Shown here: piece after piece, positions 1 to 64,000 of the stretch
Layout: every line of letters begins with the position of its first letter
Position numbering within the stretch: the stretch's first letter is position 1
Assembly: GCA_963976795.1 (NCBI GenBank)
Contig: CAXBLT010000006.1
Coordinates: 81,791 to 145,790 of the forward strand
DNA from: an uncultured Gammaproteobacteria bacterium
GTDB taxonomy: Bacteria > Pseudomonadota > Gammaproteobacteria > Eutrophobiales > Eutrophobiaceae
Length of the DNA: 64,000 nucleotides
Direction: 5' to 3'
Program-made: the position numbers and the translations under genes
Notes under the pieces: model-generated
What the model was told of the DNA's origin: nothing
The model's input: only the letters and a program-made list of their open reading frames with translations
Databases searched by the model: none

Positions 1-457
1 CTAATGTCATAAGTAATTGTTGTCGTCTCATCTCTTGGAAAGCCTTCAAGTATGAGCGGGAAAGAATATTTGGTGCTGTCTCCACCTTCACCTTCCTTTT
101 TAGTTATGCTTTTAGTGCTGATAGCAACAGTAGGGAAATCATCGTTGAGGATTGTGCCTGTAACAGTTTTCTTCTCGCTCAGTGTAACTCCGTCGGTGAC
201 ACTGAGCGTAATCGCGAAGGTTTCGTCTTCCTCAACCTTCTCATCATTTTTAATAGTCAGTGTGATTTCTTTCGACGACTCACCTTTTTTGAATACCAGC
301 TTGCCGTTTAATTTATCCTCGTAATCAGCCGCATCAACGCCGGTGATAGTGTAAGGCACCGTCACAGAATCTTCTTCTGCGTACACGAAAGACAAACCAA
401 ACAGGTTTATCCCTGAGGCAAGGAACAGACTGAATATTGTGTATTGAATAAATTTCA
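1..457 (-). CDS. Secreted Calx-beta domain protein, N-terminal part; the gene runs off the window start.
   Basis: Minus-strand ATG at 457..455 (MKFIQYTIFSLFLASGINLFGLSFVYAEED...) gives a signal peptide. It is followed by Calx-beta-like segments (...KGESSKEITLTIKNDEKVEEDETFAITLSVTDG...). It is absent from the ORF track only because no stop codon falls inside the window. Confidence 0.5.
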
Positions 458-513
458 TCACTTATCTTTGCAGTGAGAAACGTTAACTAGAATAATATTC
501 ACACTTAGCATTC

Positions 514-3500
514 TTAAAATTGATCATTAGGTGAATGTTTAATAGTGATGTTCTGAATTAACGTGTTACCTTCAGAATCTTCTGCTTCGATTGTGAGTTT
601 AATTGTTATTTCACTATTAGCTTGTATGCTCTGATTTGTATCAAAATACCGTAGCTTTCCGTCATTCAATATCTCAAATATTAATCCAATTCGATTTTTT
701 GATTTTGTATGTACTTCGTAAGAATCATCTTCGATACTATAATATACTTCATGCCCTTCGGCCGACTTAATGTGTTCATTTAAATTCAGCACATCAATCA
801 CGGCGCCGCCGGTACCGGCAGTTTCATATAGTTCGTCAAATTTCTTGGCTACATACAGTCCTGTAGTCCCTGTAATTTCCAATGTGAGATTCGCTTCGCC
901 GGATGAGCCATTAGAATCAACTGCTGTAACACTGATGATTTGTGTACGATCTTCATGTTTTGAGGTTGCGAAAGTCAACGTGCTACCGGATATGCTAATA
1001 GTATCACTAGAAGAATCATTTTTAAGCGTGACATCATAAGTCAGTTCATCCTTATCGGGGTAAGAAAAATAATCAGAAAGATTTATTTCATTATCAACTC
1101 CAGAAAATACCTTTAATTCACCATCTATTCCTTTAGGGGCACCGTTAAAAACGGTAATTGCGACTTTTCCCGTAACACTACCTTCATTAGTATCGGTCGC
1201 AATGAAGCTAATACTGCCTTCCCCTCTTTCATTAGCGCTGAATCTTAAAATCCCACTAGGGCTTATCGTCACTCTTCCAAAACCAGGCCCACTCTCAACT
1301 ACAGCTGACAGTTCACCATTATCAAAAGAATCTTTATCGTCAGTAACATATTGAGAAAGATCTAATTCATAACTTTCACCAACAGTTAATCCAATTTCTA
1401 CATTAAATAACTGTCCACTCACCACTGGAGGCTCATCGACGTCTATAACATTAATCTCAACCGTTTTTGAATCTTGTTCTTCACCGTCTTCGTTTCGTAA
1501 GAATATGTCGACATTAAGTTTTTTGTAGCCTTTATCGGATAATGCGTCTGGGTCGCAAGTAAAATCACCTGTTGATTGATCAATATCACAATCCAATGAT
1601 TCATTAGATTTCCATCCATAGATAACGCTGGTGTTATCACCTAGCTCCGCAGTCACTTTGAATTTAAGGGTTTCATTGTCATTTACTGTTAAGGAAATGG
1701 TTTCCTTATCGCTCGCATTCTGACCGGCAATCGTTTTTAATTTAGATGGTTTAGTTTCAATAGCAACTGACACATTCACAGAAGAAGTTGATTTCGCCTT
1801 ATTGCCTTCGTCTGTAACCTCAACACTCAAGGTGCATGTCTGTTCTTCCCCTGTCTCATTCTGCGGCGCAGTCCATTTGCCTTCTTTCTTATTAATTTCG
1901 AACTCACCATTACCAATCTCACCGTCACATGTTGCCGACCATGTATAAGTCAAACCAGAATCCGTTGCCCCTTCCCAATTGTTTGCTGAAACAACGACAG
2001 TGTCTTGTGACTTAACTTCTGTCGATTCCGCTTCGACGGAGCCGCCGCTTGGTGGAATGGCCACTTGACAAGTAACACCCGCATATCCAGCCGCACACGA
2101 ACAGATAGCTTCTGTCTCGCCGTTCGTACACTGCCCACCGTTTTGACAGGGTGAATCTGCACAGTAATCCGGTCTAGTAACATCAATATTAAACGTTAAC
2201 GTGCCCGAGAGTGAGGGATTGCCATCGTCCGTGGCGGTGACCGTGATCGGATGAGTGCCAGCATGTGCGGAGGTTGGTGTCCACGTAAATGCACCAGTGC
2301 CTGTATTAATTGCCATTCCCTTAGCCGCCGAGGCCGAGTCTATCGCGTAACTCAAGGTGTTGGCGGGTATATCAGGATCAGCACTGACCACTGCAAAAGA
2401 AAGTACCGTCGACGCTTCCACACTCGTGTCATTAATCGGGTTCAACGCAGGCGGGCTGTTGCTTTCGAAGACGCCAATGGAAATGGTTTCACGGTCGGTA
2501 ACAGCAGCGTTGTCGCTACGCGTGGCGACAACATCGAAAACGTAGGAGCCCGGGCCGTCGCTCTCGTCTGTCGTCCAAGAAAAAACACCGGTGCTCGGAT
2601 CGATGCTGGCTCCGTTAGGAACGGCACCTTCAAGCGAATAGACCGGGGGCGCGCTTTCGCCAGGCACAGTTGCTGAAGCGCTGAAAGTGAGGAGGCTATT
2701 CTCACTAATGGATTGATCGCCAATCATATCGAGAGTGATGGAAAGGGTGACCTCGACGCTAAAAGTGAAAGTGTCGCTGAGTGAGGGATTGCCATCGTCC
2801 GTGGCGGTGACCGTGATCGGATGAGTGCCAGCATGTGCGGAGGTTGGTGTCCACGTAAATGCACCAGTGCCTGCATTAATTGCCATTCCCTTAGTCGCCG
2901 AGGCCGAATCTATCGCGTAACTCAAGGTGTTGGCGGGTATATCAGGATCAGCACTGGTCACTGCAAAAGAAAGTGCCGTCGACGCTTCCACACTCGTGTC
3001 ATTAATCGGGTTCAACGTTGGAGGACTGTTGACTTCAGCAACTTGAACCGAAACCGTTTTTCTGTCCGTTAGCCCCGCATTACTACTATTCGTCACCACA
3101 ACATCAAATGTAACTGTGCCGGGACCATCAGTTTCGCTTGTTTGCCAACTAAACAGGCCAGTATTTGGATCAATTGACGCTCCGCCTGGAAGATTACCGG
3201 ATTTCCCATCTTCCAAACTATAAATAGGGGTTCCATTATCGCCTGGGATGGTAGCAGTCGCCGTGAAGTTAACTAGGCCATTTTCATTCACAATTTGATC
3301 GCTAATCGGATTTAACACGGGCGTAATGGATACCTGACAATTGTCACCTTCAAATCCAGGCTGGCACGTACATGAATAGTCATTAACGCCGTCGACACAT
3401 TGCGCTCCATTTAGGCATTGGTTCGAGGCACACTCATCAATATTAGTTTCACAATTCTGCCCTGAAAATCCAGCCGCACACTCACAGGTAAAAGCATTAA

Positions 3501-3921
3501 CGCCGTCGACACATTGCGCTCCATTTAGGCATTGGTTCGAGGCACACTCATCAATATTAGTTTCACAATTCTGCCCTGAAAATCCAGCCGCACACTCACA
3601 GGTAAAAGCATTAACGCCGTCGACACATTGCGCTCCATTTAGGCATTGGTTCGGAGTACATTCATCACTACACGCTGCCTCCGTCGTTGCACAAGTACTT
3701 GCAGAACATTCAAAAGGACTCTCATCAGGACAGCTAAGCGTAACCGTAAAAGTTAATGTCTTATCTGTGCCTTCCGTGATTTCTGTTTTTCCTTCTTTCT
3801 GCGTTATAGAAGCGACCTTTTTAACAACTTTAGCGTCAGCGGCCTGTGCATACATAGGGAAAGCCAAGACCAAAAAGAAAAGGCTGGAAAGAAAAAATCG
3901 GGATATGTTTTTCAAGAGCAT
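514..3921 (-). CDS. Large secreted multidomain adhesin (1135 aa). Signal peptide, 3 tandem calcium-binding EGF-like modules plus 1 further EGF-like module, Ig-like (He_PIG / dystroglycan-type cadherin-like) repeats, and cadherin-like repeats.
   Basis: N-terminal signal peptide MLLKNISRFFLSSLFFLVLAFPMYAQA. Three near-identical 38-aa modules DIDECASNQCLNGAQCVDGVNAFTCECAAGFSGQNCETN match the cbEGF D-x-D-E-C pattern with 6 Cys. Repeated '...GASIDPxTGxFSWTxxESDGPG...' and '...LSYAIDSASAxKGMAINxGTGAFTWTPTSAHAGTHPITVTATDDGNPSLS' units follow. A cadherin-like 'INVIDVDEPP' motif lies in the C-terminal half. Confidence 0.85.
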   Translation of the reverse strand: MLLKNISRFFLSSLFFLVLAFPMYAQAADAKVVKKVASITQKEGKTEITEGTDKTLTFTVTLSCPDESPFECSASTCATTEAACSDECTPNQCLNGAQCVDGVNAFTCECAAGFSGQNCETNIDECASNQCLNGAQCVDGVNAFTCECAAGFSGQNCETNIDECASNQCLNGAQCVDGVNDYSCTCQPGFEGDNCQVSITPVLNPISDQIVNENGLVNFTATATIPGDNGTPIYSLEDGKSGNLPGGASIDPNTGLFSWQTSETDGPGTVTFDVVVTNSSNAGLTDRKTVSVQVAEVNSPPTLNPINDTSVEASTALSFAVTSADPDIPANTLSYAIDSASATKGMAINAGTGAFTWTPTSAHAGTHPITVTATDDGNPSLSDTFTFSVEVTLSITLDMIGDQSISENSLLTFSASATVPGESAPPVYSLEGAVPNGASIDPSTGVFSWTTDESDGPGSYVFDVVATRSDNAAVTDRETISIGVFESNSPPALNPINDTSVEASTVLSFAVVSADPDIPANTLSYAIDSASAAKGMAINTGTGAFTWTPTSAHAGTHPITVTATDDGNPSLSGTLTFNIDVTRPDYCADSPCQNGGQCTNGETEAICSCAAGYAGVTCQVAIPPSGGSVEAESTEVKSQDTVVVSANNWEGATDSGLTYTWSATCDGEIGNGEFEINKKEGKWTAPQNETGEEQTCTLSVEVTDEGNKAKSTSSVNVSVAIETKPSKLKTIAGQNASDKETISLTVNDNETLKFKVTAELGDNTSVIYGWKSNESLDCDIDQSTGDFTCDPDALSDKGYKKLNVDIFLRNEDGEEQDSKTVEINVIDVDEPPVVSGQLFNVEIGLTVGESYELDLSQYVTDDKDSFDNGELSAVVESGPGFGRVTISPSGILRFSANERGEGSISFIATDTNEGSVTGKVAITVFNGAPKGIDGELKVFSGVDNEINLSDYFSYPDKDELTYDVTLKNDSSSDTISISGSTLTFATSKHEDRTQIISVTAVDSNGSSGEANLTLEITGTTGLYVAKKFDELYETAGTGGAVIDVLNLNEHIKSAEGHEVYYSIEDDSYEVHTKSKNRIGLIFEILNDGKLRYFDTNQSIQANSEITIKLTIEAEDSEGNTLIQNITIKHSPNDQF
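2207..2460. repeat. Copy 1 of a near-identical 254-bp segment (about 97% identity to 2777..3030), embedded in an older, more diverged 570-bp in-frame tandem duplication inside the adhesin gene.
   Basis: The plus-strand shadow ORFs at 2251 and 2821 both start MSASMCGGWCPRKCTSACINCHSLSRRGR. DNA alignment of 2207-2460 against 2777-3030 shows only about 6 mismatches. The flanking parts of the 570-bp units match only at the protein level. Confidence 0.85.
2777..3030. repeat. Copy 2 of the near-identical 254-bp segment (partner of 2207..2460, offset 570 bp).
   Basis: Same evidence as for copy 1. Confidence 0.85.
3382..3723. repeat. Tandem repeat of period 114 bp, 3 copies (copy starts about 3382, 3496 and 3610). 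Each copy encodes one cbEGF module of the adhesin.
   Basis: Direct reading of the DNA shows 'attaacgccgtcgacacattgcgctccatttaggcattggttcgaggcacactcatcaatattagtttcacaattctgccctgaaaatccagccgcacactcacaggtaaaagc' repeated nearly identically. The third copy diverges at its distal end. Confidence 0.9.
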
Positions 3922-4211
3922 TGAAATATGAAAACTTTAAGGGGAATGAGCTCTTGCGTTATAGCGGTTGCTTGAGTAATACCCATAAACGGCCTATTAA
4001 TTGTTATATTTTATTTTTGTTTAATCTGGACTAAGTCGTTTTTTGACTACACTTAATTCTGAACGATTTTTTTTTAGCCTGCAATCAATAATTTAGTGGG
4101 ACTTTATTAATAAATAATCATGAAGTGATGTGGGGTGTAGAAGTCGACAAGATTGTCGGGGACGATTTTGGACGGCGTCACCGAGCACACTTTTTGACTA
4201 TGTCAAAGAAG

Positions 4212-4287
4212 TGGTGGGCCGTGTAGGGGTCGAACCTACGACAAATGGATTAAGAGTCCACTGCTCTACCAACTGAGCTAACGGCCC
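4212..4287 (-). tRNA. tRNA-Lys (anticodon CUU).
   Basis: Reverse complement: GGGCCGTTAGCTCAGTTGGTAGAGCAGTGGACTCTTAATCCATTTGTCGTAGGTTCGACCCCTACACGGCCCACCA. Cloverleaf with D-arm GCTCAGTTGGTAGAGC, anticodon loop CTCTTAA, T-arm GGTTCGA and an encoded CCA. Confidence 0.9.
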
Positions 4288-4307
4288 AAAGTTCAGATGT
4301 GATTAAA

Positions 4308-4384
4308 TGGGGTGAACGATGGGACTCGAACCCACGACGACCGGAATCACAATCCGGGGCTCTACCAACTGAGCTACGCTCACC
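4308..4384 (-). tRNA. tRNA-His (anticodon GUG), with the extra 5' G-1.
   Basis: Reverse complement: GGTGAGCGTAGCTCAGTTGGTAGAGCCCCGGATTGTGATTCCGGTCGTCGTGGGTTCGAGTCCCATCGTTCACCCCA. Anticodon loop TTGTGAT. The overall pattern is very close to E. coli hisR. Confidence 0.9.
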
Positions 4385-4443
4385 ATAATTAAACTATTAT
4401 CAGCAAAAGACTGACACCACACAATGATTTGGTTTTCATTGAT

Positions 4444-4520
4444 TGGCGCGCCTGAGAGGACTCGAACCTCTAACCCCCGGCTTAGAAGGCCGGTGCTCTA
4501 TCCGGTTGAGCTACAGGCGC
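4444..4520 (-). tRNA. tRNA-Arg (anticodon UCU).
   Basis: Reverse complement: GCGCCTGTAGCTCAACCGGATAGAGCACCGGCCTTCTAAGCCGGGGGTTAGAGGTTCGAGTCCTCTCAGGCGCGCCA. Anticodon stem-loop CCGGC-CTTCTAA-GCCGG. Confidence 0.9.
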
Positions 4521-4555
4521 ATTCATGTCCTTACCCAGAATACTTTAAAGTTAAA

Positions 4556-4632
4556 TGGTCGGGGCAGAGGGATTCGAACCCCCGACCCTCTGCTCCCAAA
4601 GCAGATGCGCTACCAGGCTGCGCTATGCCCCG
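4556..4632 (-). tRNA. tRNA-Pro (anticodon GGG).
   Basis: Reverse complement: CGGGGCATAGCGCAGCCTGGTAGCGCATCTGCTTTGGGAGCAGAGGGTCGGGGGTTCGAATCCCTCTGCCCCGACCA. Anticodon stem-loop CTGCT-TTGGGAG-AGCAG. Confidence 0.9.
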
Positions 4633-4666
4633 ATTGATTAACTCTCCTGCCTCAACAGGACGTGGG

Positions 4667-4695
4667 ATGATACGCAGTACACTGTATCGCGTCAA
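4667..4695 (-). promoter_or_regulatory. Candidate sigma70 promoter of the tRNA operon. On the minus strand it reads TTGACG-N17-TATCAT, followed by a GC-rich discriminator (CCCACG).
   Basis: The minus strand reads ...gaaTTGACGcgatacagtgtactgcgTATCATcccacgtcc... about 28 nt upstream of the tRNA-Pro 5' end. A GC-rich discriminator is typical of stringently controlled stable-RNA promoters. No search was run. Confidence 0.4.
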
Positions 4696-4732
4696 TTCCC
4701 AAACTTAAAATAAACTATACTAAAATAATCAA

Positions 4733-6124
4733 TTAGTTACGCCGCCAAACTGTGCCTTGTGGCGTATCTTCAAGACTAATACCCAAGCTTCCGAGATGAT
4801 CCCGGATCTGATCGGCTTTTTCATAATTTTTGTCTGCTTTTGCGACAACACGCTCATCAATAAAACTTTGGATGGCCGTTTCATCGAGATCGGTTTCATT
4901 CGAGCTGATTTTCGCTTGTAGAAATCCGACTGGATCATCCTGCAACAAGCCTAATATGCCGCCAAGTTTTCTCAACGTCGCCGTTAATTGAATCGCCTCA
5001 ATTGAGCTCTTATTGGCGGTTCGATTTAGATCTCGTGCCAATTCATGTAATAGCGAGATGGCCTTTGCCGTATTAAAGTCATCGTTCATGAATGAATTGA
5101 ACTCATCCAGACTCTTTTGAACCGGTTCAACATCATTAGCGTCAGATGTGTCCCTTAATGCCGTGTAAAGACCACTTAACGCAGCCTTTGCCTCTTCCAA
5201 ATTGTCGACTGAATAATTTAATGGACTACGATAATGACTGGATAGGATAAAAAAACGTATCACCTCTGGTTGAAACTTTTGTAGCACCTCTCTCAAGGTA
5301 AAAAAATTACCTAATGATTTCGACATCTTTTCTTCGTCAACCCGAACAAATCCATTATGCATCCAGACATTGGCAAACTCCTCGCCCGTTGAACACACTG
5401 ATTGAGCGATTTCATTCTCATGATGCGGAAACTGTAAATCTTGACCACCACCATGAATATCAAAATGGTTGCCCAAACAGTGCGTCGACATTGCCGAACA
5501 TTCGATATGCCATCCTGGGCGACCTTCGCCCCATGGTGAAGACCAGCTAGGTTCATTTGCTTTCGATGCCTTCCACAGGACAAAATCCAATGGGTCATCT
5601 TTTTCTTGCTGGACCTCTACACGCTCACCAGCTCTTAACTCATCGGTGTTCTTGCCCGATAAACGACCATAGGCTTCATACGAACTGACATCAAAATAGA
5701 CATCGTTATTACTACCAACATAGGCGTGTTTTCTTTCTATCAACGTTGAGATCATGTCAATAATTTCAGGCATATGCAGTGTCGCTTTTGGTTCTGCGTC
5801 TGGTGCAATAACACCAAGTGCGCTTGCATCCTCGTTCATTGCATCAATAAAACGTTCCGTTAACTCGGAGATAGTCTCTTTGTTCTCATTTGCACGATTA
5901 ATTATTTTATCGTCGATATCAGTGATATTGCGCACATAGGTCACATCATAATGACTGTGTCGCAAATAACGCGAGATCATATCGAAAACCACCATCACAC
6001 GCGCATGACCGATATGACATAAGTCGTACACAGTCATGCCACAAACGTACATACTCACCTTGCCCGGTTCGATTGGGGTGAAGTCTTCTTTTTGCCCACT
6101 TAAACTATTGTAAATTTTTAACAC
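4733..6124 (-). CDS. cysS: Cysteine--tRNA ligase (class I), with a probable GTG start at 6124.
   Basis: HIGH motif (CHIGH) and KMSKS motif. It aligns with E. coli CysS from '[15 protein letters not shown]' onwards (E. coli: MLKIFNTLTRQKEEF). The track ORF extends 20 codons further upstream to an ATG at 6184 that has no counterpart in CysS. Zinc-binding residues and '[15 protein letters not shown]' are conserved. Confidence 0.95.
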
Positions 6125-6347
6125 GCTTATATTTTTAGATTTATTTATGAGTGTTCGTTTAAAACACCTCGTGCCCTGATACATGTAGTCGTCTCAGTTC
6201 ACGACATACGCCCACACCCATGCAGATAATAGACGCGCATCTTATCGGAAAGGACCTTATGCGACAAAAGGAATTTGTCATTCATATCAATCTGGGCATA
6301 ATCACAATATAAAATTCAACACTTAATATTAATACTGGAGATTAATC

Positions 6348-6851
6348 ATGAAGGTTCAAATGACAACAACACTCGGCCCAATAACACTAGAACTCAATTC
6401 GGAAATGGCTCCGAAAACAGTCGAGAACTTTATAGCTTATGTTGAGAGTGGTCATTATGACGGCACTATCTTTCACCGGGTTATCAAAGACTTTATGATT
6501 CAATGTGGCGGCATGGATAAAGACATGAACTCCAAACCTACTCGGGACTCAATTCAGAATGAAGCCAATAATGGATTACCAAATGAATATGGCAGTATCT
6601 CCATGGCCAGAACATCCGACCCACATTCAGCTTCGGCACAGTTTTTTATCAACACTAATGACAATGCGTTTCTGGACTTTAAATCTGAATCCCAAGATGG
6701 TTGGGGCTATTGCGTATTCGGTAAAGTCATAGAAGGAATTGAAGTCGTTAACAGTATCGAAGAAAAAACAACCACGACACGCAATGGGCATCAAGATGTA
6801 CCAGAAGATATTATTGAAATAGAAAAAGCAGTCATACTCGAAGAGGATTAA
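6348..6851 (+). CDS. ppiB: Peptidyl-prolyl cis-trans isomerase B (cyclophilin type).
   Basis: Cyclophilin signature 'FHRVIKDFMIQCGG'. Length is 167 aa. It sits in the conserved divergent cysS / ppiB-lpxH arrangement. Confidence 0.9.
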   Translation: MKVQMTTTLGPITLELNSEMAPKTVENFIAYVESGHYDGTIFHRVIKDFMIQCGGMDKDMNSKPTRDSIQNEANNGLPNEYGSISMARTSDPHSASAQFFINTNDNAFLDFKSESQDGWGYCVFGKVIEGIEVVNSIEEKTTTTRNGHQDVPEDIIEIEKAVILEED

Positions 6852-6895
6852 TTTCAACTTCAATCGTTTTAAATCGCCTTAAAATTAATTCACTA

Positions 6896-7645
6896 ATGAC
6901 AACGCTCTTTGTTTCAGATCTGCACCTGAGTAATCGGCGACCTGAAAAACTTGCCTTATTCAAAAAGTTAATGTCGGGCGCAGCAAAAAAGGCTGATGCG
7001 TTTTACATACTGGGTGATTTGTTTGATGACTTCTGGATTGGTTGCGATGATCAGCATCCACCCAATCAGGAAGTCATTTCTATTTTACGTGATTATTCAA
7101 ACGTTAATTCAACTCAATTATTTGTAATGCGCGGCAATCGAGATTTTCATCTAAACCAGGAATTTGCTAATAAAACGGGCTGTACTTTAATCGAAGATCC
7201 AACTGACATTATGCTTAATGATAAAAAAACTCTGTTAATGCATGGAGACACCTTATGCACTGATGATGTGAAGTATCAGAAATGGCGGAAATTTATTACT
7301 AACCCTGTTATTAAATGGATCTATTTCATTATGCCTCTGAAATTGAGAACACACATATCACATAACGTTCGAGGCTACGCGGCAGAGGCTGTACAGAAAA
7401 AGGCACCGGAAATCATCGATGTGACTGAAGAAGCGGTATTAAATACTTTTGAACGCTTTAACGTAGAAACATTGATTCATGGTCACACGCACCGACAGGC
7501 AAGACATGAAGTACCATTAAACAATAGACAGGCAACAAGATTTGTTTTGGGTGAGTGGTTCGAGCAAGACTGCGTGTTAGTCCATGATAAAACCGGTTTC
7601 AGGTTTGAGCGCGTAGATGACTATATCATCGAATACGGAAAGTAG
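6896..7645 (+). CDS. lpxH: UDP-2,3-diacylglucosamine diphosphatase.
   Basis: N-terminal calcineurin-like metallophosphoesterase motif 'LFVSDLHLS'. Length is 249 aa, and the gene follows ppiB as in enterobacteria. Confidence 0.85.
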   Translation: MTTLFVSDLHLSNRRPEKLALFKKLMSGAAKKADAFYILGDLFDDFWIGCDDQHPPNQEVISILRDYSNVNSTQLFVMRGNRDFHLNQEFANKTGCTLIEDPTDIMLNDKKTLLMHGDTLCTDDVKYQKWRKFITNPVIKWIYFIMPLKLRTHISHNVRGYAAEAVQKKAPEIIDVTEEAVLNTFERFNVETLIHGHTHRQARHEVPLNNRQATRFVLGEWFEQDCVLVHDKTGFRFERVDDYIIEYGK

Positions 7646-8430
7646 GGTCAGATACAACTTTCCTCATCTTTTCTTTGGCCTCCCCATAGTGGCAGGCCTT
7701 ACTCTTTGCCCATATAGTGTTTCCAGTTCTTCTTTAAATCGGTCATTGCCTAATGCCATCCCTTTATTAACCGAGCTACGTATTTGCTCTAATAGCTCAT
7801 CATCAACATGTGCTTTAAACATAGATTTATATGCACTTAACCGTTCCTTTTTATTCGTTCCAAGTCTTAAATACTCTTCATGCGGTTTACAAAGTTCAGT
7901 GTTAATACCAAGAGCATTGCATCGATAGCTTGACCAAAAATACTCAGAGGGATCGTGGACCATGTCTGCCCGAATCGGATTTAACTCAATATAACGGTAA
8001 CACTGCAATAAATACGTTTCTGTCTGAACAAGACTCGATTTAAAACGACCTTCCCAGAGTGTGCCCGATCGTTGATACTGATAATTAAAGTATTGAACAT
8101 AACGTCGGCCCAGTGCCTGCATCATTGCAGACACCCCATCACTACTTGTCGGTGTTACCAGCAAATGAACATGATTTGTCATAAACACCCAAGCATGAAT
8201 CGCAACGTGAAATTTTTGTGAATATTCTTTTAACCAATTTGAATAAGCAGCAAAATCATGTTTGCTTCCAAAACAAACACTCCTATTGTTTCCGCGCTGT
8301 ACCACATGCTGAGGTATGCCCGAAGGACATAATCGAGGTAAACGTGCCATGGTTGCTTCCTTGTAACCAATTAAAAATAAAGTTTAAACTATGCCTGATC
8401 TCTTAGTAAATAATAAGTTGTATCTGACCC
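7645..8430. mobile_element. Miniature RAYT-type element bounded by perfect 16-bp inverted repeats GGGTCAGATACAACTT (7645..7660 and 8415..8430).
   Basis: The inverted repeats are read directly from the DNA. They enclose a single Y1-transposase-like gene. The left repeat begins on the last base of the lpxH stop codon. Confidence 0.55.
7664..8350 (-). CDS. REP-associated tyrosine transposase-like protein (Y1 / IS200-like transposase_17 family).
   Basis: N-terminus 'MARLPRLCPSGIPQHVVQRGNNRSVCF'. HxH motif 'HVHLL' and a downstream Tyr ('CYRYIELNP') are typical of HUH-Y1 TnpA_REP proteins. Length is 228 aa. Confidence 0.8.
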   Translation of the reverse strand: MARLPRLCPSGIPQHVVQRGNNRSVCFGSKHDFAAYSNWLKEYSQKFHVAIHAWVFMTNHVHLLVTPTSSDGVSAMMQALGRRYVQYFNYQYQRSGTLWEGRFKSSLVQTETYLLQCYRYIELNPIRADMVHDPSEYFWSSYRCNALGINTELCKPHEEYLRLGTNKKERLSAYKSMFKAHVDDELLEQIRSSVNKGMALGNDRFKEELETLYGQRVRPATMGRPKKR

Positions 8431-8452
8431 CACTTTTCGCATCGAATGTGAA

Positions 8453-9316
8453 TTAACCCAGCGTGCCTGACAAGGTCATGATACCTAATATGGCAAGCCA
8501 AATAATCAAGGTTCGATTAAGCAATCCTTTAAGCTCATCTATCCAATAAGCCTTTTCTCTGTCAGGTACGTCAATGTCTGTTCTGTATTGTAAGGCCCCT
8601 ATTCCAGCATCTATCAGGACTTGATTATTCACTTCAATGGAAAGATGTTCTGATTTACTCCAACCTGGCATGGCATCAACCAAATGTCCTCCAAGGGCAA
8701 GTCCGAGCACCATTGCCCTTGATGAAGGCCATTCGAGAATGTTGATTAAAATAGATGAACTGTCAGCAAAACCACTGCGTATCTCGCTGAACTCATTATT
8801 TATCTCATCAACCACTCGATAAAGTAATGCGCCAACAGGGCCCAGAATTAAAAACCAGAAAATAACGGAAAATGTACGTTTATGTGATTCCACCAGACTA
8901 GATTTAATGATCGCGATTTCGTTAGAATCATTTTCGCTGAGCAATGTTTCATCGATTAAACCTTCTGCCAATTCAGTCACCGCATCAACCTTACCCTCAT
9001 CTACTGCGGTAATATATTCATCAAGACGGTTATCCAGATCTTCCGGGGCAAGACAATAAATCAATACGATAAGAGAGATAACTATCTCTACTATCCATGA
9101 CAGTGAACAGGCAAGGCATAACACGATAATGAGCCCAGATAGCGCAATAGCTAAGACAAGTAATAAGCCGCATGTCCCATCCCAGAACTTATATTGCGCC
9201 AACCGTTTCTCTAAGCTGTAATACAACGAAACACACCAGTTAAAATTACGATGGCGCTCTAACCCACCCAGAAAAAAATCCAGGCTCAAGGCAATAAGAA
9301 TAACGATTAATGTCAT
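8453..9316 (-). CDS. ampE: AmpE-like inner-membrane protein (beta-lactamase induction signal transducer).
   Basis: 287-aa polytopic membrane protein. N-terminus 'MTLIVILIALSLDFFLGG...' resembles E. coli AmpE. It overlaps ampD by 4 bp (the ampDE operon arrangement). Confidence 0.7.
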   Translation of the reverse strand: MTLIVILIALSLDFFLGGLERHRNFNWCVSLYYSLEKRLAQYKFWDGTCGLLLVLAIALSGLIIVLCLACSLSWIVEIVISLIVLIYCLAPEDLDNRLDEYITAVDEGKVDAVTELAEGLIDETLLSENDSNEIAIIKSSLVESHKRTFSVIFWFLILGPVGALLYRVVDEINNEFSEIRSGFADSSSILINILEWPSSRAMVLGLALGGHLVDAMPGWSKSEHLSIEVNNQVLIDAGIGALQYRTDIDVPDREKAYWIDELKGLLNRTLIIWLAILGIMTLSGTLG

Positions 9317-9885
9317 AGTGTTAGTAAAGAGTAGTAGTAGTTCTTGTCAAAAGCCACCCCAGGATCAGTCTTCCGACCAGGCGCAATATCACTATGACCA
9401 ACAATACGATCTTTTGTGATCTTGTTCCAGCGCTGACAAATCAAGTCCGTTACCATTGCCAGAGTAGTGTATTGAATTTCACAATAAGCTTCTTCATCAC
9501 AACCTTCAAGCTCGATACCAATAGCAAAATCATTGCATTGCTCACGCCCGTTAAAAGATGATTCCCCAGCGTGCCACGCACGTTTTATAAATGGAACATA
9601 TTGTGTTATCTCCCCTTCTCGGTCGATGAGTAAATGGGATGACACGCGTAACGCATGTATCTCGCCAAAATAAGGGTGTGCGTCAGGCATTAATGTATTA
9701 GTAAATAACTGGTCAATAAATCCACCGCCATACTCTTTGGGCGGCAAGCTTATCCCGTGAATCACTAAAAGATCGATGTCCGATAAATCAGGTCGTTCGT
9801 CACAATTCGGCGATTGAACAATACGTACGCCAGACAACCATGCACCATCTGCATCTATCTGATAATTCACTCTATTCAATTTCAA
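9313..9885 (-). CDS. ampD: 1,6-anhydro-N-acetylmuramyl-L-alanine amidase AmpD.
   Basis: Amidase_2 motifs 'LLVIHGISLP', 'SHLLIDREGEITQYV', 'AWHAGES' and 'GHSDIAPGRKTDPG'. Length is 190 aa. Confidence 0.9.
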   Translation of the reverse strand: MKLNRVNYQIDADGAWLSGVRIVQSPNCDERPDLSDIDLLVIHGISLPPKEYGGGFIDQLFTNTLMPDAHPYFGEIHALRVSSHLLIDREGEITQYVPFIKRAWHAGESSFNGREQCNDFAIGIELEGCDEEAYCEIQYTTLAMVTDLICQRWNKITKDRIVGHSDIAPGRKTDPGVAFDKNYYYSLLTL

Positions 9886-9956
9886 TACCTGTTTTGGCCT
9901 GTTAAGCTGATACCTTAAAATAACATAACCGTGACGAATCTAAAGAGAGAATTTTA

Positions 9957-10718
9957 ATGTGCCGATTAGCCGCTTATCTTGGTACTGAGATATCCCTAGC
10001 CGTATTTTTGCAAGAACATGAGCATAGCCTTGTTCAGCAATCATGGGCGCCAAAAGAAATGCAAGGCGGCATTTTAAATGCAGATGGCTACGGTGTCGCA
10101 TGGCTGACAAACAATATTCCCAGTAGCTATAAAAACGTCTTGCCTATCTGGTCTGATATAAATTTGGATAGTCTAGGTCGCTCTCTTAGTAGTCAATTAT
10201 GGCTGGCAAATGTACGCAGTGCTACAACAGGTCAGGGCGTTAGTGAGGCGAATACTCAACCTTTTATAAAAGATAATCTGATTTTTACCCATAACGGTAG
10301 CCTGAAACCATTTGATAAAAATATTAAGGCACGTTTTCTCGATTTATTGCCAAATACAATCAGTGCAGAAATTACGGGTGATTCAGATTCATTGTATTTA
10401 TTCGCTTTGTTACAGCATCACCTACAAAATCAAGATTCATTATCCAATGCCATAATTTCAACAATGAATGATTTAAAGTCGATATGTAGTGACACCGTCT
10501 CGGCACTATTAAATACCGTCATCAGTAACGGGGACTCACTATATGCCTGTCGACATGCATTGAATGGAAACTGTCCCAGTCTTTATTATCTTTACAAAGA
10601 AAATAATGTTTGGCTAGCATCGGAACCTCTCTCTCCAAATGAGACATGGAACACTTTCCCTGAGCATAGCTTTATGCGTTTTGATCATTCTGGAGTGATT
10701 GAAGATTACAAATTATGA
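9957..10718 (+). CDS. egtC: Class-II (Ntn) glutamine amidotransferase, EgtC-like amidohydrolase.
   Basis: Starts 'MCRLAAYLG' with the catalytic Cys2. Conserved 'LVQQSWAP', 'ILNADGYG', 'RSATTG' and 'HNG' match mycobacterial EgtC. It overlaps the next gene by ATGA. Confidence 0.7.
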   Translation: MCRLAAYLGTEISLAVFLQEHEHSLVQQSWAPKEMQGGILNADGYGVAWLTNNIPSSYKNVLPIWSDINLDSLGRSLSSQLWLANVRSATTGQGVSEANTQPFIKDNLIFTHNGSLKPFDKNIKARFLDLLPNTISAEITGDSDSLYLFALLQHHLQNQDSLSNAIISTMNDLKSICSDTVSALLNTVISNGDSLYACRHALNGNCPSLYYLYKENNVWLASEPLSPNETWNTFPEHSFMRFDHSGVIEDYKL

Positions 10719-11869
10719 AGGAATTAATTGCGACGTTTCGCTTATTACAAAACGAAACTCTTGATATTGTCAGTGCCCTCCCGAAAACACATTATCATAA
10801 ACAGTTTCACCCCGACTTAAGTCCGATTGGATGGCACCTTGGGCACTGTGTTTTCACAGAAAGCTATTGGATAAAAGAACAGTTACTCGAAAAAAAAATA
10901 CTCGGCGACTCATTAAAATCACTTTACGTACCTGAATTAAGTGTCAAACAATCCCGCGCCGCAGCGTTACCTGATAAAAAAAGCATGCTTGCATGGGCTA
11001 AAGAGACACAAGTAGAAAACGTTAGCTTGCTTGAATTAGCAACGACACAATTAAGCTCTCATGAGTTATTAAAAAATGATTATTTAATTCATTTTTTAAT
11101 CCAACACTATTCACAACACATTGAAACCATGATGATGGTGCTAACGACAATGCAGATTCAGCGTGGGCACACTGAATTCACGCCATCTCAAGCCCTGGAA
11201 TCTAGTCAACTACAAAAAGAATTTACTACGATTGTATCCAGCACCTACAATATTGGTAACGTAGAAAGCAATGTTCCTTATGATAATGAACACCCGGTTC
11301 ACGACGTAGATTTGAGTAGCTACAATATAGCGCGTTATCCAGTATCAAATGGTGAGTACTTAAGTTTTATGAGTTCAGGGGCTTACTCAACTAAAGAATT
11401 TTGGTCCGAAGCAGGCTGGGAATGGAACATCAATCACAATTCGGCTCACCCATACCATTGGCAAAAACATAAAAACGGGATTTGGTATGGTATCGATCAT
11501 CAAGGACCATTCCCTTTGAAAGAGGCTCATCCCGTACACGGGTTAAACCAGTTTGAAGCAGCGGCCTATGCGAAATGGGCTGGAGCCAGGTTACCGCATG
11601 AATATGAATGGGAGGCAGCGGCTAAAAACCATCTATTACAACAAACCGGATTAGTATGGGAGTGGTGTAATAATCAGTTTCATCCTTATGATGGTTTTTT
11701 GCCTTACCCTTACGCAACTTATTCCGCACCCTACTTTGATGAGCAACATTATGTATTAAAGGGTGGGAGTCGATATACAAAAGAACACATCAAACGGGCA
11801 AGTTTTCGAAATTATTATCAGGCTGACAAACGTCATATTTTTTCAGGTTGTCGATTAGTTTACGATTGA
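10715..11869 (+). CDS. egtB: EgtB/OvoA-type sulfoxide synthase-like protein (N-terminal DinB_2 domain plus C-terminal FGE-sulfatase domain).
   Basis: DinB_2 motif 'GWHLGHCVFTESYW' and His-rich 'HYSQHIETM' form the putative iron facial triad. The C-terminal FGE-like part has 'SNGEYLSFM', 'WEWEAAA' and 'VWEWCNN'. Length is 384 aa, shorter than typical EgtB (about 430 aa). Confidence 0.65.
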   Translation: MKELIATFRLLQNETLDIVSALPKTHYHKQFHPDLSPIGWHLGHCVFTESYWIKEQLLEKKILGDSLKSLYVPELSVKQSRAAALPDKKSMLAWAKETQVENVSLLELATTQLSSHELLKNDYLIHFLIQHYSQHIETMMMVLTTMQIQRGHTEFTPSQALESSQLQKEFTTIVSSTYNIGNVESNVPYDNEHPVHDVDLSSYNIARYPVSNGEYLSFMSSGAYSTKEFWSEAGWEWNINHNSAHPYHWQKHKNGIWYGIDHQGPFPLKEAHPVHGLNQFEAAAYAKWAGARLPHEYEWEAAAKNHLLQQTGLVWEWCNNQFHPYDGFLPYPYATYSAPYFDEQHYVLKGGSRYTKEHIKRASFRNYYQADKRHIFSGCRLVYD

Positions 11870-11923
11870 CACACCCCAATATTAGTTGCCTCAGGCTTCT
11901 CAGCAACGGCTCAATAGGCATAT

Positions 11924-12394
11924 CTACTCAGATGCTGACTCGAGTAATTTGACGAGTTTCTTATTTTTTGTTTTTTCAGCCATCGTGATTGCTGTCTTTT
12001 CTTTTTTATCAGCGAGAGTCGCATCCGCTCCGGCGTTTAATAATACTTCAACAATCTCAAATCGCTTACTGGCGATGGCTAGCATTAATGCCGTCTTGCC
12101 CTGTTCATCGGCAAGATTCACATCGACACCTTCAACAACAAGTTCCCGAACAATGCTTCTATTACCATTATAGGCAGCACTCATTAACGCCGTGCGTCCT
12201 GATTTATTTTTGGCATTGACATTATAACCATTCGACAACATCGATTTGATCTGACTTAAATGCCCTTCTTTAGCCGCTGTGTAGAATTTTAATTCATTGG
12301 TTTCATCAGCAGCGGATCCTTCCTCAGCAAATACACCCGTCAGAAAAAAACAGAATGTAAAGATAATAAAAAAACAGTGCGTCAATCTATGCAT
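11924..12394 (-). CDS. Secreted ankyrin-repeat protein.
   Basis: Signal peptide 'MHRLTHCFFIIFTFCFFLTGVFA'. At least three ankyrin repeats follow (GHLSQIKSMLSNGYNVNAKNKSGRTALMSAAYNGNRSIV / VVEGVDVNLADEQGKTALMLAIASKRFEIV / LLNAGADATLADKKEKTAITMA). Confidence 0.8.
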   Translation of the reverse strand: MHRLTHCFFIIFTFCFFLTGVFAEEGSAADETNELKFYTAAKEGHLSQIKSMLSNGYNVNAKNKSGRTALMSAAYNGNRSIVRELVVEGVDVNLADEQGKTALMLAIASKRFEIVEVLLNAGADATLADKKEKTAITMAEKTKNKKLVKLLESASE

Positions 12395-12465
12395 ATCAAT
12401 AAGCCATCGTTTTAATGTATTGTTTCTATAGAGCTGATATCGGCATTTATGACAAAATCTGAAGT

Positions 12466-12981
12466 ATGAATGAAGACAATTTTCAAAAACGCCTTGGCAG
12501 AGGCATGACCGTTTTAGGCTGGATCGTCGTTCTCGGTATTTTATCAGTCTATTTTTCCCGGTTTCTCGACCAACAAAATAACCCGAACGAAGTCTTATCC
12601 TCTACACAAACGCATGACTACACACAAGTTCAGTTACAACGAAATCGCTACGGCCACTATGTCGCTAGCGGCATGATCAATAACACTGAGGTTGTATTCA
12701 TACTTGATACAGGAGCAACAGACATCAGTGTTCCTGAAAAGATCGCCAAAAAATTAAGACTAAAACCCGGAATAAAAATACCTGTGCATACCGCTAATGG
12801 TCAGATCGATGTTTATGCTTCGACATTAAATAGTGTCAGCCTCGGTAAAATAGAGCTACACAATATCAGCGCCAACATTAATCCCTATATGCAAGGTGAA
12901 GAGGTGCTGCTAGGCATGAGTTTTTTAAAACATCTCGACTTCTCTCAGCAAGGGGATCAGCTACTCATTCGACAATATTGA
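12466..12981 (+). CDS. Retropepsin-like (clan AA, TIGR02281-type) aspartic protease with an N-terminal membrane anchor.
   Basis: One N-terminal TM helix. Catalytic-site-like 'FILDTGATDISVP' (D-T/S-G) and 'LLGMSFLKHL' are typical of the bacterial retropepsin-like family. Confidence 0.6.
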   Translation: MNEDNFQKRLGRGMTVLGWIVVLGILSVYFSRFLDQQNNPNEVLSSTQTHDYTQVQLQRNRYGHYVASGMINNTEVVFILDTGATDISVPEKIAKKLRLKPGIKIPVHTANGQIDVYASTLNSVSLGKIELHNISANINPYMQGEEVLLGMSFLKHLDFSQQGDQLLIRQY

Positions 12982-13051
12982 GTGATAACGATTAAACTAT
13001 CCTCTTTTCAATCAAAGCCTTAAGCAAGCAAACTGGCACTAGGACGGCTAT

Positions 13052-14428
13052 ATGCCCTGGTTACAAGATAAGTTAAACCTTTTAAGCAGCATCATCTGGG
13101 GAGAGTACTTGCTCATTCCTCTGCTCGCTATCGTAGGGATCTACCTGACGATTGGGCTACGTGCCATGCCTTGGCGAAAAATACCTCTCGCATTTCAAAC
13201 CCTGTGGCAAGGCCGAAAGGAGTCCTCTCAAAACAAAGGTGATATCAGCCCGTTTCAGGCCTTAATGACAGCCCTATCGGCAACTGTTGGCACCGGCAAT
13301 ATTGCCGGTGTTGCCACAGCAATTTATTTCGGAGGACCTGGCGCAATCTTCTGGATGTGGGTCATTGCTATTTTCGGTATGGCAACAAAATACGCCGAAG
13401 CAGTGCTTGCCGTGAGCTATAGAGAGACTGATGCACTTGGCAACTACGTTGGCGGTCCAATGTATTATATACGTAACGGCTTGGGGGATAATTGGCGCTG
13501 GATGGCTGCCTCATTCGCTTTTTTTGCCATGATTGCTGCATTTGGTATTGGCAATATGGTTCAATCCAATTCTGTAGCAGACGAGATTCATTCAAGCTTC
13601 AATATTCCCACTTGGCTTACTGGCGCTGTGATATCTGTACTCGCCTCCTTAGTCATTATTGGCGGAGTAAAACGTATCGCACAGGTTGCCTCAAAACTGG
13701 TTCCTTTTATGGCGGCGATTTATATTCTTGCTGCGTTAGTGATCATCCTCCTTAATATAGAAAAGTTACCTGCGGCTTTTTTACTCATTATTGAAAGCGC
13801 GTTCACAGGCTCTGCCGCAAGTGGTGGTTTTCTTGGTGCATCAATCTGGATGGCCATACGTTGGGGTTTTGCCAGAGGTATTTTCTCAAATGAAGCTGGC
13901 CTGGGTAGTGCTCCTATTGCTCATGCAGCAGCTCAAACGACTGATCCGGTAAAACAAGGCATGGTCGCCATGTTGGGTACCTTTATTGATACCCTTATCC
14001 TCTGTAGCCTGACGGCATTCGTCATCATTATTACCGGGGCATGGGATAGCGGCTTACAAGGCGCGCCTATGTCATCACGTGCGTTTTCAATCGGGCTATA
14101 TGGCTATGGCGGTTATATCGTTAGTTTTGGACTGGTTTTATTCGCCTTCTCAACCATACTCGGATGGAGTTATTACGGTGAACGATGTGCCAGTTACCTC
14201 TTTGGCACAAAGATTATTATTTATTATCGAATAGTGTGGATTATAGCTATCTTCATCGGCGCTGTAGTAAAACTGGAATTAGTCTGGGCATTTGCAGATG
14301 TACTCAACGGGTTGATGGCATTACCTAACCTTATCGCCTTGCTACTACTTAGCCCCATTGTCTTTAGCAAAACACGGCAATACTTTAACAATAAAAATTC
14401 AACATGGTCATTAACCAGAAAGATATAA
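13052..14428 (+). CDS. Alanine/glycine:cation symporter (AGCS family).
   Basis: 458-aa polytopic protein. 'FQALMTALSATVGTGNIAGVATAIYFGGPGAIFWMW' matches the AGCS signature region. Confidence 0.85.
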   Translation: MPWLQDKLNLLSSIIWGEYLLIPLLAIVGIYLTIGLRAMPWRKIPLAFQTLWQGRKESSQNKGDISPFQALMTALSATVGTGNIAGVATAIYFGGPGAIFWMWVIAIFGMATKYAEAVLAVSYRETDALGNYVGGPMYYIRNGLGDNWRWMAASFAFFAMIAAFGIGNMVQSNSVADEIHSSFNIPTWLTGAVISVLASLVIIGGVKRIAQVASKLVPFMAAIYILAALVIILLNIEKLPAAFLLIIESAFTGSAASGGFLGASIWMAIRWGFARGIFSNEAGLGSAPIAHAAAQTTDPVKQGMVAMLGTFIDTLILCSLTAFVIIITGAWDSGLQGAPMSSRAFSIGLYGYGGYIVSFGLVLFAFSTILGWSYYGERCASYLFGTKIIIYYRIVWIIAIFIGAVVKLELVWAFADVLNGLMALPNLIALLLLSPIVFSKTRQYFNNKNSTWSLTRKI

Positions 14429-15231
14429 GTGCAAATGTTAAATCGGCATTAGCCGAAGATGTGGGTGATGGTGATGTAACTGCGGAGTTGATCCCGGAAA
14501 CTGCCATGGCATCAGCAACATTAATTACTCGCGAACATGCCATCGTCGCCGGGTGCCAGTGGTTTGATGAAGTATTTAATCAGTTGGCTCCTGCTACATC
14601 GATAAATTGGCAGATTGCAGATGGTGATGCCGTCGTACCAGAACAAATACTATGTACTATCGAAGGTTCAGCTCGATCGCTGTTGACTGGCGAGCGTACT
14701 GCCATTAATTTTTTACAAACACTCTCTGCGACGGCAACAACCGTTGCCAGTTTTGTCGACATCATAAAAGATACCCATACGAAAATATTAGATACTCGCA
14801 AAACTATTCCCGGTTTACGGCTTGCTCAAAAATATGCGGTCGCATGCGGCGGCGGGACTAATCATCGTATCGGTCTTTTTGACGCCATCCTTATCAAAGA
14901 AAATCACATAATGGCAGCGGGTAGCATTACGCAAGCAGTTACACAAGCCAAAGCAAAGAATCTACCTGTGGAAGTAGAAGTTGAATCTTTATCTGAGCTG
15001 GAAGAGGCATTAGAAGCAAAAGCAGATCAAATATTATTGGATAACTTTGATCTGGCATTACTAGAAAAAGCGGTCAATATCAATCAGGGTCGAGCCAAGC
15101 TCGAAGCCTCCGGCAATATTAGCAAAGACGATTTATATGCTATTGCGAAAACCGGTGTTGACTACATCTCTATTGGCGCATTAACCAAACACATTCGGGC
15201 AATTGATTTTTCCATGCGCATTAATCTATAG
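14404..15231 (+). CDS. nadC: Nicotinate-nucleotide diphosphorylase (carboxylating), i.e. quinolinate phosphoribosyltransferase.
   Basis: 'TRKTIPGLRLAQKYAVACGGGTNHRIGLFDAILIKENHI' is the conserved QPRTase core. Length is 275 aa. Synteny with ampDE matches E. coli. Confidence 0.9.
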   Translation: MVINQKDISANVKSALAEDVGDGDVTAELIPETAMASATLITREHAIVAGCQWFDEVFNQLAPATSINWQIADGDAVVPEQILCTIEGSARSLLTGERTAINFLQTLSATATTVASFVDIIKDTHTKILDTRKTIPGLRLAQKYAVACGGGTNHRIGLFDAILIKENHIMAAGSITQAVTQAKAKNLPVEVEVESLSELEEALEAKADQILLDNFDLALLEKAVNINQGRAKLEASGNISKDDLYAIAKTGVDYISIGALTKHIRAIDFSMRINL

Positions 15232-16026
15232 ACCAATACACATGGGAATAATGATTATTAGAGTTTGCTCTTGACCAAACCTTCATGTCTTTTTCACCTA
15301 TCGTAAAATTTACCACCCGCTAATAAAAGCTGCGTCCATAACACCAGAAAGAGGCGCATCACCATCACGCTACCTGACGTTGAAACCTTGCTCATCAAAC
15401 CTTCCAAAAATACTTGAACCACGGTATCTTTAATCTTAACCTACCCCGGAATTTTAAAAAAAACAGCGGCTAATATGACTAAAGCACAAAAACCGGTAAA
15501 TTTTAGCAATCGCTGCCCTCAATCGAACCCTCTTAAATTTGAGCAATCCCCTGTAACTTGAGTAATACCCGGTTGTCGCATGATCCAGCATCGGTTAACT
15601 TATGCGCTTTTTAAATGGGCCTTCGTAGGGGAATGAACCCACTATCTATGTATGTGCTTGATTACATAGGTACAGCCGTTGCTTATGATGACAAGGCTAA
15701 ACATGTTATCGGAGACGGTAACGTCTCTCCAAAGAATGCCGCACCTCTGCTTGAAGGAAAAAAAACAGTAGCGTTAAGATGCAAACGTGCCAATACTCAT
15801 AGGCGTTGATGGTACAGATTATAGAGGGCAAGAACGCTATGGAAAAATAATTTGGGGCGCAATAGGATTTGGTACGTTAAAATTAACATTACAATGAGCA
15901 TGTATTGCAAAACTATTCGAGAACAATAATCAAGTATTTGATGCAGAAAAAATCTTTAGTCTTGCTAAAACAATGGTATAGCTTAATATTCAACCGCTAA
16001 TTAAGCGTAATAATAACAACGTATAA

Positions 16027-17205
16027 ATGAGTACGAACTTGAAATACCCTAATAAAGACACAAAATCATGGCTGAATAAGCACACGATCCTCTTTTTTTT
16101 ATTTTTTCTCTGTTCAACGACAGTTTTTGCTGCAAGTTATGAGGAAGGCAAGCAGGCTTATCTGAAGAAAAACTATGCACTAGCACTTGAGATCCTCAAG
16201 CCTCTGGCAGAACAAGGTGACTCACAGGCCCAAATCACTATGGGCCTAATGTATGACTATGGTCATGGCGTAGAAAAAAGCCCCGCTGAATCGATAAAAT
16301 GGTATCTCATGGCGGCTGAGCAGGGTGTGCCTCTGGTACAGCATGATATTGGAGTAAAATACTTTCAGGGACAGGGTGTAGAACAAAATTACCTTGAGGC
16401 TGCCAAGTGGTGGGAACAATCGGCTAATTCTGGTATTGCTGACTCTCAATTCAACCTTGGCTTAATGTACTATCGCGGGATCGGCATTCCAAAGGATTAT
16501 GTAAAAGCAGCAAAGTTATTCGAGGATGCAGCCGAACAAGGGCATGGCAACGCACAATATAGTCTGGCCGTTATGTACGCCTTTGGTCAGAGTAAAACCA
16601 AGAACTATGCCACAGCCTTAAAATGGTTCAACAAATCTGCGGAGCAAGATATTGCTCAGGCTCAGTTCAACCTTGGGGTATTCCATGAAAATGGATATGG
16701 CGTAGAGAAAGATAACGTCGAAGCAAGAAGATGGTATCAGCTCGCCGCGGATCAAGGCTTAGAGGAAGCAAAGCAGAAGTTGAAAGGACTTGATAATAGC
16801 AAAACAATGGTTGTAACAAATTCCGAAAATCTTAAAAAGCCTGGTAAGACGGAAACGACGTCTGATCCTGGTAACTCAGTCTCAGTAGCTGCGCCTGCCT
16901 CTTCTGAAAACAACTTGAATCTGAGCGATTGGCTAAGGCTACAAGCTACGGATAATTACACGCTACAACTAGGTAGCGTCATTAATGAAAATGATATTAT
17001 TAACTATATAAAAAGGTCAGGTCTTGGTTCAAAGGCAGGATATATTGTCGTCAGTGTGAATGGCGTAACTCGGTACACGGCTATATATGGGCTTTATGAT
17101 AGTTATGCCAACGCAGAAGCTGCCGTCAGCGAACTCCCTTTACCCATTCAGAAGTCTAAACCTTGGGTCCGGAACACGGGCATACTGCAAGGTCTATTAC
17201 TATAA
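16027..17205 (+). CDS. Sel1-repeat (TPR-like) protein with a C-terminal SPOR peptidoglycan-binding domain; a signal or anchor peptide is present.
   Basis: Multiple Sel1 units (e.g. 'AQITMGLMYDYGHGVEKSPAESIKWYLMAAEQG', 'SQFNLGLMYYRGIGIPKDYVKAAKLFEDAAEQG'). C-terminal 'YTLQLGSVINENDIINYIKRSG...YIVVSVNGVTRYTAIYGLYDSYANAEAAVSELP' resembles the SPOR domain of DamX/FtsN-type proteins. Confidence 0.8.
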   Translation: MSTNLKYPNKDTKSWLNKHTILFFLFFLCSTTVFAASYEEGKQAYLKKNYALALEILKPLAEQGDSQAQITMGLMYDYGHGVEKSPAESIKWYLMAAEQGVPLVQHDIGVKYFQGQGVEQNYLEAAKWWEQSANSGIADSQFNLGLMYYRGIGIPKDYVKAAKLFEDAAEQGHGNAQYSLAVMYAFGQSKTKNYATALKWFNKSAEQDIAQAQFNLGVFHENGYGVEKDNVEARRWYQLAADQGLEEAKQKLKGLDNSKTMVVTNSENLKKPGKTETTSDPGNSVSVAAPASSENNLNLSDWLRLQATDNYTLQLGSVINENDIINYIKRSGLGSKAGYIVVSVNGVTRYTAIYGLYDSYANAEAAVSELPLPIQKSKPWVRNTGILQGLLL

Positions 17206-17228
17206 TAGTACCGCGGGGATAAAAAATT

Positions 17229-17957
17229 GTGGCCTCGTTTAAAGAAATTCTAAATTCAAACGAAGAAGAACTGCTTCAGCTTCTTTATAAATTCAATATC
17301 TCGACTGAAAGCAGCGAAGATAAAGCTGAAGCTATCGGAATGAAATTAAAATTACGCGAAGCTCAATTAATCTGTGCGATTGGTTTTAATGAATCAACCA
17401 GAAATTTGCCTGAAATACCTCCTATCCTTGGATTTGATAATTATGATGCTTTATTGAATTCTCGGAACGAATTCTTTACAACAGACATCTACAAATTAGT
17501 AAGTTTAGACAACATCCTTTCTATATACTCAGTCGTAAAAAATGATGGCGCAAGTAAACAAATTCTAGAATACTTGTTATCAAACCGACTTAAGTCAATT
17601 GAAAAACGAATCGATGAAACAGTAAACTCATTGATTATAGATAAATATAAAGAAGAAATGCGTGCCATTTATTCCGATGGCATTGTCGGTATTGATTTTG
17701 CAGAAAATCGACTTGAGCAGTCAGATAGTGGCTTTCGTGCCTTATTAAACGAAGTCACATTGATCGTTGAAAACAAGATTATTCCTATTGGTGAGTTATT
17801 TTTCCGAGATTCCATTTTGCCGCAAGAGAAGAGAAAACTACTCAATAAAGGCCTAATTCCAAGACCTTTAATCGAGGCACGCCTCGAAGATCCAAATATT
17901 TCGGATGTCGAGAAAAAGATCCTTTATGATTACATGAAACTACACCGTGAGAGCTAA
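17229..17957 (+). CDS. Hypothetical cytoplasmic protein, paralog A of a tandem pair (GTG start).
   Basis: 242 aa with no signal peptide. It is clearly homologous to the next ORF (MASFKEILNSNEEELLQLLYKFN.../MISFTELLTASDDELVRIFYKTN...; 'LICAIGFNESTRNLPEI' vs 'LVCALGFNKHIRELTDI'; 'NEFFTTDIYKLVSLDNILSIYS' vs 'NELFTTDTYTQLPIDNILDIYS'). No recognisable family. Confidence 0.7.
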   Translation: MASFKEILNSNEEELLQLLYKFNISTESSEDKAEAIGMKLKLREAQLICAIGFNESTRNLPEIPPILGFDNYDALLNSRNEFFTTDIYKLVSLDNILSIYSVVKNDGASKQILEYLLSNRLKSIEKRIDETVNSLIIDKYKEEMRAIYSDGIVGIDFAENRLEQSDSGFRALLNEVTLIVENKIIPIGELFFRDSILPQEKRKLLNKGLIPRPLIEARLEDPNISDVEKKILYDYMKLHRES

Positions 17958-17967
17958 TTAAACCACT

Positions 17968-18681
17968 ATGATCAGTTTTACAGAATTACTAACCGCTTCA
18001 GATGATGAGCTCGTCCGAATATTTTATAAAACCAACGCTGGTGAAGAAAAAGATTTCATTAAACGTCTTAATATTGTTGCTGCGCAACTCGATCTTAATC
18101 ATTCACAACTAGTCTGCGCCCTGGGCTTTAATAAACACATTCGTGAACTGACTGATATACAACAACAGCTTGGATTTCGTTCTTATAAGTTACTGACCTA
18201 CCGACAAAACGAACTATTTACCACTGATACTTATACCCAATTACCAATTGATAATATTCTGGACATCTACTCAGAGAGACTTGAAGATCAGGAAGTACTC
18301 GATACCTTGAGAAAACTATTACGGCCGCGACTTGAGCACATAGAAAATCAAATTGAAAAAACTGGTGACCCCGGCCATATCATAAGTTATAAAATGGAAA
18401 TACACTCCATATACACTGCCGGCATTGCGGACAAGGCCTTTGCTGATGATCGCCTCAAAAAAGATATTGGAAAATATCGATTAATGGCCAACGAAGCTAA
18501 TGTCATTATCGAGGCCGGTTATCACCCACCCAGCAATCTATTTTTTATGGATACCCTTTCACCCGAAGAAAGAAAATATTTAATAGAAGATGGCCACATT
18601 AACAATGACATGATCAAAAACCGTCTACAGAACGCCAAGATTAGCGAAGAAGAACGTGAAATTCTCGAAGAGCATATATAG
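17968..18681 (+). CDS. Hypothetical cytoplasmic protein, paralog B of the tandem pair.
   Basis: 237 aa. It lies 10 bp downstream of paralog A, with roughly 35-40% identity by eye over the full length. Confidence 0.7.
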   Translation: MISFTELLTASDDELVRIFYKTNAGEEKDFIKRLNIVAAQLDLNHSQLVCALGFNKHIRELTDIQQQLGFRSYKLLTYRQNELFTTDTYTQLPIDNILDIYSERLEDQEVLDTLRKLLRPRLEHIENQIEKTGDPGHIISYKMEIHSIYTAGIADKAFADDRLKKDIGKYRLMANEANVIIEAGYHPPSNLFFMDTLSPEERKYLIEDGHINNDMIKNRLQNAKISEEEREILEEHI

Positions 18682-18682
18682 A

Positions 18683-19210
18683 TCATTTTTTATTAGCTTC
18701 CTCACCTATTTCCCACTTTTCAATTTGAACCTCAACTATATCGCCTGAAGTAGCATCAACTTCTATCTTGAACTCAACTCCATATTTATCAACAATATCG
18801 AATTCATAAGAAACCTGTCCATTTGATTCAATCTCATATTCAACTTCTTCAATAGTGCCTGGGTATAAATCCGTTGCGATTGTACTTGCCTCCTTTTCAG
18901 AAACCTTCATTTTCTTTTTAAACAGAGGTACGTCTGAATTTGCTACTTCCTGTTCTATTTCAATTATCTCTCCACTATGCGCATCACACTCAAACTCCCA
19001 TATCTTGCCATCGAGATCTCTCATTTCAATTTCATAAGCAGAAACACCTTCATCAGTAAAACCCAAGTATTCCACTTTTGTATATGTTCCTGTACGTATT
19101 GCTGTTGTCGCCAACATACAAGCTTCAAGGCCTCCCTGATGATTAGCATTAGCACTGGTATTGGTGGTAGCTAAAAATATTAATAAAAATGGCATGAATA
19201 ACCTAAACAT
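18683..19210 (-). CDS. Secreted tandem PepSY-domain protein.
   Basis: Signal peptide 'MFRLFMPFLLIFLATTNTSANA'. Two PepSY-like units ('...YEIEMRDLDGKIWEFECDAHSGEIIEIEQE' and '...YEFDIVDKYGVEFKIEVDATSGDIVEVQIE'). Confidence 0.7.
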   Translation of the reverse strand: MFRLFMPFLLIFLATTNTSANANHQGGLEACMLATTAIRTGTYTKVEYLGFTDEGVSAYEIEMRDLDGKIWEFECDAHSGEIIEIEQEVANSDVPLFKKKMKVSEKEASTIATDLYPGTIEEVEYEIESNGQVSYEFDIVDKYGVEFKIEVDATSGDIVEVQIEKWEIGEEANKK

Positions 19211-19488
19211 TCTAAATTACCCCTAAGCTTATAAATGACAACCAGATGTTATATCTGAGAAGCAGAATTAATATAGAAGATTTCCTAAAAACACTGTGAT
19301 TTTTTCCTTATTTGGGCTGTGGCTTCTGATTGAAAAGCAGTTTAGATATAAACAGTCTTGTTTGATAAGGTGATTTAAGGATTTTTTCCTATATATTAAA
19401 GAAAATCCCCACTTTAATATTCACGCAAGATTAGCAATGTGCTAGCTCATTGCTTTTTAGCGTATTAATACTATCTGAGGGGGATATT

Positions 19489-21885
19489 ATGACTGCATAT
19501 CGTATCGCAGCCACTACACTATTGTTATCAATTACATACTCAGCGGTTTTTGCTGAAGATGATGTTCAGCAAAAGAGTGCACTTGAAGTTATTGGAATCA
19601 CGCCAACGCACGGCGTTGGGCTTCCGGAAGAACTCATTCCTTATAATGTACAATCTTCCAGCAGTGATGATATCGAAAGAAGCCAAACCTTAGGTTTGAC
19701 CGACTTCATGAACTACAATCTCGGCAGTGTCACGATTAATGATGCTCAGAATAATCCTCTACAAGCAGATGTCCAGTACCGTGGCTATTCACTTTCACCT
19801 CTATTAGGTTTACCACAGGGCCTCGCGGTTTTCCAAAATGGTGTGCGTATCAACGAGCCCTTTGGTGATTCTATGAATTGGGATTTAGTACCGGAATCTT
19901 CGATTGCCAATATTAATTTAATCGGCGGAGCTAACCCGGTATTTGGTTTGAATACTCTTGGGGGCTCACTTTCAATTACAACAAAAAATGGCTTTACACA
20001 CCCAGGCCATAGCATAGAAACCTACGGAGGTTCATTTGATCGTGTAGTAACAACCCTGGAATCTGGAGGTAATAACGGTAACTGGGGTTATTTCCTGACA
20101 GCAAATTATTTCGATGAAGAAGGTTGGCGTGATGTCTCCCCTTCTGATGCGTTAAACTTGTTTGGTTCAATAGGCTACCGCAGTGCCAGCACAACACTCG
20201 ACTTGAGTTTGAATCAAGGCCATACCGATCTTATAGGTAATGGTTCATCGCCTGCTGAATTACTCGAAATAGACCGAGATGCAGTATTCACCTCTCCTGA
20301 CCAAACCAGGAATGAGCTGACAATGCTTAACCTGCAAGGCACACATTGGGTTAACGATACTATTCAGTTAAGCGGGAATAGTTTTTATAGACGAAATCGA
20401 ACAGAAAGTTTTAACGGTGATGGTTCAGAGTTTGAAGACTGTGGTGGTGCCAATGCCGGGCTTTTATGTGAAGAAGACGACCTGACTGCACCTATCGAAG
20501 ATCAGAACGGAAACAGTATTGCTGAAGATAACGTTGATGGTTCTGAACGAAATGCAATTAACAATTTAAGCAATCGTGATCAAGAAGGCTTTGGAGCGAA
20601 CTTGCAAACGACATTTTTGAATGATCTGTTCGGGCACAAAAATCAGTTTATCTTCGGCGCAGGATATCAACAAGGGAACATTGATTTCTTCTCGGCTGTC
20701 GAAATAGCCTCACTTAATTGTGAAATCAGTGGGAATGACTGCACGCTTGCCAGTGCGGACCGTGGCACAACAGGAACTGCTATATTCGTACCAGAAGAAG
20801 GAAATAATATAAAAGCACATAATCGTGTTTGGTCTCTTTATGCTACAGATACTTTCTCAGTAACAGAAAAACTGGCATTAACAGCATCAGTTCGATACAA
20901 CAATTCTCATATTGTTGTCGGTGATCGTTCAACTGATTATCTTTATGCCGATCCAAACGATCCCGATGCATTGAATGGCGAACATGATTATGACCGCATT
21001 AATCCAGCATTTGGTATAACCTATAATTTTGATGACACTAATGGTGTCTATGGTAGTTACAGCGAATCATCAAGAGCACCGACACCGATCGAATTACTTT
21101 GTGCCAGAGAAGATGCCCCTTGTAACCTGCCAAATGCCTTTCTTGCAGATCCTCCTCTTGAACAAGTTGTAACCAAGAGTTTTGAAGGTGGTTTTAGAGG
21201 TACTTTTAGAAATGGGATCAATTACAGCATTAGCGGATTCCACAGTACAAACAACGATGACATCATTTTTGGTTCTACTGGCGGCACAACCTCGAGCCAG
21301 GGTTTCTTTAGAAATGTAGGTGATACTGAGCGTGTAGGGACTGAACTTGGTTTATCTGGTGTTTTCACTAAAAAGCTTAATTGGTATTTAAACTATAGTT
21401 TCGTGGATGCCACATTTCAGGATGCTTTTGTAGGAATCAGTGCCAACCATCCTAATGCCTCTGATATAAATGGCGATGGTGATGCAAATGAAATTCAGGT
21501 TAATTCTGGTGACAAGATTCCTGGCATTCCTGAACATTCTATAAAACTAGGTGGCCTTTTCTCTTTTACAGATAAGTTTTCAATCGGCGCAAATGTAATA
21601 TACAACTCGACTCAAGTACTAAGAGGCGATGAAAGCAACGAGTTGGGACCGGTTGATGGCTATGCGGTAGTAAACTTAAATAGCACTTATAAAATCAATA
21701 AAACTTTTTCACTTTTTGCCCGCGTCAATAATTTATTTGATACCGACTATGAAACCTTTGGCCTGTTAGGCGAAGCAGACGAAGTGTTCGATGGTTCTGG
21801 TAGCACACAGGCATTTTCTGATGCCACATTTTTAGGTGCGGGAGCACCTATCAATGGCTTTGTGGGTGTAACAGCAAGTTTTTAG
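19489..21885 (+). CDS. TonB-dependent outer-membrane receptor.
   Basis: Start at ATG 19489 (MTAYRIAATTLLLSITYSAVFA signal peptide) after a GAGGGGG Shine-Dalgarno. The track ORF begins 13 codons further upstream. Plug-domain motifs ('VQYRGYSLS', 'GLAVFQNGVRINEPFGDSMNWDL') and a C-terminal aromatic residue ('...GVTASF'). Confidence 0.85.
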   Translation: MTAYRIAATTLLLSITYSAVFAEDDVQQKSALEVIGITPTHGVGLPEELIPYNVQSSSSDDIERSQTLGLTDFMNYNLGSVTINDAQNNPLQADVQYRGYSLSPLLGLPQGLAVFQNGVRINEPFGDSMNWDLVPESSIANINLIGGANPVFGLNTLGGSLSITTKNGFTHPGHSIETYGGSFDRVVTTLESGGNNGNWGYFLTANYFDEEGWRDVSPSDALNLFGSIGYRSASTTLDLSLNQGHTDLIGNGSSPAELLEIDRDAVFTSPDQTRNELTMLNLQGTHWVNDTIQLSGNSFYRRNRTESFNGDGSEFEDCGGANAGLLCEEDDLTAPIEDQNGNSIAEDNVDGSERNAINNLSNRDQEGFGANLQTTFLNDLFGHKNQFIFGAGYQQGNIDFFSAVEIASLNCEISGNDCTLASADRGTTGTAIFVPEEGNNIKAHNRVWSLYATDTFSVTEKLALTASVRYNNSHIVVGDRSTDYLYADPNDPDALNGEHDYDRINPAFGITYNFDDTNGVYGSYSESSRAPTPIELLCAREDAPCNLPNAFLADPPLEQVVTKSFEGGFRGTFRNGINYSISGFHSTNNDDIIFGSTGGTTSSQGFFRNVGDTERVGTELGLSGVFTKKLNWYLNYSFVDATFQDAFVGISANHPNASDINGDGDANEIQVNSGDKIPGIPEHSIKLGGLFSFTDKFSIGANVIYNSTQVLRGDESNELGPVDGYAVVNLNSTYKINKTFSLFARVNNLFDTDYETFGLLGEADEVFDGSGSTQAFSDATFLGAGAPINGFVGVTASF

Positions 21886-21914
21886 TCTAGTACCAGGTAA
21901 TCTGGCCCTCTTGA

Positions 21915-21947
21915 GGCGGATTCTATTTTTAGAATTCGCCTTTTTTA
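21915..21947 (+). terminator. Rho-independent terminator after the TonB-dependent receptor gene.
   Basis: GGCGGATTCTA-ttt-TAGAATTCGCC (11-bp stem with one G-U pair) followed by TTTTTTATT. Confidence 0.7.
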
Positions 21948-22067
21948 TTGTAAAATGAAAAGCTCAATATGAATTAGTAAATAAAATATCCCATGAATCA
22001 AAATTTAATAACCTGCGTTAAGGTTTTACTGATTGATCTACAAGTATATGGAATTGATTAAAAAAAT

Positions 22068-23603
22068 ATGAGTAATTTATACGCGCTTTTTGAGGAACGT
22101 TTTTCACCAAACCTGACACAGAGTTTCATAATAACCAAAGACAACAGAACCTACAGCTACCAAGACTTGCTCAGCAGTACTTCACAGATAGCATATATCC
22201 TAAACAGCTATAAACTCAGCAAGGGCGACAGGGTTATCTTTCAGGTTAAAAAATCACCAGAAGCGATCTTTTTATATCTTGCTTGTCTTAAACTTGGTTT
22301 AATATCTGTACCGTTAAACACGTCCTATACAGCATCAGAAATATCCTACTTTCTGGATGATATAGAACCTAGTATCGTCATTTGTGATCCTGAGTCACCC
22401 ATTATTAAAGAGAACCTATTAACAGATCAGAACCAGATACACTTATTGACGCTTGATGGTTCTGGAAAGGGTTCATTAATTGAGAATCTTTCAAATGATG
22501 CTTGCCATGAATCAATAGTAGACACCCAGGTCAATGATACTGCTTGCATACTGTATACAAGTGGCACCACAGGAAAACCAAAGGGCGCGATGATCACGCA
22601 TGGGAACCTCGCGTCGAATGCCATAACCCTTCATCAAATCTGGGGTTTTAGTAAAAATGATATTTTACTACACGCCCTGCCAATATTTCACGTTCATGGT
22701 CTTTTCGTAGCATTAAACTGCGCGCTGCTGAGCGCTAACACAATGATTTTCCTGGAACATTTTGATGTGGACGAAGTTATTCACCATCTACCAAAAGCAA
22801 CCGTTTTGATGGGTGTACCGACCTATTATGCACGTTTACTTTCACACCCGGATTTCACAGCTTCAACATATAAAAACATGCGTTTGTTTATATCAGGCTC
22901 AGCCCCGCTATTAAAAGAAGTGTCAGATAACTTTTTTATTAAAACCGGTCATCGTGTGCTAGAACGTTATGGTATGACAGAAACAGTAATGATAGCGTCA
23001 AATCCATTAAATGGTGAACGTGTACCCGGTTCAGTCGGTACAGCACTGCCCGGCATTGATGTGAGAATCACTGCCGATGATGGGAGAATATTAGCTGAAA
23101 ATGAAACGGGAAACATCCAGGTCTCTGGGCCAAATGTATTTAACGGTTATTGGCGTAAACCAGATAAGACAAAAGAAGAATTCACAGATGACGGTTTTTT
23201 TAAGACTGGCGATGTAGGTTTTTTAAATGACCGTGATTACTTAACGATTATCGGTCGCTCAAAAGATCTTATTATTTCCGGTGGTTATAATGTATATCCT
23301 AAAGAAGTTGAAAACCTCATCAATGACTATGCAAATATTGAAGAATCTGCCGTGATAGGAGTGCCACACCCCGATTTCGGTGAAGGCGTTATCGCAGTAG
23401 TAGTGATGGAGCCAGGGAAAAAAGAAGAATTTGATGCAACAACGTTAATTAAATTTCTCAAACAACATCTCGCCAATTACAAGGTACCCAAATTTGTCTT
23501 TGCGATTGATAAACTGCCTATTAATGTAATGGGGAAAGTACAAAAAAACATACTACGTGATCGGTTTCAGGATGCCTTTGAAAGACAGACAATAGCGAAT
23601 TAA
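22068..23603 (+). CDS. matB: Malonyl-CoA synthetase-like AMP-dependent ligase (MatB family).
   Basis: Very high similarity to rhizobial MatB throughout ('YTSGTTGKPKGAMITHGNL', 'HALPIFHVHGLFVA', 'VIGVPHPDFGEGVIAVVV', 'GKVQKNILR'). Confidence 0.8.
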   Translation: MSNLYALFEERFSPNLTQSFIITKDNRTYSYQDLLSSTSQIAYILNSYKLSKGDRVIFQVKKSPEAIFLYLACLKLGLISVPLNTSYTASEISYFLDDIEPSIVICDPESPIIKENLLTDQNQIHLLTLDGSGKGSLIENLSNDACHESIVDTQVNDTACILYTSGTTGKPKGAMITHGNLASNAITLHQIWGFSKNDILLHALPIFHVHGLFVALNCALLSANTMIFLEHFDVDEVIHHLPKATVLMGVPTYYARLLSHPDFTASTYKNMRLFISGSAPLLKEVSDNFFIKTGHRVLERYGMTETVMIASNPLNGERVPGSVGTALPGIDVRITADDGRILAENETGNIQVSGPNVFNGYWRKPDKTKEEFTDDGFFKTGDVGFLNDRDYLTIIGRSKDLIISGGYNVYPKEVENLINDYANIEESAVIGVPHPDFGEGVIAVVVMEPGKKEEFDATTLIKFLKQHLANYKVPKFVFAIDKLPINVMGKVQKNILRDRFQDAFERQTIAN

Positions 23604-23623
23604 CATGTTTTTTGTTGCTGGAT

Positions 23624-25501
23624 TTATTTTTTAAAGACTTCTGCGATTTCTTCAAGGATAGAGACATCATCAATCGTTGCTGGCACTTTAAATGCTTCAT
23701 CATCAGCAATTTTTTTCATGATGCCGCGTAATATTTTGCCAGAACGCGTTTTAGGTAGTCTTTTCAAAACAAGCACTTTTTTAAAAGCCGCAACAGGGCC
23801 AATATCATTTCGCACACGCGCAATAAGATCTTGCATGATCTTGTCATGGTCAGTAGTAACACCATTATTTAATACAACTAGTCCTATAGGTAGTTGGCCT
23901 TTTAATTGATCATTAACACCTATGACAGCACACTCGGCAACATCAGGATGCGCCGCTAGCACTTCTTCCATCGCACCTGTCGATAAACGATGGCCCGCAA
24001 CATTAATCACGTCACCGAGTCGGCTCATCACCCAGACGTCACCATCTTCATCAATATATCCAGCATCCCAGGTTATATAATAGCCATCATAAACGGAAAG
24101 ATAAGAATCAATATAAGCTTGGTCATTTTTCCATAAAGACTGTAAACAACCGGGGGGCAGAGGTAATTTTAAGGCTATTTTTCCCATTTCGCCTGCGGGC
24201 AATGGAATGCCTTGTTCATCAAGCACTTGCAAGTCATAGCCGGGTACAGGCCTTGATGTAGAACCATGTTTTACAGGTAACTGTTCAAGCCCCATGCAGT
24301 TAGCAGTGATCGCCCAACCCGTTTCAGTCTGCCACCAGTGATCAATAACAGGCACACCTAGTTTATCTTCGGCCCACTCTATAGTGGCAGGGTCACAACG
24401 TTCACCGGCAAGGAAAAGCGTTTGTAGTGAAGATAAATCATAGTCTTTAATAAAATCACCATCAGGGTCGTTACCTTTAATTGCCCTGAAGGCCGTTGGT
24501 GCTGTGAACAGTGCGTTTACTTTATGTTGTTCAATAACACGCCAGAAGGCACCGGCATCGGGCGTCCCTACGGGCTTGCCTTCATAAAGAACCGTGGTAC
24601 AACCACGCAATAAAGGGGCATAGACTATATATGAATGCCCCACCACCCAACCAACATCTGACGCAGACCAAAATACGTCACCAGGATTTATATTATAGAT
24701 ATTCTTCATCGACCAATTCAGCGCAACGGCATGCCCCCCGTTATCTCGCAAGACTCCTTTTGGCGTACCCGTTGTTCCCGAAGTATAAAGAATATATAAA
24801 GGGTCAGTCGCGTCGACAGGAAAACAGTCAACCGCTTCAGCCATTGCACTAGCCTCTTGCCAATCTATATCACGCCCCTCTATCAAATTCACTTTGCATT
24901 GAGGTCGTTGCAGAATAATACAGGCCTCTGGTTTATGATTTGCTGTTGCAATAGCTGCATCAAGTAGTGGCTTATACTCGATGATACGATTCACTTCGAT
25001 ACCGCAGGATGCGGAGACAATCACTTTCGGTTGCGCATCATTAATACGTGCGGCCAGTTCATTAGAAGCAAAACCTCCAAATACAACTGAATGGATAGCA
25101 CCAAGTCGCGCACAAGCCAACATAGCGATCACTGCTTCGGGAACCATTGGCATATAAATAATTACTGTATCTCCTTTACCAACTCCTTGATCGCTTAGTA
25201 CGCCTGAAAAGTTAGCTGTCAGATCGCGTAATTCTCTATAGCTAAATCGCTTAATTGTATCTGTTACGGGACTGTCGTAAATGAGGGCAGTTTGGTCAGC
25301 ATGTCCGTTTTCAACATGTCTATCCAACGCATTAAAGCAGGTATTTAGCTTTCCGTCTGGAAACCATTTATAAAATGGCGGGTTTGCATCATCAAGAACT
25401 TTTGTAAAGGGTTTCTTCCAATCTATGTCCTTTGCTGCATCAGACCAATACGCTTCAGGGTTTTCTAATGAACGTTTATAAGCTTTTAAATATTCAGACA
25501 T
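23624..25501 (-). CDS. prpE: Propionate--CoA ligase (acetyl/propionyl-CoA synthetase family).
   Basis: 625 aa. Collinear with E. coli PrpE ('IHSVVFGGFAS', 'YTSGTTGTPKGV', 'DVGWVVGHSYIVYAPLL', 'LPKTRSGKILRG'). Located in a methylcitrate-cycle gene neighbourhood. Confidence 0.8.
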   Translation of the reverse strand: MSEYLKAYKRSLENPEAYWSDAAKDIDWKKPFTKVLDDANPPFYKWFPDGKLNTCFNALDRHVENGHADQTALIYDSPVTDTIKRFSYRELRDLTANFSGVLSDQGVGKGDTVIIYMPMVPEAVIAMLACARLGAIHSVVFGGFASNELAARINDAQPKVIVSASCGIEVNRIIEYKPLLDAAIATANHKPEACIILQRPQCKVNLIEGRDIDWQEASAMAEAVDCFPVDATDPLYILYTSGTTGTPKGVLRDNGGHAVALNWSMKNIYNINPGDVFWSASDVGWVVGHSYIVYAPLLRGCTTVLYEGKPVGTPDAGAFWRVIEQHKVNALFTAPTAFRAIKGNDPDGDFIKDYDLSSLQTLFLAGERCDPATIEWAEDKLGVPVIDHWWQTETGWAITANCMGLEQLPVKHGSTSRPVPGYDLQVLDEQGIPLPAGEMGKIALKLPLPPGCLQSLWKNDQAYIDSYLSVYDGYYITWDAGYIDEDGDVWVMSRLGDVINVAGHRLSTGAMEEVLAAHPDVAECAVIGVNDQLKGQLPIGLVVLNNGVTTDHDKIMQDLIARVRNDIGPVAAFKKVLVLKRLPKTRSGKILRGIMKKIADDEAFKVPATIDDVSILEEIAEVFKK

Positions 25502-25603
25502 ATCCTAGCCTCGATTCTTCAATATTTGCAATTAAGCTAACCTATTTCCACCTGTGGAATAATCAACTTTATTGCCAACAAACTCAATTCTCTCAAGTGT
25601 CTC

Positions 25604-27988
25604 TCACGCCTCAACTCCGGCAATATATAGCCATGTATCAATAACAGTATCTGGATTTAAAGAGATACTCTCAATACCTTCATCTAATAACCATTTTGCA
25701 AGATCCGGGTGATCAGAAGGTCCTTGGCCGCAAATACCGACATACTTCCCGGCATTTTTACAGGCTTTGATGGCGCGACTTAGCATAAACTTCACTGCTT
25801 CATCGCGTTCATCAAACAAATCGGAAACCAGTCCTGAGTCTCGATCAAGTGCTAAGGTTAATTGCGTCATATCATTAGAACCAATTGAGAAACCATCAAA
25901 ATATTCAAGAAACTGTTCAGCCAAGATTGCATTACTCGGAACCTCGCACATCATAATCAATTTTAAACCTTCTTTTCCTCTCTCCAGACCATATTTTGCT
26001 AATAACTCAACGACTTGCTTCGCCTGTCCTACAGTGCGCACGAAGGGAACCATAACCCATACATTGGCCAAGCCCATATCTTCTCGTACATAACGTAGGG
26101 CACGACATTCCAGCTCAAAACATGCTTCAAACTCATCTGACAAGTAACGTGACGTACCTCGATAACCTATCATAGGGTTTTCTTCTTTCGGTTCATATCG
26201 CTCGCCACCAAGTAAATTAGCATACTCATTAGATTTGAAATCAGATAGACGTACGATAACCGGGTTAGGCGCGAATGCAGCAGCCAATGTAGATATACCT
26301 TCGGCCAGGTTCTGCACATAGAAATCGACAGGACTTGCATAGGCTCCGATACGCTCATCTATAGATGCTTTTATCGATGCTTCTTGATCACCGTATTCCA
26401 GTAACGCTCTTGGGTGGATACCAATCTTGTTATTTATAATAAATTCCAGTCGTGCCAAACCAACACCTGCATTTGGAATAGACGCAAATGACATTGCCTT
26501 ACCTGGGTTACCCACATTCATCATGATTTTTAACGGTGCTGGCGGCATGTTGTCTAGTTCTGCGCGGTTGACCTGAAAGTCCAGTTTACCTTCATAAACG
26601 TGTCCATTTTCTCCTTCAGAACAAACCACCGTGACAACGTCATTATAATTTATCTTCTCAGTCGCATCACCACACCCTACGACGGCGGGAACACCCAGTT
26701 CGCGTGCAATAATTGCAGCATGACAGGTTCGTCCACCGCGGTTAGTCACTATCGCCGATGCGCGCTTCATTATCGGCTCCCAGTCAGGATCCGTCATTTC
26801 CGTTACTAAGACATCACCATCTTGCAGGTCGTCCATATCTTCCAACCTTTCGATGACTTTTGCTTTACCTGCCCCTATTTTCTGGCCTATTGCAGCGCCA
26901 CTAATAAGCAAGTTACCTTTTTCATTTAGCTGATAACGTTCGATTACATTTGTATTCTCTCGGCTTTGTACTGTCTCAGGGCGCGCCTGGACAATGTAGA
27001 TTTTCTTACTCTCGCCATCCAAAGCCCATTCGATATCCATAGGACGGCCGTAATGCTTTTCAATTATCACCGCCTGCCGAGCAAGTTCTTCTAATTGCTC
27101 ATCATTAAGGCAAAAGACCGAAGACTCTTCAGGTGGGACATTAACTGTTTTTACCAATTCACCATTACTAGAATCTTCGTTATATATCATTTTAATCGCT
27201 TTGCTGCCGACACTACGACTTAATACTGATGGCTTATGCTGCGCTAATGATTTTTTATAGACATAGTATTCATCCGGGTTTACTGCACCTTGCACTACCG
27301 TTTCGCCTAAACCATAACTACCCGTAATAAATACAGCATCATCAAAACCAGACTCTGTGTCCAGAGTAAACATTACACCACTTACGCCTAGATCGCTGCG
27401 CACCATGCGTTGTAAACCTGCTGATAAAGCAACTTCTTCATGGGCAAAGTTTTGATGTACGCGATAAGCAATAGCTCGATCATTATATAAAGATGCAAAG
27501 ACCTCTTTAACTCTTAGTAGCACATCATCAATACCACGCACATTTAAAAATGTCTCTTGCTGACCTGCAAATGAAGCATCAGGTAAGTCTTCAGCAGTTG
27601 CAGAAGACCGTACGGCAATAGAACAGTCTTTATCTCCACCGCTCATTTCTTGATAAGCATTTTCCATGGATTCTCGTAACAACGTTTGGAATGGTGCTTC
27701 GATAATCCATTGACGGATTTCTTTGCCAGCTGTCGTCAACTGCTTCACATCATCGACATTTAACCCTTGCAGTCTAAGTTCTATGCGTTCACGTAATTTA
27801 TTATGTTCAAGAAAATCCCAAAAAGCCTTTGCTGTTGTGGCATACCCCCCCGGCACACTAACACCAGCACCAGATAGATTGCTGATCATTTCTCCCAGTG
27901 ATGCATTTTTGCCACCAACAAGTCCCACATCTCCCATGCCCAAGTTTTGTAGTGGCATGATGTAGTCATTTGAAATCAATTTTGTCAT
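25604..27988 (-). CDS. ppsA: Phosphoenolpyruvate synthase.
   Basis: 794 aa. The N-terminus aligns with E. coli PpsA ('[20 protein letters not shown]'). Phosphohistidine-domain motif '[17 protein letters not shown]'. PEP-utilising C-terminal domain. Confidence 0.95.
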
Positions 27989-28029
27989 AGCTTTTCTTTC
28001 TCAATAAACCTTTAAGATTAAATTTCTAT

Positions 28030-28860
28030 TTAGTTGTTCTTTAATAACTGTTTTTCCTTCACTACATTTACTGCGATCTCCTCGATAGACATAGCCGTTG
28101 AATCAAGAATAAATATGCCCGCTTTTTCCATCATTATTCCTGCATGTTTAACTTCATGCTGACATTTTTTCAAAGTCGCATAAACAGTATTTGGTCGGCG
28201 TTGTTGTCGAATAGCACTGAGTTGATCGGCACGGATCGTCAGGCCAACTATTTTATCCAGATACGGTAATAAAAACCCAGGTAATTTATCATTATCAAGG
28301 TCATCATCGGTTAATGGATAATTAGCTGCTTTTATCGAGAAATGCATTGCTAAATATAGACAAGTTGGTGTTTTTGCAGAACGTGACACACCAACCAGGA
28401 TAACATCGGCCTTATCAAATAAATTCGTTCTGATACCATCATCATTTTTAAGTGTAAAGTCGATAGCGTCCATTTGCTTTTTATAATCTTCATCACCAAA
28501 TTCTTCGTGTGCTTTACCAATCGTATGAGATGATTTGATCTGTAAACTCTTTTCGAGTGGCTCTATAAACGAATTAAATAAACTAATGACACAGGCGTCG
28601 GTTGAAGAAATAAACTGTTGAATCTCATCGTTGACCAATGTGCTGAACACAATCGGCTGTACACCACTGGCCTCGTATTCGCGCTGTATCTCACCTGCAA
28701 CAAAATGAGCTTCCATTTCGGTAATGACAAATGCGAAGGTTCTATCTATAAACTCAACACTATCAAACTGAGAGAGTAAACTTTGGCCAAGTGACTCAGC
28801 CGTTTTTCCTGTTCGATCAGAAACATAAAAAACAGCACGTTTATTTTGTTTATTATCCAT
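28030..28860 (-). CDS. ppsR: PEP synthase regulatory protein (bifunctional kinase/pyrophosphorylase, DUF299).
   Basis: 276 aa. 'RAVFYVSDRTGKTAE' and the P-loop-like 'VILVGVSRSAKTPTCLYLA' are characteristic of PSRP/YdiA. Confidence 0.9.
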   Translation of the reverse strand: MDNKQNKRAVFYVSDRTGKTAESLGQSLLSQFDSVEFIDRTFAFVITEMEAHFVAGEIQREYEASGVQPIVFSTLVNDEIQQFISSTDACVISLFNSFIEPLEKSLQIKSSHTIGKAHEEFGDEDYKKQMDAIDFTLKNDDGIRTNLFDKADVILVGVSRSAKTPTCLYLAMHFSIKAANYPLTDDDLDNDKLPGFLLPYLDKIVGLTIRADQLSAIRQQRRPNTVYATLKKCQHEVKHAGIMMEKAGIFILDSTAMSIEEIAVNVVKEKQLLKNN

Positions 28861-28889
28861 TATTGATCTTTATAACAAATAAACCAGCT

Positions 28890-28917
28890 CAGAAAAACAA
28901 AAGCCATCAGAGATGGC
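28890..28917 (-). terminator. Rho-independent terminator after prpC, separating prpR-prpB-prpC from ppsR-ppsA.
   Basis: Minus strand: GCCATC-tct-GATGGC followed by TTTTGTTTTTCT. Confidence 0.5.
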
Positions 28918-28980
28918 AAAGGTTTTGATTGCTTGTAACTGTTTAATTTTTACAATTAATCACTTGTTTTCTATAAAGGA

Positions 28981-30135
28981 TTACTTACGTTTACTAATTG
29001 GTACAAATTTTTGATTATGTGGTCCAACATAATTAGCACTAGGACGAATGATCTTTCCATCTTCACGTTGTTCAATGACATGTGCTGCCCAACCAGAAGT
29101 GCGTGAAATTACAAACAATGGAGTAAACATCGCTGTGGGAACATTCATCAATGAATAAGATACCGCTGAATACCAGTCCAGATTAGGAAACATCTTCTTT
29201 TCTGCCCACATTACCTTTTCAAGTCGTTCAGCAACTTTATACATTTTCAGATTCTTAGCTTGCGTGCCCAATCGTTTCGCCACATCTCTGATCATTTTAT
29301 TACGAGGATCACCTGTAGTATAAACAGGATGTCCAAAACCAATGACTATTTCTTTACGAGCCATACGTTCTTTTATATCAGCCTCCGCTTCATCCGGGCT
29401 TGCGTAACGTGATTGGATATCAAATGCAACCTCGTTCGCACCACCATGCTTTGGTCCGCGCAACGCACCAATGGCTCCAGTTATGCTGGAAAACATATCT
29501 GATCCAGTTCCTGCAATAACACGACCGGTAAATGTTGAAGCGTTATACTCATGTTCGGCATAAAGGTTTAATGAGGTATGCATTGCTCGAACCCATGCGG
29601 CAGAAGGTTTCTTACCATGTAAAAGATGTAAAAAATGGCCGCCAATAGAATCGTCATCTGTTTCAACTTCAATGCGGGTACCATTAACTGCATAGTGGTA
29701 CCAATAGAGCAACATTGAACCAAAGCTGGCCATCAATTTATCTGCAATATCTCTTGCACCAGCTGAATTATGATCTTCTTTTTCAGGCATTACTGCACCT
29801 AATACAGAACAACCCGTTCGTAATACGTCCATTGGATGAGCCGAAGGTGATAATTGCTCCAACGAATTCTTCACTGCGATGGGCAAACCACGCAATAATT
29901 TCAATTTAGTTTTATAGGCAGTGAGTTCAGCCGTTGTTGGTAATTTTCCATGCACCAATAGATGGGCAATTTCTTCAAACTCACAGGTATCAGCAATATC
30001 CAAAATATCGTAGCCACGATAATGCAGATCATTTCCTGTTAAACCAACGGTGCATAAGGCTGTATTCCCAGCAGCAGTCCCACTTAAAGCAACGGACTTC
30101 TTAGGCTTGGGCTTTTGTATTGTTTTCTTGGTCAT
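28981..30135 (-). CDS. prpC: 2-methylcitrate synthase (citrate synthase family).
   Basis: 384 aa citrate-synthase fold protein. It overlaps prpB by 4 bp. The N-terminus '[33 protein letters not shown]' matches PrpC. Confidence 0.85.
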
Positions 30136-31022
30136 GGATTGTCTCCCGAAAATAATTCATCCAGTTTTTGTTCATAATCGTGATACGCAAGGTAATCATA
30201 AAGTTCTGCTCGGCTCTGCATTAGATCGATTACATTTTTTTGAGTGCCTTCTTTACGCAAGCTCGAATAAACTTTAAGTGCTGCGGCATTCATTGCACGA
30301 AATGCTGATAGTGGATACAGCGCCAGACTGACATTGACAGAGGCCAGTTCTTCGGTTGAAAATAAAGGTGTTGAACCAAATTCAGTAATATTAGCCAGCA
30401 CTGGCACACCGACAGCATCGACAAATTTTTGATACATGCTGAGTTCAGTCATCGCTTCGGGAAAAATCATGTCCGCACCCGCTTCAACGCAAGCGCATGC
30501 ACGATCAATCGCTGCATCTAGTCCTTCTACTGATAAGGCATCTGTTCTCGCCATAATCACGAAGTCAGGGTCTGTCTTGGCATCAACAGCCGCCTTAATC
30601 CTGTCGACCATCTCTCCTTGAGTAACTATCGCTTTATTGGGACGATGGCCACAACGTTTTTGTTGAACTTGATCCTCAATATGAACCGCACCAGCTCCTG
30701 CTTTGATCATTGATCGTATTGTTCTTGCTATATTAAATGCACCGCCCCAGCCAGTATCAATATCAACCAACACAGGTAACTCGGTAACATCTGTAATACG
30801 ACGGAGATCAGTTAACACATCTTCCAAACTTGTAATACCCAGGTCAGGTATGCCACATGATCCTGCAGCGACACCACCTCCGGAAATATATAAAGCTTTA
30901 TATCCAGTAGCATCAGCTAAACGTGCATGATAGGCATTTATAGCACCGACTACCTGTAATGGTTTTTCTTCTTCAACAGCAAGCCGAAACCGTGCTCCTG
31001 CTGATATCAATTTATTACTCAT
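30132..31022 (-). CDS. prpB: 2-methylisocitrate lyase.
   Basis: 296 aa PEP-mutase/isocitrate-lyase superfamily protein. '[29 protein letters not shown]' matches PrpB. Confidence 0.9.
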
Positions 31023-31043
31023 TTAAAGTGACTTCCTGTTTGA

Positions 31044-31733
31044 TTAATCTGTAATGGCTAAATGTTCATCAAGCATCTTTTCAACATTTATACGTGAACT
31101 TCTGATATGTCTCGACATTAAAAATTGTGCTAACTCACCATCATGCTGACGTATTGCATCAACAATTTGTCCATGTTCTACGAATGCTCGTGGCACACGT
31201 TTACTGACCATGCCGAATTGATATCGGTAAAGACGGATCAAATGATAAAGGTCATTAGAAAACATATCGATTAAATGGAAGTTTTTACTGCCTTTAATTA
31301 TCCGAAAATGGAAATCCATATCACCTTCTTTTTGATAGTAACTTTGGTCTTGTTTTATTTGATGCCGGTGTTTTTCAAGTAGCACATCGAGTTCGTTAAT
31401 ATCCTTATCACTCATATTTTCTGCCGCCTGTCTTGCCGCCAAACCTTCCAGAGACTCCCGAATAAGGTAAATCTCAACCAAATGTTGTCGCGTTAATGTA
31501 ACAACACGCGCTCCTACATTTGGTTTACGTTCGATTAAATTACATGTTTCAAGTCGACTTAGCGCCTCACGCAAAGGACCTCGACTGATACCAAATTCAT
31601 TTGCCAAAGCCGGTTCACTAATTTTTGATCCAGCTGGTATAATCCCTTCTACAATTGCATTCTGTAATTTACTACAGACTGTATCTGCTATAGTTGAAGC
31701 GATGACTGGCTCATTTTCAAGCGGCTCAGACAT
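31044..31733 (-). CDS. prpR: GntR-family transcriptional regulator with FadR-type C-terminal (FCD) domain; likely regulator of the prpBC operon.
   Basis: N-terminal wHTH 'IPAGSKISEPALANEFGISRGPLREALSRLE'. Length is 229 aa. It lies directly upstream of and co-directional with prpB-prpC. Palindromic operators sit in its own upstream region. Confidence 0.8.
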   Translation of the reverse strand: MSEPLENEPVIASTIADTVCSKLQNAIVEGIIPAGSKISEPALANEFGISRGPLREALSRLETCNLIERKPNVGARVVTLTRQHLVEIYLIRESLEGLAARQAAENMSDKDINELDVLLEKHRHQIKQDQSYYQKEGDMDFHFRIIKGSKNFHLIDMFSNDLYHLIRLYRYQFGMVSKRVPRAFVEHGQIVDAIRQHDGELAQFLMSRHIRSSRINVEKMLDEHLAITD

Positions 31734-31750
31734 AAATATTTAGCCTCATA

Positions 31751-31823
31751 TTGTTGACAATCTATCTATAAAAAGCGGATTTATTCGTTTAATTTAACAT
31801 TTCATATCATAATTGTCGACAAT
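31751..31823. promoter_or_regulatory. Bipartite operator copy 1: TTGTTGACAAT (31751..31761) and AATTGTCGACAAT (31811..31823), 18 bp upstream of the GntR start codon.
   Basis: The core TTGTCGACAA is a perfect palindrome. It fits the GntR/FadR-type t-GT-N-AC-a operator class. The same two boxes with the same spacing recur at 60058..60134 and 60676..60754. Confidence 0.45.
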
Positions 31824-31848
31824 ATAGCGATGATTATGATCAAATTTC

Positions 31849-33177
31849 TTAAAATAAAACAATCATGCCTAGACCCATAACAAAACCAGACCATAACAAT
31901 ATTACAGTGCAATAACCCATAATATCCTTGATACCCAACCCCACTATACCTAGTAGAGGGAGTGCCCAAAAAGGTTGAACCATATTAGTCCATGCATCCC
32001 CAAAGGCAACCGCCATGGCTACATGATTGAGGGGAACTCCAAGCGCTTGAGCGGCAGGAATAACGATCGGGGCTTGCACTGCCCATTGACCACCACCTGA
32101 AGGAACAAAAAAGTTAACTATACCCGCACTAAGAAAGGTAAATAAAGTAAATGTGTCTGCTGTCGAGATACCAATAAACCACTCACTAATCGAAACAGCC
32201 AGGCCTGAACTCACCATCATTCCCATAATTCCGGCATAAAGAGGAAACTGCAATACAATTCCTGTTGTACTTTTGATCGCTTCATTCAAAGCCCGTAAAT
32301 AATTTGCGGGGTTTTTTTGTAATAAAAGTCCTACCATCAGGAAGATCATATTAAGGCTATTGAGCCCGAGTTTCCCCCCATCTATAAAATAACCCAGGAG
32401 ATAGTAGAGACCCATACCACTCAATAATAAGGAGACCAGCGTGCTATTTTCAAGTTTTTCGGCGGGCGTCATATCGCTAGTTATCGATGGAGACTCTTCT
32501 TCATTATCTCTTAACACTGCTGGTATTTCTTTTACTTGATCCGGAGTTGGCATCATTAAGCGATACACTATTGGAACAGTCAAAATTAATAATGCACAGA
32601 TTGTTAGCACTTCTGAACTAAAGATAGTCTCGCCGACTGGAATCGAGCGTCCACCCAATAGTTGCCCCAGACTATCGCCATCAGCAACTGCAATTTTTAG
32701 TGGAATCGTACCAGAAAGACCGGCATGCCAAATCAACATACCTGAATAAGCCGCTGCAACCAGTAGAGGATAGTGTATGCCTTTTATTCTTTGTGCAATT
32801 TCTCTTGCAAAAAGTCCGCTGGCAATTAAACCAAAACCCCAGTTAACCCACCCAGAGAGCAAAGCAATAACCGTCATTAACATTATCGCTTGGCCTGGCG
32901 TCTTGGCGACACCTCCGACCAAATATAAAAGTCTCTTTACAAGTGGTGTCTTCGCCAGCACATAACCCGTAACCAATGTCAGAAGCGCTTGCATAGAGAA
33001 GGTTAATAGATTCCAGATTCCATCGCCCCAAAAATCAATCATCTGATTGACTGTTTTATCTTCTACAACGACGCCACTAATCAACACCACAAATGTAAGA
33101 ATGATTGCGAATAAAAATGCATCGGGTAACCAACGTTGCATTATGTTAGTGAAGAAAGTTGCCAATGATTGAATCAT
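31849..33177 (-). CDS. atoE: Short-chain fatty acid transporter (AtoE family).
   Basis: 442 aa. Collinear with E. coli AtoE ('RWLPDAFLFAIILT', 'WGDGIWNLLTFSMQ', 'FFVPSGGGQWAVQAPIVIPAAQALG', 'DIMGYC'). Confidence 0.85.
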   Translation of the reverse strand: MIQSLATFFTNIMQRWLPDAFLFAIILTFVVLISGVVVEDKTVNQMIDFWGDGIWNLLTFSMQALLTLVTGYVLAKTPLVKRLLYLVGGVAKTPGQAIMLMTVIALLSGWVNWGFGLIASGLFAREIAQRIKGIHYPLLVAAAYSGMLIWHAGLSGTIPLKIAVADGDSLGQLLGGRSIPVGETIFSSEVLTICALLILTVPIVYRLMMPTPDQVKEIPAVLRDNEEESPSITSDMTPAEKLENSTLVSLLLSGMGLYYLLGYFIDGGKLGLNSLNMIFLMVGLLLQKNPANYLRALNEAIKSTTGIVLQFPLYAGIMGMMVSSGLAVSISEWFIGISTADTFTLFTFLSAGIVNFFVPSGGGQWAVQAPIVIPAAQALGVPLNHVAMAVAFGDAWTNMVQPFWALPLLGIVGLGIKDIMGYCTVILLWSGFVMGLGMIVLF

Positions 33178-33313
33178 GGCATGCCCCCCCTGTGATATGT
33201 TAGGCGTCTGTGGGTAGACGATAGACTGTATTATTATTTTTAAACTTTTATATAAATCATATTTTTTGCCAATCCATGCCCTAGCTATTATCTACTGATA
33301 ATGCAGAAGGTTT

Positions 33314-33949
33314 TTATGCTTCAAAGCTAGCGCGTGCCGATACTTTTTCAAACCATATTTTTGTTCTATCATTCGTATCGGGTATATGGATCTCTACCCA
33401 TTCGGCAAACCCAATTGCACAAACAGCTGTGATATCAACCATTGTAAATTGTTCACCGGCCAGGTATGGCCCTTCTTCAAGGTATTTTTCTAACCACCAA
33501 AAAAAACGCTCCAGGGTTTGTGTGCCACGATCAATTAAAGCTGGTATAGCTGGTATATTGGCACTACCAGCGCCAGGAATGCTTCGATTTAAAAACTGCT
33601 CATGCTGATTTCGAAAGACTTCAGATGTGGATATCATGCCATCAAATTCCATCTTACGTTGTCGCATGGTAATGATAGCTTTCTCTTTTAGATCCCGCCC
33701 AAGTAATGCAGGCTCCGGTTGCACTTCTTCAAAATAACGACAGATAGCCATTGCTTCATCAATACGTGTCCCATCATCAAGTTCGAGTACGGGTAATAAA
33801 CCGCGTGGATTAATAGAAAGAAAACCATCTTTAAGATTCTCACCACCTAGAATATCTACTTCGACTTTTTCTAGCTCAATACCTTTTTCAGCTAAAAACA
33901 TGCGTACACGTCGAGGATTTGGCGCTACATGGCAATCATATAATTTCAT
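33314..33949 (-). CDS. Glutathione S-transferase.
   Basis: N-terminal thioredoxin-like GST domain ('MKLYDCHVAPNPRRVRMFLAEKGIELEKVEVDILGGENL...LPVLELDDGT'). Length is 211 aa. Confidence 0.85.
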   Translation of the reverse strand: MKLYDCHVAPNPRRVRMFLAEKGIELEKVEVDILGGENLKDGFLSINPRGLLPVLELDDGTRIDEAMAICRYFEEVQPEPALLGRDLKEKAIITMRQRKMEFDGMISTSEVFRNQHEQFLNRSIPGAGSANIPAIPALIDRGTQTLERFFWWLEKYLEEGPYLAGEQFTMVDITAVCAIGFAEWVEIHIPDTNDRTKIWFEKVSARASFEA

Positions 33950-34042
33950 CTTTTTCTCTTCCAGTTTTATCGTCTAGATTTGCTGTAATATTTATCTAGT
34001 ACAACATAGCTATTTTGATCGTAAAAATTTAAGCATTCTTAT

Positions 34043-34489
34043 TTATTCGCTGGGGATCTCAATTACTTCTTCCATCAGTACTTCAGTTAAATCCAACTTC
34101 CAAACTCCGTCTATAAAGACCCAATGATCGATTTCTTTTTCAATAATGGGAATAACATTAAACACATCACTGGCCTTGGTCCATGCATGTACTTGTGCTT
34201 TATTCCCGTTTACTTCAATAGCGGTCACACCACCATCAACAATATCAACCTGAGCTGATTGCATAACACCAACCCACTCTTCAACATACTTTTCTTTAGT
34301 TCTCCCATCTCGCATATTCTCTGTAACCATATCGTATGCCGTTGCAAAATCTTTTGATTGAACCGCATTAAAATATGTTTGTTGTAATGCTGCTATCGTT
34401 ACGCTTGCTTCATCGCCTCCACACCAACCCACTCTGATCACAGAAAAAAGAAGTAACAGTGTAACTGTCATTATTTTTACTATATTCAT
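34043..34489 (-). CDS. Hypothetical secreted protein (148 aa).
   Basis: Signal peptide 'MNIVKIMTVTLLLLFSVIRVGWC'. No recognisable motifs. Confidence 0.5.
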   Translation of the reverse strand: MNIVKIMTVTLLLLFSVIRVGWCGGDEASVTIAALQQTYFNAVQSKDFATAYDMVTENMRDGRTKEKYVEEWVGVMQSAQVDIVDGGVTAIEVNGNKAQVHAWTKASDVFNVIPIIEKEIDHWVFIDGVWKLDLTEVLMEEVIEIPSE

Positions 34490-34753
34490 AATTTAGTATC
34501 CTTGAAGTTTAGGTTTAATAATGGCTGAGCTTAATATTTTTCTATCTGTTCTCGCGTTAGAGCATGACTACATTTGCCCAGATTAAGCTATAAGCAAGTC
34601 CAATTTTGAGCACTGCTAGTCAACTCTTCCAGTTGGTGCAAACAATTGTTTTGGATCATCCTGACTCCCAGCCCATAAGGTCAGGGAAGTACCATCATAC
34701 TGTACTCTGCTGCTCCCCATATACATGAACTTAATTATGGAATTGTCATTTAA

Positions 34754-35404
34754 TCAGTTTGTTTTTAAATCAGGACTGACCGTGAATTCTGCTTCTGTTT
34801 TCTGTTTAATTTCTTCCAATTCGACTCCAGGTGCTAATTCAATCAACATTGGTTTGTTTCCTTGAAAATCGAATACTGCCATATTCGTAATCAAGAGATC
34901 CGTTACATTAGAACCGGTCAATGGCAAATCACAAGCTTTAAGAAATTTAGGGCTACCATCTTTGGCTGTATGGTCCATTATAACGACGACCTTATTAACA
35001 CCTGCTACTAGATCCATAGCACCACCCATGCCCTTAATCATCTTACCCGGGATCATCCAGTTAGCTAAATCACCATTTTGGGCGACTTGCATAGCACCTA
35101 AAATCGCCAGGTTAATATGGCCACCTCGAATCATGGCAAAACTATCTGCGCTTGAAAAATAACTCGTTTGTGGCAATTCTGAGATAGTTTGCTTACCTGC
35201 ATTAATTAAATCAGGATCGACTTGATCAGGATATGGGAACGGGCCCATACCAAGCATGCCGTTTTCACTTTCTAATATGACGTGTACATTATCGGGAATA
35301 TAATTAGCCACTAACGTTGGTATCCCTATTCCCAAATTGACATAAAACCCATCTTGTAACTCTTGCGCAGCACGTTGTGCTATTTCTTCTCTAGACCATG
35401 GCAT
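34754..35404 (-). CDS. atoA: 3-oxoacid / acetate CoA-transferase subunit B.
   Basis: 216 aa. Family I CoA-transferase beta-subunit motifs ('NLGIGIP', catalytic-Glu region '[10 protein letters not shown]'). Confidence 0.85.
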
Positions 35405-35419
35405 AATTAAAATCCTCTA

Positions 35420-36124
35420 CTAAGCTACGTATTCACGTGTTGTCATAATTTCGATCGGTTTCTTATGGTCAGTGCCAACAATAAAACCATTTACATAAAT
35501 GCCTGGTGTATGAATCTGATCAGGATCAAAATCTCCCGAAGCCACATGTTCTTCAACCTCAGCGATGGTTACTTTTCCAGCTGTTGCCATTACGGGGTTA
35601 AAGTTTCTGGCTGTTTTCCGATAGACTAAATTGCCTTCATCATCAGCCTTCCATGCCTTAACCAGTGAGAGATCAGCGATCAAACCAGTTTCCAGAATAT
35701 AAGTAACGCCATTAAACTCCTTATGTTCCTTACCTTCCGCAATCACAGTACCTACGCCGGTCTTGGTATAGAAACCCGGAATACCAGCCCCACCTGCACG
35801 ACAACGTTCTGCTAATGTCCCCTGCGGGTTAAATTCCAGTTCTAATTCACCACTCATATATTGCTGCTCAAATGTTTTGTTCCCACCAACATAAGATGAG
35901 ATCATTTTCTTGATTTGTCGTGTTTGCAACAGGATTCCCAAACCAAAGTCATCTATACCACAGTTATTTGAGATCACAGTGATGTCTTTCACACCTGAGT
36001 CACGTAATGCAGTTATCAGGTACTCCGGTATACCACAAAGTCCAAAGCCTCCTGCCATTATTGTCATGCCATCAAACAAAACTCCTTCCAGAGCTTCTGG
36101 CGCACTATTTTTCAATTTTTTCAT
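35420..36124 (-). CDS. atoD: 3-oxoacid / acetate CoA-transferase subunit A.
   Basis: 234 aa. 'DGMTIMAGGFGLCGIPE' is a typical alpha-subunit N-terminus. It lies directly upstream of subunit B. Confidence 0.85.
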   Translation of the reverse strand: MKKLKNSAPEALEGVLFDGMTIMAGGFGLCGIPEYLITALRDSGVKDITVISNNCGIDDFGLGILLQTRQIKKMISSYVGGNKTFEQQYMSGELELEFNPQGTLAERCRAGGAGIPGFYTKTGVGTVIAEGKEHKEFNGVTYILETGLIADLSLVKAWKADDEGNLVYRKTARNFNPVMATAGKVTIAEVEEHVASGDFDPDQIHTPGIYVNGFIVGTDHKKPIEIMTTREYVA

Positions 36125-36475
36125 TAGTTACCCTTCTATTTATAACTATATCTAATGCCCAATTAACATAGGTCAATGGCATATTTATGAATACTAAAAC
36201 TATATTTTAAGTGTAAAACTTTATACCGCATTATTCATTCAGTACAAAAAACAATAATTTCATCAACTTGTTAGCCAAAGAATTCTAACGCCAGTCCATT
36301 ATCGGAACTGCTAGATTTATGTGTATTTTACCGAAAAAAAACATCCAGAAACAAACTTTAATATTCTTATAATCAATCAGCGAACAATGAATCTCAAGTG
36401 CCTATAACAAAAATCACTAATGCGGGCATTATGCGAGAATCAATCCGTTTGTAAAAGTGATATTACTTTTCAAAG

Positions 36476-36511
36476 CATTCTCTTCCATGATTAAAACCAT
36501 AGAAGAGAATG
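36476..36511 (-). terminator. Perfect 10-bp inverted repeat (CATTCTCTTC ... GAAGAGAATG, 16-nt loop) downstream of the RND gene. Possibly an operon-terminal hairpin or a protein-binding site.
   Basis: Read from the DNA. There is no U-tract after the stem, so it is not a canonical intrinsic terminator. Confidence 0.25.
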
Positions 36512-36550
36512 TAGAAAACAGGACTACTTCATTTCTTTAAACTAGTTATC

Positions 36551-38989
36551 TTATGCGGGCGCGTTACCTGTTAAGGCTGCATCATTCGCATTATTAGTTT
36601 GTTCCCGTTCTTCATTAAAAATGAATTTTGGTTTAAAAATATATGCCATGGCAGGCATCAAGAACAATGCTGATAAAGCAGATACGGTAAGCCACATGCC
36701 AATTAGCATACCCATTTCAGCCTGGAAGCGTAATGAGGAGAAGAGCCACACTCCAACGCTGACAATCAAGACAAGCGCAGTAACCAATACACCGCGGCCA
36801 GCACAATGCAATGATATTGCAATTGCCTCTAGGTGAGATTTTCCTAAATCATACTCACCCTTAATTCGATCACAAATATATAGTGTGTAATCCACACCTA
36901 GCCCAATTCCTAAAGCAGCAACAGGAACGGTATTAATATTCATACCTATATTTTGCCAAGACATGAAAGCAAAAGTAACAAGATTCGCTAACACAACTGG
37001 CACCATAAAAAACATACCGGCAATACTAGAGCGATATACAACGATACACATCATCACCAGAATGAACAGGGCTAAGGCAATCGATTGTATCTGCCCAGAC
37101 AAGATGACCTCATTCACAGATGCAATTACACCTATAATTCCACCCGCCAATCTAAAGTTAGCAAGTTCTTGTAGCTCGGGGTTATCTTTTATGAATTGTT
37201 TAACACGCGCAATTGCCGTTTGAATCGTCACACCTTTTCTATCTGAAAAATACATCAGCACGGAGGCATAATTAATATCAACATCAGTGAAACGTAACAA
37301 ATCACCTGGTTCAGCCGCTCGTTCAAACATGAACAATAATTCTCCATTCTGATCAGTATTCGTACCTAATTCTGAATATCGAAAGTTACCTTCACGTAAA
37401 GTCTGGTTAACTGAAGGGAGTACGTCGGCTACGGATATAGTAGCTCCAATTTCTTTTTGTTGTTCCATGTACTGCTGAAATCGCAGCATACCATCAAGAA
37501 TTTCAACATCTTTTATCTTCCCTGTGACCTTCCCACCAAACTCATTCTTTGCACCTTCTTCAACACCCCCTACAACAACAAACATCCTGTCTGCACCGGG
37601 AAATTGTTTATTTATGTTTGCAGAATCCACGTTATAACGACCATCTGGCCAAAGAATAGGAGAACCAGGATTAGCATCACCTACTTTTAAGTCAACTGCG
37701 TAGATCCCGCTCACTATGAATAATAAAACTGCCAATGCCACAACAACATATCTTGCTTTAGTCGCAACAACATTAACGCAGATATTTAAGAAAGGTCTGA
37801 TCACTAGCAAATCCAGATTAAGCGGATGCGCATATGACTTTGGCTTTTTGACCCATGACAGTAATACAGGTGTCACGATGATAGAACTAATAGCCACGGT
37901 ACCAACCCAGACAACGGCTAAAACAACTAATTTTTGCAATAATGGAATGGGACTAATCGCGACCACTGTCACGCAACCTGCATCAGTTGCGATCCCTAAC
38001 AAGCCAGGTCTAAGTAGATCTTTCATTGTCACGGTTGCCGCAGACAGGGAGTCTAGATCTTCCTCATGTCCTTCAACTTTATCGATCTCTTCATGGAACC
38101 GAGTCATCATCTGCACTGAGTGAGATACCGCTCGAGCTGTAATCAGCATGGCAACAACAACAACCAGTGGGTCAAAGTGAATACCGCATAATTGCGCTAC
38201 ACCCAAAGCCCAGACAGCACTAATAGCACCCGACAACATAGGCAAGATAGTTCCACGCCAAGTCCTGTTTATAACGAATAACAAGACAAGAAAAATTGCC
38301 GCGGCAATACTGATAAGCTTCATTGTTTCTGGTAGGAAGTGGTCAACCCAGCCATACAATATCGGGTTACCCACCAAACTTATATCAACAGTGTCGTCAT
38401 CAAGCCTTTCCACTAACTCATATGCTTGTTTATACGCAAGATTGAAATCGAGTAGATTGTCGAAAAAATCCACTGTAATGAGTGTTGCCGTTAAGTCTTT
38501 TGATACAAAAGGTCCATAAACCAGTGGGCTACGTAAAATAGCCTCTTTCATATAATCGATATCAGCTTGAGTCTCTGGTAAATCTGGCCACATATACGGA
38601 AAGCTTTCAATACCAACTGTAGACGCTCTGGTTTCTTTAAGTTTTTTACCCGCTATAGAGTAGATCTGAAATTCATTTATGGCGTCAATCTTGTATAAGC
38701 CTTGAGTAAGGTCTCGTATTTTTTTCAAGACCGGCATTTGAAAGATATCACCTTCTTTTGATTGAATCATGAAGGTAATAATACTGGTACCGCCAAAAGT
38801 ATCCTTAAATTGCTCGTGTACTTTTATATAGGGGTGTGAACCAGGCTGTAAATCTTCGAATACCGTTTTGACATCTATTCGATAAGCAAAATTTGCTAAA
38901 ATAGCTGTTACAACAATGACCATTGCGAGCACAACTTTTCTGTGTCTCATACAAAATAAAGCAAAATTCTCTAACATTTCTTTCTCCAA
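36551..38989 (-). CDS. RND-superfamily (MMPL/HpnN-like) inner-membrane exporter.
   Basis: 812 aa. Two repeats of 1 TM plus a large periplasmic loop plus 5 TM. A sterol-sensing-domain-like region. It is the last gene of a four-gene minus-strand cluster. Confidence 0.85.
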   Translation of the reverse strand: MEKEMLENFALFCMRHRKVVLAMVIVVTAILANFAYRIDVKTVFEDLQPGSHPYIKVHEQFKDTFGGTSIITFMIQSKEGDIFQMPVLKKIRDLTQGLYKIDAINEFQIYSIAGKKLKETRASTVGIESFPYMWPDLPETQADIDYMKEAILRSPLVYGPFVSKDLTATLITVDFFDNLLDFNLAYKQAYELVERLDDDTVDISLVGNPILYGWVDHFLPETMKLISIAAAIFLVLLFVINRTWRGTILPMLSGAISAVWALGVAQLCGIHFDPLVVVVAMLITARAVSHSVQMMTRFHEEIDKVEGHEEDLDSLSAATVTMKDLLRPGLLGIATDAGCVTVVAISPIPLLQKLVVLAVVWVGTVAISSIIVTPVLLSWVKKPKSYAHPLNLDLLVIRPFLNICVNVVATKARYVVVALAVLLFIVSGIYAVDLKVGDANPGSPILWPDGRYNVDSANINKQFPGADRMFVVVGGVEEGAKNEFGGKVTGKIKDVEILDGMLRFQQYMEQQKEIGATISVADVLPSVNQTLREGNFRYSELGTNTDQNGELLFMFERAAEPGDLLRFTDVDINYASVLMYFSDRKGVTIQTAIARVKQFIKDNPELQELANFRLAGGIIGVIASVNEVILSGQIQSIALALFILVMMCIVVYRSSIAGMFFMVPVVLANLVTFAFMSWQNIGMNINTVPVAALGIGLGVDYTLYICDRIKGEYDLGKSHLEAIAISLHCAGRGVLVTALVLIVSVGVWLFSSLRFQAEMGMLIGMWLTVSALSALFLMPAMAYIFKPKFIFNEEREQTNNANDAALTGNAPA

Positions 38990-39049
38990 CGAGCCGAAAT
39001 CAAATACTTCGACTACCCCTAATTATTTATTATTATTTGAATAAAAAAT

Positions 39050-40123
39050 CTAATCGGCCAACAATGTCCATGTATCTGTTTTTAGGTCCATTGAGCCTAC
39101 TGTTTGACCAACTGACAAAAAACTAGCCCCATCAATAGATAATTCAGTATGTGATGTTAGATCTGTATCTGACAGGTTTTTTGAATCAAATTGCGTCAAA
39201 TCTGCTGAAAATGTTATCCACTTGCCTTTGTTACCAACGGCCACCCACTCATTTGTCTCATCAGACCACTCCACATCCATTAAATGCTCAGTCATACCGG
39301 ATACTTTGGGTTCGATATAAGTCCAAGTCTCGCCGCCATCTTTTGTTGCCACAATGGCACCGCCCAAGCCTACAACAACACCTTCAGTAGGAGTGCGAAA
39401 CGCCACAGCAGTAAAGCTGTTTGGACTATCAGTTTGGGTATCTTCCCAGGTCTTACCGTTGTCGCTGCTTTTGAATATCAGACCAAACTCGCCAGCTATA
39501 TAAAGCGTAGTCTCATCAACTCGAACAATATCATTCATGAAGACATCCTCTTCTTCACGCATTTGCGTCCATGTATTACCATAATCATGACTATTGAGTA
39601 TCATGCCCATTTCGCCCACTGCCCAGGCTTCTCCGTTTGGATAAGAATGAACACGAAGCAATTTGTTAGCGGTATCTGATTTTGGTGAGTCAACTTCTAC
39701 CCAAGTCTTACCACCGTCATCAGTCCTGAGAGTAACGCCTTCGTTACCGACAGCTACTGATTTATTTTCATCCCAAGAGGTTATGTCTTGCAGGTGAGAG
39801 TCAACAGGTGCTGTTTGGCTTTCCCATGTCCGTCCCTTATCTCTGGAAATGAGAAGTTTCCCATAGTTTCCAGCTGCCATATAGACATCAGAACTTACTT
39901 TGCTTAAACCAAAAATATTATCACGTACATTAATTACAGGAGGGATAACTTCTTCTATCACAGCAGTGGGTTTGACGAAGATACCAGCCCATAGCAAGGT
40001 ACCCACAATAGCCCAAGGCATTATAGAGAGAATAAGCTTTGCAAACTTCTGCCCAAGTGAATCAGCAGTATTAGTTGTTCCAGACATTTGTTCTGCTGCG
40101 GTATTATTTTCTGACATGTTCAT
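39050..40123 (-). CDS. BNR-repeat / Ycf48-like beta-propeller protein (N-terminal membrane anchor).
   Basis: Repeated BNR (Asp-box-like) motifs: 'DKGRTWESQ', 'DGGKTWVEV', 'YGNTWTQM', 'DNGKTWEDT', 'DGGETWTYI'. Length is 357 aa. Confidence 0.75.
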   Translation of the reverse strand: MNMSENNTAAEQMSGTTNTADSLGQKFAKLILSIMPWAIVGTLLWAGIFVKPTAVIEEVIPPVINVRDNIFGLSKVSSDVYMAAGNYGKLLISRDKGRTWESQTAPVDSHLQDITSWDENKSVAVGNEGVTLRTDDGGKTWVEVDSPKSDTANKLLRVHSYPNGEAWAVGEMGMILNSHDYGNTWTQMREEEDVFMNDIVRVDETTLYIAGEFGLIFKSSDNGKTWEDTQTDSPNSFTAVAFRTPTEGVVVGLGGAIVATKDGGETWTYIEPKVSGMTEHLMDVEWSDETNEWVAVGNKGKWITFSADLTQFDSKNLSDTDLTSHTELSIDGASFLSVGQTVGSMDLKTDTWTLLAD

Positions 40124-40316
40124 AACAACCCTTCTTCATAAAGTAATTCTTAACCAAGAGGATCTAAAGAAGCATTAGTAATCCTATGAATGGTTAACGC
40201 GTCATTCGTATTTGATTACACCCCATAAAAATTAAAGTAGGTAGCTGCTAGATAAGGTCTATCTAACAGCTACCATTGAGGGGGGAGAACAATATTAAAA
40301 CTAATTTATTGTTATG

Positions 40317-41594
40317 TTACTTAGCGATACTGATTAACTTCTTAAGAGTCACATCATCCGCTTCAACACCTGCTGGATTGGCTTTCATATTGGATGACCA
40401 AGTAGTAGAGAACTCAGCCTTCCAATCGATGATATGACCAACTACTGGCATAGTAGCTAAATATCCATCATCACCAACATCACGACGGTTTTGGAAAATA
40501 AATGATTTCCAGAATTTGCCGTTTTGGTCAAGTGCTTCACCATAGTATGGGCGAGGATAATCAACTTCCATCCAGACCGTTTTCTGACTGTATGGATGTT
40601 CATCTGGTGGTATACCTTCAATTACCCATACTTCACGAGGCTCCCATTGCACTTGTGGTGCAGGAAAGAAATGCGGAGGAATATCCATACCTACGGCGGG
40701 GAATTCTTTGATGGTGTTCTTATAGGTTAAATCAACAGTCATAAGTGGAGCATGTGCAATCGCAAAGATCCATTCGCGACCTATCAATTTAGTAGACTTG
40801 TATTTAGTTGGTACCGCGTCCCAAATGTCCCAATCATCATACAACTGCACGGTTCCACCAATGGGGTCCATCCACGCATTACCTGTTAAACGACGTGCGC
40901 GACGTACAGACTTCAAGTAAGCCCATGTATCATCTGGTGTCTTTGCAGTAGGATCATTGTAACGAATTGAGAAGATACCTAAACCTTTAATATCTTGTGG
41001 GTAGGTAGCAACCAATACGGTTTTTTGTAAGATAGTACCATCACCCTCAGAAATAGGTCCGCCATCAAGACGTCCTTCCATATAGTAACGCTGAGCCCAC
41101 CAACGTTGAATACGTTCCATACCCTTTGTAGCATCCAGAAACACCCATGAGATGTGACGAAGATCCATAGTTGCGCCATAAGTAGGTCCGCGCAAGTTCC
41201 AAATCAGCTTGTCTCCAGCATAAGGGTCATCCATCTTGATGTCTTGTGGATCAAAAAACATGCCTGCTTCCCATCCAGATACAGTACGATCAGAAGGATT
41301 GAACTTAACGGTTTCCTTACTTTTCTGGGTCCATGTCATGTATTTCTCATCCATAGGAACAGGCTCTGAATGACGAACAGGAATCTTTAAGTGGTGGTTA
41401 CGAATCATCCACTCATATTTACCTGGCAACATATCACCGACACGCTTGCCTTCGAATGTCATGTCGATTACTTGATCGAGGTTCTCTGCACTGATTATGG
41501 TGCCTTCAGGCATCTCTTCAGCAACAGCGCTCAATGGAGCGCCTACAAGCAGCCCCAAAGAAACTACTGATGTAGCTAATATTTTCTTATACAT
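40317..41594 (-). CDS. DUF1329-like periplasmic protein (LolA-like fold family). The family assignment is from memory and not searched.
   Basis: Signal peptide 'MYKKILATSVVSLGLLVGAPLSAVA'. 425 aa soluble protein encoded between a DUF1302-like barrel and a BNR protein, which matches the recurring DUF1302-DUF1329-BNR-RND synteny. Confidence 0.55.
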   Translation of the reverse strand: MYKKILATSVVSLGLLVGAPLSAVAEEMPEGTIISAENLDQVIDMTFEGKRVGDMLPGKYEWMIRNHHLKIPVRHSEPVPMDEKYMTWTQKSKETVKFNPSDRTVSGWEAGMFFDPQDIKMDDPYAGDKLIWNLRGPTYGATMDLRHISWVFLDATKGMERIQRWWAQRYYMEGRLDGGPISEGDGTILQKTVLVATYPQDIKGLGIFSIRYNDPTAKTPDDTWAYLKSVRRARRLTGNAWMDPIGGTVQLYDDWDIWDAVPTKYKSTKLIGREWIFAIAHAPLMTVDLTYKNTIKEFPAVGMDIPPHFFPAPQVQWEPREVWVIEGIPPDEHPYSQKTVWMEVDYPRPYYGEALDQNGKFWKSFIFQNRRDVGDDGYLATMPVVGHIIDWKAEFSTTWSSNMKANPAGVEADDVTLKKLISIAK

Positions 41595-41682
41595 ATAATA
41601 CTCCTACGTTTTAACAATCGTCCTGCATTGCTGCAGGACATAATGAGTAACTAATACTTTTTTACACAACTACTTAATTAAC

Positions 41683-43332
41683 TTAGAACTGTCTTGTAAC
41701 TTTTAAAACTAACTGATTATCATCGGCAAACCAGTCAAACAATGATGCGCTGTTTTCCGAAACACCTAATGGGTTTACTTTGCCGCCTGCAGCAGTACTT
41801 GCAGAGACTTTCTTCTCGTCACCATCACTCCACCAAAGATCAGCTTCTAACTTGACACGCCAATCATCGCCAAAGACTAGCTCAACAGCGGCGATACCAA
41901 AACCACCACCGTTACTTAAGTCAGTACCAACGACAAATGTTGGGTTAATCGTGTCACGTTTGAAGTTTAACAATGAGAATATTGTCAAATAAGCTGTGTG
42001 CTCTCTCTTTTGCGCACCGAAAGAGGCAAACTCAACGATTTCATCTGAGTCTTTATGATCTAATATCCAAGTATCAAATAACTGCACACTAGATAAGGAT
42101 GGGCGGTTGGTACCTAGATATTTTCCCCACTTAAACTCTTTATCGATGCGGAACATGGTAACCAAGGTATCTTTTGTCTTAACACCTTCCCAACCTGGGA
42201 GAGAAGAACCTAAAGCACCAAAGTTGTATGGCTTATTAGGGATAAACGCGACTTCCGCACTCAATGTTGAATCAATAATCGGCGCATAACCGTTTGCACT
42301 GACACCAAATACATTAATATGAGGATAGATCCAATCACCCAACACGCCATTTTGTGCAACCTCACCAAAAGAATTCATTGCACCGACACCAAAAGCGCCT
42401 GGTGTCGCAGAATTCACCGCGGGGTTCATAATAGGAGCAGGGTTGAACGTCCTTAGATATGCTACTGAGTATCCAATTGAACCAATATCACTATTCCAAC
42501 GAAAACCAAAGGTTGGATCGTCTTGTGAACCATCCGTATGATCAGCATTATATTGCGTAAATGCTGTAAAATCGACACCACGATATGGGTGTGGAATCCA
42601 GCGTCCGCCTTCAATATTAAAGTTACTGCCCACATCATCATCACGATCCAGACCCGGGCGCACGAAGAAATTCAGGCTACCACCAAGTTCGTCATATAAA
42701 TCTAAATCAAAATTGACCAAGAATAATGGTTTACGCCAATCTTCGTTATTCTCAAAAAACAGTCTCCAACGATAATCAAAACCATGCACCAAATCCATGG
42801 CCTGGAAGAAATCACTCTCACCCCAAACCAATTGTTGCTTACCGACTCGCATGTTTAACTTACCATCAAACAATGCGAAATCTGCATAGTATTCACGGAA
42901 AAACTCTTGTATATGGTCCGTGTTGTACTGATCGAGATACTGACCACGAGTAGCTGTACCATTGTTTGATGTTAATTTAGTCATGCTTTCGAGTGAATCA
43001 AGATAATCCGTTTGCAACTCCCTATCAAACCGACTAACGATTTTCCAAGAGACTGGACCAGTATAGATATCGGTATCCAGCAACAATGTGGCTCGAGCCA
43101 TAGTAAAATCAAACTGATCGTTTTCAGGTGTTTCAGCGTGATCCTCAAGACCTACCCCAAAATATGTACGGGCATAGCCACTCACAGCAAAGCTCCAATC
43201 TTCTCCAAAGCCGCCTGTACAGGTGTCACAAGCTGGTTCATCTGCAGCCATTACAGAACCAGTCGCAACGGTTCCCCCAAAACACAATAGAAAACCTGCG
43301 GCTTTCAATATATTGCTATTATATTTTTTCAT
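41683..43332 (-). CDS. DUF1302-like outer-membrane beta-barrel protein. The family assignment is from memory and not searched.
   Basis: Signal peptide 'MKKYNSNILKAAGFLLCFGGTVATGSVMA'. 549 aa. A C-terminal Phe ('...VTRQF') is typical of OM beta-barrels. It is the first gene of the cluster. Confidence 0.55.
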   Translation of the reverse strand: MKKYNSNILKAAGFLLCFGGTVATGSVMAADEPACDTCTGGFGEDWSFAVSGYARTYFGVGLEDHAETPENDQFDFTMARATLLLDTDIYTGPVSWKIVSRFDRELQTDYLDSLESMTKLTSNNGTATRGQYLDQYNTDHIQEFFREYYADFALFDGKLNMRVGKQQLVWGESDFFQAMDLVHGFDYRWRLFFENNEDWRKPLFLVNFDLDLYDELGGSLNFFVRPGLDRDDDVGSNFNIEGGRWIPHPYRGVDFTAFTQYNADHTDGSQDDPTFGFRWNSDIGSIGYSVAYLRTFNPAPIMNPAVNSATPGAFGVGAMNSFGEVAQNGVLGDWIYPHINVFGVSANGYAPIIDSTLSAEVAFIPNKPYNFGALGSSLPGWEGVKTKDTLVTMFRIDKEFKWGKYLGTNRPSLSSVQLFDTWILDHKDSDEIVEFASFGAQKREHTAYLTIFSLLNFKRDTINPTFVVGTDLSNGGGFGIAAVELVFGDDWRVKLEADLWWSDGDEKKVSASTAAGGKVNPLGVSENSASLFDWFADDNQLVLKVTRQF

Positions 43333-43825
43333 TCCTCCCCCTTAAAGAGTTTTAAAAAACTAAAATCGTCATAAAAAATTGTTCTTTTTTATTAACAAAA
43401 CTAACACTTCTTATAACGATATCTGAAGATGGGGAACAAGTTTTATGCCAAACAGAGAGAACCTGCCTATTCTAAGGGTAAGCCTCTGATATATAAGAAC
43501 AACACTGTTCACAATTCCATCGCCAATTTGCTTATACCGGACTATATAAGAACGACTGTGTGCTAACATGGAACGGTTTTCTATAAACCGTTCAACCAGT
43601 GTGGTTTTTAAAGGATATTCAACCGTATTTTTTAATAAAATAGTCAGTAATTTGAACTATTTATGCTACTAAATAATCAATTTTGTGGAAGTTAATGAAT
43701 AATGTTAACATTTAGGCCAATTTATCCTTAAACGATACATTGAGTAGGCCTTTGGTTAAGTATTTTCCCGTAAAGACCTTATAAACAAGATTCTTGTACA
43801 CGGTGGTGTTAAATAACTAAATTCC

Positions 43826-45835
43826 ATGAGTCAATCACTAAAAGAAGCCGACATCAATACACACTTTTATTCCCAAAAAGATGTTGACCAAGCTTGGGAT
43901 AGTTTTCTTTGCTCAGGAGGGGCGTCAAAGAATCTGCCTGTACGCGATATGATAGCCAGCTCATGGGAGCGCTGCCTATCTCAAGGTGTCAATCCTGAGC
44001 AAACTGCAGCGCCGCTCTTAGCCACCGAGGGCACCTTACATATCCTTCGCCAAAATAATACTGATCTCATGAAATGCGCACGACCTGTCTTAGCACAGGC
44101 CAGGGTCTTTTTACGCGATCTTGACACAATATTAATTCTGACTGACTACAACGGGGTCAATCTGGATGTTGTCGGAGATCCTAAGTGTGTTGAAGATGCT
44201 GTCGGAATTGGAATGGTGCCAGGTAGTGGCTGGAAAGAGACTGTTTCCGGATCAAATGCTGTAGGTACAGCGATGGCAACGGGGATGCCTACACAAGTCC
44301 ACGGAGAAGAGCATTTCATACAAGGCTTTAAGCCCTGGACATGCACTGCTGGGATAATAAGCGATCCATATGACAATCAATTGATCGGCGTAATTGACGT
44401 TTCTGGCTTATCAGCCACATTTGATAAATTCCACGTCCCTTTAGTCGTATCATGGGCCAATCAAATTCAATTGTCACTCGCCAAAAACACCTCTGAGCAA
44501 TGGAGTCTCATCAGAGAAAACAGCCAGTGTGACTTTAAAAATAGTCACCGAAATGCTGGGAGAATGTTATTTGATACGCAAGGAAGGCTGGTTGACCACT
44601 CTCAAAATGCCTGTTCAATACTCAATTCACTCGGTATTGGATATGATCTTTCTATGAAGTCTCGCTTATCGCTAGAGCGTTTTGGCGGAGACGAGATTGT
44701 GTATCCTCATGACGCAGGGTTATGGCTATCAAGTGATTGGATCGAACCCGTCAAGGATAAAAACGAGGTGATAGGTTTCAAGATAGAACTACCCACAAAC
44801 AAACGCTCCTCGCAACGAACAAACCCATCGTCTGCTATTGCAGCGGTTAAAATCAACTCACAAGCAGATCCTTTTGGCAAAATATCAGGACAAAGTGCAT
44901 CAGTTAGAGCCAGCATTGAAAAAGCTAGTAAAGCAGCTACGACACCACTTCCTGTTCTAATTTTAGGCGATACAGGTGTCGGAAAAGAAATGTTTGCTCG
45001 AGCTATACATGAAGCGAGTAACTTCGCTAATGGTCCATTTATTGACCTGAACTGTGGCGCTTTCACTAAAGATATTTTAAGCAGTGAACTATTTGGTCAT
45101 GTCGAGGGTGCTTTCACAGGCGCAAAAAGAGGCGGTATGATGGGGAAAATTGAAGCTGCAAATGGCGGCACACTATTTCTGGATGAGATAGGTGAAATGC
45201 CACTTGAGATTCAACCTGTTTTTCTAAGGGTTTTACAAGAAAGAAAGATACATCGTGTTGGTGCTATTGCACCAATTCCAGTCAACTTTAGACTCATTGC
45301 TGCCACAAATAGTTATCTTAAACGAGAAGTTTCTGAAGGCCGATTTAGAAAAGATTTATTCTTCCGTTTATCCACAGTTGCAATTGCGCTTGATCCTCTT
45401 TCAAGACGAAAAGAAGACATTGAAGAGATTGCACACTTAGTTTTAAAAGAAATTCAAAATTCTCAAGAGATTGTGCCTAAACGAATATCCGCCTCTTTAA
45501 TAACCTCACTAAAAAACCGGGAATGGCCAGGCAACATTAGAGAGTTAGTAAATGTGATTGAATGCATGTGTTATATGTCTTCAAATGAGACCCTAACCAT
45601 TGAGGATTTACCTGCCGGTTATCAACCGGGAGAATCACTGATCAGCGGAGTACCTTCTGAACAAAATCAACCGTCTGAGTCTCTATCGAACCTGGATATT
45701 GCAGAACAACAAGCAATTGAAAATGCAATTATTGAGTTTGGTGGCAATATCACTCAAGCAGCTAAAAACCTGGGCATCGCAAAAGGTACCCTCTATCGAA
45801 AAATGAAAAAATATAAATTAGAAAATCCTCGTTAG
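43826..45835 (+). CDS. Sigma-54-dependent enhancer-binding transcriptional activator of the AcoR/AcxR type (N-terminal sensory domain, AAA+ sigma54-interaction domain, C-terminal Fis-type HTH).
   Basis: AAA+ motifs: Walker A 'GDTGVGKE', GAFTGA motif 'GAFTGA', 'GGTLFLDEIGEMP'. C-terminal HTH 'AAKNLGIAKGTLYRKMKKY'. N-terminal '...ASSWERCLSQGVNPE...' as in AcoR-family regulators. Confidence 0.85.
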   Translation: MSQSLKEADINTHFYSQKDVDQAWDSFLCSGGASKNLPVRDMIASSWERCLSQGVNPEQTAAPLLATEGTLHILRQNNTDLMKCARPVLAQARVFLRDLDTILILTDYNGVNLDVVGDPKCVEDAVGIGMVPGSGWKETVSGSNAVGTAMATGMPTQVHGEEHFIQGFKPWTCTAGIISDPYDNQLIGVIDVSGLSATFDKFHVPLVVSWANQIQLSLAKNTSEQWSLIRENSQCDFKNSHRNAGRMLFDTQGRLVDHSQNACSILNSLGIGYDLSMKSRLSLERFGGDEIVYPHDAGLWLSSDWIEPVKDKNEVIGFKIELPTNKRSSQRTNPSSAIAAVKINSQADPFGKISGQSASVRASIEKASKAATTPLPVLILGDTGVGKEMFARAIHEASNFANGPFIDLNCGAFTKDILSSELFGHVEGAFTGAKRGGMMGKIEAANGGTLFLDEIGEMPLEIQPVFLRVLQERKIHRVGAIAPIPVNFRLIAATNSYLKREVSEGRFRKDLFFRLSTVAIALDPLSRRKEDIEEIAHLVLKEIQNSQEIVPKRISASLITSLKNREWPGNIRELVNVIECMCYMSSNETLTIEDLPAGYQPGESLISGVPSEQNQPSESLSNLDIAEQQAIENAIIEFGGNITQAAKNLGIAKGTLYRKMKKYKLENPR

Positions 45836-45918
45836 CACATACTCTGTTGGCTAGTGGGAGTCGAGTTCCGTATGCTCACCTTAATTCTTTGTTATAATTC
45901 AAACCATCAAGAAGATCA

Positions 45919-46905
45919 TTATTCATTATTCACAAGCACCATCCCATAAAAACCAGCTTGTTCAATTAGCTCATGTGATTCTACGATTTTATCCAATGCT
46001 ATTATGTGTGCGATCCTGTGCTGTAATAAACCTCTTTCCAGAAAATCTGTGACATCGTAGATTGCATCTGCCTTAGCTGACTCTGGCATCGCATAAACCA
46101 ATACCATGCGTATCGTTAGATCCATAAACATCATTCGTTTAAAAGGTATCACGGGTTCTGGAACCTGCATTGAAGCATAAGTCGCAATCGTAGCACCTAT
46201 ACGTGCCACATCTAAAAGTACAGGCAGATTCCCGCCAAACTCACCATCAATAATACGTTCAACACCCTGACCATTTGTCATTTCAGCAACCGTATCAAGC
46301 AATTCAACTCCTTGATGTGGACAAACTACATCGGCACCCGCAGCATAGCAATGCGCTTCTGCCTCAGAATTACTCGCTGTCGCAATTACATTGGCGCCGG
46401 CATATTTTGCAAGCTGAATAACATAATGACCTACTCTTCCAGCACCGCCCGTTACCAAGATTGTTTGACCTTCGACCGGGCCATCAGCAAAGATACATCG
46501 ATGTGCCGTCATGGTGGGTATCCCTATACACGCACCAATATCAAATCCAATATTATCGGGTAGTAGCACTGCTCTATTGGAATCAACTGACACGTATTCA
46601 GCGGCGGTTCCAAAACGGCGGCCATACTGAGCTTGATAAACCCAAACGCGCTCACCTATCCGCGAATGTGGTACACCACGGCCAACGGCTTCTATTACGC
46701 CTGAGCCATCACTATGAGGGATAATAAAACCATCTTTAAGTAAATCTGGAAACGCACCTGCACGTTTTTTCACATCTGACGGGTGTACTGCAGAATAATT
46801 TAACCGTACTAAAACCTCTCCATGTTCTGGTGAAGGGACATCAAGCTCAACGATATTCAACACATCATGTGCCGAACCCATCTTATTATATTGTGCTGCC
46901 TTCAT
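45919..46905 (-). CDS. MDR-family NAD(P)-dependent oxidoreductase (quinone-oxidoreductase-like), distal gene of the carboxylase operon.
   Basis: 328 aa. GroES-like N-domain and Rossmann motif 'ILVTGGAGRVGHYVIQLAK'. Confidence 0.8.
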   Translation of the reverse strand: MKAAQYNKMGSAHDVLNIVELDVPSPEHGEVLVRLNYSAVHPSDVKKRAGAFPDLLKDGFIIPHSDGSGVIEAVGRGVPHSRIGERVWVYQAQYGRRFGTAAEYVSVDSNRAVLLPDNIGFDIGACIGIPTMTAHRCIFADGPVEGQTILVTGGAGRVGHYVIQLAKYAGANVIATASNSEAEAHCYAAGADVVCPHQGVELLDTVAEMTNGQGVERIIDGEFGGNLPVLLDVARIGATIATYASMQVPEPVIPFKRMMFMDLTIRMVLVYAMPESAKADAIYDVTDFLERGLLQHRIAHIIALDKIVESHELIEQAGFYGMVLVNNE

Positions 46906-46999
46906 TAACTTACCTTTTATCCTTTACTTGATTGTGCATCAAGTCTAATAACCATAATTAAAAGAATATCGCTCATTAATCAACCTGATGAATAGCACA

Positions 47000-48016
47000 C
47001 TATCGGTCATTAACAATAACGATTTTGCCAAAATGCTTAGCTGCAGTGAGATGCTCATAAGCACCCATTGCATCGCTAAATGCAAATGACTTATCAATAG
47101 TTGGCTTAAGATTATTATCAATAATAACCTTGTTCATCGCATTAAACATCTCAACACTACCGACATAAATCCCGTGAACCCGCAGTAGATTAAATATTAC
47201 GGATAAATTAAATGCTGGTCCATCAAACCCGGATAACAATCCAATCATTGAAACGATACCATTGACCTTTGCCGAAGCTATCGATTTTTCAAAAGTGCCT
47301 ACACCACCAACTTCCAATACATTATCAACACCATTTCCATCCGTAATTTTTAAGACTTCATCTTCCCAGTCAGGATGTTCACGATAATTAACTGTATGAT
47401 CAGCACCCATCTTACGAGTCCGTTCTAATTTTTCATCACTGGATGAAGTAATAATAACTCTTGCGCCCAAAGCTTTTGCCAACTGTAAACCAAAAATGGA
47501 AACACCTCCGGTTCCCAACAACAATACTGTATCACCTTTTTTTAAGTCCCCCATTGATACTAATGCATGCCATGCAGTAACGGCGGCGCAAGGCAAAGTC
47601 GCAGCTTCTTCATACGATAATTGTTCAGGAATGGGTAATGCAGCATTTGCTTTTAAAACAAAGTAATCAGCCAAAACACCATTAATTGAACCACCTAATG
47701 CAGAGTGCAAACCTGCCATACTCATCGGTCCGTCAATCCATTCCTGAAAGAAATTACCAACAACCCTATCCCCTACCTTATGAGTTGTAACCGAACTACC
47801 AACAGCAACAACTTCTCCGGCACCATCTGACACAGGAATAATGGGTCTAATATCATTGCGTACATAACCACCTTGTGGAATCAGCAAATCACGAAAGTTA
47901 AGTGAACATGCTTTCATTTTCACCAAAACCTCATCCGCTGCCGGTTTTGGTTCGTTTAACTCGATCAGTTTTATATCTTCAAAACCATCTGTTGTTTGTA
48001 CCTGATATGCACGCAT
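47000..48016 (-). CDS. MDR-family zinc-type alcohol dehydrogenase / quinone oxidoreductase.
   Basis: 338 aa. 'LVKMKACSLNFRDL', 'VLLLGTGGVSIFGLQLAKALGARVI'. Confidence 0.8.
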   Translation of the reverse strand: MRAYQVQTTDGFEDIKLIELNEPKPAADEVLVKMKACSLNFRDLLIPQGGYVRNDIRPIIPVSDGAGEVVAVGSSVTTHKVGDRVVGNFFQEWIDGPMSMAGLHSALGGSINGVLADYFVLKANAALPIPEQLSYEEAATLPCAAVTAWHALVSMGDLKKGDTVLLLGTGGVSIFGLQLAKALGARVIITSSSDEKLERTRKMGADHTVNYREHPDWEDEVLKITDGNGVDNVLEVGGVGTFEKSIASAKVNGIVSMIGLLSGFDGPAFNLSVIFNLLRVHGIYVGSVEMFNAMNKVIIDNNLKPTIDKSFAFSDAMGAYEHLTAAKHFGKIVIVNDR

Positions 48017-48090
48017 AAACTTTTAAACCTCTTTAAAAATTATTGTGAATTGTAAAGCGTTAAATTTCTGTTTGTAAATCACAGTCTAAT

Positions 48091-49356
48091 TTATTTCACA
48101 CGCCGCATAACAGAAACGCAGTTTGTTACCCCTGAACCGCCTATGTTAACGGTCATCGCCAATTCCGGCTGCCCTTTTGCAGCAACACCAATAGGATCGC
48201 CGATTAGTTGTTTATAAGCCAACGCATGCATAGATGCACCTGTTGCGCCAACAGGGTGCCCCTTTGACTTAAGACCTCCGGAAAGATTGATAGGACAACT
48301 CCCGTCCGTATCATATTTTCCTTCCATAAAGTCGTACCCTGCACGACCCGATTCAGATAGTCCCATCGCTTCTGCACAGAGCATTTGGTTTATGGTAAAG
48401 CAATCGTGAACTTCTGCTAACTCCATATCTGTCACCTTCACCCCTGCCTCGGTACACGCTTGTTGTACAGCGTGTTTTGCCGCTTGAAGCTCATGTAAGG
48501 TTTCTTTGCGCTCGCTCATCATCATACGTTGTGTCACATGACCTATACCAGAAAGTTCAACAGCATGGTTAAAGTTCGCTTTAGCATTCTCAGTTGATGT
48601 AAGAACAACTGCAGCAGCGCCATCAGAAATCAAAGAACAATCATGCAGTCTTAATGGTGGTGCAATCAGTGGATTACTGCCTTTACCTGAGTCAGGTAAA
48701 TCAAGAATAGCATCTGCGGTCACTAATTGCTTTTTATCAGGCAGGCTTCCAGGCCCAAAGTGAGCTAGCGGATTATGAATGCCATTGCGATAATTTTGCG
48801 CAGCAATATGCGCAAACATAATGCGAAGTTCTTCATCACTCATTCCATGTTTTGCTTGATAGGCTTTTGCTAACTCACCAAACAAGCCAGGGAAAGTCAC
48901 ACCCATAGAACCCTCTTCGGGCCAATATGAACTACACGCCAAGGCATGAGTAACACCTTTAGTATCCAACAGACTCATTTTCTCAACACCAAGCGCAAGG
49001 ACATTCTTAAAACGACCACTGGCCACGGCATAAGCTGCGTTATATATAGCAACAGATGAAGTTGCACAAGCGCCTTCCGTACGTGTTGTTGGTTTATAGA
49101 GTAATCCATCGGGATCAATTTCCAACGCCAATGGTGCCACATGTTCCTGATTTACGAACATGGAAGGAGAACAAGAGCCGAGCCAAACTGCATCGATATC
49201 CTTTGCCTCCAGACCGGCATCGGCAATTGCACCTGCCCCTGCTTCTATTATTAATTCATAAAACGATTTTAAATCTTCTACTTCACCTGTTTCTCTATCA
49301 CGCTTAACAAACGCACCGAACTGAGTATTGTGTGCACCAACTATACTAATATCCAT
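48091..49356 (-). CDS. Thiolase-superfamily protein (SCP-x / nonspecific-thiolase-like), a candidate beta-ketoacyl-CoA thiolase.
   Basis: 421 aa. The N-terminus 'MDISIVGAHNTQFGAF' and C-terminal 'NLSGGLKSKGHPVGATG' are thiolase-fold signatures. Confidence 0.8.
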   Translation of the reverse strand: MDISIVGAHNTQFGAFVKRDRETGEVEDLKSFYELIIEAGAGAIADAGLEAKDIDAVWLGSCSPSMFVNQEHVAPLALEIDPDGLLYKPTTRTEGACATSSVAIYNAAYAVASGRFKNVLALGVEKMSLLDTKGVTHALACSSYWPEEGSMGVTFPGLFGELAKAYQAKHGMSDEELRIMFAHIAAQNYRNGIHNPLAHFGPGSLPDKKQLVTADAILDLPDSGKGSNPLIAPPLRLHDCSLISDGAAAVVLTSTENAKANFNHAVELSGIGHVTQRMMMSERKETLHELQAAKHAVQQACTEAGVKVTDMELAEVHDCFTINQMLCAEAMGLSESGRAGYDFMEGKYDTDGSCPINLSGGLKSKGHPVGATGASMHALAYKQLIGDPIGVAAKGQPELAMTVNIGGSGVTNCVSVMRRVK

Positions 49357-49431
49357 CTGACTGTCCTCTCCACATAAAAACGTGGATTAAAAATGTGAAA
49401 AATAAAATTAAAGATATAACAAAATTTGAAT

Positions 49432-50997
49432 TTATATTTTGCGATCAAGCTTGTCCCAAAAATATTTACGGATTTCTTTTTTCAATACTTTGCCAACAGA
49501 GCTACGAGGTAATTCATCCCAAATTAAAATCTCTTTTGGCGATTTAACGCTGCCTAATTTTTGCTTACAAAGTTCAATTATTTCTTGTGTATTCGGTTTA
49601 ATAGCAGCTTCCTTTAGTTCAACTACGGCTGTTACTTGCTCACCCCATTTTTCATCCGGGATACCAATAACTGCACAGTCTTTTATTGCTGGATGCCCCC
49701 AGATAAGTTGTTCAATCTCCCCGGGGTACACATTAAACCCGCCAGATATGATCATATCGCGTTTGCGATCGACAATAGATAAATATCCATCATTATCAAA
49801 GACGCCAACATCTCCGGTTTTTTGCCAGCCATTTACACGTATCTCTTGCGTTGCATCTGGGTTATTGAAGTAACAACGCATTATTAAGTCCCCTTTTACG
49901 GCAATTTCACCTTCTTTTCCTGCTGGAAGCGTATTCCCATCATCATCCAGAATTGCTAGATCAATATGTGGTGCTGTTTTGCCACAAGAACGAATCCTGG
50001 AAGAATCACCGCTTTCAACTGCATGAACATGATCATCAACTGAGAGAAAAGTACAAACCATTGGCGATTCTGCCTGCCCATATGTTTGAACCATCACAGG
50101 ACCAAAAACCTCAATGGCTTCTTTGAGTTTTTCTACGGACATCGGCGCAGCGGCATACCAAAAATACCTTAAACTTGAGTAATCATAATTCCTGACGCCT
50201 TCATGAGCCAATAGCATATATATGGCTGTGGGTGGCAAAAATAGATGCGTGACCTTATATTTTTCGATAACAGATAATAAAATATCGGGGATCATGCCTT
50301 CCATTACAACGATGTTTGAGCCTTGTAAAATCGGTGCAAATGACGCAACACCTGCGGCATGCGTCATCGGCGCACTCACAAGATAGCATGAAGGTATATC
50401 AGGTTCTGGCATTAATTCTATTTGAATAGACACCATCGATTGCCATGTTAAGTATCCCCACTCTGCTAATTTAGAATCACCTGTTGTACCTCCCGTTGGG
50501 AACAAACTTACTAATTTAGACTCATCTCTTCTTGTTAGCTTTTCTTCTGTGTCTTGATCAATACTCTTTATAAAATTTTCAATTGCAACTCCAGCTATTT
50601 CTTTAGCTGTAAATGACAAACAATTCTCACCCTTATATTGTTCGCCAAGCTCAGGATTAGAAGCAAGGATGTTCGAGTCAACAAAAAGTAACCTTGTATC
50701 AGATTTTTTTAGTAACTTTAAATTAGCTTCCAGAGTATTTCTAACATTGAGTGGTAACCAGATCGCACCTAATTGGGAAATTGCAAAAATACAGCAATAG
50801 GCGGCAACAGAATTTGGCGCATAACTTGCGACAACATCCTGCTCATGAACACCTTTGTCTCTTAACTGTACGGCAATATGTTGTGCTACATTAAATACTT
50901 CTTGATAGCTAAGTGAAACATCATTGTCGATATCGATAAACTTTGCATCACCCTCGGCAAACGCAGGGCTATGTTCGAGAAAATCAATAATGCGCAT
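49432..50997 (-). CDS. AMP-dependent acyl-CoA ligase, a candidate beta-ketoacid--CoA ligase.
   Basis: 521 aa. AMP-binding motifs 'FPTGGTTGDSK' and 'YGQAESPM'. C-terminal 'SSVGKVLKKEIR'. Confidence 0.85.
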   Translation of the reverse strand: MRIIDFLEHSPAFAEGDAKFIDIDNDVSLSYQEVFNVAQHIAVQLRDKGVHEQDVVASYAPNSVAAYCCIFAISQLGAIWLPLNVRNTLEANLKLLKKSDTRLLFVDSNILASNPELGEQYKGENCLSFTAKEIAGVAIENFIKSIDQDTEEKLTRRDESKLVSLFPTGGTTGDSKLAEWGYLTWQSMVSIQIELMPEPDIPSCYLVSAPMTHAAGVASFAPILQGSNIVVMEGMIPDILLSVIEKYKVTHLFLPPTAIYMLLAHEGVRNYDYSSLRYFWYAAAPMSVEKLKEAIEVFGPVMVQTYGQAESPMVCTFLSVDDHVHAVESGDSSRIRSCGKTAPHIDLAILDDDGNTLPAGKEGEIAVKGDLIMRCYFNNPDATQEIRVNGWQKTGDVGVFDNDGYLSIVDRKRDMIISGGFNVYPGEIEQLIWGHPAIKDCAVIGIPDEKWGEQVTAVVELKEAAIKPNTQEIIELCKQKLGSVKSPKEILIWDELPRSSVGKVLKKEIRKYFWDKLDRKI

Positions 50998-51027
50998 TTT
51001 GTTTCCTGAGCAAAACTTGCCCGGAGA

Positions 51028-51882
51028 CTAAGTTCTTAAACGAGAAAGCGTATCAAGTACTAATTCAGGTGTTGTATCTTCAGGAATAGTAAGATAGTTA
51101 AAATTATTTCCTGATGAAACAGTTTCCTGCCCTTCCCATAATGGTTTGCTGATATCCTTACCGATAGAACTTTCTGTTCCTGCGCTGTCTACAGGGGCAA
51201 TAGAGAAATTAACATCTTCAGGTACACTAAAACCAGCATCTGAAAAAGGAAGGTGTAATCCCACTGACCAACGGTAATGTTTAGTAACGTTATATATCGG
51301 CTGATACCAGGTCAATTCTTCTATGCTTTGGGGCATTGAATCAGGATCTTCTCTCAGTAACACACCTGATAAATCCACTTCGCTAAAGTATCTCAAATAA
51401 TCAGCTACATACATTGAGACAGTGTCTATATGTGTTTCTTCGGGTTCTACATCGACCCCATTAGCAGCCTTGTTTGCTTTGATTAACAAACAACGTGGTG
51501 ACGGTATAACTAATACAATCGGCACTGAGCCGCCATAGTTATTCCCAATTGCCGTTAGCACTTCTGCTAACAACTCCCTTGGAGCAAAAGCTTCCAGCAT
51601 TGTTTTTACCGCAACTGTTATGCGTTTTTTACCAGCCATCGATGGGATAGCTTCTTCATCTTCTTGCATCCAATGATGAAACAGATCCCAGATGTCGATT
51701 ACAACAACGTCTGCATTTACTAAACCATGTGCCTGTCCATAAAAAGACATATAAGCAGGAGGATTAGTCCATGGGTTTTCTCCTTCTGCTAATAACAACT
51801 TTTTGGTATAGGCATTGAAATCAATCCAAAGCTTAGGAGGTCCGTCTCCAACAGATAAATAGTTAACTAAATCTATAGCCAT
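51028..51882 (-). CDS. Conserved hypothetical protein (about 32 kDa). It is a candidate fifth (epsilon-like) subunit of the carboxylase complex. This is inferred from position and size only.
   Basis: 284 aa. It is 2 bp downstream of the HyuB-like gene and 30 bp upstream of the CoA ligase. Acetophenone carboxylase has a 34-kDa epsilon subunit in the same operon position (remembered from the literature, not verified by alignment). Confidence 0.45.
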   Translation of the reverse strand: MAIDLVNYLSVGDGPPKLWIDFNAYTKKLLLAEGENPWTNPPAYMSFYGQAHGLVNADVVVIDIWDLFHHWMQEDEEAIPSMAGKKRITVAVKTMLEAFAPRELLAEVLTAIGNNYGGSVPIVLVIPSPRCLLIKANKAANGVDVEPEETHIDTVSMYVADYLRYFSEVDLSGVLLREDPDSMPQSIEELTWYQPIYNVTKHYRWSVGLHLPFSDAGFSVPEDVNFSIAPVDSAGTESSIGKDISKPLWEGQETVSSGNNFNYLTIPEDTTPELVLDTLSRLRT

Positions 51883-51883
51883 T

Positions 51884-54163
51884 TTACTTACGTTTATCCT
51901 TAGCTTCTATACCAGATTTTTTTCTAACGGCTTCAAGTTCTTCTTCAAGCTTTCTAATTTCGACATCTTTAGGATGTTCAAAATAAACCGGCCCCGGGTT
52001 GTTAGGATCACGTTTATCATCAGGGCTACCTGCATAAACTGTACTCAAATCACTATTCCAGGAACCATAAAAAGGAATATCTTTTGGAGGAACATCGCTC
52101 ACATGCTTCTTGACAAACTCAGCATACGGGACACCTTGTTTCTTGCGTTGTTCTCTGTAAGCATCGCGCAGTTTTTTGGTTCCTTCTTCATCAACAACCA
52201 ATGTCTCTTCATCAAATTCAACTTTATAAAGCTTCTTTGCCCACTCAGGAGTCGTCAACCGTTCTTCGATATCTTTAATAACCAAAGCAGGGTCACGTTC
52301 TAATGGATCGCCATAACCACCACCTGAACCTTGAGAGATCATGTACAACTCACCACGTTTTGAGATAGAGAAACCCATCCCCATGTGGTGCGACGTATAA
52401 TTTGCACCTTCATAAGGCTCTTCGTTCATCGTCTCTTCAATCGAGTGTTTAAATTTATCCGGATCTTTCAGCATGATGTCATAAACATCGACACCAGAAA
52501 CTTTACATAAGGGGTATGCCCCTGGTGCATAACCACCAAATAAACCTGAGAGTGATGGAACTTTGGATCCGACACAAGTCGTCATAAAACCCCACTGGTC
52601 ACTATCTTTCGTCGCAACCATTTGTGTATAGCCCATACCACCACGATACTTTCCTGCTGCTTGTGTATTCGTCGTCATTTTTTTCGAGACCAACTGCAAG
52701 AATGGCACATCTTCTTCATTCATCTCTTGCTCACCAATATCTGCCATTGAAGCAAAAATAGGAGCCAAGGCATGTTCACCGTCCATATCCATACGTGCAC
52801 CACCGCCCATACCATTTAGATCTGCACAAAGGTTACCGAGCATCTCGCCATGTTGACTTACGCCACCCCAAATATAAGTACAGATCATGTTAAACCAGGG
52901 TGCTAAAACACGCGTGTATTTAACCGGTACACTATACAAGAATTTAGCGGTAGCTTGTTGAGCAACAGTAAAGGATAAAAAGATCGACATCAAACTCTGA
53001 GAGTTAGGTGCATCAACACTGGCATTAACAATCGAATATGGAGGTGTAATCACTTCAATCGGTGCAAAACCTGCCTGACCTCGTGGCAAATCTGGCCAGA
53101 TATGGTTTAGAAATGCTTGAGACATCATGCCTTTACATCCTGGTATAGCCGTATTGATCGCACGGTTAGTAATCTCAGGACTAGAACCTCTAAGGTCGAA
53201 TATCAAGCGGTCGTCTTTTTTCGTCAAGGTACAATTCAATTTGATTAATGCATTTTCGCGTAAGGTACTATCCATTGTGCAGTAGGTACGAACGGTCATG
53301 TCAGGCCATTCCTTAATACGACGACGTACTTCAGTCATTACATCATCATTAGTACTACGTAGGCATGCGATTAATGCATCAGGGCCATCTAATGCCAAAA
53401 TTTCCCTAAGGCGTTTTTCAAGACGCATACAAGCGAAGAGCTTTACCTTCATATCTTCGTATTGCAGCTTTGGTTCACGCACCGAGTTTTGCAAAAAGGT
53501 TAGAAGATCTTTTTTAATCTCATAGTTTTCTACAACCCTGAAAGGCGACATCTTCAGGCCTTCATCAAACGGTGATTCCGCCATTGATGGCATACCACCG
53601 GGTTCGATGGCTCCATTTTCACCTTCATGTACAGTCGACGCCACCCAAGCAACCAGTTCGCCTTCATGAAAGATAGGCATAATCATACTTTGGTCGGTAT
53701 TATGTACATTACCGTAACGTGAATCATTATGAATAAATCCATCACCCTGTTTCAAACCAACAGTATGTTCATTGATCCAGTTCTTAATAATGAATTTAAT
53801 CGGATGGTGAACTACTACATTAAAAATAAGTACACCGCCAGCACTACCAATAGTTAAATCACCCGAGGCTGAATAGATCCCGGTAATAACGTCCCCCCAT
53901 TTTGCACCTGGGGCGGCACCCATTTGTTCCAGCATCTCATAACTCTCGTCGCAAGCAGATTGCATACGGTCACGGATTGAAGCCATCTGATGTGGATCAT
54001 TATGTTTCTTAATAGACTCTGTTTCGCGATCTGTAATCGGCATAATGTCATGCGATTGCATTATTTCCTGATCCGGTCCGAGGAATAAAGTCGTTTCCTT
54101 TAGAAATTTTGCAACTAATTCCTGATCTTCAAGAACTGCTTCTGCACTAAGTTTATCGTTCAT
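51884..54163 (-). CDS. Hydantoinase B / oxoprolinase-family subunit (acetone/acetophenone carboxylase HyuB-like subunit).
   Basis: 759 aa. HyuB core motif region 'GFIHNDSRYGNVHNTDQSMIMPIFHEGELVAWVASTVHEGENGAIEPGGMP'. Confidence 0.85.
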   Translation of the reverse strand: MNDKLSAEAVLEDQELVAKFLKETTLFLGPDQEIMQSHDIMPITDRETESIKKHNDPHQMASIRDRMQSACDESYEMLEQMGAAPGAKWGDVITGIYSASGDLTIGSAGGVLIFNVVVHHPIKFIIKNWINEHTVGLKQGDGFIHNDSRYGNVHNTDQSMIMPIFHEGELVAWVASTVHEGENGAIEPGGMPSMAESPFDEGLKMSPFRVVENYEIKKDLLTFLQNSVREPKLQYEDMKVKLFACMRLEKRLREILALDGPDALIACLRSTNDDVMTEVRRRIKEWPDMTVRTYCTMDSTLRENALIKLNCTLTKKDDRLIFDLRGSSPEITNRAINTAIPGCKGMMSQAFLNHIWPDLPRGQAGFAPIEVITPPYSIVNASVDAPNSQSLMSIFLSFTVAQQATAKFLYSVPVKYTRVLAPWFNMICTYIWGGVSQHGEMLGNLCADLNGMGGGARMDMDGEHALAPIFASMADIGEQEMNEEDVPFLQLVSKKMTTNTQAAGKYRGGMGYTQMVATKDSDQWGFMTTCVGSKVPSLSGLFGGYAPGAYPLCKVSGVDVYDIMLKDPDKFKHSIEETMNEEPYEGANYTSHHMGMGFSISKRGELYMISQGSGGGYGDPLERDPALVIKDIEERLTTPEWAKKLYKVEFDEETLVVDEEGTKKLRDAYREQRKKQGVPYAEFVKKHVSDVPPKDIPFYGSWNSDLSTVYAGSPDDKRDPNNPGPVYFEHPKDVEIRKLEEELEAVRKKSGIEAKDKRK

Positions 54164-54177
54164 AGTTTATTACCTCG

Positions 54178-56325
54178 TTATTTCTTTGCTTCGTCGCGCA
54201 GGAACCAAACGGCACCCTGTTCAGCAGACACATAATTCCAACCTTTTTCGATAAGGTAGGTCGTTACATCAGATGCCACGATACCCGGGCCTTCAATTTG
54301 AGTTCCCGCTGGAATATCATCTTTATTCCAAACTGGCGTATCAATCGCCTTACTTTCACCAACAAAATAACACTTACGTGTTGATGATGGTTTCGGCGGC
54401 GCCTTTCGTTTATCTTCGGCTATAGGCTTAATATGTTTAAAGTGAACCGTGTCATGCTCCACATATGAAGCGACGCGAATGGTATTGATACGAATACCTG
54501 CCTCAGGGGCCTGGCTACCTTCACCAAAACGCTTGCCATAATCTGTAGAAAACAGATCGAGTATATTCAATACATCTAACGCTGATTCGACAGTGTGTTT
54601 TGGTATAACAACTGTGGTTTGTACAAGCTGGTTACCGTAACGCATATCAAGCTCAAGCGAATGTAGAATATCGCCTTCGTCTGCACCCTGTCTGGCTAAG
54701 TCAGCTCTGCCTTTTTCACTTAGACCAGCGACAATGTCGTTGAATCGAGCATAATTATCAAACACATGTCGACTATTAGAATCATAAAGAACCATGAATA
54801 ATGAGGCTTCATGAATATGCATCTGATGCATATTACCCGCACCAACCGCAGAGAATACAGAACTCATCGGCGTTGCTAAAATCTTGTTGATGTTCAAACG
54901 GCCCGCGATACCACAGCAATGTAATGGACCATTACCACCATAAGCCAGCATGGTAAAATCTTCAGGGTCATAACCTCGAGCACGTAACTCGGTATTCACA
55001 CCATTAGCCATATTAGCATCAACTTTTTCCTTAATCATCAGGGCAGCTTCAACCACTTCAACATCCAGGTCATCACAAAGTGTTTCTTCGATTGCGAAGT
55101 TTGAACGCTTGGGATTCAGAGGAATTGCACCACCTGCATAATTCTCTGCATCGAGATAACCCAAAACCAAATCTGCATCAGTAACAGTCGGGTTCATGCC
55201 ACCACGGTCATAACATGCTGGACCTGGATCAGAACCTGCACTCTTAGGCCCTACAGCAACCGTGTTATACATACGATCATAAGAGGCGATAGAACCACCA
55301 CCTGCACCCAATGTCACCAAGTGAACCATCGGTACAGAAACCATCCAACGATCAATAACAGGGTTGAAGTCATAATGTTTAATACCACCCTCAACAACGA
55401 TACCAATGTCATAACTGGTACCACCCATATCGGTAGCGACAACACTACCCAGATCAGCTTCTTTAGCTAGATGTTCAGAAGCACTGATCCCAGAAACTGG
55501 ACCAGAGTGAATAGTTTGCAACGCATCAGTTGAGTTTAACTGCGCCATACCACCTGAGTTATGAATAACCAACATGGGTTTCACGTAAGCATGTGCGCGC
55601 AGATTTTGTTCCAACTGAGTCATCGCGTGGTACATAGTCGAATGCAAATAACCATCAACGACTGCTGAAGAGGCTCGAACATATTCACCTTTTCGCCCTG
55701 CAACACGATGAGAAAGAATGACCGGGATAGCACCTAACAGATGCGAGGGATATTCCTCAAGAATAATCTGCTCAACACGTTTTTCATTCATTGGGTTAAC
55801 CACTGAATTAACAAAACAGATAACAATAACTTGAGCCCCTTTATCAAATAAGGTCCTGATCTTAAGTCGGACATCATCTTCATTAAGTGGCATAACGACC
55901 TTACCTTCAAAGTCCAGACGCTCACGCACACCTTCTATCATATTTGGCAATACTAATGGATCAGGACGTCGGGCATCAGGCAAATTGGCCTTACCTAACT
56001 TGTCCAGACCTTCACCATAACCACGCGCACGACTAAGAGGCACTGTTGCTTCAAAACCTGCTGTAACCAGCATGCCCATGCGAGGGCCTTTGTGTTCTAT
56101 TAATGCATTTGTCCCAAGCGTTGTCGCATATCGAACCGAATCAACTTCAGATAGAATTTCTTCCATAGTAATATTCAATTCGCTATATGCTTTTTCTACA
56201 GCCTCATTAAACCCTAAGGCTAAATTTTGGTGTGTCGTTAACGCTTTGGTTTCGATATATTTATTATCCCAAACCAAAAAACAATCGGTAAAAGTGCCGC
56301 CGATATCAACTGATATTCGTTTCAT
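54178..56325 (-). CDS. Hydantoinase A / oxoprolinase-family subunit (HyuA-like, 715 aa).
   Basis: N-terminal Hydant_A_N motif 'MKRISVDIGGTFTDCFLV'. C-terminal hydantoinase-A domain. Confidence 0.85.
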   Translation of the reverse strand: MKRISVDIGGTFTDCFLVWDNKYIETKALTTHQNLALGFNEAVEKAYSELNITMEEILSEVDSVRYATTLGTNALIEHKGPRMGMLVTAGFEATVPLSRARGYGEGLDKLGKANLPDARRPDPLVLPNMIEGVRERLDFEGKVVMPLNEDDVRLKIRTLFDKGAQVIVICFVNSVVNPMNEKRVEQIILEEYPSHLLGAIPVILSHRVAGRKGEYVRASSAVVDGYLHSTMYHAMTQLEQNLRAHAYVKPMLVIHNSGGMAQLNSTDALQTIHSGPVSGISASEHLAKEADLGSVVATDMGGTSYDIGIVVEGGIKHYDFNPVIDRWMVSVPMVHLVTLGAGGGSIASYDRMYNTVAVGPKSAGSDPGPACYDRGGMNPTVTDADLVLGYLDAENYAGGAIPLNPKRSNFAIEETLCDDLDVEVVEAALMIKEKVDANMANGVNTELRARGYDPEDFTMLAYGGNGPLHCCGIAGRLNINKILATPMSSVFSAVGAGNMHQMHIHEASLFMVLYDSNSRHVFDNYARFNDIVAGLSEKGRADLARQGADEGDILHSLELDMRYGNQLVQTTVVIPKHTVESALDVLNILDLFSTDYGKRFGEGSQAPEAGIRINTIRVASYVEHDTVHFKHIKPIAEDKRKAPPKPSSTRKCYFVGESKAIDTPVWNKDDIPAGTQIEGPGIVASDVTTYLIEKGWNYVSAEQGAVWFLRDEAKK

Positions 56326-56382
56326 AATCTACTTTCCTATAACTTTTTAGTAGTTTGACTTATTGTTCGTAGTATTTATTAA

Positions 56383-56790
56383 CTAGTGGCTATGTTTATG
56401 ACGCTCACGTTCACCTAAAACGTCAGGACCAATCGTTGCCTCTGTAATCTCTTCTCGATGACTCCACTGCTCTTTCAGAGCGTCTACATCAACTTCCATA
56501 TCATAGAGTGGCTCATGATTTGGCATAGTGTTCTCAACTTCAACCTGCGTACCACAACTTGGACAATAAAACTCAAGAATATTGACCCAGTCTTTATCAG
56601 GACAAAATGTGAATTTATATTTTTCGGGATCGATAATATGAGGATGGATATCTGCCGGGTCGCGATTATAAACCAACAAACCTTCCTTGTAATTCCCACG
56701 AGCAGAGCCAATCACATGCTCACAAACACGACATTCCCAATTTTCTGTATCCAAATCGATACGAAGGTATTCGGTCATTAAAACTTTCAT
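56383..56790 (-). CDS. Acetone/acetophenone carboxylase gamma-subunit-like small zinc-ribbon protein.
   Basis: 135 aa with two Cys pairs 'CRVCEH' and 'CPSCGT'. 'EFYCPSCGTQVEVE' parallels acetone carboxylase gamma 'EYFCPECGTLHDVE'. It overlaps the upstream HyuA-like gene by 1 nt. Confidence 0.75.
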   Translation of the reverse strand: MKVLMTEYLRIDLDTENWECRVCEHVIGSARGNYKEGLLVYNRDPADIHPHIIDPEKYKFTFCPDKDWVNILEFYCPSCGTQVEVENTMPNHEPLYDMEVDVDALKEQWSHREEITEATIGPDVLGERERHKHSH

Positions 56791-58727
56791 TATTTAGCCC
56801 CCTTAGTCAGACAGATATCACCTGCCTCTGTCACAACAAATTCCCAACCTTCACGTACAAGGCAGGTAAAGTAATCTTCTTCAATAACTGCTGGTCCAGC
56901 AGCATGTGCACCCGGCTTCATCTCATTCACGCTATAGACTGAAACGTCCTGGCTCTTCAGATCACTGCCAACAATTGTTCGTGTACCTGATGCTGTAGCC
57001 GCCTTGCCTTTTTTGGTTTTGACCTGCTTGTTATCTTCAGTCTTCAAAGGTTTAGTCGCTATCACTTCGAGCGTGACTGAATCCGCTTTTTCTAAAGCTT
57101 TTGGCAATGTCACTTTCCCATCTAATTGATGAGTAGATTCTTCTGAACCTGACTCACTTACCAACTGTGCACTTATTTCAATGTCGCCTTTAGCGAAACC
57201 TTCTGCAAACATATCACGTTCAGCACGTTCAATAAGATCATCGTAAGCTGATTTGAGCGAGTCTTGATTATTAGCAGATAGCACGACAGCATAGCTCTGC
57301 CCAATATCGCAAGATCCTATACCGAAAGCACTGAACACAGCGGCAGTCTTTGGCACATAGACTGTATTAATACCTGCCAACTCTGCTACGCCACAAGCAT
57401 TCATGGGGCCAGCGCCACCAAATGCCAATAGCACAGTATCATTCGTAACATCACCAAAACCTTTGAGACCGTCAGCAATCTTTTGCTCATAAGCATCACG
57501 CAGTTTGTGCAGTGCTTCATCAACGGAAATGCCTAATGGTGATGCAACATTTTCATCTATAGCTGCACGACCACGCTCAATATCGAGCTTTAAGCCACCA
57601 CCGAAATAGGTTGATGGATCGAGCAAGCCCAAGAGTAGATTAACATCTGTAATTGTTGAACTTTTACCACCTCGACCAAAACTAGCTGGCCCTGGAACTG
57701 CGCCAACACTTTCAGGTCCTACCTGAATAGCACCGTCTTTAACAGACAGAATAGAACTGCCACCAACACCTTCACTGTGAATCTCACACAAACCAAAAGA
57801 AATAGGCACGCCTTCTACTTTACCGCGTCGCTCTTCATTTAGATTCAAATCAACAAGGTGACCAATATCAGTTGTCGTTCCACCCACATCCATAGTCATT
57901 GCGTTTGAAAGACCATATTGCTTACAGAATGTCTTCACACCTTCCATTCCGCCGCGTGGACCTGAGCTATACGTCTTTAGCGCGATTGTCTTTGCGACAC
58001 GCGATGCGTTGCCATCATTACGAAATATCAGCAATGGATTTTTCGTACGATACTCACGTAGTCGATTCTCAGCATTGTAAAGAAAGCTTTCCATAGCAGG
58101 ATGCAAAAATGAGTTGGTCAATGCAGTCCAACCGCGTCTTTCAGTTGACACATCATCAACCAGCTCGCTAGCAAACAGCATCGGTACGGCACCTAACAAG
58201 TGACGCGGATAAACATCAAATGCCAGTGTTTTGAATTGGGACTCAAACTTCGCAGCCTGATCAGCATCGAAACACACAACGAGGCGATTGGCACCCATAG
58301 ATGTAAGACCGGTAATAACGGTCGCTGTATCGGCAGCTTTTGCTTCATCACCCAAATCGGCAAGATCAACTTCAGAGATTCGGTCGCCGACTAAGAAGTC
58401 GAACAAATCTTCATCTTGCGCGCGCATACGCTTAGCTAAGTCTGCATTGCCTTTATTCAGTATCAATCCCAGTTTTGGCCCCTTACGCTCTACAATAGCG
58501 TTAGTCCCCTGAGTGGTTGAATAACGAATATGCTCAACTTCCATCAGAAGTTTTGCGACATCTTCTTCACCGTAAATCACAGTTGAGATTGATTTTAGAC
58601 CGTCGAAAAAACACTTACTTAAATCATACGGCGTAGTAAGCGTTTTTGTTTTATAAACACTTTTATCTTTCAGTACACATATATCAGTCAACGTTCCACC
58701 GTTGTCGATATTAACTAACATTCCCAT
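56790..58727 (-). CDS. Second hydantoinase A-family subunit (HyuA-like paralog, 645 aa), first gene of the operon.
   Basis: N-terminal 'MGMLVNIDNGGTLTDICVL' (Hydant_A_N). It is paralogous to 54178..56325. Confidence 0.85.
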   Translation of the reverse strand: MGMLVNIDNGGTLTDICVLKDKSVYKTKTLTTPYDLSKCFFDGLKSISTVIYGEEDVAKLLMEVEHIRYSTTQGTNAIVERKGPKLGLILNKGNADLAKRMRAQDEDLFDFLVGDRISEVDLADLGDEAKAADTATVITGLTSMGANRLVVCFDADQAAKFESQFKTLAFDVYPRHLLGAVPMLFASELVDDVSTERRGWTALTNSFLHPAMESFLYNAENRLREYRTKNPLLIFRNDGNASRVAKTIALKTYSSGPRGGMEGVKTFCKQYGLSNAMTMDVGGTTTDIGHLVDLNLNEERRGKVEGVPISFGLCEIHSEGVGGSSILSVKDGAIQVGPESVGAVPGPASFGRGGKSSTITDVNLLLGLLDPSTYFGGGLKLDIERGRAAIDENVASPLGISVDEALHKLRDAYEQKIADGLKGFGDVTNDTVLLAFGGAGPMNACGVAELAGINTVYVPKTAAVFSAFGIGSCDIGQSYAVVLSANNQDSLKSAYDDLIERAERDMFAEGFAKGDIEISAQLVSESGSEESTHQLDGKVTLPKALEKADSVTLEVIATKPLKTEDNKQVKTKKGKAATASGTRTIVGSDLKSQDVSVYSVNEMKPGAHAAGPAVIEEDYFTCLVREGWEFVVTEAGDICLTKGAK

Positions 58728-58845
58728 ATCAATTTACCTGTTTTGATTTTTGTTTTGCTTCACTTAACTGGACATTTAATATTTTCTAGATTCAGAAAGA
58801 AATTAAATTTAATTTTTTGTAACTTTTCAGCCATATACTACTAAT

Positions 58846-58861
58846 AGCATTTATCATGCCA
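58846..58861 (-). promoter_or_regulatory. Candidate sigma-54 (-24/-12) promoter, TGGCAT-gataa-ATGCT, about 120 nt upstream of the first carboxylase gene.
   Basis: The minus strand reads TGGCATGATAAATGCT. GG and GC are spaced exactly as in the TGGCAC-N5-TTGCW consensus. Confidence 0.5.
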
Positions 58862-58962
58862 TAAACTTAATCAACACTTTTTAAACTATATCTAACTGTT
58901 TTATTAGATAGTTTGCTAAAAGAATTAAAATAATTCTTGCATATTGCTCGTTCTATAATCGA

Positions 58963-58996
58963 ACGTTTGAATGCAGATCGTACTAATTTCAAACGT
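58963..58996. promoter_or_regulatory. Inverted repeat ACGTTTGAA-N16-TTCAAACGT, about 110 bp upstream of the sigma54 promoter. Candidate enhancer (UAS) for the AcoR-type activator.
   Basis: Read from the DNA. Its position relative to the -24/-12 element is typical for bEBP sites. It also lies just after the stop of the convergent reductase gene, so it could alternatively be an atypical terminator hairpin. Confidence 0.3.
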
Positions 58997-59008
58997 CGAT
59001 AAAGCCTG

Positions 59009-60022
59009 CTATACATCCTTGACACGAATTATCAACTTGCCTGTATTTGCGCCCGAATATAATTTTTTAACTGTTTCCAAGGCATTCTCCAAGCCATCAA
59101 CAACATCCTGGCGTACCTTTACCCTGCCTTCGCCCATCCATTGAGTCAGTGCGCTAATAGCCTCAGGATATCTATCCATATAATCAAGAATGATAAACCC
59201 TTGGATCTTAAGACGCTGCATTAACACCATTCCGTAATTTTTCGGCCCATGAACTTCACCAACAGCATTGTATTGAGACATGAGTCCGCAGGTTGAAATA
59301 CGTCCATTTAAATTCATTTGTTTTAGACAGGCATCAAGTATTTCGCCACCGACGTTGTCGAAATAAACATCAATTCCAGCTGGGCACGCTTGATGTAATG
59401 CCTCACTTATATTTTCAGTTTTGTAATTTATGGCCTTATCAAAGCCAAGGTCTTCAGTAATCCATCGGCATTTTTCATCCGTTCCTGTAAGTCCAACAAC
59501 ATGGCAACCTTGAATCTTGGCAATCTGTCCAACAATCGATCCGACTGCTCCTGCAGCGGTAGAAACAACAACTGTTTCACCTGCTTGTGGATGAGTAATA
59601 TCAAGTAAGCCGAAATAAGCTGTCGGGCCAACGAGGGCGAATGTGCCAAAAGCATCAACAATCGAAACAGAGCCCGTATCACCCATAACACTGACTGTTT
59701 CAGGTGTGCCAATTTGGTAGTCCGCCCAAGAACCTAAGCCGCTAACAATATCGCCTTCTTTAAAAACGGCATTCTTGCTTTTAACAACCGTCCCACATAC
59801 TACGCCGCGCATCGGATCATTGAGTGCTACTGGCGGCATATACTGATCCATATCGCTCATCCAGATACGGTTAGTAGGATCTAAAGATAGGTAATTAAGA
59901 CGAAAGAGGCATTCTCCCGTATCAGGTTCAGGTAGAGATTCTTCTTCAAGACTTAAGACGTCGTTCGTAATATCCCCAATAGGACGCTTACGCAATCGCC
60001 AGACACGGTTGATTTCAGACAT
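59009..60022 (-). CDS. NADPH-dependent alkenal/enone oxidoreductase (MDR family, YncB/CurA/PTGR-like).
   Basis: 337 aa. 'RLNYLSLDPTNRIWMSD' aligns with E. coli YncB/CurA 'RTVYLSLDPYMRGRMSD'. C-terminal 'GKLIIRVKDV' resembles 'GKVVIRVAGDD'. Confidence 0.85.
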   Translation of the reverse strand: MSEINRVWRLRKRPIGDITNDVLSLEEESLPEPDTGECLFRLNYLSLDPTNRIWMSDMDQYMPPVALNDPMRGVVCGTVVKSKNAVFKEGDIVSGLGSWADYQIGTPETVSVMGDTGSVSIVDAFGTFALVGPTAYFGLLDITHPQAGETVVVSTAAGAVGSIVGQIAKIQGCHVVGLTGTDEKCRWITEDLGFDKAINYKTENISEALHQACPAGIDVYFDNVGGEILDACLKQMNLNGRISTCGLMSQYNAVGEVHGPKNYGMVLMQRLKIQGFIILDYMDRYPEAISALTQWMGEGRVKVRQDVVDGLENALETVKKLYSGANTGKLIIRVKDV

Positions 60023-60057
60023 TAACTTAAAGACTACCCCTGAACTGTTATTTTATT

Positions 60058-60134
60058 ATTGTTGACAATTATATCGATAAAAACGAGTTTATAACGCGTA
60101 AATTAGCATTTCAACCCTATATTGTCGACAATTA
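60058..60134. promoter_or_regulatory. Bipartite operator copy 2: ATTGTTGACAATT (60058..60070) and ATTGTCGACAATTA (60121..60134), upstream of the YncB-like reductase gene.
   Basis: Same two boxes and about 60-bp box-to-box spacing as at 31751..31823. The intervening sequence is also conserved with copy 3 ('aaattagcatttcaaccctat'). Confidence 0.45.
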
Positions 60135-60200
60135 CCATAGTAATTGAAAAATGAAAGGACTATGTAGGAATGATAATGTATTTTCTATCTATTAGGGTGC

Positions 60201-60659
60201 TCAATCATTTACTACCTGAAATACTTCGTATTCCACCTTACCAGGCACCAAACGCCCGCGTGCAACACAAAAGATATTATTCACCCAACTATATCGTGCG
60301 TCGCCAGTTTGCATCCGTGGGTTAGTAAAAAAATATTGGTCTCCGAAATTTGTCCCGCTTTCGCCTTCAAGAGCCGCCATCGTTCCGGCAGTAAGTTCTA
60401 TTACCCCCGAATACTGAACATATATATTTGCACCATCATCTGTCTCGAAACTTGCCCTTACGTCTAGATGACCGTAGCCTTCCTCACTAATTGTCATCCA
60501 ATCTGCACAACTTGCGTCACGGATCTTACCGTTGAGTCTTTCACCCTTAAATTCTCCACCGTGTACTTCAAAGGTCATTCGTTTGCCAAAAGGACCATTA
60601 CCGATATCAAGCGCTGTACCTAAATTTGCATAATAAGTGAAAAGTGGTTCAAGTTTCAT
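60201..60659 (-). CDS. DUF3237-like small beta-barrel protein of unknown function (ATG start at 60659).
   Basis: The track ORF starts at a TTG (60686) that lies inside the operator box. The ATG giving 'MKLEPLFTYYANLG...' is preferred. 'GPFGKRMTFEVHGGEFKGERLNGKI...ADWMTISEEGYGHLDVRASFETDDGANIYVQYSG' resembles the DUF3237 family (assignment from memory). Confidence 0.6.
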   Translation of the reverse strand: MKLEPLFTYYANLGTALDIGNGPFGKRMTFEVHGGEFKGERLNGKIRDASCADWMTISEEGYGHLDVRASFETDDGANIYVQYSGVIELTAGTMAALEGESGTNFGDQYFFTNPRMQTGDARYSWVNNIFCVARGRLVPGKVEYEVFQVVND

Positions 60660-60675
60660 TGGATATCCTCTAAAA

Positions 60676-60754
60676 ATTGTTGACAATACTATGTGGTAAA
60701 TGCCAGTTTAGTTTGCTTAAATTAGTTTTTCAACCGTATATTGTCGACAATTAT
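60676..60754. promoter_or_regulatory. Bipartite operator copy 3: ATTGTTGACAATA (60676..60688) and TATTGTCGACAATTA (60738..60754), upstream of the DUF3237 gene.
   Basis: Same as copies 1 and 2. The spacer 'aaattagtttttcaaccgtat' is nearly identical to the copy 2 spacer. Confidence 0.45.
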
Positions 60755-61095
60755 GCCAGAGAGAGGCCACTATTATTGTAAGCCGAACAACGCGTAGTAT
60801 AGCTTTTTAGCATTTAAGTCTTAATTATAAACGGACATTAACATAATATTAACAAACCAAAACACTTGGTTTTCATTAATCCATACAGATCGAATGCAGT
60901 CATAAATAATACTGATATTAAACGTCCGATTCATTTTCGATCGTTTTACCTGAATACAGGCGAAACCTCTAATTGTTCAAAGACTAAAAGAATCAAGCAG
61001 ATAAAGGCAAAAAAAACGTCATTACGATTCTGGCATAATGGTTGCTGGCACAGAGCGGATTAATAATAAATTAAATAAATATTTAACGAGGAGAA

Positions 61096-63336
61096 ATGAA
61101 GATTACTACGGGAAATTCAAAAATTATATACACACTAACTGACGAAGCACCACTGTTAGCGACATACTCTTTGCTCCCCGTCATCAGAACATTTACCTCA
61201 GCAGCAGGTATAGATGTTGAGGTAAGTGACATTTCGGTGGCAGCTAGAGTACTTGCTACATTTCCTGATTACCTCACAGACGATCAAAAAGTTGAAGATA
61301 ACTTGGCAGAACTGGGGCGCCTAACTCAAGTACCTGATACAAATATTATCAAGCTTCCCAATATCAGTGCTTCAATTCCTCAATTAATAGCCACCATTGT
61401 TGAGTTGCAGTCAAAAGGCTACAACATTCCTGATTATCCTGAAGATCCAAAATCGGATGAAGATAAGCTTATTAAAGAACGCTATTCAAAAGTGCTCGGA
61501 AGTGCTGTCAATCCAGTACTTCGGGAAGGGAACTCAGATCGACGCGCACCCGATGCAGTTAAGCGAAGTGCACGCAAAAACCCACATTCAATGGAAAAGT
61601 GGAGCCCTGCGTCCCGCACCCATGTATCACATATGCATGGCGGTGATTTTTATAGTAGCGAAATTAGCATCACCATGGAACAGGCTTGTGATGTCAGGAT
61701 GGAACTGGAAACAACATCTGGTGAAATCATCATTCTGAAAGAAAAAACATCTTTACTGGAAGGTGAAATCATTGATGGTATGTATATGTGCAAACAGGCA
61801 CTTTGCGATTTCTATGAAGAACAAATGGAAGATGCTCGAGAGACAGGCGTCATGTTCTCCTTGCATGTAAAGGCCACCATGATGAAAATTTCTCACCCCA
61901 TCGTATTTGGTCATGCGGTTAAAGTTTTTTATAAAGAACTGTTCACTAAGTATGGCAACCTGTTTGATAAATTAGGGGTCAACCCGAATAATGGTATCAG
62001 TAGCGTTTACGATAAAATTCAAACCCTGCCCACTTCATTTCGCGAAGAGATAGAGCATGATATCCATGCCTGTTACCAACACCGCCCTGAACTAGCAATG
62101 GTTGATTCAGCAAAAGGAATTTCTAATCTACATGCACCCAATGATGTAATCGTTGATGCTTCTATGCCAGCAATGATTCGCTCAGGCGGCCAAATGTGGG
62201 GCCCAGATGGCAAACTAAAAGATACCAAGGCCGTGATTCCTGAAAGTACATTCGCACGCATTTATCAAGAAATGATTAACTTCTGTAAAACGCATGGCGC
62301 CTTCGATCCAACGACTATGGGTAGTGTGCCTAATGTTGGATTAATGGCCCAGAAGGCAGAAGAATATGGATCTCATGATAAAACCTTCGAGATCCAAACT
62401 GATGGTATCGCACGAATCGTCGATGATAAAGGTAATGTGCTGATCGAACAGAATGTGAAAGAAGGTGATATATGGCGCATGTGTCAAACTAAAGATGCTC
62501 CCATACGCGACTGGGTAAAACTGGCGGTAAATCGCGCACGCCAATCAGGCATGCCTGCCGTATTCTGGCTGGATGAGTACCGTCCGCACGAAATGGAATT
62601 AATAAAGAAAGTAAATCTTTATCTTCAAGATCACGACCTGACTGGACTCGATATCCAGATCATGTCCCAGACCCGCGCTATGCGTTATACCCTTGAGCGA
62701 ATTATTCGTGGTAAAGACACTATTTCTGTCACCGGCAACATCTTACGTGATTACCTCACTGACCTATTCCCAATTATGGAATTGGGAACCAGCGCCAAGA
62801 TGCTGTCGATCGTCCCTCTGATGGCAGGCGGCGGACTGTTTGAAACTGGTGCCGGTGGTTCTGCGCCGAAACATGTTAAGCAACTCATTGAAGAAAACCA
62901 TTTGCGCTGGGACTCTCTGGGTGAGTTTCTGGCCTTAGCCGTATCGCTGGAAGATATCAATATAAAAACGGGTAACAACAAGGCAAAAATATTAGCAAAG
63001 ACGCTAGATGAGGCCACCGGAAAATTACTGGATACTAACAAAGGTCCCTCACGAAGAACCGGTGAATTAGATAATCGTGGCAGTCATTTTTATCTTGCTA
63101 TGTATTGGGCGCAAGCGCTTGCAGAACAAACAGAAGATACAGAGCTACAATCTCAATTTTCTACATTGGCAAAATCGTTGGGAGAAAATGAACAAACGAT
63201 CGTTGAAGAACTAAACACTGCACAAGGCAAACCAGTTGATATCGGCGGTTACTTTATGCCAGTCATCGAAAAGGTAAGTAGCGTAATGCGTCCCAGTGCA
63301 ACGCTCAATAATATTTTGGGTACAGCACTGAAATAA
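61096..63336 (+). CDS. icd: Isocitrate dehydrogenase (NADP+), monomeric type.
   Basis: 746 aa. The N-terminus '[26 protein letters not shown]...[15 protein letters not shown]...[12 protein letters not shown]' is nearly collinear with the Azotobacter/Corynebacterium monomeric IDH. Confidence 0.95.
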
Positions 63337-63340
63337 AACA

Positions 63341-63380
63341 AAAACGGGTACAACTTAGTAAGTTGTACCCGTTTTATTTA
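63341..63380. terminator. Bidirectional Rho-independent terminator between convergent icd and the TetR gene.
   Basis: AAAACGGGTACAACTT-agta-AGTTGTACCCGTTTT. This is a 15-16-bp perfect stem flanked by A/T runs on both sides. Confidence 0.8.
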
Positions 63381-63961
63381 TACACCGTTTTCATAATCAT
63401 ATTTACCAGCGGGGCTAGTTCATTTTTGTTAGCACCACTCTTTACCATCGTTCTTAAACCGCTAACGTTAGAAACGATATAGTTAACCAGAATATCTGTG
63501 CTCACTGTTGATGTTATCGCGCCCTCTTTTTTTCCGAGCTTGATGGCTTCTTTAATCACCCCTGCTATATTGGCAAATCCATTCAGCACCACTGTAGACA
63601 CCGTTTTGTCTCTGTGTGATAACTCGTTCGCGGTATTGACTAAAAAACAACCTTTTTTCTTTTTTGATGCAGCTTCGGCAATGACATCTTCTAGTAATTT
63701 TTTCATAAACGCCTTACTAGTGGGAGAATCATTTAAGCATTGTTGCAATGCATCAACTGAGGTTTGTTGATAGAAATCTATGCTGCGTAAAAACAATTCA
63801 TGTTTACTACCATAGGTCTGATACAAACTGCTTTTTGACAATTTCATCACATCAAGCAAATCCTGAAGCGAGGTCGCTTCATAACCTGCGCGCCAAAACT
63901 GTTGCATAGCAACCTCTAACGCGTGCTCAGTATTAAATTCTCTTGGTCTTCCCGGGTTCAT
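63374..63961 (-). CDS. TetR/AcrR-family transcriptional regulator. The probable start is the ATG at 63961; the track ORF continues to the window edge.
   Basis: N-terminal HTH 'GRPREFNTEHALEVAMQQFWRAGYEATSLQDLLDVMKLSKSSLYQTYGSKHELF' is typical of TetR. About 195 aa from the internal Met. Confidence 0.75.
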   Translation of the reverse strand: MNPGRPREFNTEHALEVAMQQFWRAGYEATSLQDLLDVMKLSKSSLYQTYGSKHELFLRSIDFYQQTSVDALQQCLNDSPTSKAFMKKLLEDVIAEAASKKKKGCFLVNTANELSHRDKTVSTVVLNGFANIAGVIKEAIKLGKKEGAITSTVSTDILVNYIVSNVSGLRTMVKSGANKNELAPLVNMIMKTVYK

Positions 63962-64000
63962 TATGTAGACTATTGTGGACTTAGCAGTCCTTATTTTCAA

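What the first reader, a model, noticed from the sequence alone, without database searches (positions are those of the whole stretch)
43826..45835. AcoR/AcxR-type sigma54 activator positioned between the envelope module and the carboxylase operon, with a matching -24/-12 promoter and an upstream inverted repeat at 58.8-59.0 kb.
- The regulator has a complete AAA+ sigma54-interaction domain (GAFTGA) and a Fis-type HTH.
- A near-consensus sigma54 promoter (TGGCAT-N5-ATGCT) lies 120 nt upstream of the first carboxylase gene.
- A 9-bp-arm inverted repeat (ACGTTTGAA ... TTCAAACGT) lies a further 110 bp upstream, the canonical enhancer position.
- I could not find an equally good sigma54 promoter in the 493-bp region upstream of the DUF1302 gene, so its regulation is open.

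This gives a concrete, testable regulatory model for the locus.
Basis: seen in the sequence. Interest (0 to 1): 0.6.

Follow-up and report, generated by a model that had tools for sequence, protein, structure and literature searches.

The report
Ketone-sensing sigma-54 activator and its two promoters
A sensor-activator gene of a known type (relatives switch on acetone-degrading genes) very probably turns on two neighbouring operons, a five-subunit ketone carboxylase pathway and an envelope transporter, through sigma-54 promoters and shared upstream binding sites; this is a tidy new example of a known regulatory design, not a new one.

Summary
The gene at 43826-45835 encodes a 669-aa sigma-54 activator with MimR_N and GAF sensor domains, an AAA+ domain carrying GAFTGA, and a Fis-type HTH. 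It is 37% identical over its full length to an AcxR-type regulator lying next to acxABC.

TGGCATGATAAATGCT (58861..58846, minus strand) lies 118 nt upstream of the first carboxylase gene. A -24/-12 element sits at the same position in 45 of 70 related loci across Gamma-, Beta- and Alphaproteobacteria.

It is not unusual (13.7% of shuffles contain one) and its distal arm is not conserved. The conserved enhancer unit is a 17-bp palindrome, CGTYC-N7-GRACG. It is perfect at 58949-58965, with two degenerate copies at 15-bp steps.

It also has an exact IHF consensus and the same palindrome at the same distance, about 97 bp.

The carboxylase is the acetophenone-carboxylase (apcABCDE) type, not acetone carboxylase. 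The envelope genes resemble AmeABCD. The verdict is a new member of a known kind. All regulatory links are inferred from sequence.

The parts
43826..45835 (+). Regulator gene (REG, 669 aa): MimR_N + GAF sensor, sigma-54 AAA+ domain with GAFTGA, and a Fis-type HTH.
   Evidence: Pfam; motifs; precomputed Pfam, including PF26965 MimR_N, on the identical Tara Oceans protein. It is 36.9% identical over 96% of its length to the regulator next to acxABC in C. pinatubonensis. It is the only sigma-54 activator in the window.
58846..58861 (-). Sigma-54 promoter of the carboxylase operon, TGGCATGATAAATGCT (GG at 58860-58859, GC at 58848-58847). The predicted transcription start is near 58836.
   Evidence: A site matching at least 10 of 12 positions sits 80-160 nt upstream of the orthologous first gene in 45 of 70 loci. 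The background is 173 such sites in 2.86 Mb. It aligns with TGGCAT/TGGCAC-N5-nTGCT in the closest relatives.
58949..58965 (.). Proximal enhancer site, a perfect 17-bp palindrome CGTTC-N7-GAACG. Its centre is about 97 bp upstream of the -24 GG.
   Evidence: It is the only perfect match in the window. It is identical in L001 and L020 and has one mismatch in L007. The motif is about 20-fold enriched upstream of the orthologous promoters and was recovered by an unbiased palindrome search in 34 distant loci.
58964..58980 (.). Middle degenerate palindrome (gene strand CGATC-N7-AAACG, 2 mismatches). It shares its CG ends with the neighbouring sites.
   Evidence: Whether it is a site is an inference from the 15-bp register of the three copies.
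58979..58995 (.). Distal degenerate palindrome (gene strand CGTTT-N7-GTACG, 2 mismatches), 30 bp from the proximal site.
   Evidence: A 30-32 bp spacing of paired sites is also seen in L027 and L028 and at the acxA promoter of C. pinatubonensis.
58963..58996 (.).
   Evidence: It is real. The distal arm is not conserved in L001 or L020. Such a repeat occurs in 13.7% of shuffles. It appears to be a by-product of the overlapping half-sites.
58884..58905 (-). Conserved AT-rich box AATAAAACAGTTAGATATAGTT between the enhancer and the promoter, centred near -58. It may be a site for a DNA-bending protein.
   Evidence: It is conserved from the closest MAGs to Porticoccus. It matches only about 7 of 9 positions of the IHF consensus, so the binding factor is not assigned.
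45919..58727 (-). Carboxylase pathway operon:
- alpha' 56790-58727
- gamma 56383-56790
- alpha 54178-56325
- beta 51884-54163
- epsilon-like 51028-51882
- acyl-CoA synthetase 49432-50997
- thiolase-like 48091-49356
- two MDR oxidoreductases, 47000-48016 and 45919-46905
   Evidence: Pfam and NCBIfam. The gene order and subunit sizes match apcABCDE plus a CoA ligase (PMC5214803). Gaps between genes are 0-94 nt and no terminator was predicted in them. The five carboxylase genes are conserved in all complete loci among the 80.
43435..43450 (-). Sigma-54-type promoter of the DUF1302 (AmeABCD-like) operon, TGGCATAAAACTTGTT, with GT instead of GC at -12. It lies about 100 nt upstream of the ATG at 43332.
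   Evidence: it is one of only two exact TGGCAY-N5-TTGY matches in the window. The block TTGGCATAAAACTTGT is conserved in L002, L003, L004, L007 and L020, and L008 and L012 have a canonical TTGC there. Eight of eight betaproteobacterial loci have a sigma-54 site in front of the first gene of the module.
43479..43491 (-). IHF consensus TATCAGAGGCTTA between the enhancer and the promoter of the DUF1302 operon, centred near -60.
   Evidence: It is one of 12 exact WATCARNNNNTTR matches in the window. It is conserved in L002, L003 and L004.
43538..43593 (.). Enhancer region of the DUF1302 operon:
- CGTTC-N7-GTCCG (43538-43554; centre about 97 bp from the -24 GG)
- CGTTC-N7-GCACA (43559-43575)
- a perfect GAACG-N13-CGTTC (43571-43593)
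   Evidence: The block ACCGTTCCATGTTAGCACACAGTCGTTCTTATATAGCTCGG is nearly invariant in L002, L003, L004 and L020. L008 has a perfect CGTTCGATTATTGGACG about 114 bp upstream of its promoter.
36551..43332 (-). AmeABCD-like envelope module: DUF1302 41683-43332, DUF1329/LolA-like 40317-41594, BNR/Ycf48-like 39050-40123, MMPL/RND 36551-38989.
   Evidence: Pfam. The comparison is with AmeABCD of Castellaniella defragrans (PMC6394551).

Best explanation
REG is a ligand-sensing sigma-54 activator of the AcxR/MimR/AcoR kind. It controls a two-operon regulon.

Proposed mechanism:
1. REG dimers bind through the C-terminal Fis-type HTH to 17-bp palindromes, CGTYC-N7-GRACG, clustered about 95-130 bp upstream of the -24 element.
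2. There are three overlapping copies at 58949-58995 for the carboxylase operon and two or three at 43538-43593 for the envelope operon.
3. A ketone, most likely the substrate of the adjacent carboxylase, binds the N-terminal MimR_N/GAF module and relieves inhibition of the AAA+ domain.
4. The AAA+ domain oligomerises and reaches promoter-bound sigma-54 holoenzyme by DNA looping. IHF probably assists looping at the envelope promoter, and a conserved AT-rich box may do so at the carboxylase promoter.
5. ATP hydrolysis opens the promoter through the GAFTGA loop.

Output:
(i) An acetophenone-carboxylase-type five-subunit ketone carboxylase, with a CoA ligase, a thiolase-like protein and two MDR oxidoreductases. 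Together these would convert a secondary alcohol or ketone to a beta-keto acid, then a beta-ketoacyl-CoA, then acetyl-CoA plus an acyl-CoA.
(ii) An AmeABCD-like four-part envelope transporter for a hydrophobic compound.

Shown here: domain content, promoter and palindrome sequences, and their conservation, enrichment and spacing. Inferred: binding of REG to these sites, dependence on sigma-54, IHF involvement, the ligand, and operon extent.
For: - Architecture and motifs are complete.
- Full-length homology of about 37% to a regulator divergently adjacent to acxABC. At that locus a sigma-54 promoter and GTCC-N7-GGAC-type palindromes 31 bp apart sit in front of acxA. AcxR is described as a sigma-54 activator with a TGGCATG-N4-TTGC promoter in PMC2864759.
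- REG homologues lie within 10 kb of the five-gene carboxylase cluster in most of the 80 loci from three proteobacterial classes. The HTH segment GN(M/L)TxxAxxLGIAK(S/G)T(L/V)Y is conserved throughout.
- The sigma-54 element is conserved upstream of the first carboxylase gene.
- The palindrome occurs at 4.3 per kb in the -200..-40 interval against 0.22 per kb elsewhere in the same loci.
- An unbiased palindrome scan of 34 distant loci recovers TCCG-N5-CGGA (p 4e-14) and GTCC-N7-GGAC (p 9e-9).
- In the window, both promoters carry the palindrome centred about 97 bp from the GG.
- The envelope module has sigma-54 sites in distant genomes even where its gene order differs.
- REG is the only sigma-54 activator gene in the window.
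- The simple scan found no sigma-70-like promoter on the coding strand, and no terminator, in the 281-bp spacer.
Against: - There is no experimental evidence of any kind.
- The envelope promoter has GT instead of the nearly invariant GC at -12.
- The second and third sites at the carboxylase promoter have 2 mismatches each, and sites with 2 mismatches occur at chance frequency in the window.
- The Porticoccus clade keeps the promoter but shows a different upstream repeat, with no site within 1 mismatch.
- Having a REG homologue within the flank is not significantly associated with a promoter score of 10 or more (30/43 against 15/27, Fisher p 0.31). Regulators may lie beyond the 10-kb flank, as REG nearly does here.
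- The palindrome was first read from the window and its closest relatives before being tested on distant loci.
- rpoN is not in the window.
Confidence: 0.7

Rival explanations
1. One reading: the 9-bp-arm inverted repeat ACGTTTGAA-N16-TTCAAACGT is itself the enhancer bound by the activator.
For: The repeat is perfect and sits at a canonical enhancer distance. It overlaps the conserved region, and its proximal arm is conserved in L020 (TTCAAACGT) and partly in L001.
Against: The distal arm aligns with AGTGAAAAA and AGTTAAAAA in L001 and L020, which otherwise keep the enhancer. No such repeat is present at the DUF1302 promoter or in distant loci, whereas the 17-bp palindrome is. A repeat of this kind occurs in 13.7% of shuffles.
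Confidence: 0.12
2. The inverted repeat acts in RNA, as a 3' stem-loop or weak terminator of the upstream oxidoreductase gene that ends at 59009. On this view the carboxylase genes are partly read through from upstream.
For: The repeat starts 13 nt after the stop codon. The RNA folds to -16.1 kcal/mol with z = -2.25.
Against: There is no U tract after the stem, and the terminator scan does not report it. The hairpin is not conserved in the closest relatives. It does not explain the conserved sigma-54 element downstream.
Confidence: 0.08
3. The sigma-54 promoters are real but are served by a different activator encoded elsewhere. REG would control only its immediate neighbours or itself.
For: REG lies 13 kb from the carboxylase promoter. 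Fifteen loci have the promoter with no REG homologue within 10 kb, and the adjacency association is not significant.
Against: The same palindrome occurs at both promoters at identical spacing, one of them directly next to REG. REG homologues sit immediately upstream of the carboxylase genes in many Beta- and Alphaproteobacteria. The AcxR locus has the same motif core. No other activator is in the window.
Confidence: 0.1

Closest known systems
AcxR, the sigma-54 activator of acetone carboxylase acxABC (Xanthobacter autotrophicus Py2, Cupriavidus metallidurans CH34, C. pinatubonensis)
   Same: - Same full-length architecture.
- 36.9-37.2% identity over 96% of REG to the regulators at the Cupriavidus loci; the C. 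pinatubonensis one lies next to acxABC.
- GAFTGA motif and a TGGCATG-N4-TTGC-type promoter (PMC2864759).
- GTCC-N7-GGAC palindromes about 120-150 bp upstream of the promoter.
   Different: - The target here is a five-subunit apc-type carboxylase with a CoA ligase and thiolase, not the three-subunit acxABC.
- A second target operon (envelope module) is predicted.
- The regulator lies at the 3' end of the operon, 13 kb from the promoter, not divergently adjacent to it.
- The inducer is unknown.
MimR, acetone-responsive activator of the mimABCD monooxygenase genes in mycobacteria
   Same: The N-terminal sensor belongs to the Pfam family named after it (PF26965 MimR_N), followed by GAF, AAA+ and HTH. 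It regulates ketone or propane catabolism (PMC8394569 for the gene cluster; acetone response from my own knowledge of Furuya et al. 2011, which I could not read here).
   Different: It is actinobacterial, its target is a binuclear-iron monooxygenase, and the promoter type differs. Sequence identity to REG was not measured.
AcoR / DhaR group (COG3284, 'transcriptional regulator of acetoin/glycerol metabolism')
   Same: A REG homologue carries that source annotation (P0125). The only solved relative of the REG sensor is the DhaR N-terminal domain (4lrx, E 2e-6). DhaR is the second-best NCBIfam hit.
   Different: All NCBIfam scores are far below the equivalog cut-offs (321 against 551 for DhaR). 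DhaR is controlled by protein partners rather than a small ligand (my own knowledge).
Acetophenone carboxylase ApcABCDE plus benzoylacetate-CoA ligase of Aromatoleum aromaticum
   Same: - Gene order alpha'-gamma-alpha-beta-epsilon followed by a CoA ligase, with matching subunit sizes.
- The alpha fingerprint R/KERiDsxG is present in the 715-aa subunit (RERLDFEG) and absent from the 645-aa one.
- Four cysteines in gamma (sequence).
   Different: - NCBIfam Apc models score 119-579 bits against cut-offs of 250-1500, so this is a distant paralogue with an unknown substrate.
- The epsilon-like protein matches no family.
- The apc operon of A. aromaticum is, to my knowledge, controlled by a two-component system, not a sigma-54 activator.
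AmeABCD tetrapartite HAE3-type RND system of Castellaniella defragrans
   Same: The same four components: a DUF1302 outer-membrane protein, a DUF1329/LolA-like protein, a BNR/Ycf48-like protein and an RND/MMPL pump (PMC6394551). It is likewise embedded in a catabolic island for hydrophobic compounds.
   Different: Gene context and substrate differ. Sigma-54 control has not been described for Ame in the paper read. The direction of transport is unresolved; esterase and export roles have been proposed for the Pseudomonas homologues.

Membership tests
Bacterial enhancer-binding proteins (sigma-54 activators) | AAA+ sigma-54 interaction domain with Walker A, Walker B and the GAFTGA loop | tested here: met
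   PF00158 with E 3e-63 at residues 353-520. GDTGVGKE starts at 381, GAFTGA at 428 and LFLDE at 450.
Bacterial enhancer-binding proteins (sigma-54 activators) | C-terminal Fis-type DNA-binding HTH | tested here: met
   PF02954 HTH_8 at residues 626-663, E 1.8e-11. It is conserved in homologues from 50 loci.
Bacterial enhancer-binding proteins (sigma-54 activators) | Activation depends on RpoN and ATP hydrolysis | not testable with these tools
   This needs genetics or in-vitro transcription. rpoN is not in the window.
AcxR/MimR/AcoR-type ligand-sensing subgroup | N-terminal MimR_N + GAF sensor and no receiver domain | tested here: met
   GAF at 83-217. PF26965 MimR_N is in the precomputed Pfam list for the identical protein. 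No Response_reg hit.
AcxR/MimR/AcoR-type ligand-sensing subgroup | Full-length homology to a regulator genetically linked to ketone catabolism | tested here: met
   36.9% identity over residues 20-664 to the regulator divergent from acxABC in C. pinatubonensis. 39.9% identity to a Beijerinckia regulator lying next to a NAD(P)/FAD oxidoreductase and a serine hydrolase.
AcxR sensu stricto | Adjacent to and controlling three-subunit acetone carboxylase acxABC; induced by acetone | tested here: not met
   The linked carboxylase has five subunits in apc order. The inducer is not testable.
Sigma-54 promoter | GG at -24 and GC at -12, spaced as in TGGCAC-N5-TTGC, upstream of a gene and conserved | tested here: met
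   This row concerns the carboxylase promoter. It matches 10 of 12 positions with GG and GC in place and is conserved in 45 of 70 loci.
Sigma-54 promoter | The same criterion applied to the DUF1302 operon promoter | tested here: inconclusive
   TGGCAT-N5-TTGT has GT instead of GC at -12. It is nevertheless conserved in six close relatives and replaced by a canonical TTGC in L008 and L012.
[quoted passage not shown] | Gene order alpha'-gamma-alpha-beta(-epsilon); alpha fingerprint R/KERiDsxG; four-Cys gamma subunit | tested here: met
   The criteria come from PMC5214803.
Acetophenone carboxylase proper (NCBIfam ApcA-D equivalogs) | Score at or above the curated equivalog cut-offs | tested here: not met
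   338 against 1250, 119 against 250, 579 against 1500 and 306 against 1500 bits.
AmeABCD-like tetrapartite RND system | Co-located DUF1302, DUF1329/LolA-like, BNR/Ycf48-like and RND/MMPL genes | tested here: met
   Pfam. The module recurs beside the carboxylase cluster in many loci.

The most novel reading that the evidence does not exclude
A single ketone-sensing MimR_N/GAF activator, acting through GTYC-N7-GRAC operators, co-induces an uncharacterised Apc-type five-subunit ketone carboxylase pathway and an AmeABCD-type envelope transporter. This pairing is conserved from uncultured marine Gammaproteobacteria (Tara Oceans, oil-associated MAGs, Porticoccus) to Zoogloea, Aromatoleum and Xanthobacter. 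It would mark a widespread, still unnamed route for carboxylative breakdown of hydrophobic ketones, for example long-chain or isoprenoid methyl ketones derived from alkanes, phytol or carotenoids. The regulator would offer a ready-made handle for finding the substrate.
Probability: 0.4. Interest if true: 0.5.

Novelty: new member of a known kind. Interest (0 to 1): 0.3.

Why it matters
The finding supplies a concrete regulon model for a gene cluster common in marine hydrocarbon-associated bacteria whose substrate is unknown. The model is supported by cross-genome comparison and comprises two promoters, a defined 17-bp operator and a likely ketone sensor. Only one enzyme of the Apc branch has been characterised biochemically (PMC5214803), and the DUF1302/DUF1329 envelope systems have no settled function. 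An inducible promoter-regulator pair is a practical way to screen for the inducing ketone, and from there the pathway's substrate. The regulatory logic itself is textbook.

Tried and rejected
- Other top sigma-54 matches in the window, at 20793 (-) and 23681 (+), lie inside long ORFs. I treated them as chance.
- The half-site ACGTTTGAA with 1 mismatch occurs 24 times against 22 expected, so it is uninformative alone. Palindrome patterns with 2 mismatches are also at chance level window-wide. Only the perfect copies, their location and their conservation carry weight.
- Association between a REG homologue in the flank and a promoter score of 10 or more was not significant (p 0.31).
- The homologue search with the N-terminal sensor alone returned only 17 proteins, because of the word-index limit.
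- Literature searches found nothing on this carboxylase clade in Cycloclasticus or on methyl-ketone carboxylation. The MimR paper could not be read.
- Rfam finds no known RNA element in the long 5' leaders.
- An IHF assignment for the conserved AT box at the carboxylase promoter was rejected as unproven, since it matches only about 7 of 9 consensus positions.
- No sigma-54 site was found upstream of the DUF3237/oxidoreductase genes. The TGGCAT at 60706..60701 lacks a -12 element and is not conserved.
- Structure prediction was not used, because it would not bear on the regulatory claim.
Full report
**Observation.**
The ORF at 43826-45835 (+) encodes a 669-aa protein. Pfam finds GAF (83-217), Sigma54_activat (353-520, E 3e-63), AAA_lid_14 and HTH_8 (626-663). 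Walker A starts at residue 381, GAFTGA at 428 and Walker B at 450.

The element TGGCATGATAAATGCT lies at 58861..58846 on the minus strand, 118 nt before the ATG of the first carboxylase gene at 58727. It is one of four sites in the window that match 10 of 12 consensus positions with GG and GC in place. Two of the other three lie inside long ORFs.

The inverted repeat ACGTTTGAA / TTCAAACGT (58963-58971 and 58988-58996) is perfect. A repeat of this quality appears in 13.7% of shuffles of the spacer and in 16 of 227 window tiles, so it is weak evidence alone.

**Genes.**
The minus-strand operon encodes, in order:
- hydantoinase-A-type alpha' (645 aa)
- acetone-carboxylase-gamma-type protein (135 aa)
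- hydantoinase-A-type alpha (715 aa)
- hydantoinase-B-type beta (759 aa)
- a 284-aa protein with no family match
- an acyl-CoA synthetase
- a thiolase-like protein
- two MDR oxidoreductases

This is the apcABCDE order followed by a CoA ligase, as described for acetophenone carboxylase and 'similar enzymes' (PMC5214803). The alpha fingerprint R/KERiDsxG occurs in the 715-aa protein (RERLDFEG) and not in the 645-aa one. The gamma subunit has four cysteines (sequence). NCBIfam Apc models score far below their equivalog cut-offs. The enzyme is therefore an Apc-branch paralogue of unknown substrate, not acetone carboxylase.

On the other side of the regulator lie DUF1302, DUF1329/LolA-like, BNR/Ycf48-like and MMPL/RND genes. 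These are the four components of the AmeABCD system of Castellaniella defragrans (PMC6394551).

The exact regulator protein is encoded on Tara Oceans metagenome scaffolds. The closest genomes are uncultured Gammaproteobacteria, labelled 'Thiotrichaceae' UBA973 and UBA7357 and including oil-associated MAGs, followed by Porticoccus and Thalassotalea.

**Promoter conservation.**
I scanned one genome per species with an alignment of the beta subunit. This gave 80 loci. The five carboxylase genes are syntenic in every complete locus, and a homologue of the regulator lies within 10 kb in most.

A GG-N10-GC element matching at least 10 of 12 positions lies 80-160 nt upstream of the first carboxylase gene in 45 of 70 testable loci from Gamma-, Beta- and Alphaproteobacteria. 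Several more match 9 of 12. The background in the same loci is 173 such sites in 2.86 Mb of both strands, about 0.02 expected per 400-nt upstream region. The promoter call is therefore well supported.

**Enhancer.**
Aligning the spacer with the closest relatives shows three conserved blocks:
- the -24/-12 element
- an AT-rich box (window 58905..58884) centred near -58
- the sequence TTCAAACGTTCGATTATAGAACG

The core of the third block is a perfect 17-bp palindrome, CGTTC-N7-GAACG, at 58949-58965. It is the only perfect copy in the window. It is identical in L001 and L020 and has one mismatch in L007.

Two degenerate copies of the palindrome follow at 15-bp steps (58964-58980 and 58979-58995).

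Three further tests support the palindrome:
- In loci with a promoter, CGTYC-N7-GRACG with at most 1 mismatch occurs at 4.3 per kb between -200 and -40, against 0.22 per kb elsewhere. Perfect copies occur in alpha- and betaproteobacterial loci (L028, L053, L057, L058, L065). Positions cluster at 83-114 bp.
- An unbiased search of all 4-mer palindromes with spacers of 0-15, run on 34 distant loci only, ranks TCCG-N5-CGGA (p 4e-14), GTCC-N7-GGAC (p 9e-9) and CGTC-N9-GACG near the top. These are nested descriptions of the same site. CGGA-N6-TCCG (p 3e-20) also ranks high; it is the junction of two tandem sites.
- The HTH segment of the regulator is conserved across all these genomes, so a shared operator is expected.

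**The second promoter.**
In the 493-bp spacer between the regulator and the DUF1302 gene, the closest relatives conserve three elements.

The first is TTGGCATAAAACTTGTTCCCC (window 43450..43435). This is a -24/-12 element with GT in place of GC. It is one of only two exact TGGCAY-N5-TTGY matches in the window. L008 and L012 have a canonical TTGC at this position.

The second is TATCAGAGGCTTA (43491..43479), an exact IHF consensus. It is one of 12 in the window and is centred near -60.

The third is the block CCGTTC-N16-CGTTCTTATATAGYYCG, that is CGTTC-N7-GCACA and CGTTC-N7-GTCCG. In the window it is accompanied by a perfect GAACG-N13-CGTTC.

The proximal palindrome is centred about 97 bp from the GG at both promoters. 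In betaproteobacterial loci the envelope genes come in a different order, yet the first gene is preceded by a sigma-54 site in eight of eight cases, often with a palindrome about 150 bp further upstream. The envelope operon therefore most likely belongs to the same regulon.

**Regulator family.**
The identical Tara protein carries PF26965 MimR_N in front of GAF. A homologue is annotated 'regulator of acetoin/glycerol metabolism'. The only solved relative of the sensor is the DhaR N-terminal domain.

A tblastn search of plasmids and chromids gives 36.9% identity over 96% of the protein to a regulator in C. pinatubonensis. That regulator is divergent from a hydantoinase A / hydantoinase B / acetone-carboxylase-gamma cluster, i.e. 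an acxRABC locus. AcxR is described there and in C. metallidurans as a GAFTGA protein with a TGGCATG-N4-TTGC promoter (PMC2864759). At that locus I find TGGCATGAGCCTTGCC in front of acxA, two GTCC-N7-GGAC-like sites 31 bp apart about 120-150 bp upstream, and a perfect TGTCC-N7-GGACA near acxR.

Another homologue (39.9% identity) lies beside a NAD(P)/FAD oxidoreductase and a serine hydrolase. The family thus looks like a set of ketone-responsive activators sharing an operator core.

**Mechanism (inferred).**
Dimers of the regulator occupy the clustered palindromes. A ketone binding the MimR_N/GAF module releases the AAA+ domain to oligomerise. DNA bending brings it to sigma-54 holoenzyme, with IHF acting at the envelope promoter and an unassigned factor at the AT box of the carboxylase promoter. 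ATP hydrolysis then opens the promoter.

The products would take a secondary alcohol or ketone through carboxylation, CoA activation and thiolysis. They would also move a hydrophobic compound across the envelope.

**Rivals.**
- The 9-bp repeat as the true operator is disfavoured by conservation and statistics.
- An RNA hairpin or terminator role cannot be excluded, given -16.1 kcal/mol and z = -2.25. It lacks a U tract and is not conserved.
- A different activator acting on these promoters cannot be excluded, because adjacency statistics are weak (p 0.31). The shared operator next to the regulator gene argues against it.

**Limits.**
- Everything about binding, sigma-54 dependence, the ligand and operon boundaries is inference.
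- The palindrome was first seen in the window clade before being tested elsewhere.
- The Porticoccus clade shows a different upstream repeat.
- The GT at -12 is unusual. From memory, a few characterised sigma-54 promoters deviate at this position, but I could not verify this here.

**Verdict.**
The finding is real and its model is largely right, with the corrections described above. It is a well-supported new member of the AcxR/MimR-type sigma-54 activator systems. The regulatory design is ordinary. The interest lies in the uncharacterised pathway it controls.

Noticed in passing
window 61031-61046 (+) and 60920-60943: A near-consensus sigma-54 element, TGGCATAATGGTTGCT, lies 50 nt upstream of the monomeric isocitrate dehydrogenase gene (61096-63336). 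ATTCTGGCATAATGGTTGCTG is identical in L003 and L004 while the flanks diverge. A second conserved block (AAACGTCCGATTCATTTTCGATCG) lies about 100 bp upstream. Whether icd is sigma-54-dependent, and whether REG or another activator serves it, is unknown.
   Followed up: partly
L023, L024, L026, L029, L031, L034, L036, L053-L056 and others, about 130-170 bp upstream of the carboxylase promoter: A separate conserved palindrome, TGCG-N1-CGCA (e.g. TTGCGTCGCA), is strongly enriched in 11 of 34 distant loci (p 1.5e-14), just upstream of the activator sites. It is absent from the window. It may be a site for a second regulator.
   Followed up: no
L006, upstream of position 5441: In this relative (carboxylase 84-89% identical), the first carboxylase gene is preceded by the 3' end of an AraC-type regulator gene. 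There is no sigma-54 element and no REG homologue on the contig. This may be a regulator swap, but the contig ends early.
   Followed up: no
L082 (Beijerinckia indica plasmid pBIND02): The best plasmid homologue of REG (39.9% identity) lies next to a NAD(P)/FAD-dependent oxidoreductase and a serine hydrolase. This pairing is typical of Baeyer-Villiger ketone oxidation and fits a ketone-sensing family.
   Followed up: no
window 59009-60686 (-): A DUF3237 protein and an ADH_N_2-type NADP oxidoreductase (alkenal/enone-reductase-like) lie directly upstream of the carboxylase operon. They are syntenic in L001, L003, L004, L007 and L020. No sigma-54 site was found in front of them. They hint at an unsaturated ketone precursor.
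   Followed up: partly
window 34754-36124 (-): The ORF at 35420-36124, directly downstream of the RND gene, is a CoA-transferase family protein (Pfam). The adjacent ORF at 34754-35404 was not scanned. These genes may be linked to beta-keto-acid activation.
   Followed up: no
window 47000-48016 (-): The first of the two MDR oxidoreductase genes is missing from the otherwise syntenic L002, L003 and L004. The tail of the operon is therefore variable.
   Followed up: no
window 4215-4632 (-): A cluster of four tRNA genes.
   Followed up: no

Follow-up and report, generated by a model that had tools for sequence, protein, structure and literature searches.

A five-subunit locus of the acetophenone carboxylase type with a probable role in carboxylation of a non-aromatic ketone

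The 64-kb stretch of DNA analysed here (the window) contains nine co-directional minus-strand ORFs between positions 45919 and 58727, and the question raised by this block is whether it encodes a pathway for ketone carboxylation and, if so, for which ketone. As shown in Table 1, all nine genes claimed in the first-pass annotation were found, and the Pfam families of the nine proteins (Hydantoinase_A twice, Acetone_carb_G, Hydantoinase_B, AMP-binding, thiolase, and ADH_N/ADH_zinc_N twice) agree with that description. The tight spacing reported for the block holds for the first five genes, with intergenic distances of -1, 57, 14, and 1 nt, whereas gaps of 30, 75, 74, and 94 nt follow gene E. A nine-gene operon is plausible, with the last two genes unproven: MDR1 is present only in the closest relatives (L013, L014, and L039), and a sigma-70-like hexamer pair (48078-48049) lies before it.

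Table 1. Features of the block and linked genes (positions in the window)
Feature	Position	Strand	Remarks
Gene A, alpha-prime subunit, ApcA-like second HyuA paralogue	56790-58727	-	645 aa
Gene B, gamma subunit, zinc-ribbon protein	56383-56790	-	135 aa
Gene C, alpha subunit, ApcC-like HyuA, putative ketone kinase	54178-56325	-	715 aa
Gene D, beta subunit, ApcD-like HyuB	51884-54163	-	759 aa
Gene E, epsilon-like subunit, URO-D-type TIM barrel	51028-51882	-	284 aa
FadD-type acyl-CoA ligase	49432-50997	-	521 aa; AMP-binding domains
SCP2/SCP-x-type thiolase	48091-49356	-	421 aa; Thiolase_N + Thiolase_C_1
MDR1, zinc-free quinone-oxidoreductase-like reductase	47000-48016	-	338 aa; ADH_N + ADH_zinc_N
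MDR2, zinc-free quinone-oxidoreductase-like reductase	45919-46905	-	328 aa; ADH_N + ADH_zinc_N
Candidate sigma-54 -24/-12 element TGGCAT-N5-ATGCT, TGGCATgataaATGCT	58846-58861	-	~120 nt upstream of gene A ATG
Candidate upstream activator site, palindrome CGTTC-N7-GAACG	58949-58965	-	~90 nt upstream of -24 element
Sigma-54-dependent activator	43826-45835	+	Sigma54_activat, GAF, HTH_8 (Pfam); AAA+ with GAFTGA
CurA/PTGR-type NADPH enone reductase	59009-60022	-	NCBIfam CurA 360 bits, cut-off 440; ADH_N_2
DUF3237 protein	60201-60686	-	Pfam DUF3237
AmeABCD-type transporter, DUF1302 part	41683-43332	-	Pfam/NCBIfam
AmeABCD-type transporter, DUF1329 part	40317-41594	-	Pfam/NCBIfam
AmeABCD-type transporter, BNR/YCF48-like part	39050-40123	-	Pfam/NCBIfam
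AmeABCD-type transporter, HAE3 RND part	36551-38989	-	Pfam/NCBIfam
3-Oxoacid CoA-transferase subunits A + B, ScoAB/PcaIJ family	34754-36124	-	Above NCBIfam cut-offs

Subunits and their relation to acetophenone carboxylase

The products of genes A-D correspond one-to-one to the core chains of acetophenone carboxylase (Apc) in structure 5L9W, with scores about twice those against acetone carboxylase (Acx). The best PDB match of the gene A product was 5l9w_b (ApcA) at 281 bits, compared to 145 bits for Acx; the values were 99 bits (5l9w_C) and 30 bits (Acx gamma) for B, 536 bits (5l9w_B) and 275 bits (Acx beta) for C, and 275 bits (5l9w_A) and 121 bits (Acx alpha) for D. For the HyuA and HyuB proteins, acetophenone carboxylase chains ranked above acetone carboxylase, which in turn ranked above hydantoinases and oxoprolinases; this bears out the claim, on which the first-pass annotation had staked its reading, that they are relatives of ketone carboxylases. 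The gene order is that of apcABCD(E), a hallmark of Apc-type clusters (PMC5214803).

The relationship is a distant one. The gene A product scored 338 bits against the NCBIfam ApcA model (cut-off 1250), and all four NCBIfam Apc equivalog cut-offs were missed widely by the core proteins. Identity was 32.7% between the gene A product and ApcA of the near-EbN1 locus L086, 39.6% between the gene C product and ApcC, and 29.5% between the gene D product and ApcD, or 29-42% to Apc overall. Because of these identities and the missed cut-offs, the block is best placed, on sequence grounds, in a distant sister clade of Apc and not among Apc orthologues. This clade was found in 141 species genomes, with Porticoccus litoralis DSM 25064, Azotobacter vinelandii, and Aromatoleum diolicum 22Lin among the cultured carriers, and the separation is clean, with 35-41% identity between the Apc clade and the block's clade and at least 74% within the latter. 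A literature search found no paper on the block's clade.

Residues expected of the individual subunits were also located. The 135-aa gene B product, claimed to be related to Apc gamma, matched PF08882 (Acetone_carb_G) at 117.8 bits and has four zinc cysteines (C20, C23, C76, and C79) that are invariant in 69 orthologues, in agreement with that claim. The alpha fingerprint R/KERxDxxG is present as RERLDFEG at residue 134 of the gene C product only, and was not present in the gene A product. In the gene D product, the positions of the Acx metal ligands H150, D153, and H175 are occupied by H154, D157, and H179, a triad that is invariant in 79 orthologues.

The 32-kDa gene E product, for which a role as the fifth Apc-type subunit had been proposed, matched no sequence family and was not matched in a search with the ApcE model. 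Its AF2 model (pLDDT 92) is a uroporphyrinogen-decarboxylase-type barrel, for which the best Foldseek match was the solved ApcE subunit, in support of the proposal. An hhalign comparison with ApcE gave a probability of 62.8%, with a common NVA[KR]xxR motif, and the position of gene E is the same in all 80 loci.

These results argue for an ATP-dependent, biotin-independent ketone carboxylase with an alpha/alpha-prime/beta/gamma core (C, A, D, and B) and a separate epsilon-like protein (E). By analogy with Apc, from which we infer the chemistry, the ASKHA-type alpha subunit would phosphorylate the ketone and the alpha-prime subunit bicarbonate, both using ATP, and the two activated compounds would be joined, yielding a beta-ketoacid; the beta subunit, which is HyuB-type, would retain the His/Asp/His metal site, gamma would be a structural zinc-ribbon protein, and epsilon would be required for activity.

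That the block encodes no carboxylase, and instead an ATP-dependent hydrolase of amides or lactams, akin to hydantoinase, oxoprolinase, and caprolactamase, is highly improbable: although the Pfam families are Hydantoinase_A and Hydantoinase_B and caprolactamase models match secondarily (NCBIfam; C at 423 bits, D at 108 bits), carboxylase chains score much higher, such hydrolases have two subunits only and never a gamma (PMC5214803) whereas related loci never lack the gamma, alpha-prime, and epsilon-like genes, and the downstream ligase or transferase and thiolase suit a beta-ketoacid product.

Promoter and activator

The candidate -24/-12 element has correct GG/GC spacing and two mismatches, and taken in the window alone it is not significant, as 39 two-mismatch matches were found compared to 35 expected. 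However, when 64 related loci were compared, about 55 had a site scoring at least 8/10 at a distance of 99-180 nt before their gene A, and many of these sites are perfect matches to the consensus; among random 460-nt windows, such a site occurs in about 10%. Thus, the weak site gains support from its conserved position, and the proposal of a sigma-54 promoter is upheld by the relatives and not by the statistics of the window. Neither the site nor the activator was found in the streamlined Porticoccus loci. In an alignment of upstream regions, the palindromic candidate activator site was identical in L013 and L039 and partly kept in L007 and L009.

The AcxR-type activator that had been placed about 13 kb from the promoter is real; it has GAF, Sigma54_activat, and HTH_8 domains and is of the AcxR/MimR type. 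The gene is convergent with the block and lies 83 nt past the block's 3' end; L001 has an identical protein, for which a MimR_N domain is on record, and a homologue adjoins the cassette in both the marine and the Betaproteobacteria clades. Transcription would start at the sigma-54 promoter and be switched on by this neighbouring GAF-domain activator, presumably in response to the ketone. Overall, the original description of a five-subunit Apc-type carboxylase under sigma-54 control, accompanied by a CoA ligase and a thiolase, is supported by homology, Foldseek, and promoter conservation.

Downstream and linked genes

The CoA ligase and thiolase assigned to the ketone pathway are both present, and throughout the marine clade gene E is followed by a ligase and then an SCP2 thiolase; neither was found in the Betaproteobacteria-clade loci. 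The best NCBIfam family of the ligase was PRK06187 (371 bits, cut-off 476), and the thiolase scored 359 bits against PRK07516 (cut-off 412). The thiolase carries an EGACATSS nucleophile motif and an HDCF motif, as read from the sequence, and is 75-94% conserved across the marine clade. The suggestion that the ligase is the counterpart of Bal was not sustained: the ligase of the block is of the FadD type, whereas genuine apc loci encode a PaaK-type enzyme after apcE (bal in EbN1), and therefore the two are non-orthologous.

In other members, a CoA-transferase takes the place of ligase and thiolase. Homologues of the transferase encoded in the window directly adjoin the cassette in L005, L009, L073, and L003/L031. 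The subunits encoded in the window scored 252 bits (TIGR02429) and 322 bits (TIGR02428), both over the cut-off, and this ScoAB/PcaIJ transferase is a possible alternative route of product activation. Either the FadD-type ligase or the nearby transferase would turn the beta-ketoacid into its CoA ester, and the SCP2-type thiolase would cleave the 3-oxoacyl-CoA, yielding acetyl-CoA together with an acyl-CoA that has lost the original acetyl unit. The ScoAB-type transferases and a short-chain fatty acid (SCFA) transporter nearby would also suit short-chain beta-ketoacids.

It had been suggested that the two MDR proteins make the ketone from a secondary alcohol. Both lack the GHE/cysteine zinc-ligand pattern, and their best scores were to quinone-oxidoreductase/enoyl-reductase families; the secondary-alcohol route is therefore unsupported. 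In MDR1, SDGAG replaces GHE, there are no structural-zinc cysteines, and the best NCBIfam families were PIG3 (183 bits) and acryloyl-CoA reductase (128 bits). Most marine-clade loci encode MDR2, with identities of 61-84%. From their sequences, the MDR genes look like ene-reductases and not secondary-alcohol dehydrogenases. The enone reductase and DUF3237 pair, whose conservation upstream is limited to the closest relatives (L007, L009, L011, L013, L014, and L039), may be associated with the pathway.

A four-part AmeABCD-type module (36551-43332) accompanies the cassette in the marine clade and in the Betaproteobacteria clade alike. Such systems have been tied experimentally to apolar monoterpenes and fatty esters, and whether they import or export is unsettled in the literature (PMC6394551; bioRxiv 10.1101/2020.07.04.188060).

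Substrate class

Throughout the clade, the gene C product has the same residues at the putative acetophenone pocket (T72, I272, H273, P276, I324, H335, and L336), and five of the seven are replacements relative to Apc, invariantly so in 70 orthologues. The Apc clade has F/Y281, N282, Q344, and T/S345, the first three conserved in 70 genuine Apc sequences, whereas the block's clade has I, H, H, and L in 70/70. The Acx residue set differs again, with one match, I272. The argument from the pocket is indirect, since the Apc authors assigned it tentatively. Because the pocket is changed, the aryl half of the alkyl or aryl methyl ketone first proposed is unlikely. It is most likely that the substrate is neither acetophenone nor acetone; if a guess is made, a hydrophobic methyl ketone that is not aromatic fits best, for example one that is medium- or long-chain, branched, or isoprenoid.

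The strongest alternative, which we consider improbable, is that the block is an Apc-architecture acetone carboxylase for a small aliphatic ketone (acetone, butanone, C3-C5), in which the ScoAB-type transferase would activate a short beta-ketoacid and propionyl-CoA would pass to nearby methylcitrate genes. It is favoured by the AcxR/MimR-type activator with MimR_N and GAF, by I272, by 3-oxoacid CoA-transferase genes that immediately follow the cassette in L005, L009, and Azotobacter (L073) and lie close by in the window and in Thalassotalea, and by the SCFA transporter and prpB, prpC, and prpE-like genes in the window. However, the prp genes lie at a distance of more than 15 kb and perhaps have nothing to do with the block, and in both clades the cassette goes together with an RND system for apolar compounds. 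The marine operon has a FadD-type ligase and an SCP2-type thiolase, enzymes that are associated with longer or branched acyl chains. Furthermore, the cassette in L023 adjoins a canonical acetone carboxylase (its Acx beta is 67% identical to 5M45_B), Porticoccus species carry acxABC, and for the Acx of A. aromaticum the published description is that of an acetone/butanone (aliphatic ketone) carboxylase; a further enzyme for these ketones would be redundant.

Much less probable still is a true carboxylase of acetophenone or another aryl methyl ketone, that is, a divergent functional orthologue of Apc that would supply an aromatic acyl-CoA to benzoyl-CoA-type metabolism. For all four core subunits, no characterised enzyme is closer than Apc, and the Apc gene order and an ApcE-like fifth subunit are present, but identity to Apc is 29-42%, the clades separate cleanly, and the conserved F/Y281, N282, and Q344 are replaced by I, H, and H. 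A PaaK-type Bal ligase and an AdiRS-type two-component system are also missing, and no aromatic-ring or benzoyl-CoA pathway genes were found within the window.

We therefore consider it likely that the block encodes a variant of the five-subunit ketone carboxylase of the Apc type that acts on a hydrophobic methyl ketone, probably a non-aromatic one. Sequence comparison places it in a sister group of the single studied Apc-type enzyme, a group that is widespread and tightly conserved. If the block does encode such a carboxylase, the ketone would be carboxylated so that the marine bacterium can degrade it.

Core subunits and gene order

The first-pass annotation had proposed nine minus-strand open reading frames, all of which were found where it had placed them, and the families it had given agreed with Pfam: two Hydantoinase_A proteins, Acetone_carb_G, Hydantoinase_B, an AMP-binding protein, a thiolase and two MDR proteins, together with a 284-aa protein without a family. 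Its claim of tight spacing held for the first five genes (A to E, hereafter the cassette; gaps of -1, 57, 14 and 1 nt) but not for the later ones, which lie 30-94 nt apart. In a scan for terminators and internal promoters the counts did not exceed chance, and no terminators were found in the intergenic regions; the first of the two MDR genes (MDR1) is preceded by a sigma-70-like pair of hexamers. Identical copies of the locus are present on Tara Oceans scaffolds.

When the products of genes A to D were searched against solved structures, it was found that the best match of each was a different chain of PDB entry 5L9W, the core of the acetophenone carboxylase (Apc) of Aromatoleum aromaticum EbN1. 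Acetone carboxylase (Acx) chains reached about half of the Apc bit scores, and hydantoinase/oxoprolinase chains scored lower still or similarly.

Best structural matches of the four core subunits
Gene	Length (aa)	Apc counterpart	Apc score (bits)	Acx score (bits)
A	645	ApcA, alpha-prime	281	145
B	135	ApcB, gamma	99	30
C	715	ApcC, alpha	536	275
D	759	ApcD, beta	275	121

The earlier reading of the HyuA- and HyuB-like proteins as ketone carboxylase subunits is thus borne out by the bit scores of A, C and D, in which carboxylase chains, above all those of Apc, exceed the hydantoinases and oxoprolinases. The 135-aa protein, proposed to be a gamma subunit, matched ApcB best and contains four zinc cysteines (C20, C23, C76 and C79) that align with those of Apc gamma and are invariant in 69 sequences. 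NCBIfam gave the same one-to-one assignment of A-D to ApcA-ApcD as the structure search, with scores well below the equivalog cut-off in all four cases (338/1250, 119/250, 578/1500 and 306/1500 for ApcA, ApcB, ApcC and ApcD, respectively). Therefore, the locus is regarded as an Apc homologue and not as an equivalog. Identity to a genuine apc locus near that of EbN1 (L086) was 32.7% for A, 41.9% for B, 39.6% for C and 29.1-29.5% for D.

According to Weidenweber et al. 2017 (PMC5214803), Apc-type clusters are recognized by the gene order apcABCD(E); the same paper also lists signatures of the family. The order of the reading frames and the best match of each gene agree in giving apcA-B-C-D-(E) in the window. 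The R/KERiDsxG fingerprint is present as RERLDFEG at residue 134 of the 715-aa alpha-like protein and has no match in the 645-aa alpha-prime-like protein. The Mn/Fe ligands of acetone carboxylase are H150, D153 and H175 (PMC10865871); the beta-like protein has H154, D157 and H179 at the aligned positions, and all 79 orthologues retain these residues. This triad does not tell Apc from Acx, because ApcD keeps it too.

An acetone carboxylase is recognized by other features. AcxABC of Xanthobacter autotrophicus and A. aromaticum (PDB 5SVB, 5M45) belongs to the same superfamily and has the same His/Asp/His ligands and gamma zinc ribbon, but it consists of three subunits in the order acxA-B-C, without alpha-prime or epsilon, whereas the cassette has five genes, a second HyuA paralogue, an epsilon-like gene and the gamma gene placed between the two HyuA genes. 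Furthermore, Acx gamma, at about 168 aa, is extended at its N-terminus by about 50 aa relative to the 135-aa protein, whose alignment with the Acx chain starts at approximately residue 69 of the latter. A lactamase or hydantoinase reading was rejected, since HyuAB enzymes are two subunits without gamma, whereas gamma, alpha-prime and an epsilon-like protein are always present here, and hydrolase chains scored lower.

The fifth subunit and the clade

Gene E had no match in Pfam, NCBIfam or PDB sequences; neither phmmer nor a 47-sequence profile found anything among PDB sequences at E values up to 10, and BLAST gave no match with ApcE, the epsilon subunit of Apc. Likewise, the NCBIfam ApcE model NF042977 did not match gene E. 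Its approximately 97 database clusters are, without exception, labelled hypothetical. A confident AlphaFold2 model built from the family alignment (pLDDT 92.1, pTM 0.91) was compared with the PDB using Foldseek, and the top match was the ApcE structure 9FOU (E 6.8e-9, TM 0.66-0.68, 12% identity), with uroporphyrinogen decarboxylases ranking behind it. We found no publication on the 9FOU structure.

For a profile-profile comparison, EbN1 ApcC was rebuilt from the printed PDB alignment, and a metagenome search with it as the query retrieved 80 genuine apc loci. In L086, apcD is followed by the gene for ApcE, which scored 465 bits against 9FOU and, as the positive control for NF042977, 428.6 bits against that model; 35 ApcE orthologues were aligned. 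In hhalign, the gene E family and ApcE gave a weak signal (62.8% probability, E 7e-5, 162 co-linear columns), and the two families have in common an NVA[KR]xxR motif that ranks with the best-conserved positions of each. On the fold and the profile-profile result, we read gene E as a probable ApcE equivalent: its predicted fold, its size and its gene position point to one, although by sequence comparison it is outside the ApcE family. It is probably a very remote homologue of ApcE.

To evaluate the distribution of the epsilon-like family, we scanned a genome set with a single representative of each species, and relatives were found in 141 species genomes. One part of the hosts consists of marine Gammaproteobacteria MAGs, with many Porticoccus and 'Thiotrichaceae' UBA bins among them, as well as Thalassotalea and some Alphaproteobacteria; a second, distant group of hosts comprises Zoogloea, Methyloversatilis, Aromatoleum diolicum, Azotobacter and Xanthobacter. 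The five genes A-B-C-D-E were intact and in the same order in 80 of 80 retrieved loci wherever the flank was long enough. Computed from identity ranges and bit scores, these relatives separate as a clade sister to Apc: the alpha subunit is 74-100% identical within the clade, compared to 35-41% against a set of 70 genuine ApcC sequences whose mutual identity is 58-100%. Identity of the epsilon-like protein between the marine and the distant sub-group falls to 33-38%. No publication on this clade was found, including in Porticoccus, Zoogloea and Methyloversatilis.

Regulation and linked genes

A sigma-54 promoter had been proposed upstream of the cassette. The -24/-12 candidate in the window is weak, and the window contains 39 two-mismatch matches to TGGCAC-N5-TTGCW compared to 35 expected by chance, so the site is not significant alone and phylogenetic footprinting was relied upon. 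In about 55 of 64 loci, a -24/-12 site with at least 8 of 10 consensus positions was found 99-180 nt before the start codon of gene A, frequently as a perfect TGGCAC-N5-TTGC in the relatives. When 460-nt windows were drawn at random from these loci, about 10% contained such a site; this background comes from a cruder scan with stop-to-stop ORF starts, which missed several sites and of which only the background was used. The candidate promoter is supported by its canonical GG/GC spacing and by conservation at orthologous positions. Upstream of the -24 element, close relatives also have in common an AT-rich block and the palindrome CGTTC-N7-GAACG.

The proposed sigma-54 activator was likewise confirmed: the protein contains Sigma54_activat (212.9 bits), GAF and HTH_8 domains and a GAFTGA motif, and its gene is convergent to the cassette, 83 nt past the last gene. 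A homologous GAF/MimR_N activator adjoins the cassette in both sub-groups. AcxR, the regulator of acetone carboxylase, is sigma-54-dependent, and in this respect the predicted regulation of the clade, of the sigma-54/AcxR-MimR type, resembles that of Acx. Four loci of streamlined Porticoccus with chromosomes of 1.3-1.4 Mb (L035, L041, L042 and L043) have no sigma-54 site and no activator within 10 kb, and they retain the cassette, ligase, thiolase and transporter. This suggests that expression in these bacteria is constitutive or otherwise controlled. Elsewhere in the window, TGGCATAATGGTTGCT is a one-mismatch -24/-12 match, nearer the consensus than the operon's own site, and it lies about 50 nt upstream of a gene for a monomeric isocitrate dehydrogenase.

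In the marine sub-group, genes for a FadD-type ligase and an SCP2-type thiolase come after the cassette. The catalytic features of SCP2 thiolases are a nucleophilic cysteine and an HDCF motif. The motifs EGACATSS and EVHDCF were read from the translation of the window thiolase, which has a Thiolase_C_1 domain and scored 359 bits against PRK07516 (cut-off 412). The architecture had been likened to that of apc with Bal, the benzoylacetate-CoA ligase; a CoA-activating gene does follow the carboxylase, but it is of the FadD type and has no meaningful similarity to the ligase encoded after apcE in L086, which NCBIfam assigns to the PaaK type and which occupies the place of Bal in EbN1. In Azotobacter beijerinckii (L073) and in two further loci (L005 and L009), a ScoAB-type 3-oxoacid CoA-transferase instead follows the cassette, and a transferase of this type is also present near the cassette in the window and in Thalassotalea. 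Both layouts, ligase with thiolase and transferase, fit a beta-ketoacid product; activation of the beta-ketoacid by a ScoAB-type transferase would be a possible likeness to Acx.

The two MDR proteins had been suggested to be secondary-alcohol dehydrogenases that form the ketone. This was not upheld: SDGAG (MDR1) and SDGSG (MDR2) stand in place of GHExxG, and there is no cysteine cluster. Their best families are quinone-oxidoreductase/PIG3 and acryloyl-CoA reductase, MDR1 is restricted to the closest relatives, and the gene upstream of the cassette encodes a CurA/PTGR-type enone reductase. It is more likely that all three are C=C reductases than secondary-alcohol dehydrogenases; such activity would be consistent with an enone precursor or with unsaturation in the side chain.

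A module of DUF1302, DUF1329, BNR and HAE3-RND genes is linked to the cassette in both sub-groups. The same four components (DUF1302, DUF1329, BNR/COG4447 and HAE3 RND) make up AmeABCD of Castellaniella defragrans, although the window RND protein scored below the NCBIfam HAE3 cut-off (156 vs 352 bits). AmeABCD matters for apolar monoterpenes in Castellaniella (PMC6394551), and an AmeABCD-type system matters for fatty esters in Pseudomonas (bioRxiv 10.1101/2020.07.04.188060). The Castellaniella module is linked to monoterpene genes and that of the window to a predicted ketone carboxylase; by analogy, the latter may also adjoin a catabolic cluster for a hydrophobic substrate.

In two distant sub-group loci, L005 and L056, a gene for a CobW/COG0523 metallochaperone GTPase directly follows the epsilon-like gene, a hint that the carboxylase may have a metal supply of its own. 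The flanks in A. diolicum and Methyloversatilis (CobW, a GGDEF/EAL protein, catalase-peroxidase and Fic) gave no clue to the substrate. The window also contains a 1135-aa reading frame in its only GC-rich stretch (0.49 vs 0.39-0.43 elsewhere), directly adjoined by a cluster of tRNA genes; this frame may encode a horizontally acquired surface adhesin.

Coordinates of linked and other features in the window and in related loci
Feature	Source	Position (nt)	Strand	Content
Surface-protein-like ORF	window	514-3921	-	eukaryote-type EGF/hEGF repeats, He_PIG, cadherin-like Ig domains
tRNA genes	window	4212-4632	-	tRNA-Lys, -His, -Arg, -Pro
Short-chain acyl metabolism block, downstream of cassette	window	22068-36124		ScoAB-like transferase, 148-aa protein without assignment, GST, AtoE-type SCFA transporter, GntR, prpB, prpC, PEP synthase and regulator, PrpE-like ligase, malonyl-CoA-synthase-like ligase
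CurA/PTGR-type gene	window	59009-60022		
Sigma-54 match	window	61031-61046	+	
Isocitrate dehydrogenase gene	window	61096-63336		
CobW/COG0523 gene	L005	10894-12153	+	
CobW/COG0523 gene	L056	~10900-12200	+	
Canonical acetone carboxylase	L023	14394-18588	+	

Substrate and relation to known carboxylases

The authors of the Apc structure proposed a tentative acetophenone pocket in Apc alpha, composed of L81, F281, N282, P285, I333, Q344 and T345. We compared these positions in 70 genuine Apc and 70 clade sequences, the Acx residues being taken by eye from a printed alignment. Five of the seven are replaced in the window, and the residues of the clade are invariant (70 of 70).

Residues at the tentative acetophenone pocket
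Apc-alpha position	Genuine Apc	This clade	Acx
81	L/M	T	L
281	F/Y	I	I
282	N	H	V
285	P	P	P
333	I	I	M
344	Q	H	A
345	T/S	L	M

In the alpha-prime protein, two of three proposed bicarbonate-binding residues are replaced, E248 by S (S254) and K281 by D (D287), and this is invariant in 64 clade members; with D287, the clade regains the 'GGTxxD' motif that is usual in HyuA proteins and absent from genuine ApcA.

We favour a hydrophobic, non-aromatic methyl ketone as the substrate, on the basis of the changed pocket, the linkage to an AmeABCD-type transporter and the coexistence of the cassette with Acx in L023, a locus from a marine Gammaproteobacteria MAG with an alpha subunit 90% identical to that of the window. 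Alternatively, the substrate may be a short-chain ketone other than acetone; other parts of the window contain ScoAB, methylcitrate and SCFA transporter genes that speak for this. Acetone itself is an unlikely substrate: about 2 kb downstream, the cassette of L023 is accompanied by a canonical acetone carboxylase, whose beta subunit shares 67% identity with X. autotrophicus 5M45_B and is followed by a HyuB-type gene, and a cassette that duplicated acetone carboxylation beside it would be improbable.

Starting from the hydrophobic methyl ketone, a more specific proposal is that the clade is the missing enzyme for the carboxylative breakdown of marine long-chain, branched or isoprenoid methyl ketones, which we consider improbable. 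Candidate substrates could then be phytol- or carotenoid-derived ketones, or 2-alkanones formed when alkanes are oxidized subterminally. For 6,10,14-trimethylpentadecan-2-one, carboxylation in a marine denitrifier was reportedly proposed decades ago, without an enzyme being named. We found no publication on the carboxylation of isoprenoid ketones or of alkane-derived methyl ketones.

The closest characterized system is ApcABCDE of EbN1 (9FOU being its epsilon), which carboxylates acetophenone in an ATP- and bicarbonate-dependent reaction (2 ATP to 2 ADP). The two have in common the five-gene order, the alpha fingerprint, the gamma zinc cysteines, the beta metal triad and, from the model, a fifth protein predicted to form a URO-D-type barrel. 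They differ in that identity is only 29-42%, epsilon is unrecognizable by sequence, the beta subunit is longer (759 aa; Apc, 684 aa), a FadD-type ligase takes the place of the PaaK-type one, a thiolase gene is present in the putative operon and an AmeABCD-type transporter is linked. In EbN1, no thiolase gene lies in the apc operon, and apc-bal has been associated with AdiRS, a two-component system (PMC4729919), compared to predicted control by sigma-54 and a GAF activator here; in L086, a sensor kinase gene follows the ligase gene.

The window locus belongs to the loosely defined 'acetophenone carboxylase-like' apcABCD(E) clusters of Weidenweber et al. (2017), which are diverse, with a single characterized member, a fifth subunit that is very divergent or missing, and close ApcE orthologues in two organisms only (PMC5214803). 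A 2026 preprint on Arctic Porticoccus describes canonical AcxABC only and mentions deeper clades of uncertain specificity. New here, and beyond the 2017 grouping, are a discrete, tightly conserved sister clade with its own epsilon-like family, identified from a predicted structure, a fixed alternative putative pocket, conserved predicted sigma-54 control, non-orthologous downstream enzymes and a linked transporter.

ATP-dependent ketone carboxylases activate inert ketones independently of oxygen and fix CO2 meanwhile. The Apc type has one characterized enzyme, in which the role of epsilon is still called elusive. The clade provides a well-defined second example, extending from ocean Porticoccaceae to Zoogloea, Methyloversatilis, Azotobacter and Xanthobacter, with a different fixed putative pocket and an epsilon-like protein that, though very divergent, is predicted to share the fold of ApcE. 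If the marine methyl-ketone reading were true, it would define a second substrate class for Apc-type carboxylases, with a URO-D-fold epsilon missed by sequence searches and a dedicated AmeABCD-type transporter, in an enzyme common in hydrocarbon-associated Porticoccaceae and wastewater Betaproteobacteria. Because cultured, genetically tractable hosts exist, the substrate can be found; this would reveal the specificity determinants of the enzyme class and the essential features of epsilon, and it could expose an overlooked sink for marine or wastewater ketones.

Follow-up and report, generated by a model that had tools for sequence, protein, structure and literature searches.

We analysed a 64-kb stretch of DNA (hereafter "the window") from an uncultured marine gammaproteobacterium whose lineage occurs in many Tara and JGI samples. 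The window encodes a double-bond reductase and a DUF3237 protein, and each of the two genes is preceded by a copy of a promoter cassette that also lies upstream of the methylcitrate genes prpR-prpB-prpC. The relevant features are:

28981-30135, minus strand: prpC, 2-methylcitrate synthase (NCBIfam equivalog, 693 bits; cutoff 550)
30132-31022, minus strand: prpB, methylisocitrate lyase (NCBIfam equivalog, 538 bits; cutoff 353)
31044-31733, minus strand: regulator of the GntR/FadR subfamily with GntR and FCD domains, resembling PrpR/PmiR orthologues
31750-31823, minus strand: reference cassette, upstream of prpR-prpB-prpC (proximal operator 31750-31761, distal operator 31812-31823)
45919-58727, minus strand: island of genes directly downstream of the reductase gene, with no PrpR cassette in the window
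51884-58727, minus strand: genes for a four-subunit enzyme resembling acetone and acetophenone carboxylases (ATP-dependent ketone-carboxylase cluster)
59009-60022, minus strand: NADPH-dependent alkenal/alkenone (double-bond) reductase of the MDR superfamily, LTB4DH/PTGR1/CurA subfamily
60058-60132, minus strand: reductase cassette (distal operator 60121-60132, -35 TTGAAA 60109-60114, -10 TAAACT 60086-60091, proximal operator 60058-60069)
60201-60659, minus strand: DUF3237/UPF0311 gene, 152 amino acids (Pfam PF11578, 139 bits; cutoff 24)
60676-60751, minus strand: DUF3237 gene cassette (distal operator 60740-60751, -35 TTGAAA 60728-60733, -10 TAAACT 60705-60710, proximal operator 60676-60687)

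The six operators listed above are exact matches to ATTGTYRACAAT, and they are the only exact matches in the window; 0.04 would be expected in shuffled sequences. The perfect 12-mers read ATTGTCGACAAT or ATTGTCAACAAT. They form three pairs: one upstream of prpR-prpB-prpC (62 bp between the centres of the two sites), one upstream of the reductase gene (63 bp), and one upstream of the DUF3237 gene (64 bp). The polarity of the pair relative to its minus-strand gene is identical in all three cases. This agrees with a first-pass annotation of this DNA, which had noticed operator copies before the reductase and DUF3237 genes. That annotation had placed the operator on the -35/-10 region, but in each copy the two sites instead bracket a sigma-70-like promoter (TTGAAA-17-TAAACT). 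The distal site (ATTGTCGACAAT) abuts the -35 hexamer and is centred at about -47, while the proximal site (ATTGTCAACAAT) falls after the transcription start but ahead of the ribosome-binding site and is centred at about +16. The same hexamers lie between the sites at the reductase and DUF3237 genes, and their positions are retained in relatives. The cassette is about 75 bp long, and each of these two genes has its own copy; no terminators were predicted between the DUF3237, reductase, and carboxylase genes, so transcripts may run from one gene into the next. Because 62-64 bp is about six helical turns, the two operators should lie on the same side of the DNA. Across 73 motif pairs from GTDB genomes, for which any spacing of 60-70 bp was allowed, the spacing was 62 bp (36 pairs), 63 bp (29), 64 bp (6), 61 bp (1), or 65 bp (1).

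The regulator gene heads prpB-prpC and has its own operator pair upstream. Its product contains an N-terminal winged helix-turn-helix domain (GntR in Pfam, 60.8 bits) and a C-terminal FCD domain (89.1 bits), and it is 53% identical to PmiR from Pseudomonas aeruginosa (PDB 7XP0; E = 1.8e-64). All four of the zinc-binding residues of PmiR (D143, H147, H192, and H214) are kept, as D138, H142, H187, and H209, and so are the residues that contact 2-methylisocitrate (R95, R184, and S218 in PmiR; R92, R179, and S213 here). PmiR is a repressor of the prp genes; footprinting showed two sites for it, and 2-methylisocitrate releases it (PMC9728974). Furthermore, our 12-mer is the published predicted motif of the GntR-type PrpR (ATTGTCGACAAT/ATTGTCAACAAT with GT-N2-AC); prp promoters usually contain this motif two or three times (PMC4494728). 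Thus PmiR/GntR-type PrpR (PA0797), with its regulon in Pseudomonas, Shewanella, Vibrio, and others, belongs to the same regulator family, shares the 12-bp motif, and likewise has more than one site at the prpR-prpBC promoter, which it autoregulates. Judging from this similarity of sequence, we presume that the regulator at 31044-31733 is the repressor that binds all three cassettes, and that it shares PmiR's repressor logic with an intermediate of the methylcitrate cycle as the inducer. The same two-site architecture is present upstream of prpR in many Gammaproteobacteria, and the gene order prpR-prpB-prpC recurs in three other loci (L008, L019, and L043). PrpD, AcnD, and PrpF are not encoded within the 64-kb window, as the first-pass annotation had stated; this does not extend to a general rule, as an aconitase gene directly follows prpC in one more distant relative. 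A prpE-like gene in the window has no more than a half-site (at 25571, with two mismatches), and this does not exceed chance expectation.

Genomes that were matched by the motif are not usable for estimating conservation because they were chosen by the motif itself; however, five of the 12 clade loci considered here were found by protein similarity, independent of the motif. The operator pair is upstream of the reductase gene in all 12 relatives that keep the DUF3237-reductase-carboxylase order, and both 12-mers are invariant. It is present upstream of none of 69 reductase homologues from outside the clade (51-78% identity). An alignment of six loci that were found through protein similarity shows no variation in any of the 24 operator columns, as compared to a mean column identity of 61%, and the upstream flank is unconserved. 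The cassette of the DUF3237 gene is intact in the window and in L001, L031/L128, and L071. It has decayed in L075/L020 and is missing from L002 and L074, so the operator of this gene seems dispensable in some relatives.

Because the two genes have the same promoter-plus-two-operator cassette as the methylcitrate operon, they have probably been recruited into the known propionate regulon. The first-pass annotation had linked them to that regulon, and the link is reinforced by the known PrpR motif, by the PmiR-like regulator beside prpB-prpC, and by the clade-wide arrangement. Our main reading, to which we assign a probability of roughly 0.7, is that the reductase and DUF3237 genes are lineage-specific members of the regulon of PrpR (the predicted PmiR orthologue, 31044-31733).

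In relatives, the cassette precedes other genes as well. It is found before aceEF in six related MAGs and also before a gene of the acetoacetate decarboxylase (ADC) family. Among gammaproteobacterial MAGs that are more distant, there are copies before a prpE-like ligase gene, and the operator pair is found at gltA in other MAGs of Gammaproteobacteria. The aceEF and gltA copies raise the question of whether another protein reads the operators. aceEF is a classic target of PdhR, and the sites of PhnR from Burkholderia are likewise ATTGTTGACAAT. Since GntR regulators of the PhnR type share the 12-mer, a PhnR-like or PdhR-like paralogue of the GntR/FadR subfamily, encoded in another part of the genome, could bind the copies instead, and its signal might be, for instance, pyruvate. 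But the prpR promoter of the same genomes has the identical two-site architecture with 62-64 bp spacing, which makes autoregulation by the adjacent regulator the simplest reading, and there is no second GntR gene beside any of the targets within the window. Together with prpR-prpBC, the ketone-carboxylase cluster, and the ADC-family gene of the same MAGs, aceEF makes up a coherent regulon (pyruvate is the product of methylisocitrate lyase). We consider it improbable that a different regulator reads these sites.

The reductase contains ADH_N_2 and ADH_zinc_N domains and the NADPH-binding motif AAGAVGS. Its closest solved homologue is PA1648, and in structure databases it comes nearest to 4B7C, to plant double-bond reductases, and to PTGR1, with 210-323 bits to solved members. 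Scores of 230-360 bits were obtained with the CurA and LTB4DH models, and the score for the CurA/YncB curcumin reductase equivalog NF058644 (360.4 bits) is below the cutoff of 440. By sequence, then, the protein belongs to the wider LTB4DH/PTGR/alkenal-reductase subfamily only, and not to the AcuI/YhdH subfamily. The first-pass annotation had also suggested that the enzyme reduces acrylate or acryloyl-CoA derived from DMSP to propionate or propionyl-CoA. This would account for control by a propionate regulator, and the organism is marine. However, AcuI/YhdH models barely match the protein (40 bits for NF051456, with a cutoff of 440, and 49 bits for TIGR02823, with a cutoff of 297), and we dismissed an identity as acryloyl-CoA reductase on these scores. 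Alkenal/alkenone reductases act on enals and enones and are not known to act on 2-enoates or enoyl-CoA thioesters. We also saw no dddX, no acuN/K, and no pairing of prpE with acuI beside the reductase gene. A role in acrylate metabolism therefore seems highly improbable. Instead, enone or ketone metabolism is suggested by the adjoining island of ketone-carboxylase, CoA-ligase, and thiolase genes, which has the operator in relatives. The reductase shares its ADH_N_2 plus Rossmann MDR architecture and the AAGAVGS motif with CurA/YncB, PTGR1/LTB4DH, and the plant alkenal double-bond reductases; unlike those enzymes, it lies behind predicted sites for the propionate repressor and is joined to a carboxylase island.

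The gene call for the DUF3237 protein begins at a TTG (60686) that falls inside the proximal operator. The ATG at 60659, which had been proposed as the better start, is preceded by a ribosome-binding site (AGAGGA). Also, homologues are 147-162 amino acids long, and most are 149-154 (leaving out some fragmentary sequences and two longer predictions, of 164 and 194 amino acids). They align with the query from its first residues onward, and close homologues (at least 78% identity) all have 152 amino acids. The homologues and the ribosome-binding site together indicate that the ATG is the right start. The AlphaFold model of the protein is a beta-barrel (pLDDT 92.5) with TM-scores of 0.8-0.9 to 3C5O, 3G7G, and 4PUX, and Foldseek also matches it to PhnH (6JJT; E = 3e-7). 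The statement that DUF3237 proteins have no known function is outdated, as the decarboxylases PhcF/PhcG and PinX and the hydroalkoxylase PhnH have been characterised. These are small beta-barrels from the same Pfam family, but our protein is only 18-30% identical to solved members. Its relation to the characterised decarboxylases is at the level of the family only. Furthermore, the known enzymes act on lignin dimers or fungal polyketides, whereas the context here is aliphatic ketone and propionate metabolism.

The island downstream of the reductase gene is syntenic with it in every clade locus that has enough flanking sequence. Besides the carboxylase, it encodes a 284-amino-acid protein, an acyl-CoA ligase, a thiolase-domain protein, and two MDR dehydrogenases; NCBIfam gave generic matches only for the ligase, thiolase, and dehydrogenases. 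The carboxylase shares hydantoinase A/B-type subunits and a small Acetone_carb_G subunit with the acetone (AcxABC) and acetophenone (Apc) carboxylases, and its genes are followed, like those of the acetophenone pathway, by genes for a CoA ligase and a thiolase. As with those pathways, there is a gene for a sigma-54 activator near the island. Unlike Acx and Apc, all of the subunits are far below the equivalog cutoffs (338, 119, 578, and 306 bits, with cutoffs of 1250, 250, 1500, and 1500), and in relatives the cluster appears to be under PrpR sites instead of, or besides, a sigma-54 activator. Specifically, the cassette is upstream of the 645-amino-acid carboxylase subunit in seven loci (L001, L011, L016, L020, L071, L075, and L128). 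In the window, we found no PrpR sites before the carboxylase cluster, even with two mismatches allowed, and there is a candidate sigma-54-like promoter instead (TGGCAT-N5-ATGCT). For this genome, this weakens the reading of a single pathway.

The island bears on another explanation, which is that the DUF3237 protein and the reductase remove reactive α,β-unsaturated carbonyls (similar to acrolein or vinyl ketones) and provide no carbon to propionyl-CoA. Such compounds would accompany growth on odd-chain or propionate-yielding substrates, and control by PrpR would only time the protection. Indeed, PTGR1, alkenal reductase, and CurA belong to a subfamily of ene-reductases that are classically detoxifying, and in two loci (L001 and L002), the DUF3237-reductase pair adjoins a TetR regulator and glutathione S-transferases. 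Outside the clade, the pair is found without the carboxylase and without PrpR sites. (The neighbours of these outgroup pairs, biotin genes and an M48 peptidase, give no clue as to function.) But within the clade, the pair is always joined to the carboxylase-ligase-thiolase island, and the PrpR cassette before the island in seven loci is what one would expect if these genes serve catabolism and not a response to stress. Detoxification is thus an unlikely explanation, although one to keep in mind.

Returning to recruitment into the PrpR regulon, we propose the following mechanism. When there is no flux through propionyl-CoA, PrpR dimers would occupy both sites of each cassette, probably cooperatively, and would block both the initiation of transcription and promoter escape. 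Once propionyl-CoA is condensed and converted to 2-methylcitrate and 2-methylisocitrate, the ligand would bind at the zinc site in the FCD domain, which would release the repressor from the DNA, so that prpBC, the reductase gene, and the DUF3237 gene would be derepressed together. In repression by E. coli LldR and by GalR-type proteins, the promoter lies between two operators of one repressor, both of which face the same side of the helix; by analogy, the arrangement here suggests cooperative binding or looping by PrpR, but the 63-bp distance is shorter than in classical loops of this type. The geometry is an analogy only, as the footprinted PmiR sites of P. aeruginosa are about 27 bp apart, whereas the operators here bracket the promoter at 62-64 bp.

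With less certainty, the DUF3237 protein and the reductase may act on an α,β-unsaturated carbonyl compound, and the saturated ketone or aldehyde could then enter a route via the adjacent ketone carboxylase, CoA ligase, and thiolase, or else a route from the aldehyde to propionate. More specifically, the clade, which is abundant in the sea, might have an undescribed catabolic route for short-chain α,β-unsaturated carbonyls or ketones that is wired to PrpR. Candidate substrates would be methyl or ethyl vinyl ketone or butanone (volatiles from the oxidation of isoprene or lipids). The DUF3237 enzyme would act first, followed by the ene-reductase, the four-subunit ATP-dependent ketone carboxylase, the CoA ligase, and finally the thiolase, which would yield propionyl-CoA and acetyl-CoA. 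Because this proposed route yields propionyl-CoA, the whole path would be induced by its product through PrpR, and it would form an extension of the 2-methylisocitrate-sensing regulon, which may govern aceEF as well in this clade. We found no relevant literature that ties acetone carboxylase or butanone to the methylcitrate pathway, and we consider the complete route to be speculative and rather unlikely.

Unlike the previously described PmiR/PrpR regulons, the predicted targets here extend to an ene-reductase and a DUF3237 protein, and those of relatives add the ketone-carboxylase cluster, aceEF, and the ADC-family gene. None of these is listed for the prp loci in the published table of sites, whose additional targets outside of prp include CPS_0917, CPS_2159, CPS_4800, Csal_2058, Maqu_1730, and PFL_2633 (PMC4494728). 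The two genes are probably new members of a known regulon, which is a modest extension and not a new kind of system; since the regulator, the motif, and the logic were already known, there is no new regulatory principle. What our analysis does show is the spread of a complete promoter-plus-two-operator cassette to new genes within a clade. It also opens a way, through regulation, to study two poorly characterised genes (for a DUF3237 protein and a CurA-like reductase) and the carboxylase island, and it predicts that the reductase, the DUF3237 protein, and the island's enzymes would act upstream of propionyl-CoA.

A scan of the 64-kb window for ATTGTYRACAAT found six perfect 12-mers, versus 0.04 in shuffled sequences. 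They form three pairs, each made up of perfect 12-mers upstream of a minus-strand gene:

31750 and 31812, upstream of prpR-prpB-prpC
60058 and 60121, upstream of the alkenal/enone reductase gene
60676 and 60740, upstream of the DUF3237 gene

The centers are 62, 63, and 64 bp apart, and the polarity relative to the downstream gene is identical in all three pairs. This six-site, three-pair feature is real and non-random. In gene orientation, the distal palindrome of each cassette (a promoter plus its two operators) is ATTGTCGACAAT; then comes a sigma-70-like promoter (TTGAAA-17-TAAACT, with hexamers that are identical at the reductase and DUF3237); and 3' of the promoter is the proximal site ATTGTCAACAAT, followed by a ribosome-binding site and ATG. 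If transcription starts about 7 nt past the -10 hexamer, then the operators are centered at about -47 and +16.

The first of these cassettes precedes the gene for a propionate regulator:

31044-31733, minus strand: GntR+FCD regulator (PrpR), identified by domain matches
23624-28860, minus strand: ppsR, ppsA, and a prpE-like propionate-CoA ligase, after prpC on the same strand
22068-23603, plus strand: ligase of the malonyl-CoA synthase subfamily (726 bits; cutoff, 558), encoded convergently to the prpE-like gene
31849-36124, minus strand: AtoE-like short-chain fatty acid transporter, glutathione S-transferase, and AtoDA-like CoA-transferase subunits, directly upstream of the prp cassette

After the regulator gene come prpB and prpC, which both exceed the NCBIfam equivalog cutoffs. 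The regulator matches PmiR (PA0797) of Pseudomonas aeruginosa (PDB 7XP0/7XP1; PMC9728974) with E = 1.8e-64 and 53% identity overall, and it retains the Zn ligands (four of four) and the 2-methylisocitrate contacts (three of three) of PmiR. PmiR is a repressor of the prp genes, with two footprinted sites at the prp promoter, and is released when 2-methylisocitrate binds at the Zn site (PMC9728974). Suvorova et al. 2015 placed PrpR in the FadR subfamily, with GT-N2-AC sites (PMC4494728). Entries in their supplementary table include ATTGTCGACAAT, ATTGTCAACAAT, and ATTGTTGACAAT as PrpR sites, of which the prpR-prpBC promoter usually has two or three; among the organisms are Pseudomonas, Acinetobacter, Alcanivorax, Shewanella, Colwellia, Idiomarina, and Marinomonas (PMC4494728). 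The same GntR-type PrpR was predicted in Shewanella (Rodionov et al. 2011). As a caveat, the table also has the identical 12-mer for PhnR of Burkholderia (PMC4494728). A different, paralogous regulator might read the sites in the window, which we consider less likely than control by PrpR.

The first-pass annotation linked the reductase and DUF3237 to the methylcitrate operon, and the in silico support for this link is good. We think it probable (roughly 70%) that the two genes are part of the PrpR/PmiR regulon in this clade (the relatives that keep the gene order DUF3237-reductase-carboxylase). The two operators around the promoter would mediate repression, and a methylcitrate-cycle intermediate would relieve it.

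We scanned GTDB species genomes for ATTGTCGACAAT-N48-58-ATTGTCAACAAT, which tolerates center-to-center distances of 60-70 bp, and obtained 69 loci. Because the motif itself selected these loci, they cannot be used to measure conservation. The observed spacings were 62 bp (36 pairs), 63 bp (29), 64 bp (6), 61 bp (1), and 65 bp (1), and this narrow range suggests helical phasing. The pair lies upstream of prpR across many Gammaproteobacteria, Vibrio and Enterovibrio among them, as well as upstream of the reductase in L015, L016, L020, L063, and L071, of the 645-aa carboxylase subunit in L011, L016, L020, and L071, and of DUF3237 in L031.

We also gathered loci by protein similarity, without selecting for the motif. 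Both loci found via DUF3237 homologs (L001 and L002) have a perfect pair upstream of the reductase. Searching metagenomes with the reductase gave 80 loci, and we analyzed the 72 with enough upstream sequence (51-83% identity). Just three of these (L074, L075, and L128) have the operator pair, and they are exactly the three with DUF3237-reductase-carboxylase synteny; no operator site was found in the other 69. In an alignment of six loci that were not motif-selected, 24/24 operator columns are invariant, against a mean column identity of 61% and an upstream flank with essentially no conservation. The -35 hexamer keeps its TTG, and the -10 is also kept in part.

Operator pairs across the clade
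Reductase: present in 12/12 loci; decayed in none; absent from none
DUF3237: present in the window, L001, L031/L128, and L071; decayed in L075/L020; absent from L002 and L074
Carboxylase: present in 7 loci; decayed in none; absent from the window, L002, L074, and L015

The window sequence matches Tara Oceans and Logan contigs, and its relatives are MAGs that go under the labels Gammaproteobacteria, Thiotrichaceae UBA973, or "marine bacterium B5-7." In L001 (5728-6000), the DUF3237 cassette is chimeric: past the proximal operator is a copy of the reductase's 5'UTR and first codons, with the ATG changed to ATA, and then about 150 bp of unrelated sequence before the ATG of DUF3237. This chimera is evidence that recombination between cassette copies has occurred. 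The neighbors of DUF3237 in L001 (1040-3057) and L002 (4595-5942) are a TetR-family regulator and glutathione S-transferases (one or two); in L002, the TetR gene is immediately 5' of DUF3237, which has no PrpR operator there.

In more distant gammaproteobacterial MAGs, the pair also precedes prpE-like ligases, which share about 61% identity with the window's prpE. In six GTDB MAGs of the same clade (L013, L033, L042, L046, L060, and L062), aceE-aceF (pyruvate dehydrogenase E1/E2) has a cassette about 170 bp upstream, so the clade's PrpR may also control the oxidation of the pyruvate that is freed by methylisocitrate lyase. In L030 (UBA7357) and L051 (UBA7359), a cassette precedes an acetoacetate decarboxylase family gene (Pfam ADC, 171 bits), with an unannotated protein (about 275 aa) encoded after it. 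In other gammaproteobacterial MAGs (L012, L018, L025, L029, L044, L052, L054, L057, L069, and L073), a type-I citrate synthase (gltA-like, about 435 aa) is encoded about 250 bp downstream of the identical bipartite element, whose two sites are again 62-63 bp apart. At several of these loci, the distal site is directly flanked by CAT, an ATG when read on the other strand, which may mark the start of a divergent gene.

The prp cluster had been described as unusual for its lack of prpD and acnD-prpF. This holds for the 64-kb window, where we found no prpD, acnD, or prpF, and the claim is limited to the window. The closest relatives have the order short-chain fatty acid transporter, prpR, prpB, prpC, ppsR, ppsA, which is kept at least through ppsR-ppsA in L019 and L043. 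In contrast, L008, from a more distant relative (PrpR 86% identical), has an aconitase-family gene, presumably acnD, directly after prpC (5622-8000), where the window's lineage has ppsR-ppsA. The methylcitrate genes and PEP synthase may be expressed together. Elsewhere in the window, one gene encodes EGF-like repeats, which are unusual in a bacterium:

514-3921, minus strand: 1135-aa protein with He_PIG, EGF-like, Big_9, and cadherin-like repeats

The reductase and DUF3237 lie beside a gene island:

60201-60686 as listed, or 60201-60659 from the ATG, minus strand: DUF3237 gene (PF11578, 139 bits)
59009-60022, minus strand: reductase, with ADH_N_2 and ADH_zinc_N domains
58846-58861 (approximate), minus strand: candidate sigma-54 promoter TGGCATGATAAATGCT (TGGCAT-N5-ATGCT), 134 nt upstream of the carboxylase ATG
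45919-58727, minus strand: carboxylase-ligase-thiolase island, immediately 3' of the reductase and in the same orientation
43826-45835, plus strand: divergent sigma-54 enhancer-binding regulator, beyond the island

For DUF3237, the first-pass annotation preferred the ATG at 60659, and we agree, because the listed TTG start (60686) falls within the proximal operator and because of the lengths and coverage of homologs. Close homologs (at least 78% identity) are all 152 aa, and homologs in general are 147-162 aa (mostly 149-154; the exceptions are two longer gene calls, of 164 and 194 aa, and a few fragments) and align from the query's first residues. The AlphaFold model is confident (pLDDT 92.5) and matches UPF0311 barrels from structural genomics, with more distant matches to PhnH (6JJT), Aspergillus DUF3237 proteins, PloI4 cyclase, and allene oxide cyclase. 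Characterized members of the family are the cofactor-free decarboxylases PhcF, PhcG, and PinX and the hydroalkoxylase PhnH, all of which act on conjugated C=C systems; the view that DUF3237 has no known function is therefore outdated at the family level.

The reductase scores 360 bits against the CurA model (under the cutoff of 440) and 230 bits against LTB4DH. It has the NADPH-binding motif AAGAVGS, and among solved structures it is closest to P. aeruginosa 4B7C, plant double-bond reductases, and PTGR1. A role in reducing acrylate or acryloyl-CoA had been proposed, but the AcuI/YhdH acryloyl-CoA reductase models score just 40-49 bits, which makes this less likely.

The island begins with an acetone/acetophenone-carboxylase-like enzyme of four subunits (645, 135, 715, and 759 aa), all far under equivalog cutoffs. 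Next come a 284-aa ORF without a Pfam hit, an acyl-CoA ligase, a thiolase-domain protein, and two MDR dehydrogenases. No terminator is predicted in the stretch from DUF3237 through the reductase to the carboxylase. Where the window has the candidate sigma-54 promoter, relatives instead have a PrpR cassette, which suggests that the carboxylase cluster is wired in alternative ways across relatives. The DUF3237-reductase-carboxylase order is kept in every clade locus with enough flanking sequence. Outside the clade, reductases at 70-77% identity are often directly preceded by a different DUF3237 (163 aa, 32-38% identity; L076, L078-L082, L084, L085, L091, L093, L094, L099, L105, and L107). Where the neighbors were examined (by Pfam in L076 and by matching ORF layout in several others), this pair lies beside biotin-type genes (bioD, bioC/H, bioF-like). 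Because we found neither the carboxylase nor PrpR sites at these outgroup loci, the DUF3237-reductase pairing is, judging from comparative genomics, older than its recruitment by PrpR.

If the two genes are in the regulon, we tentatively favor a catabolic route that ends in propionyl-CoA, although we would not give it even odds. The reductase would convert an unsaturated carbonyl to a saturated ketone, and carboxylation, CoA activation, and thiolytic cleavage would then yield propionyl-CoA. The main rival is that the reductase and DUF3237 have a role in detoxification. We lean towards catabolism because the synteny is invariant, because the carboxylase cluster has the operator in seven loci, and because the other regulon members cohere: prpBC, prpE, and, to handle the pyruvate product, aceEF.

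Since the regulator, its motif, and its logic were already known, the reductase and DUF3237 are a lineage-specific extension of a known regulon. The value of the finding is that it gives a testable hint as to the function of these enzymes.
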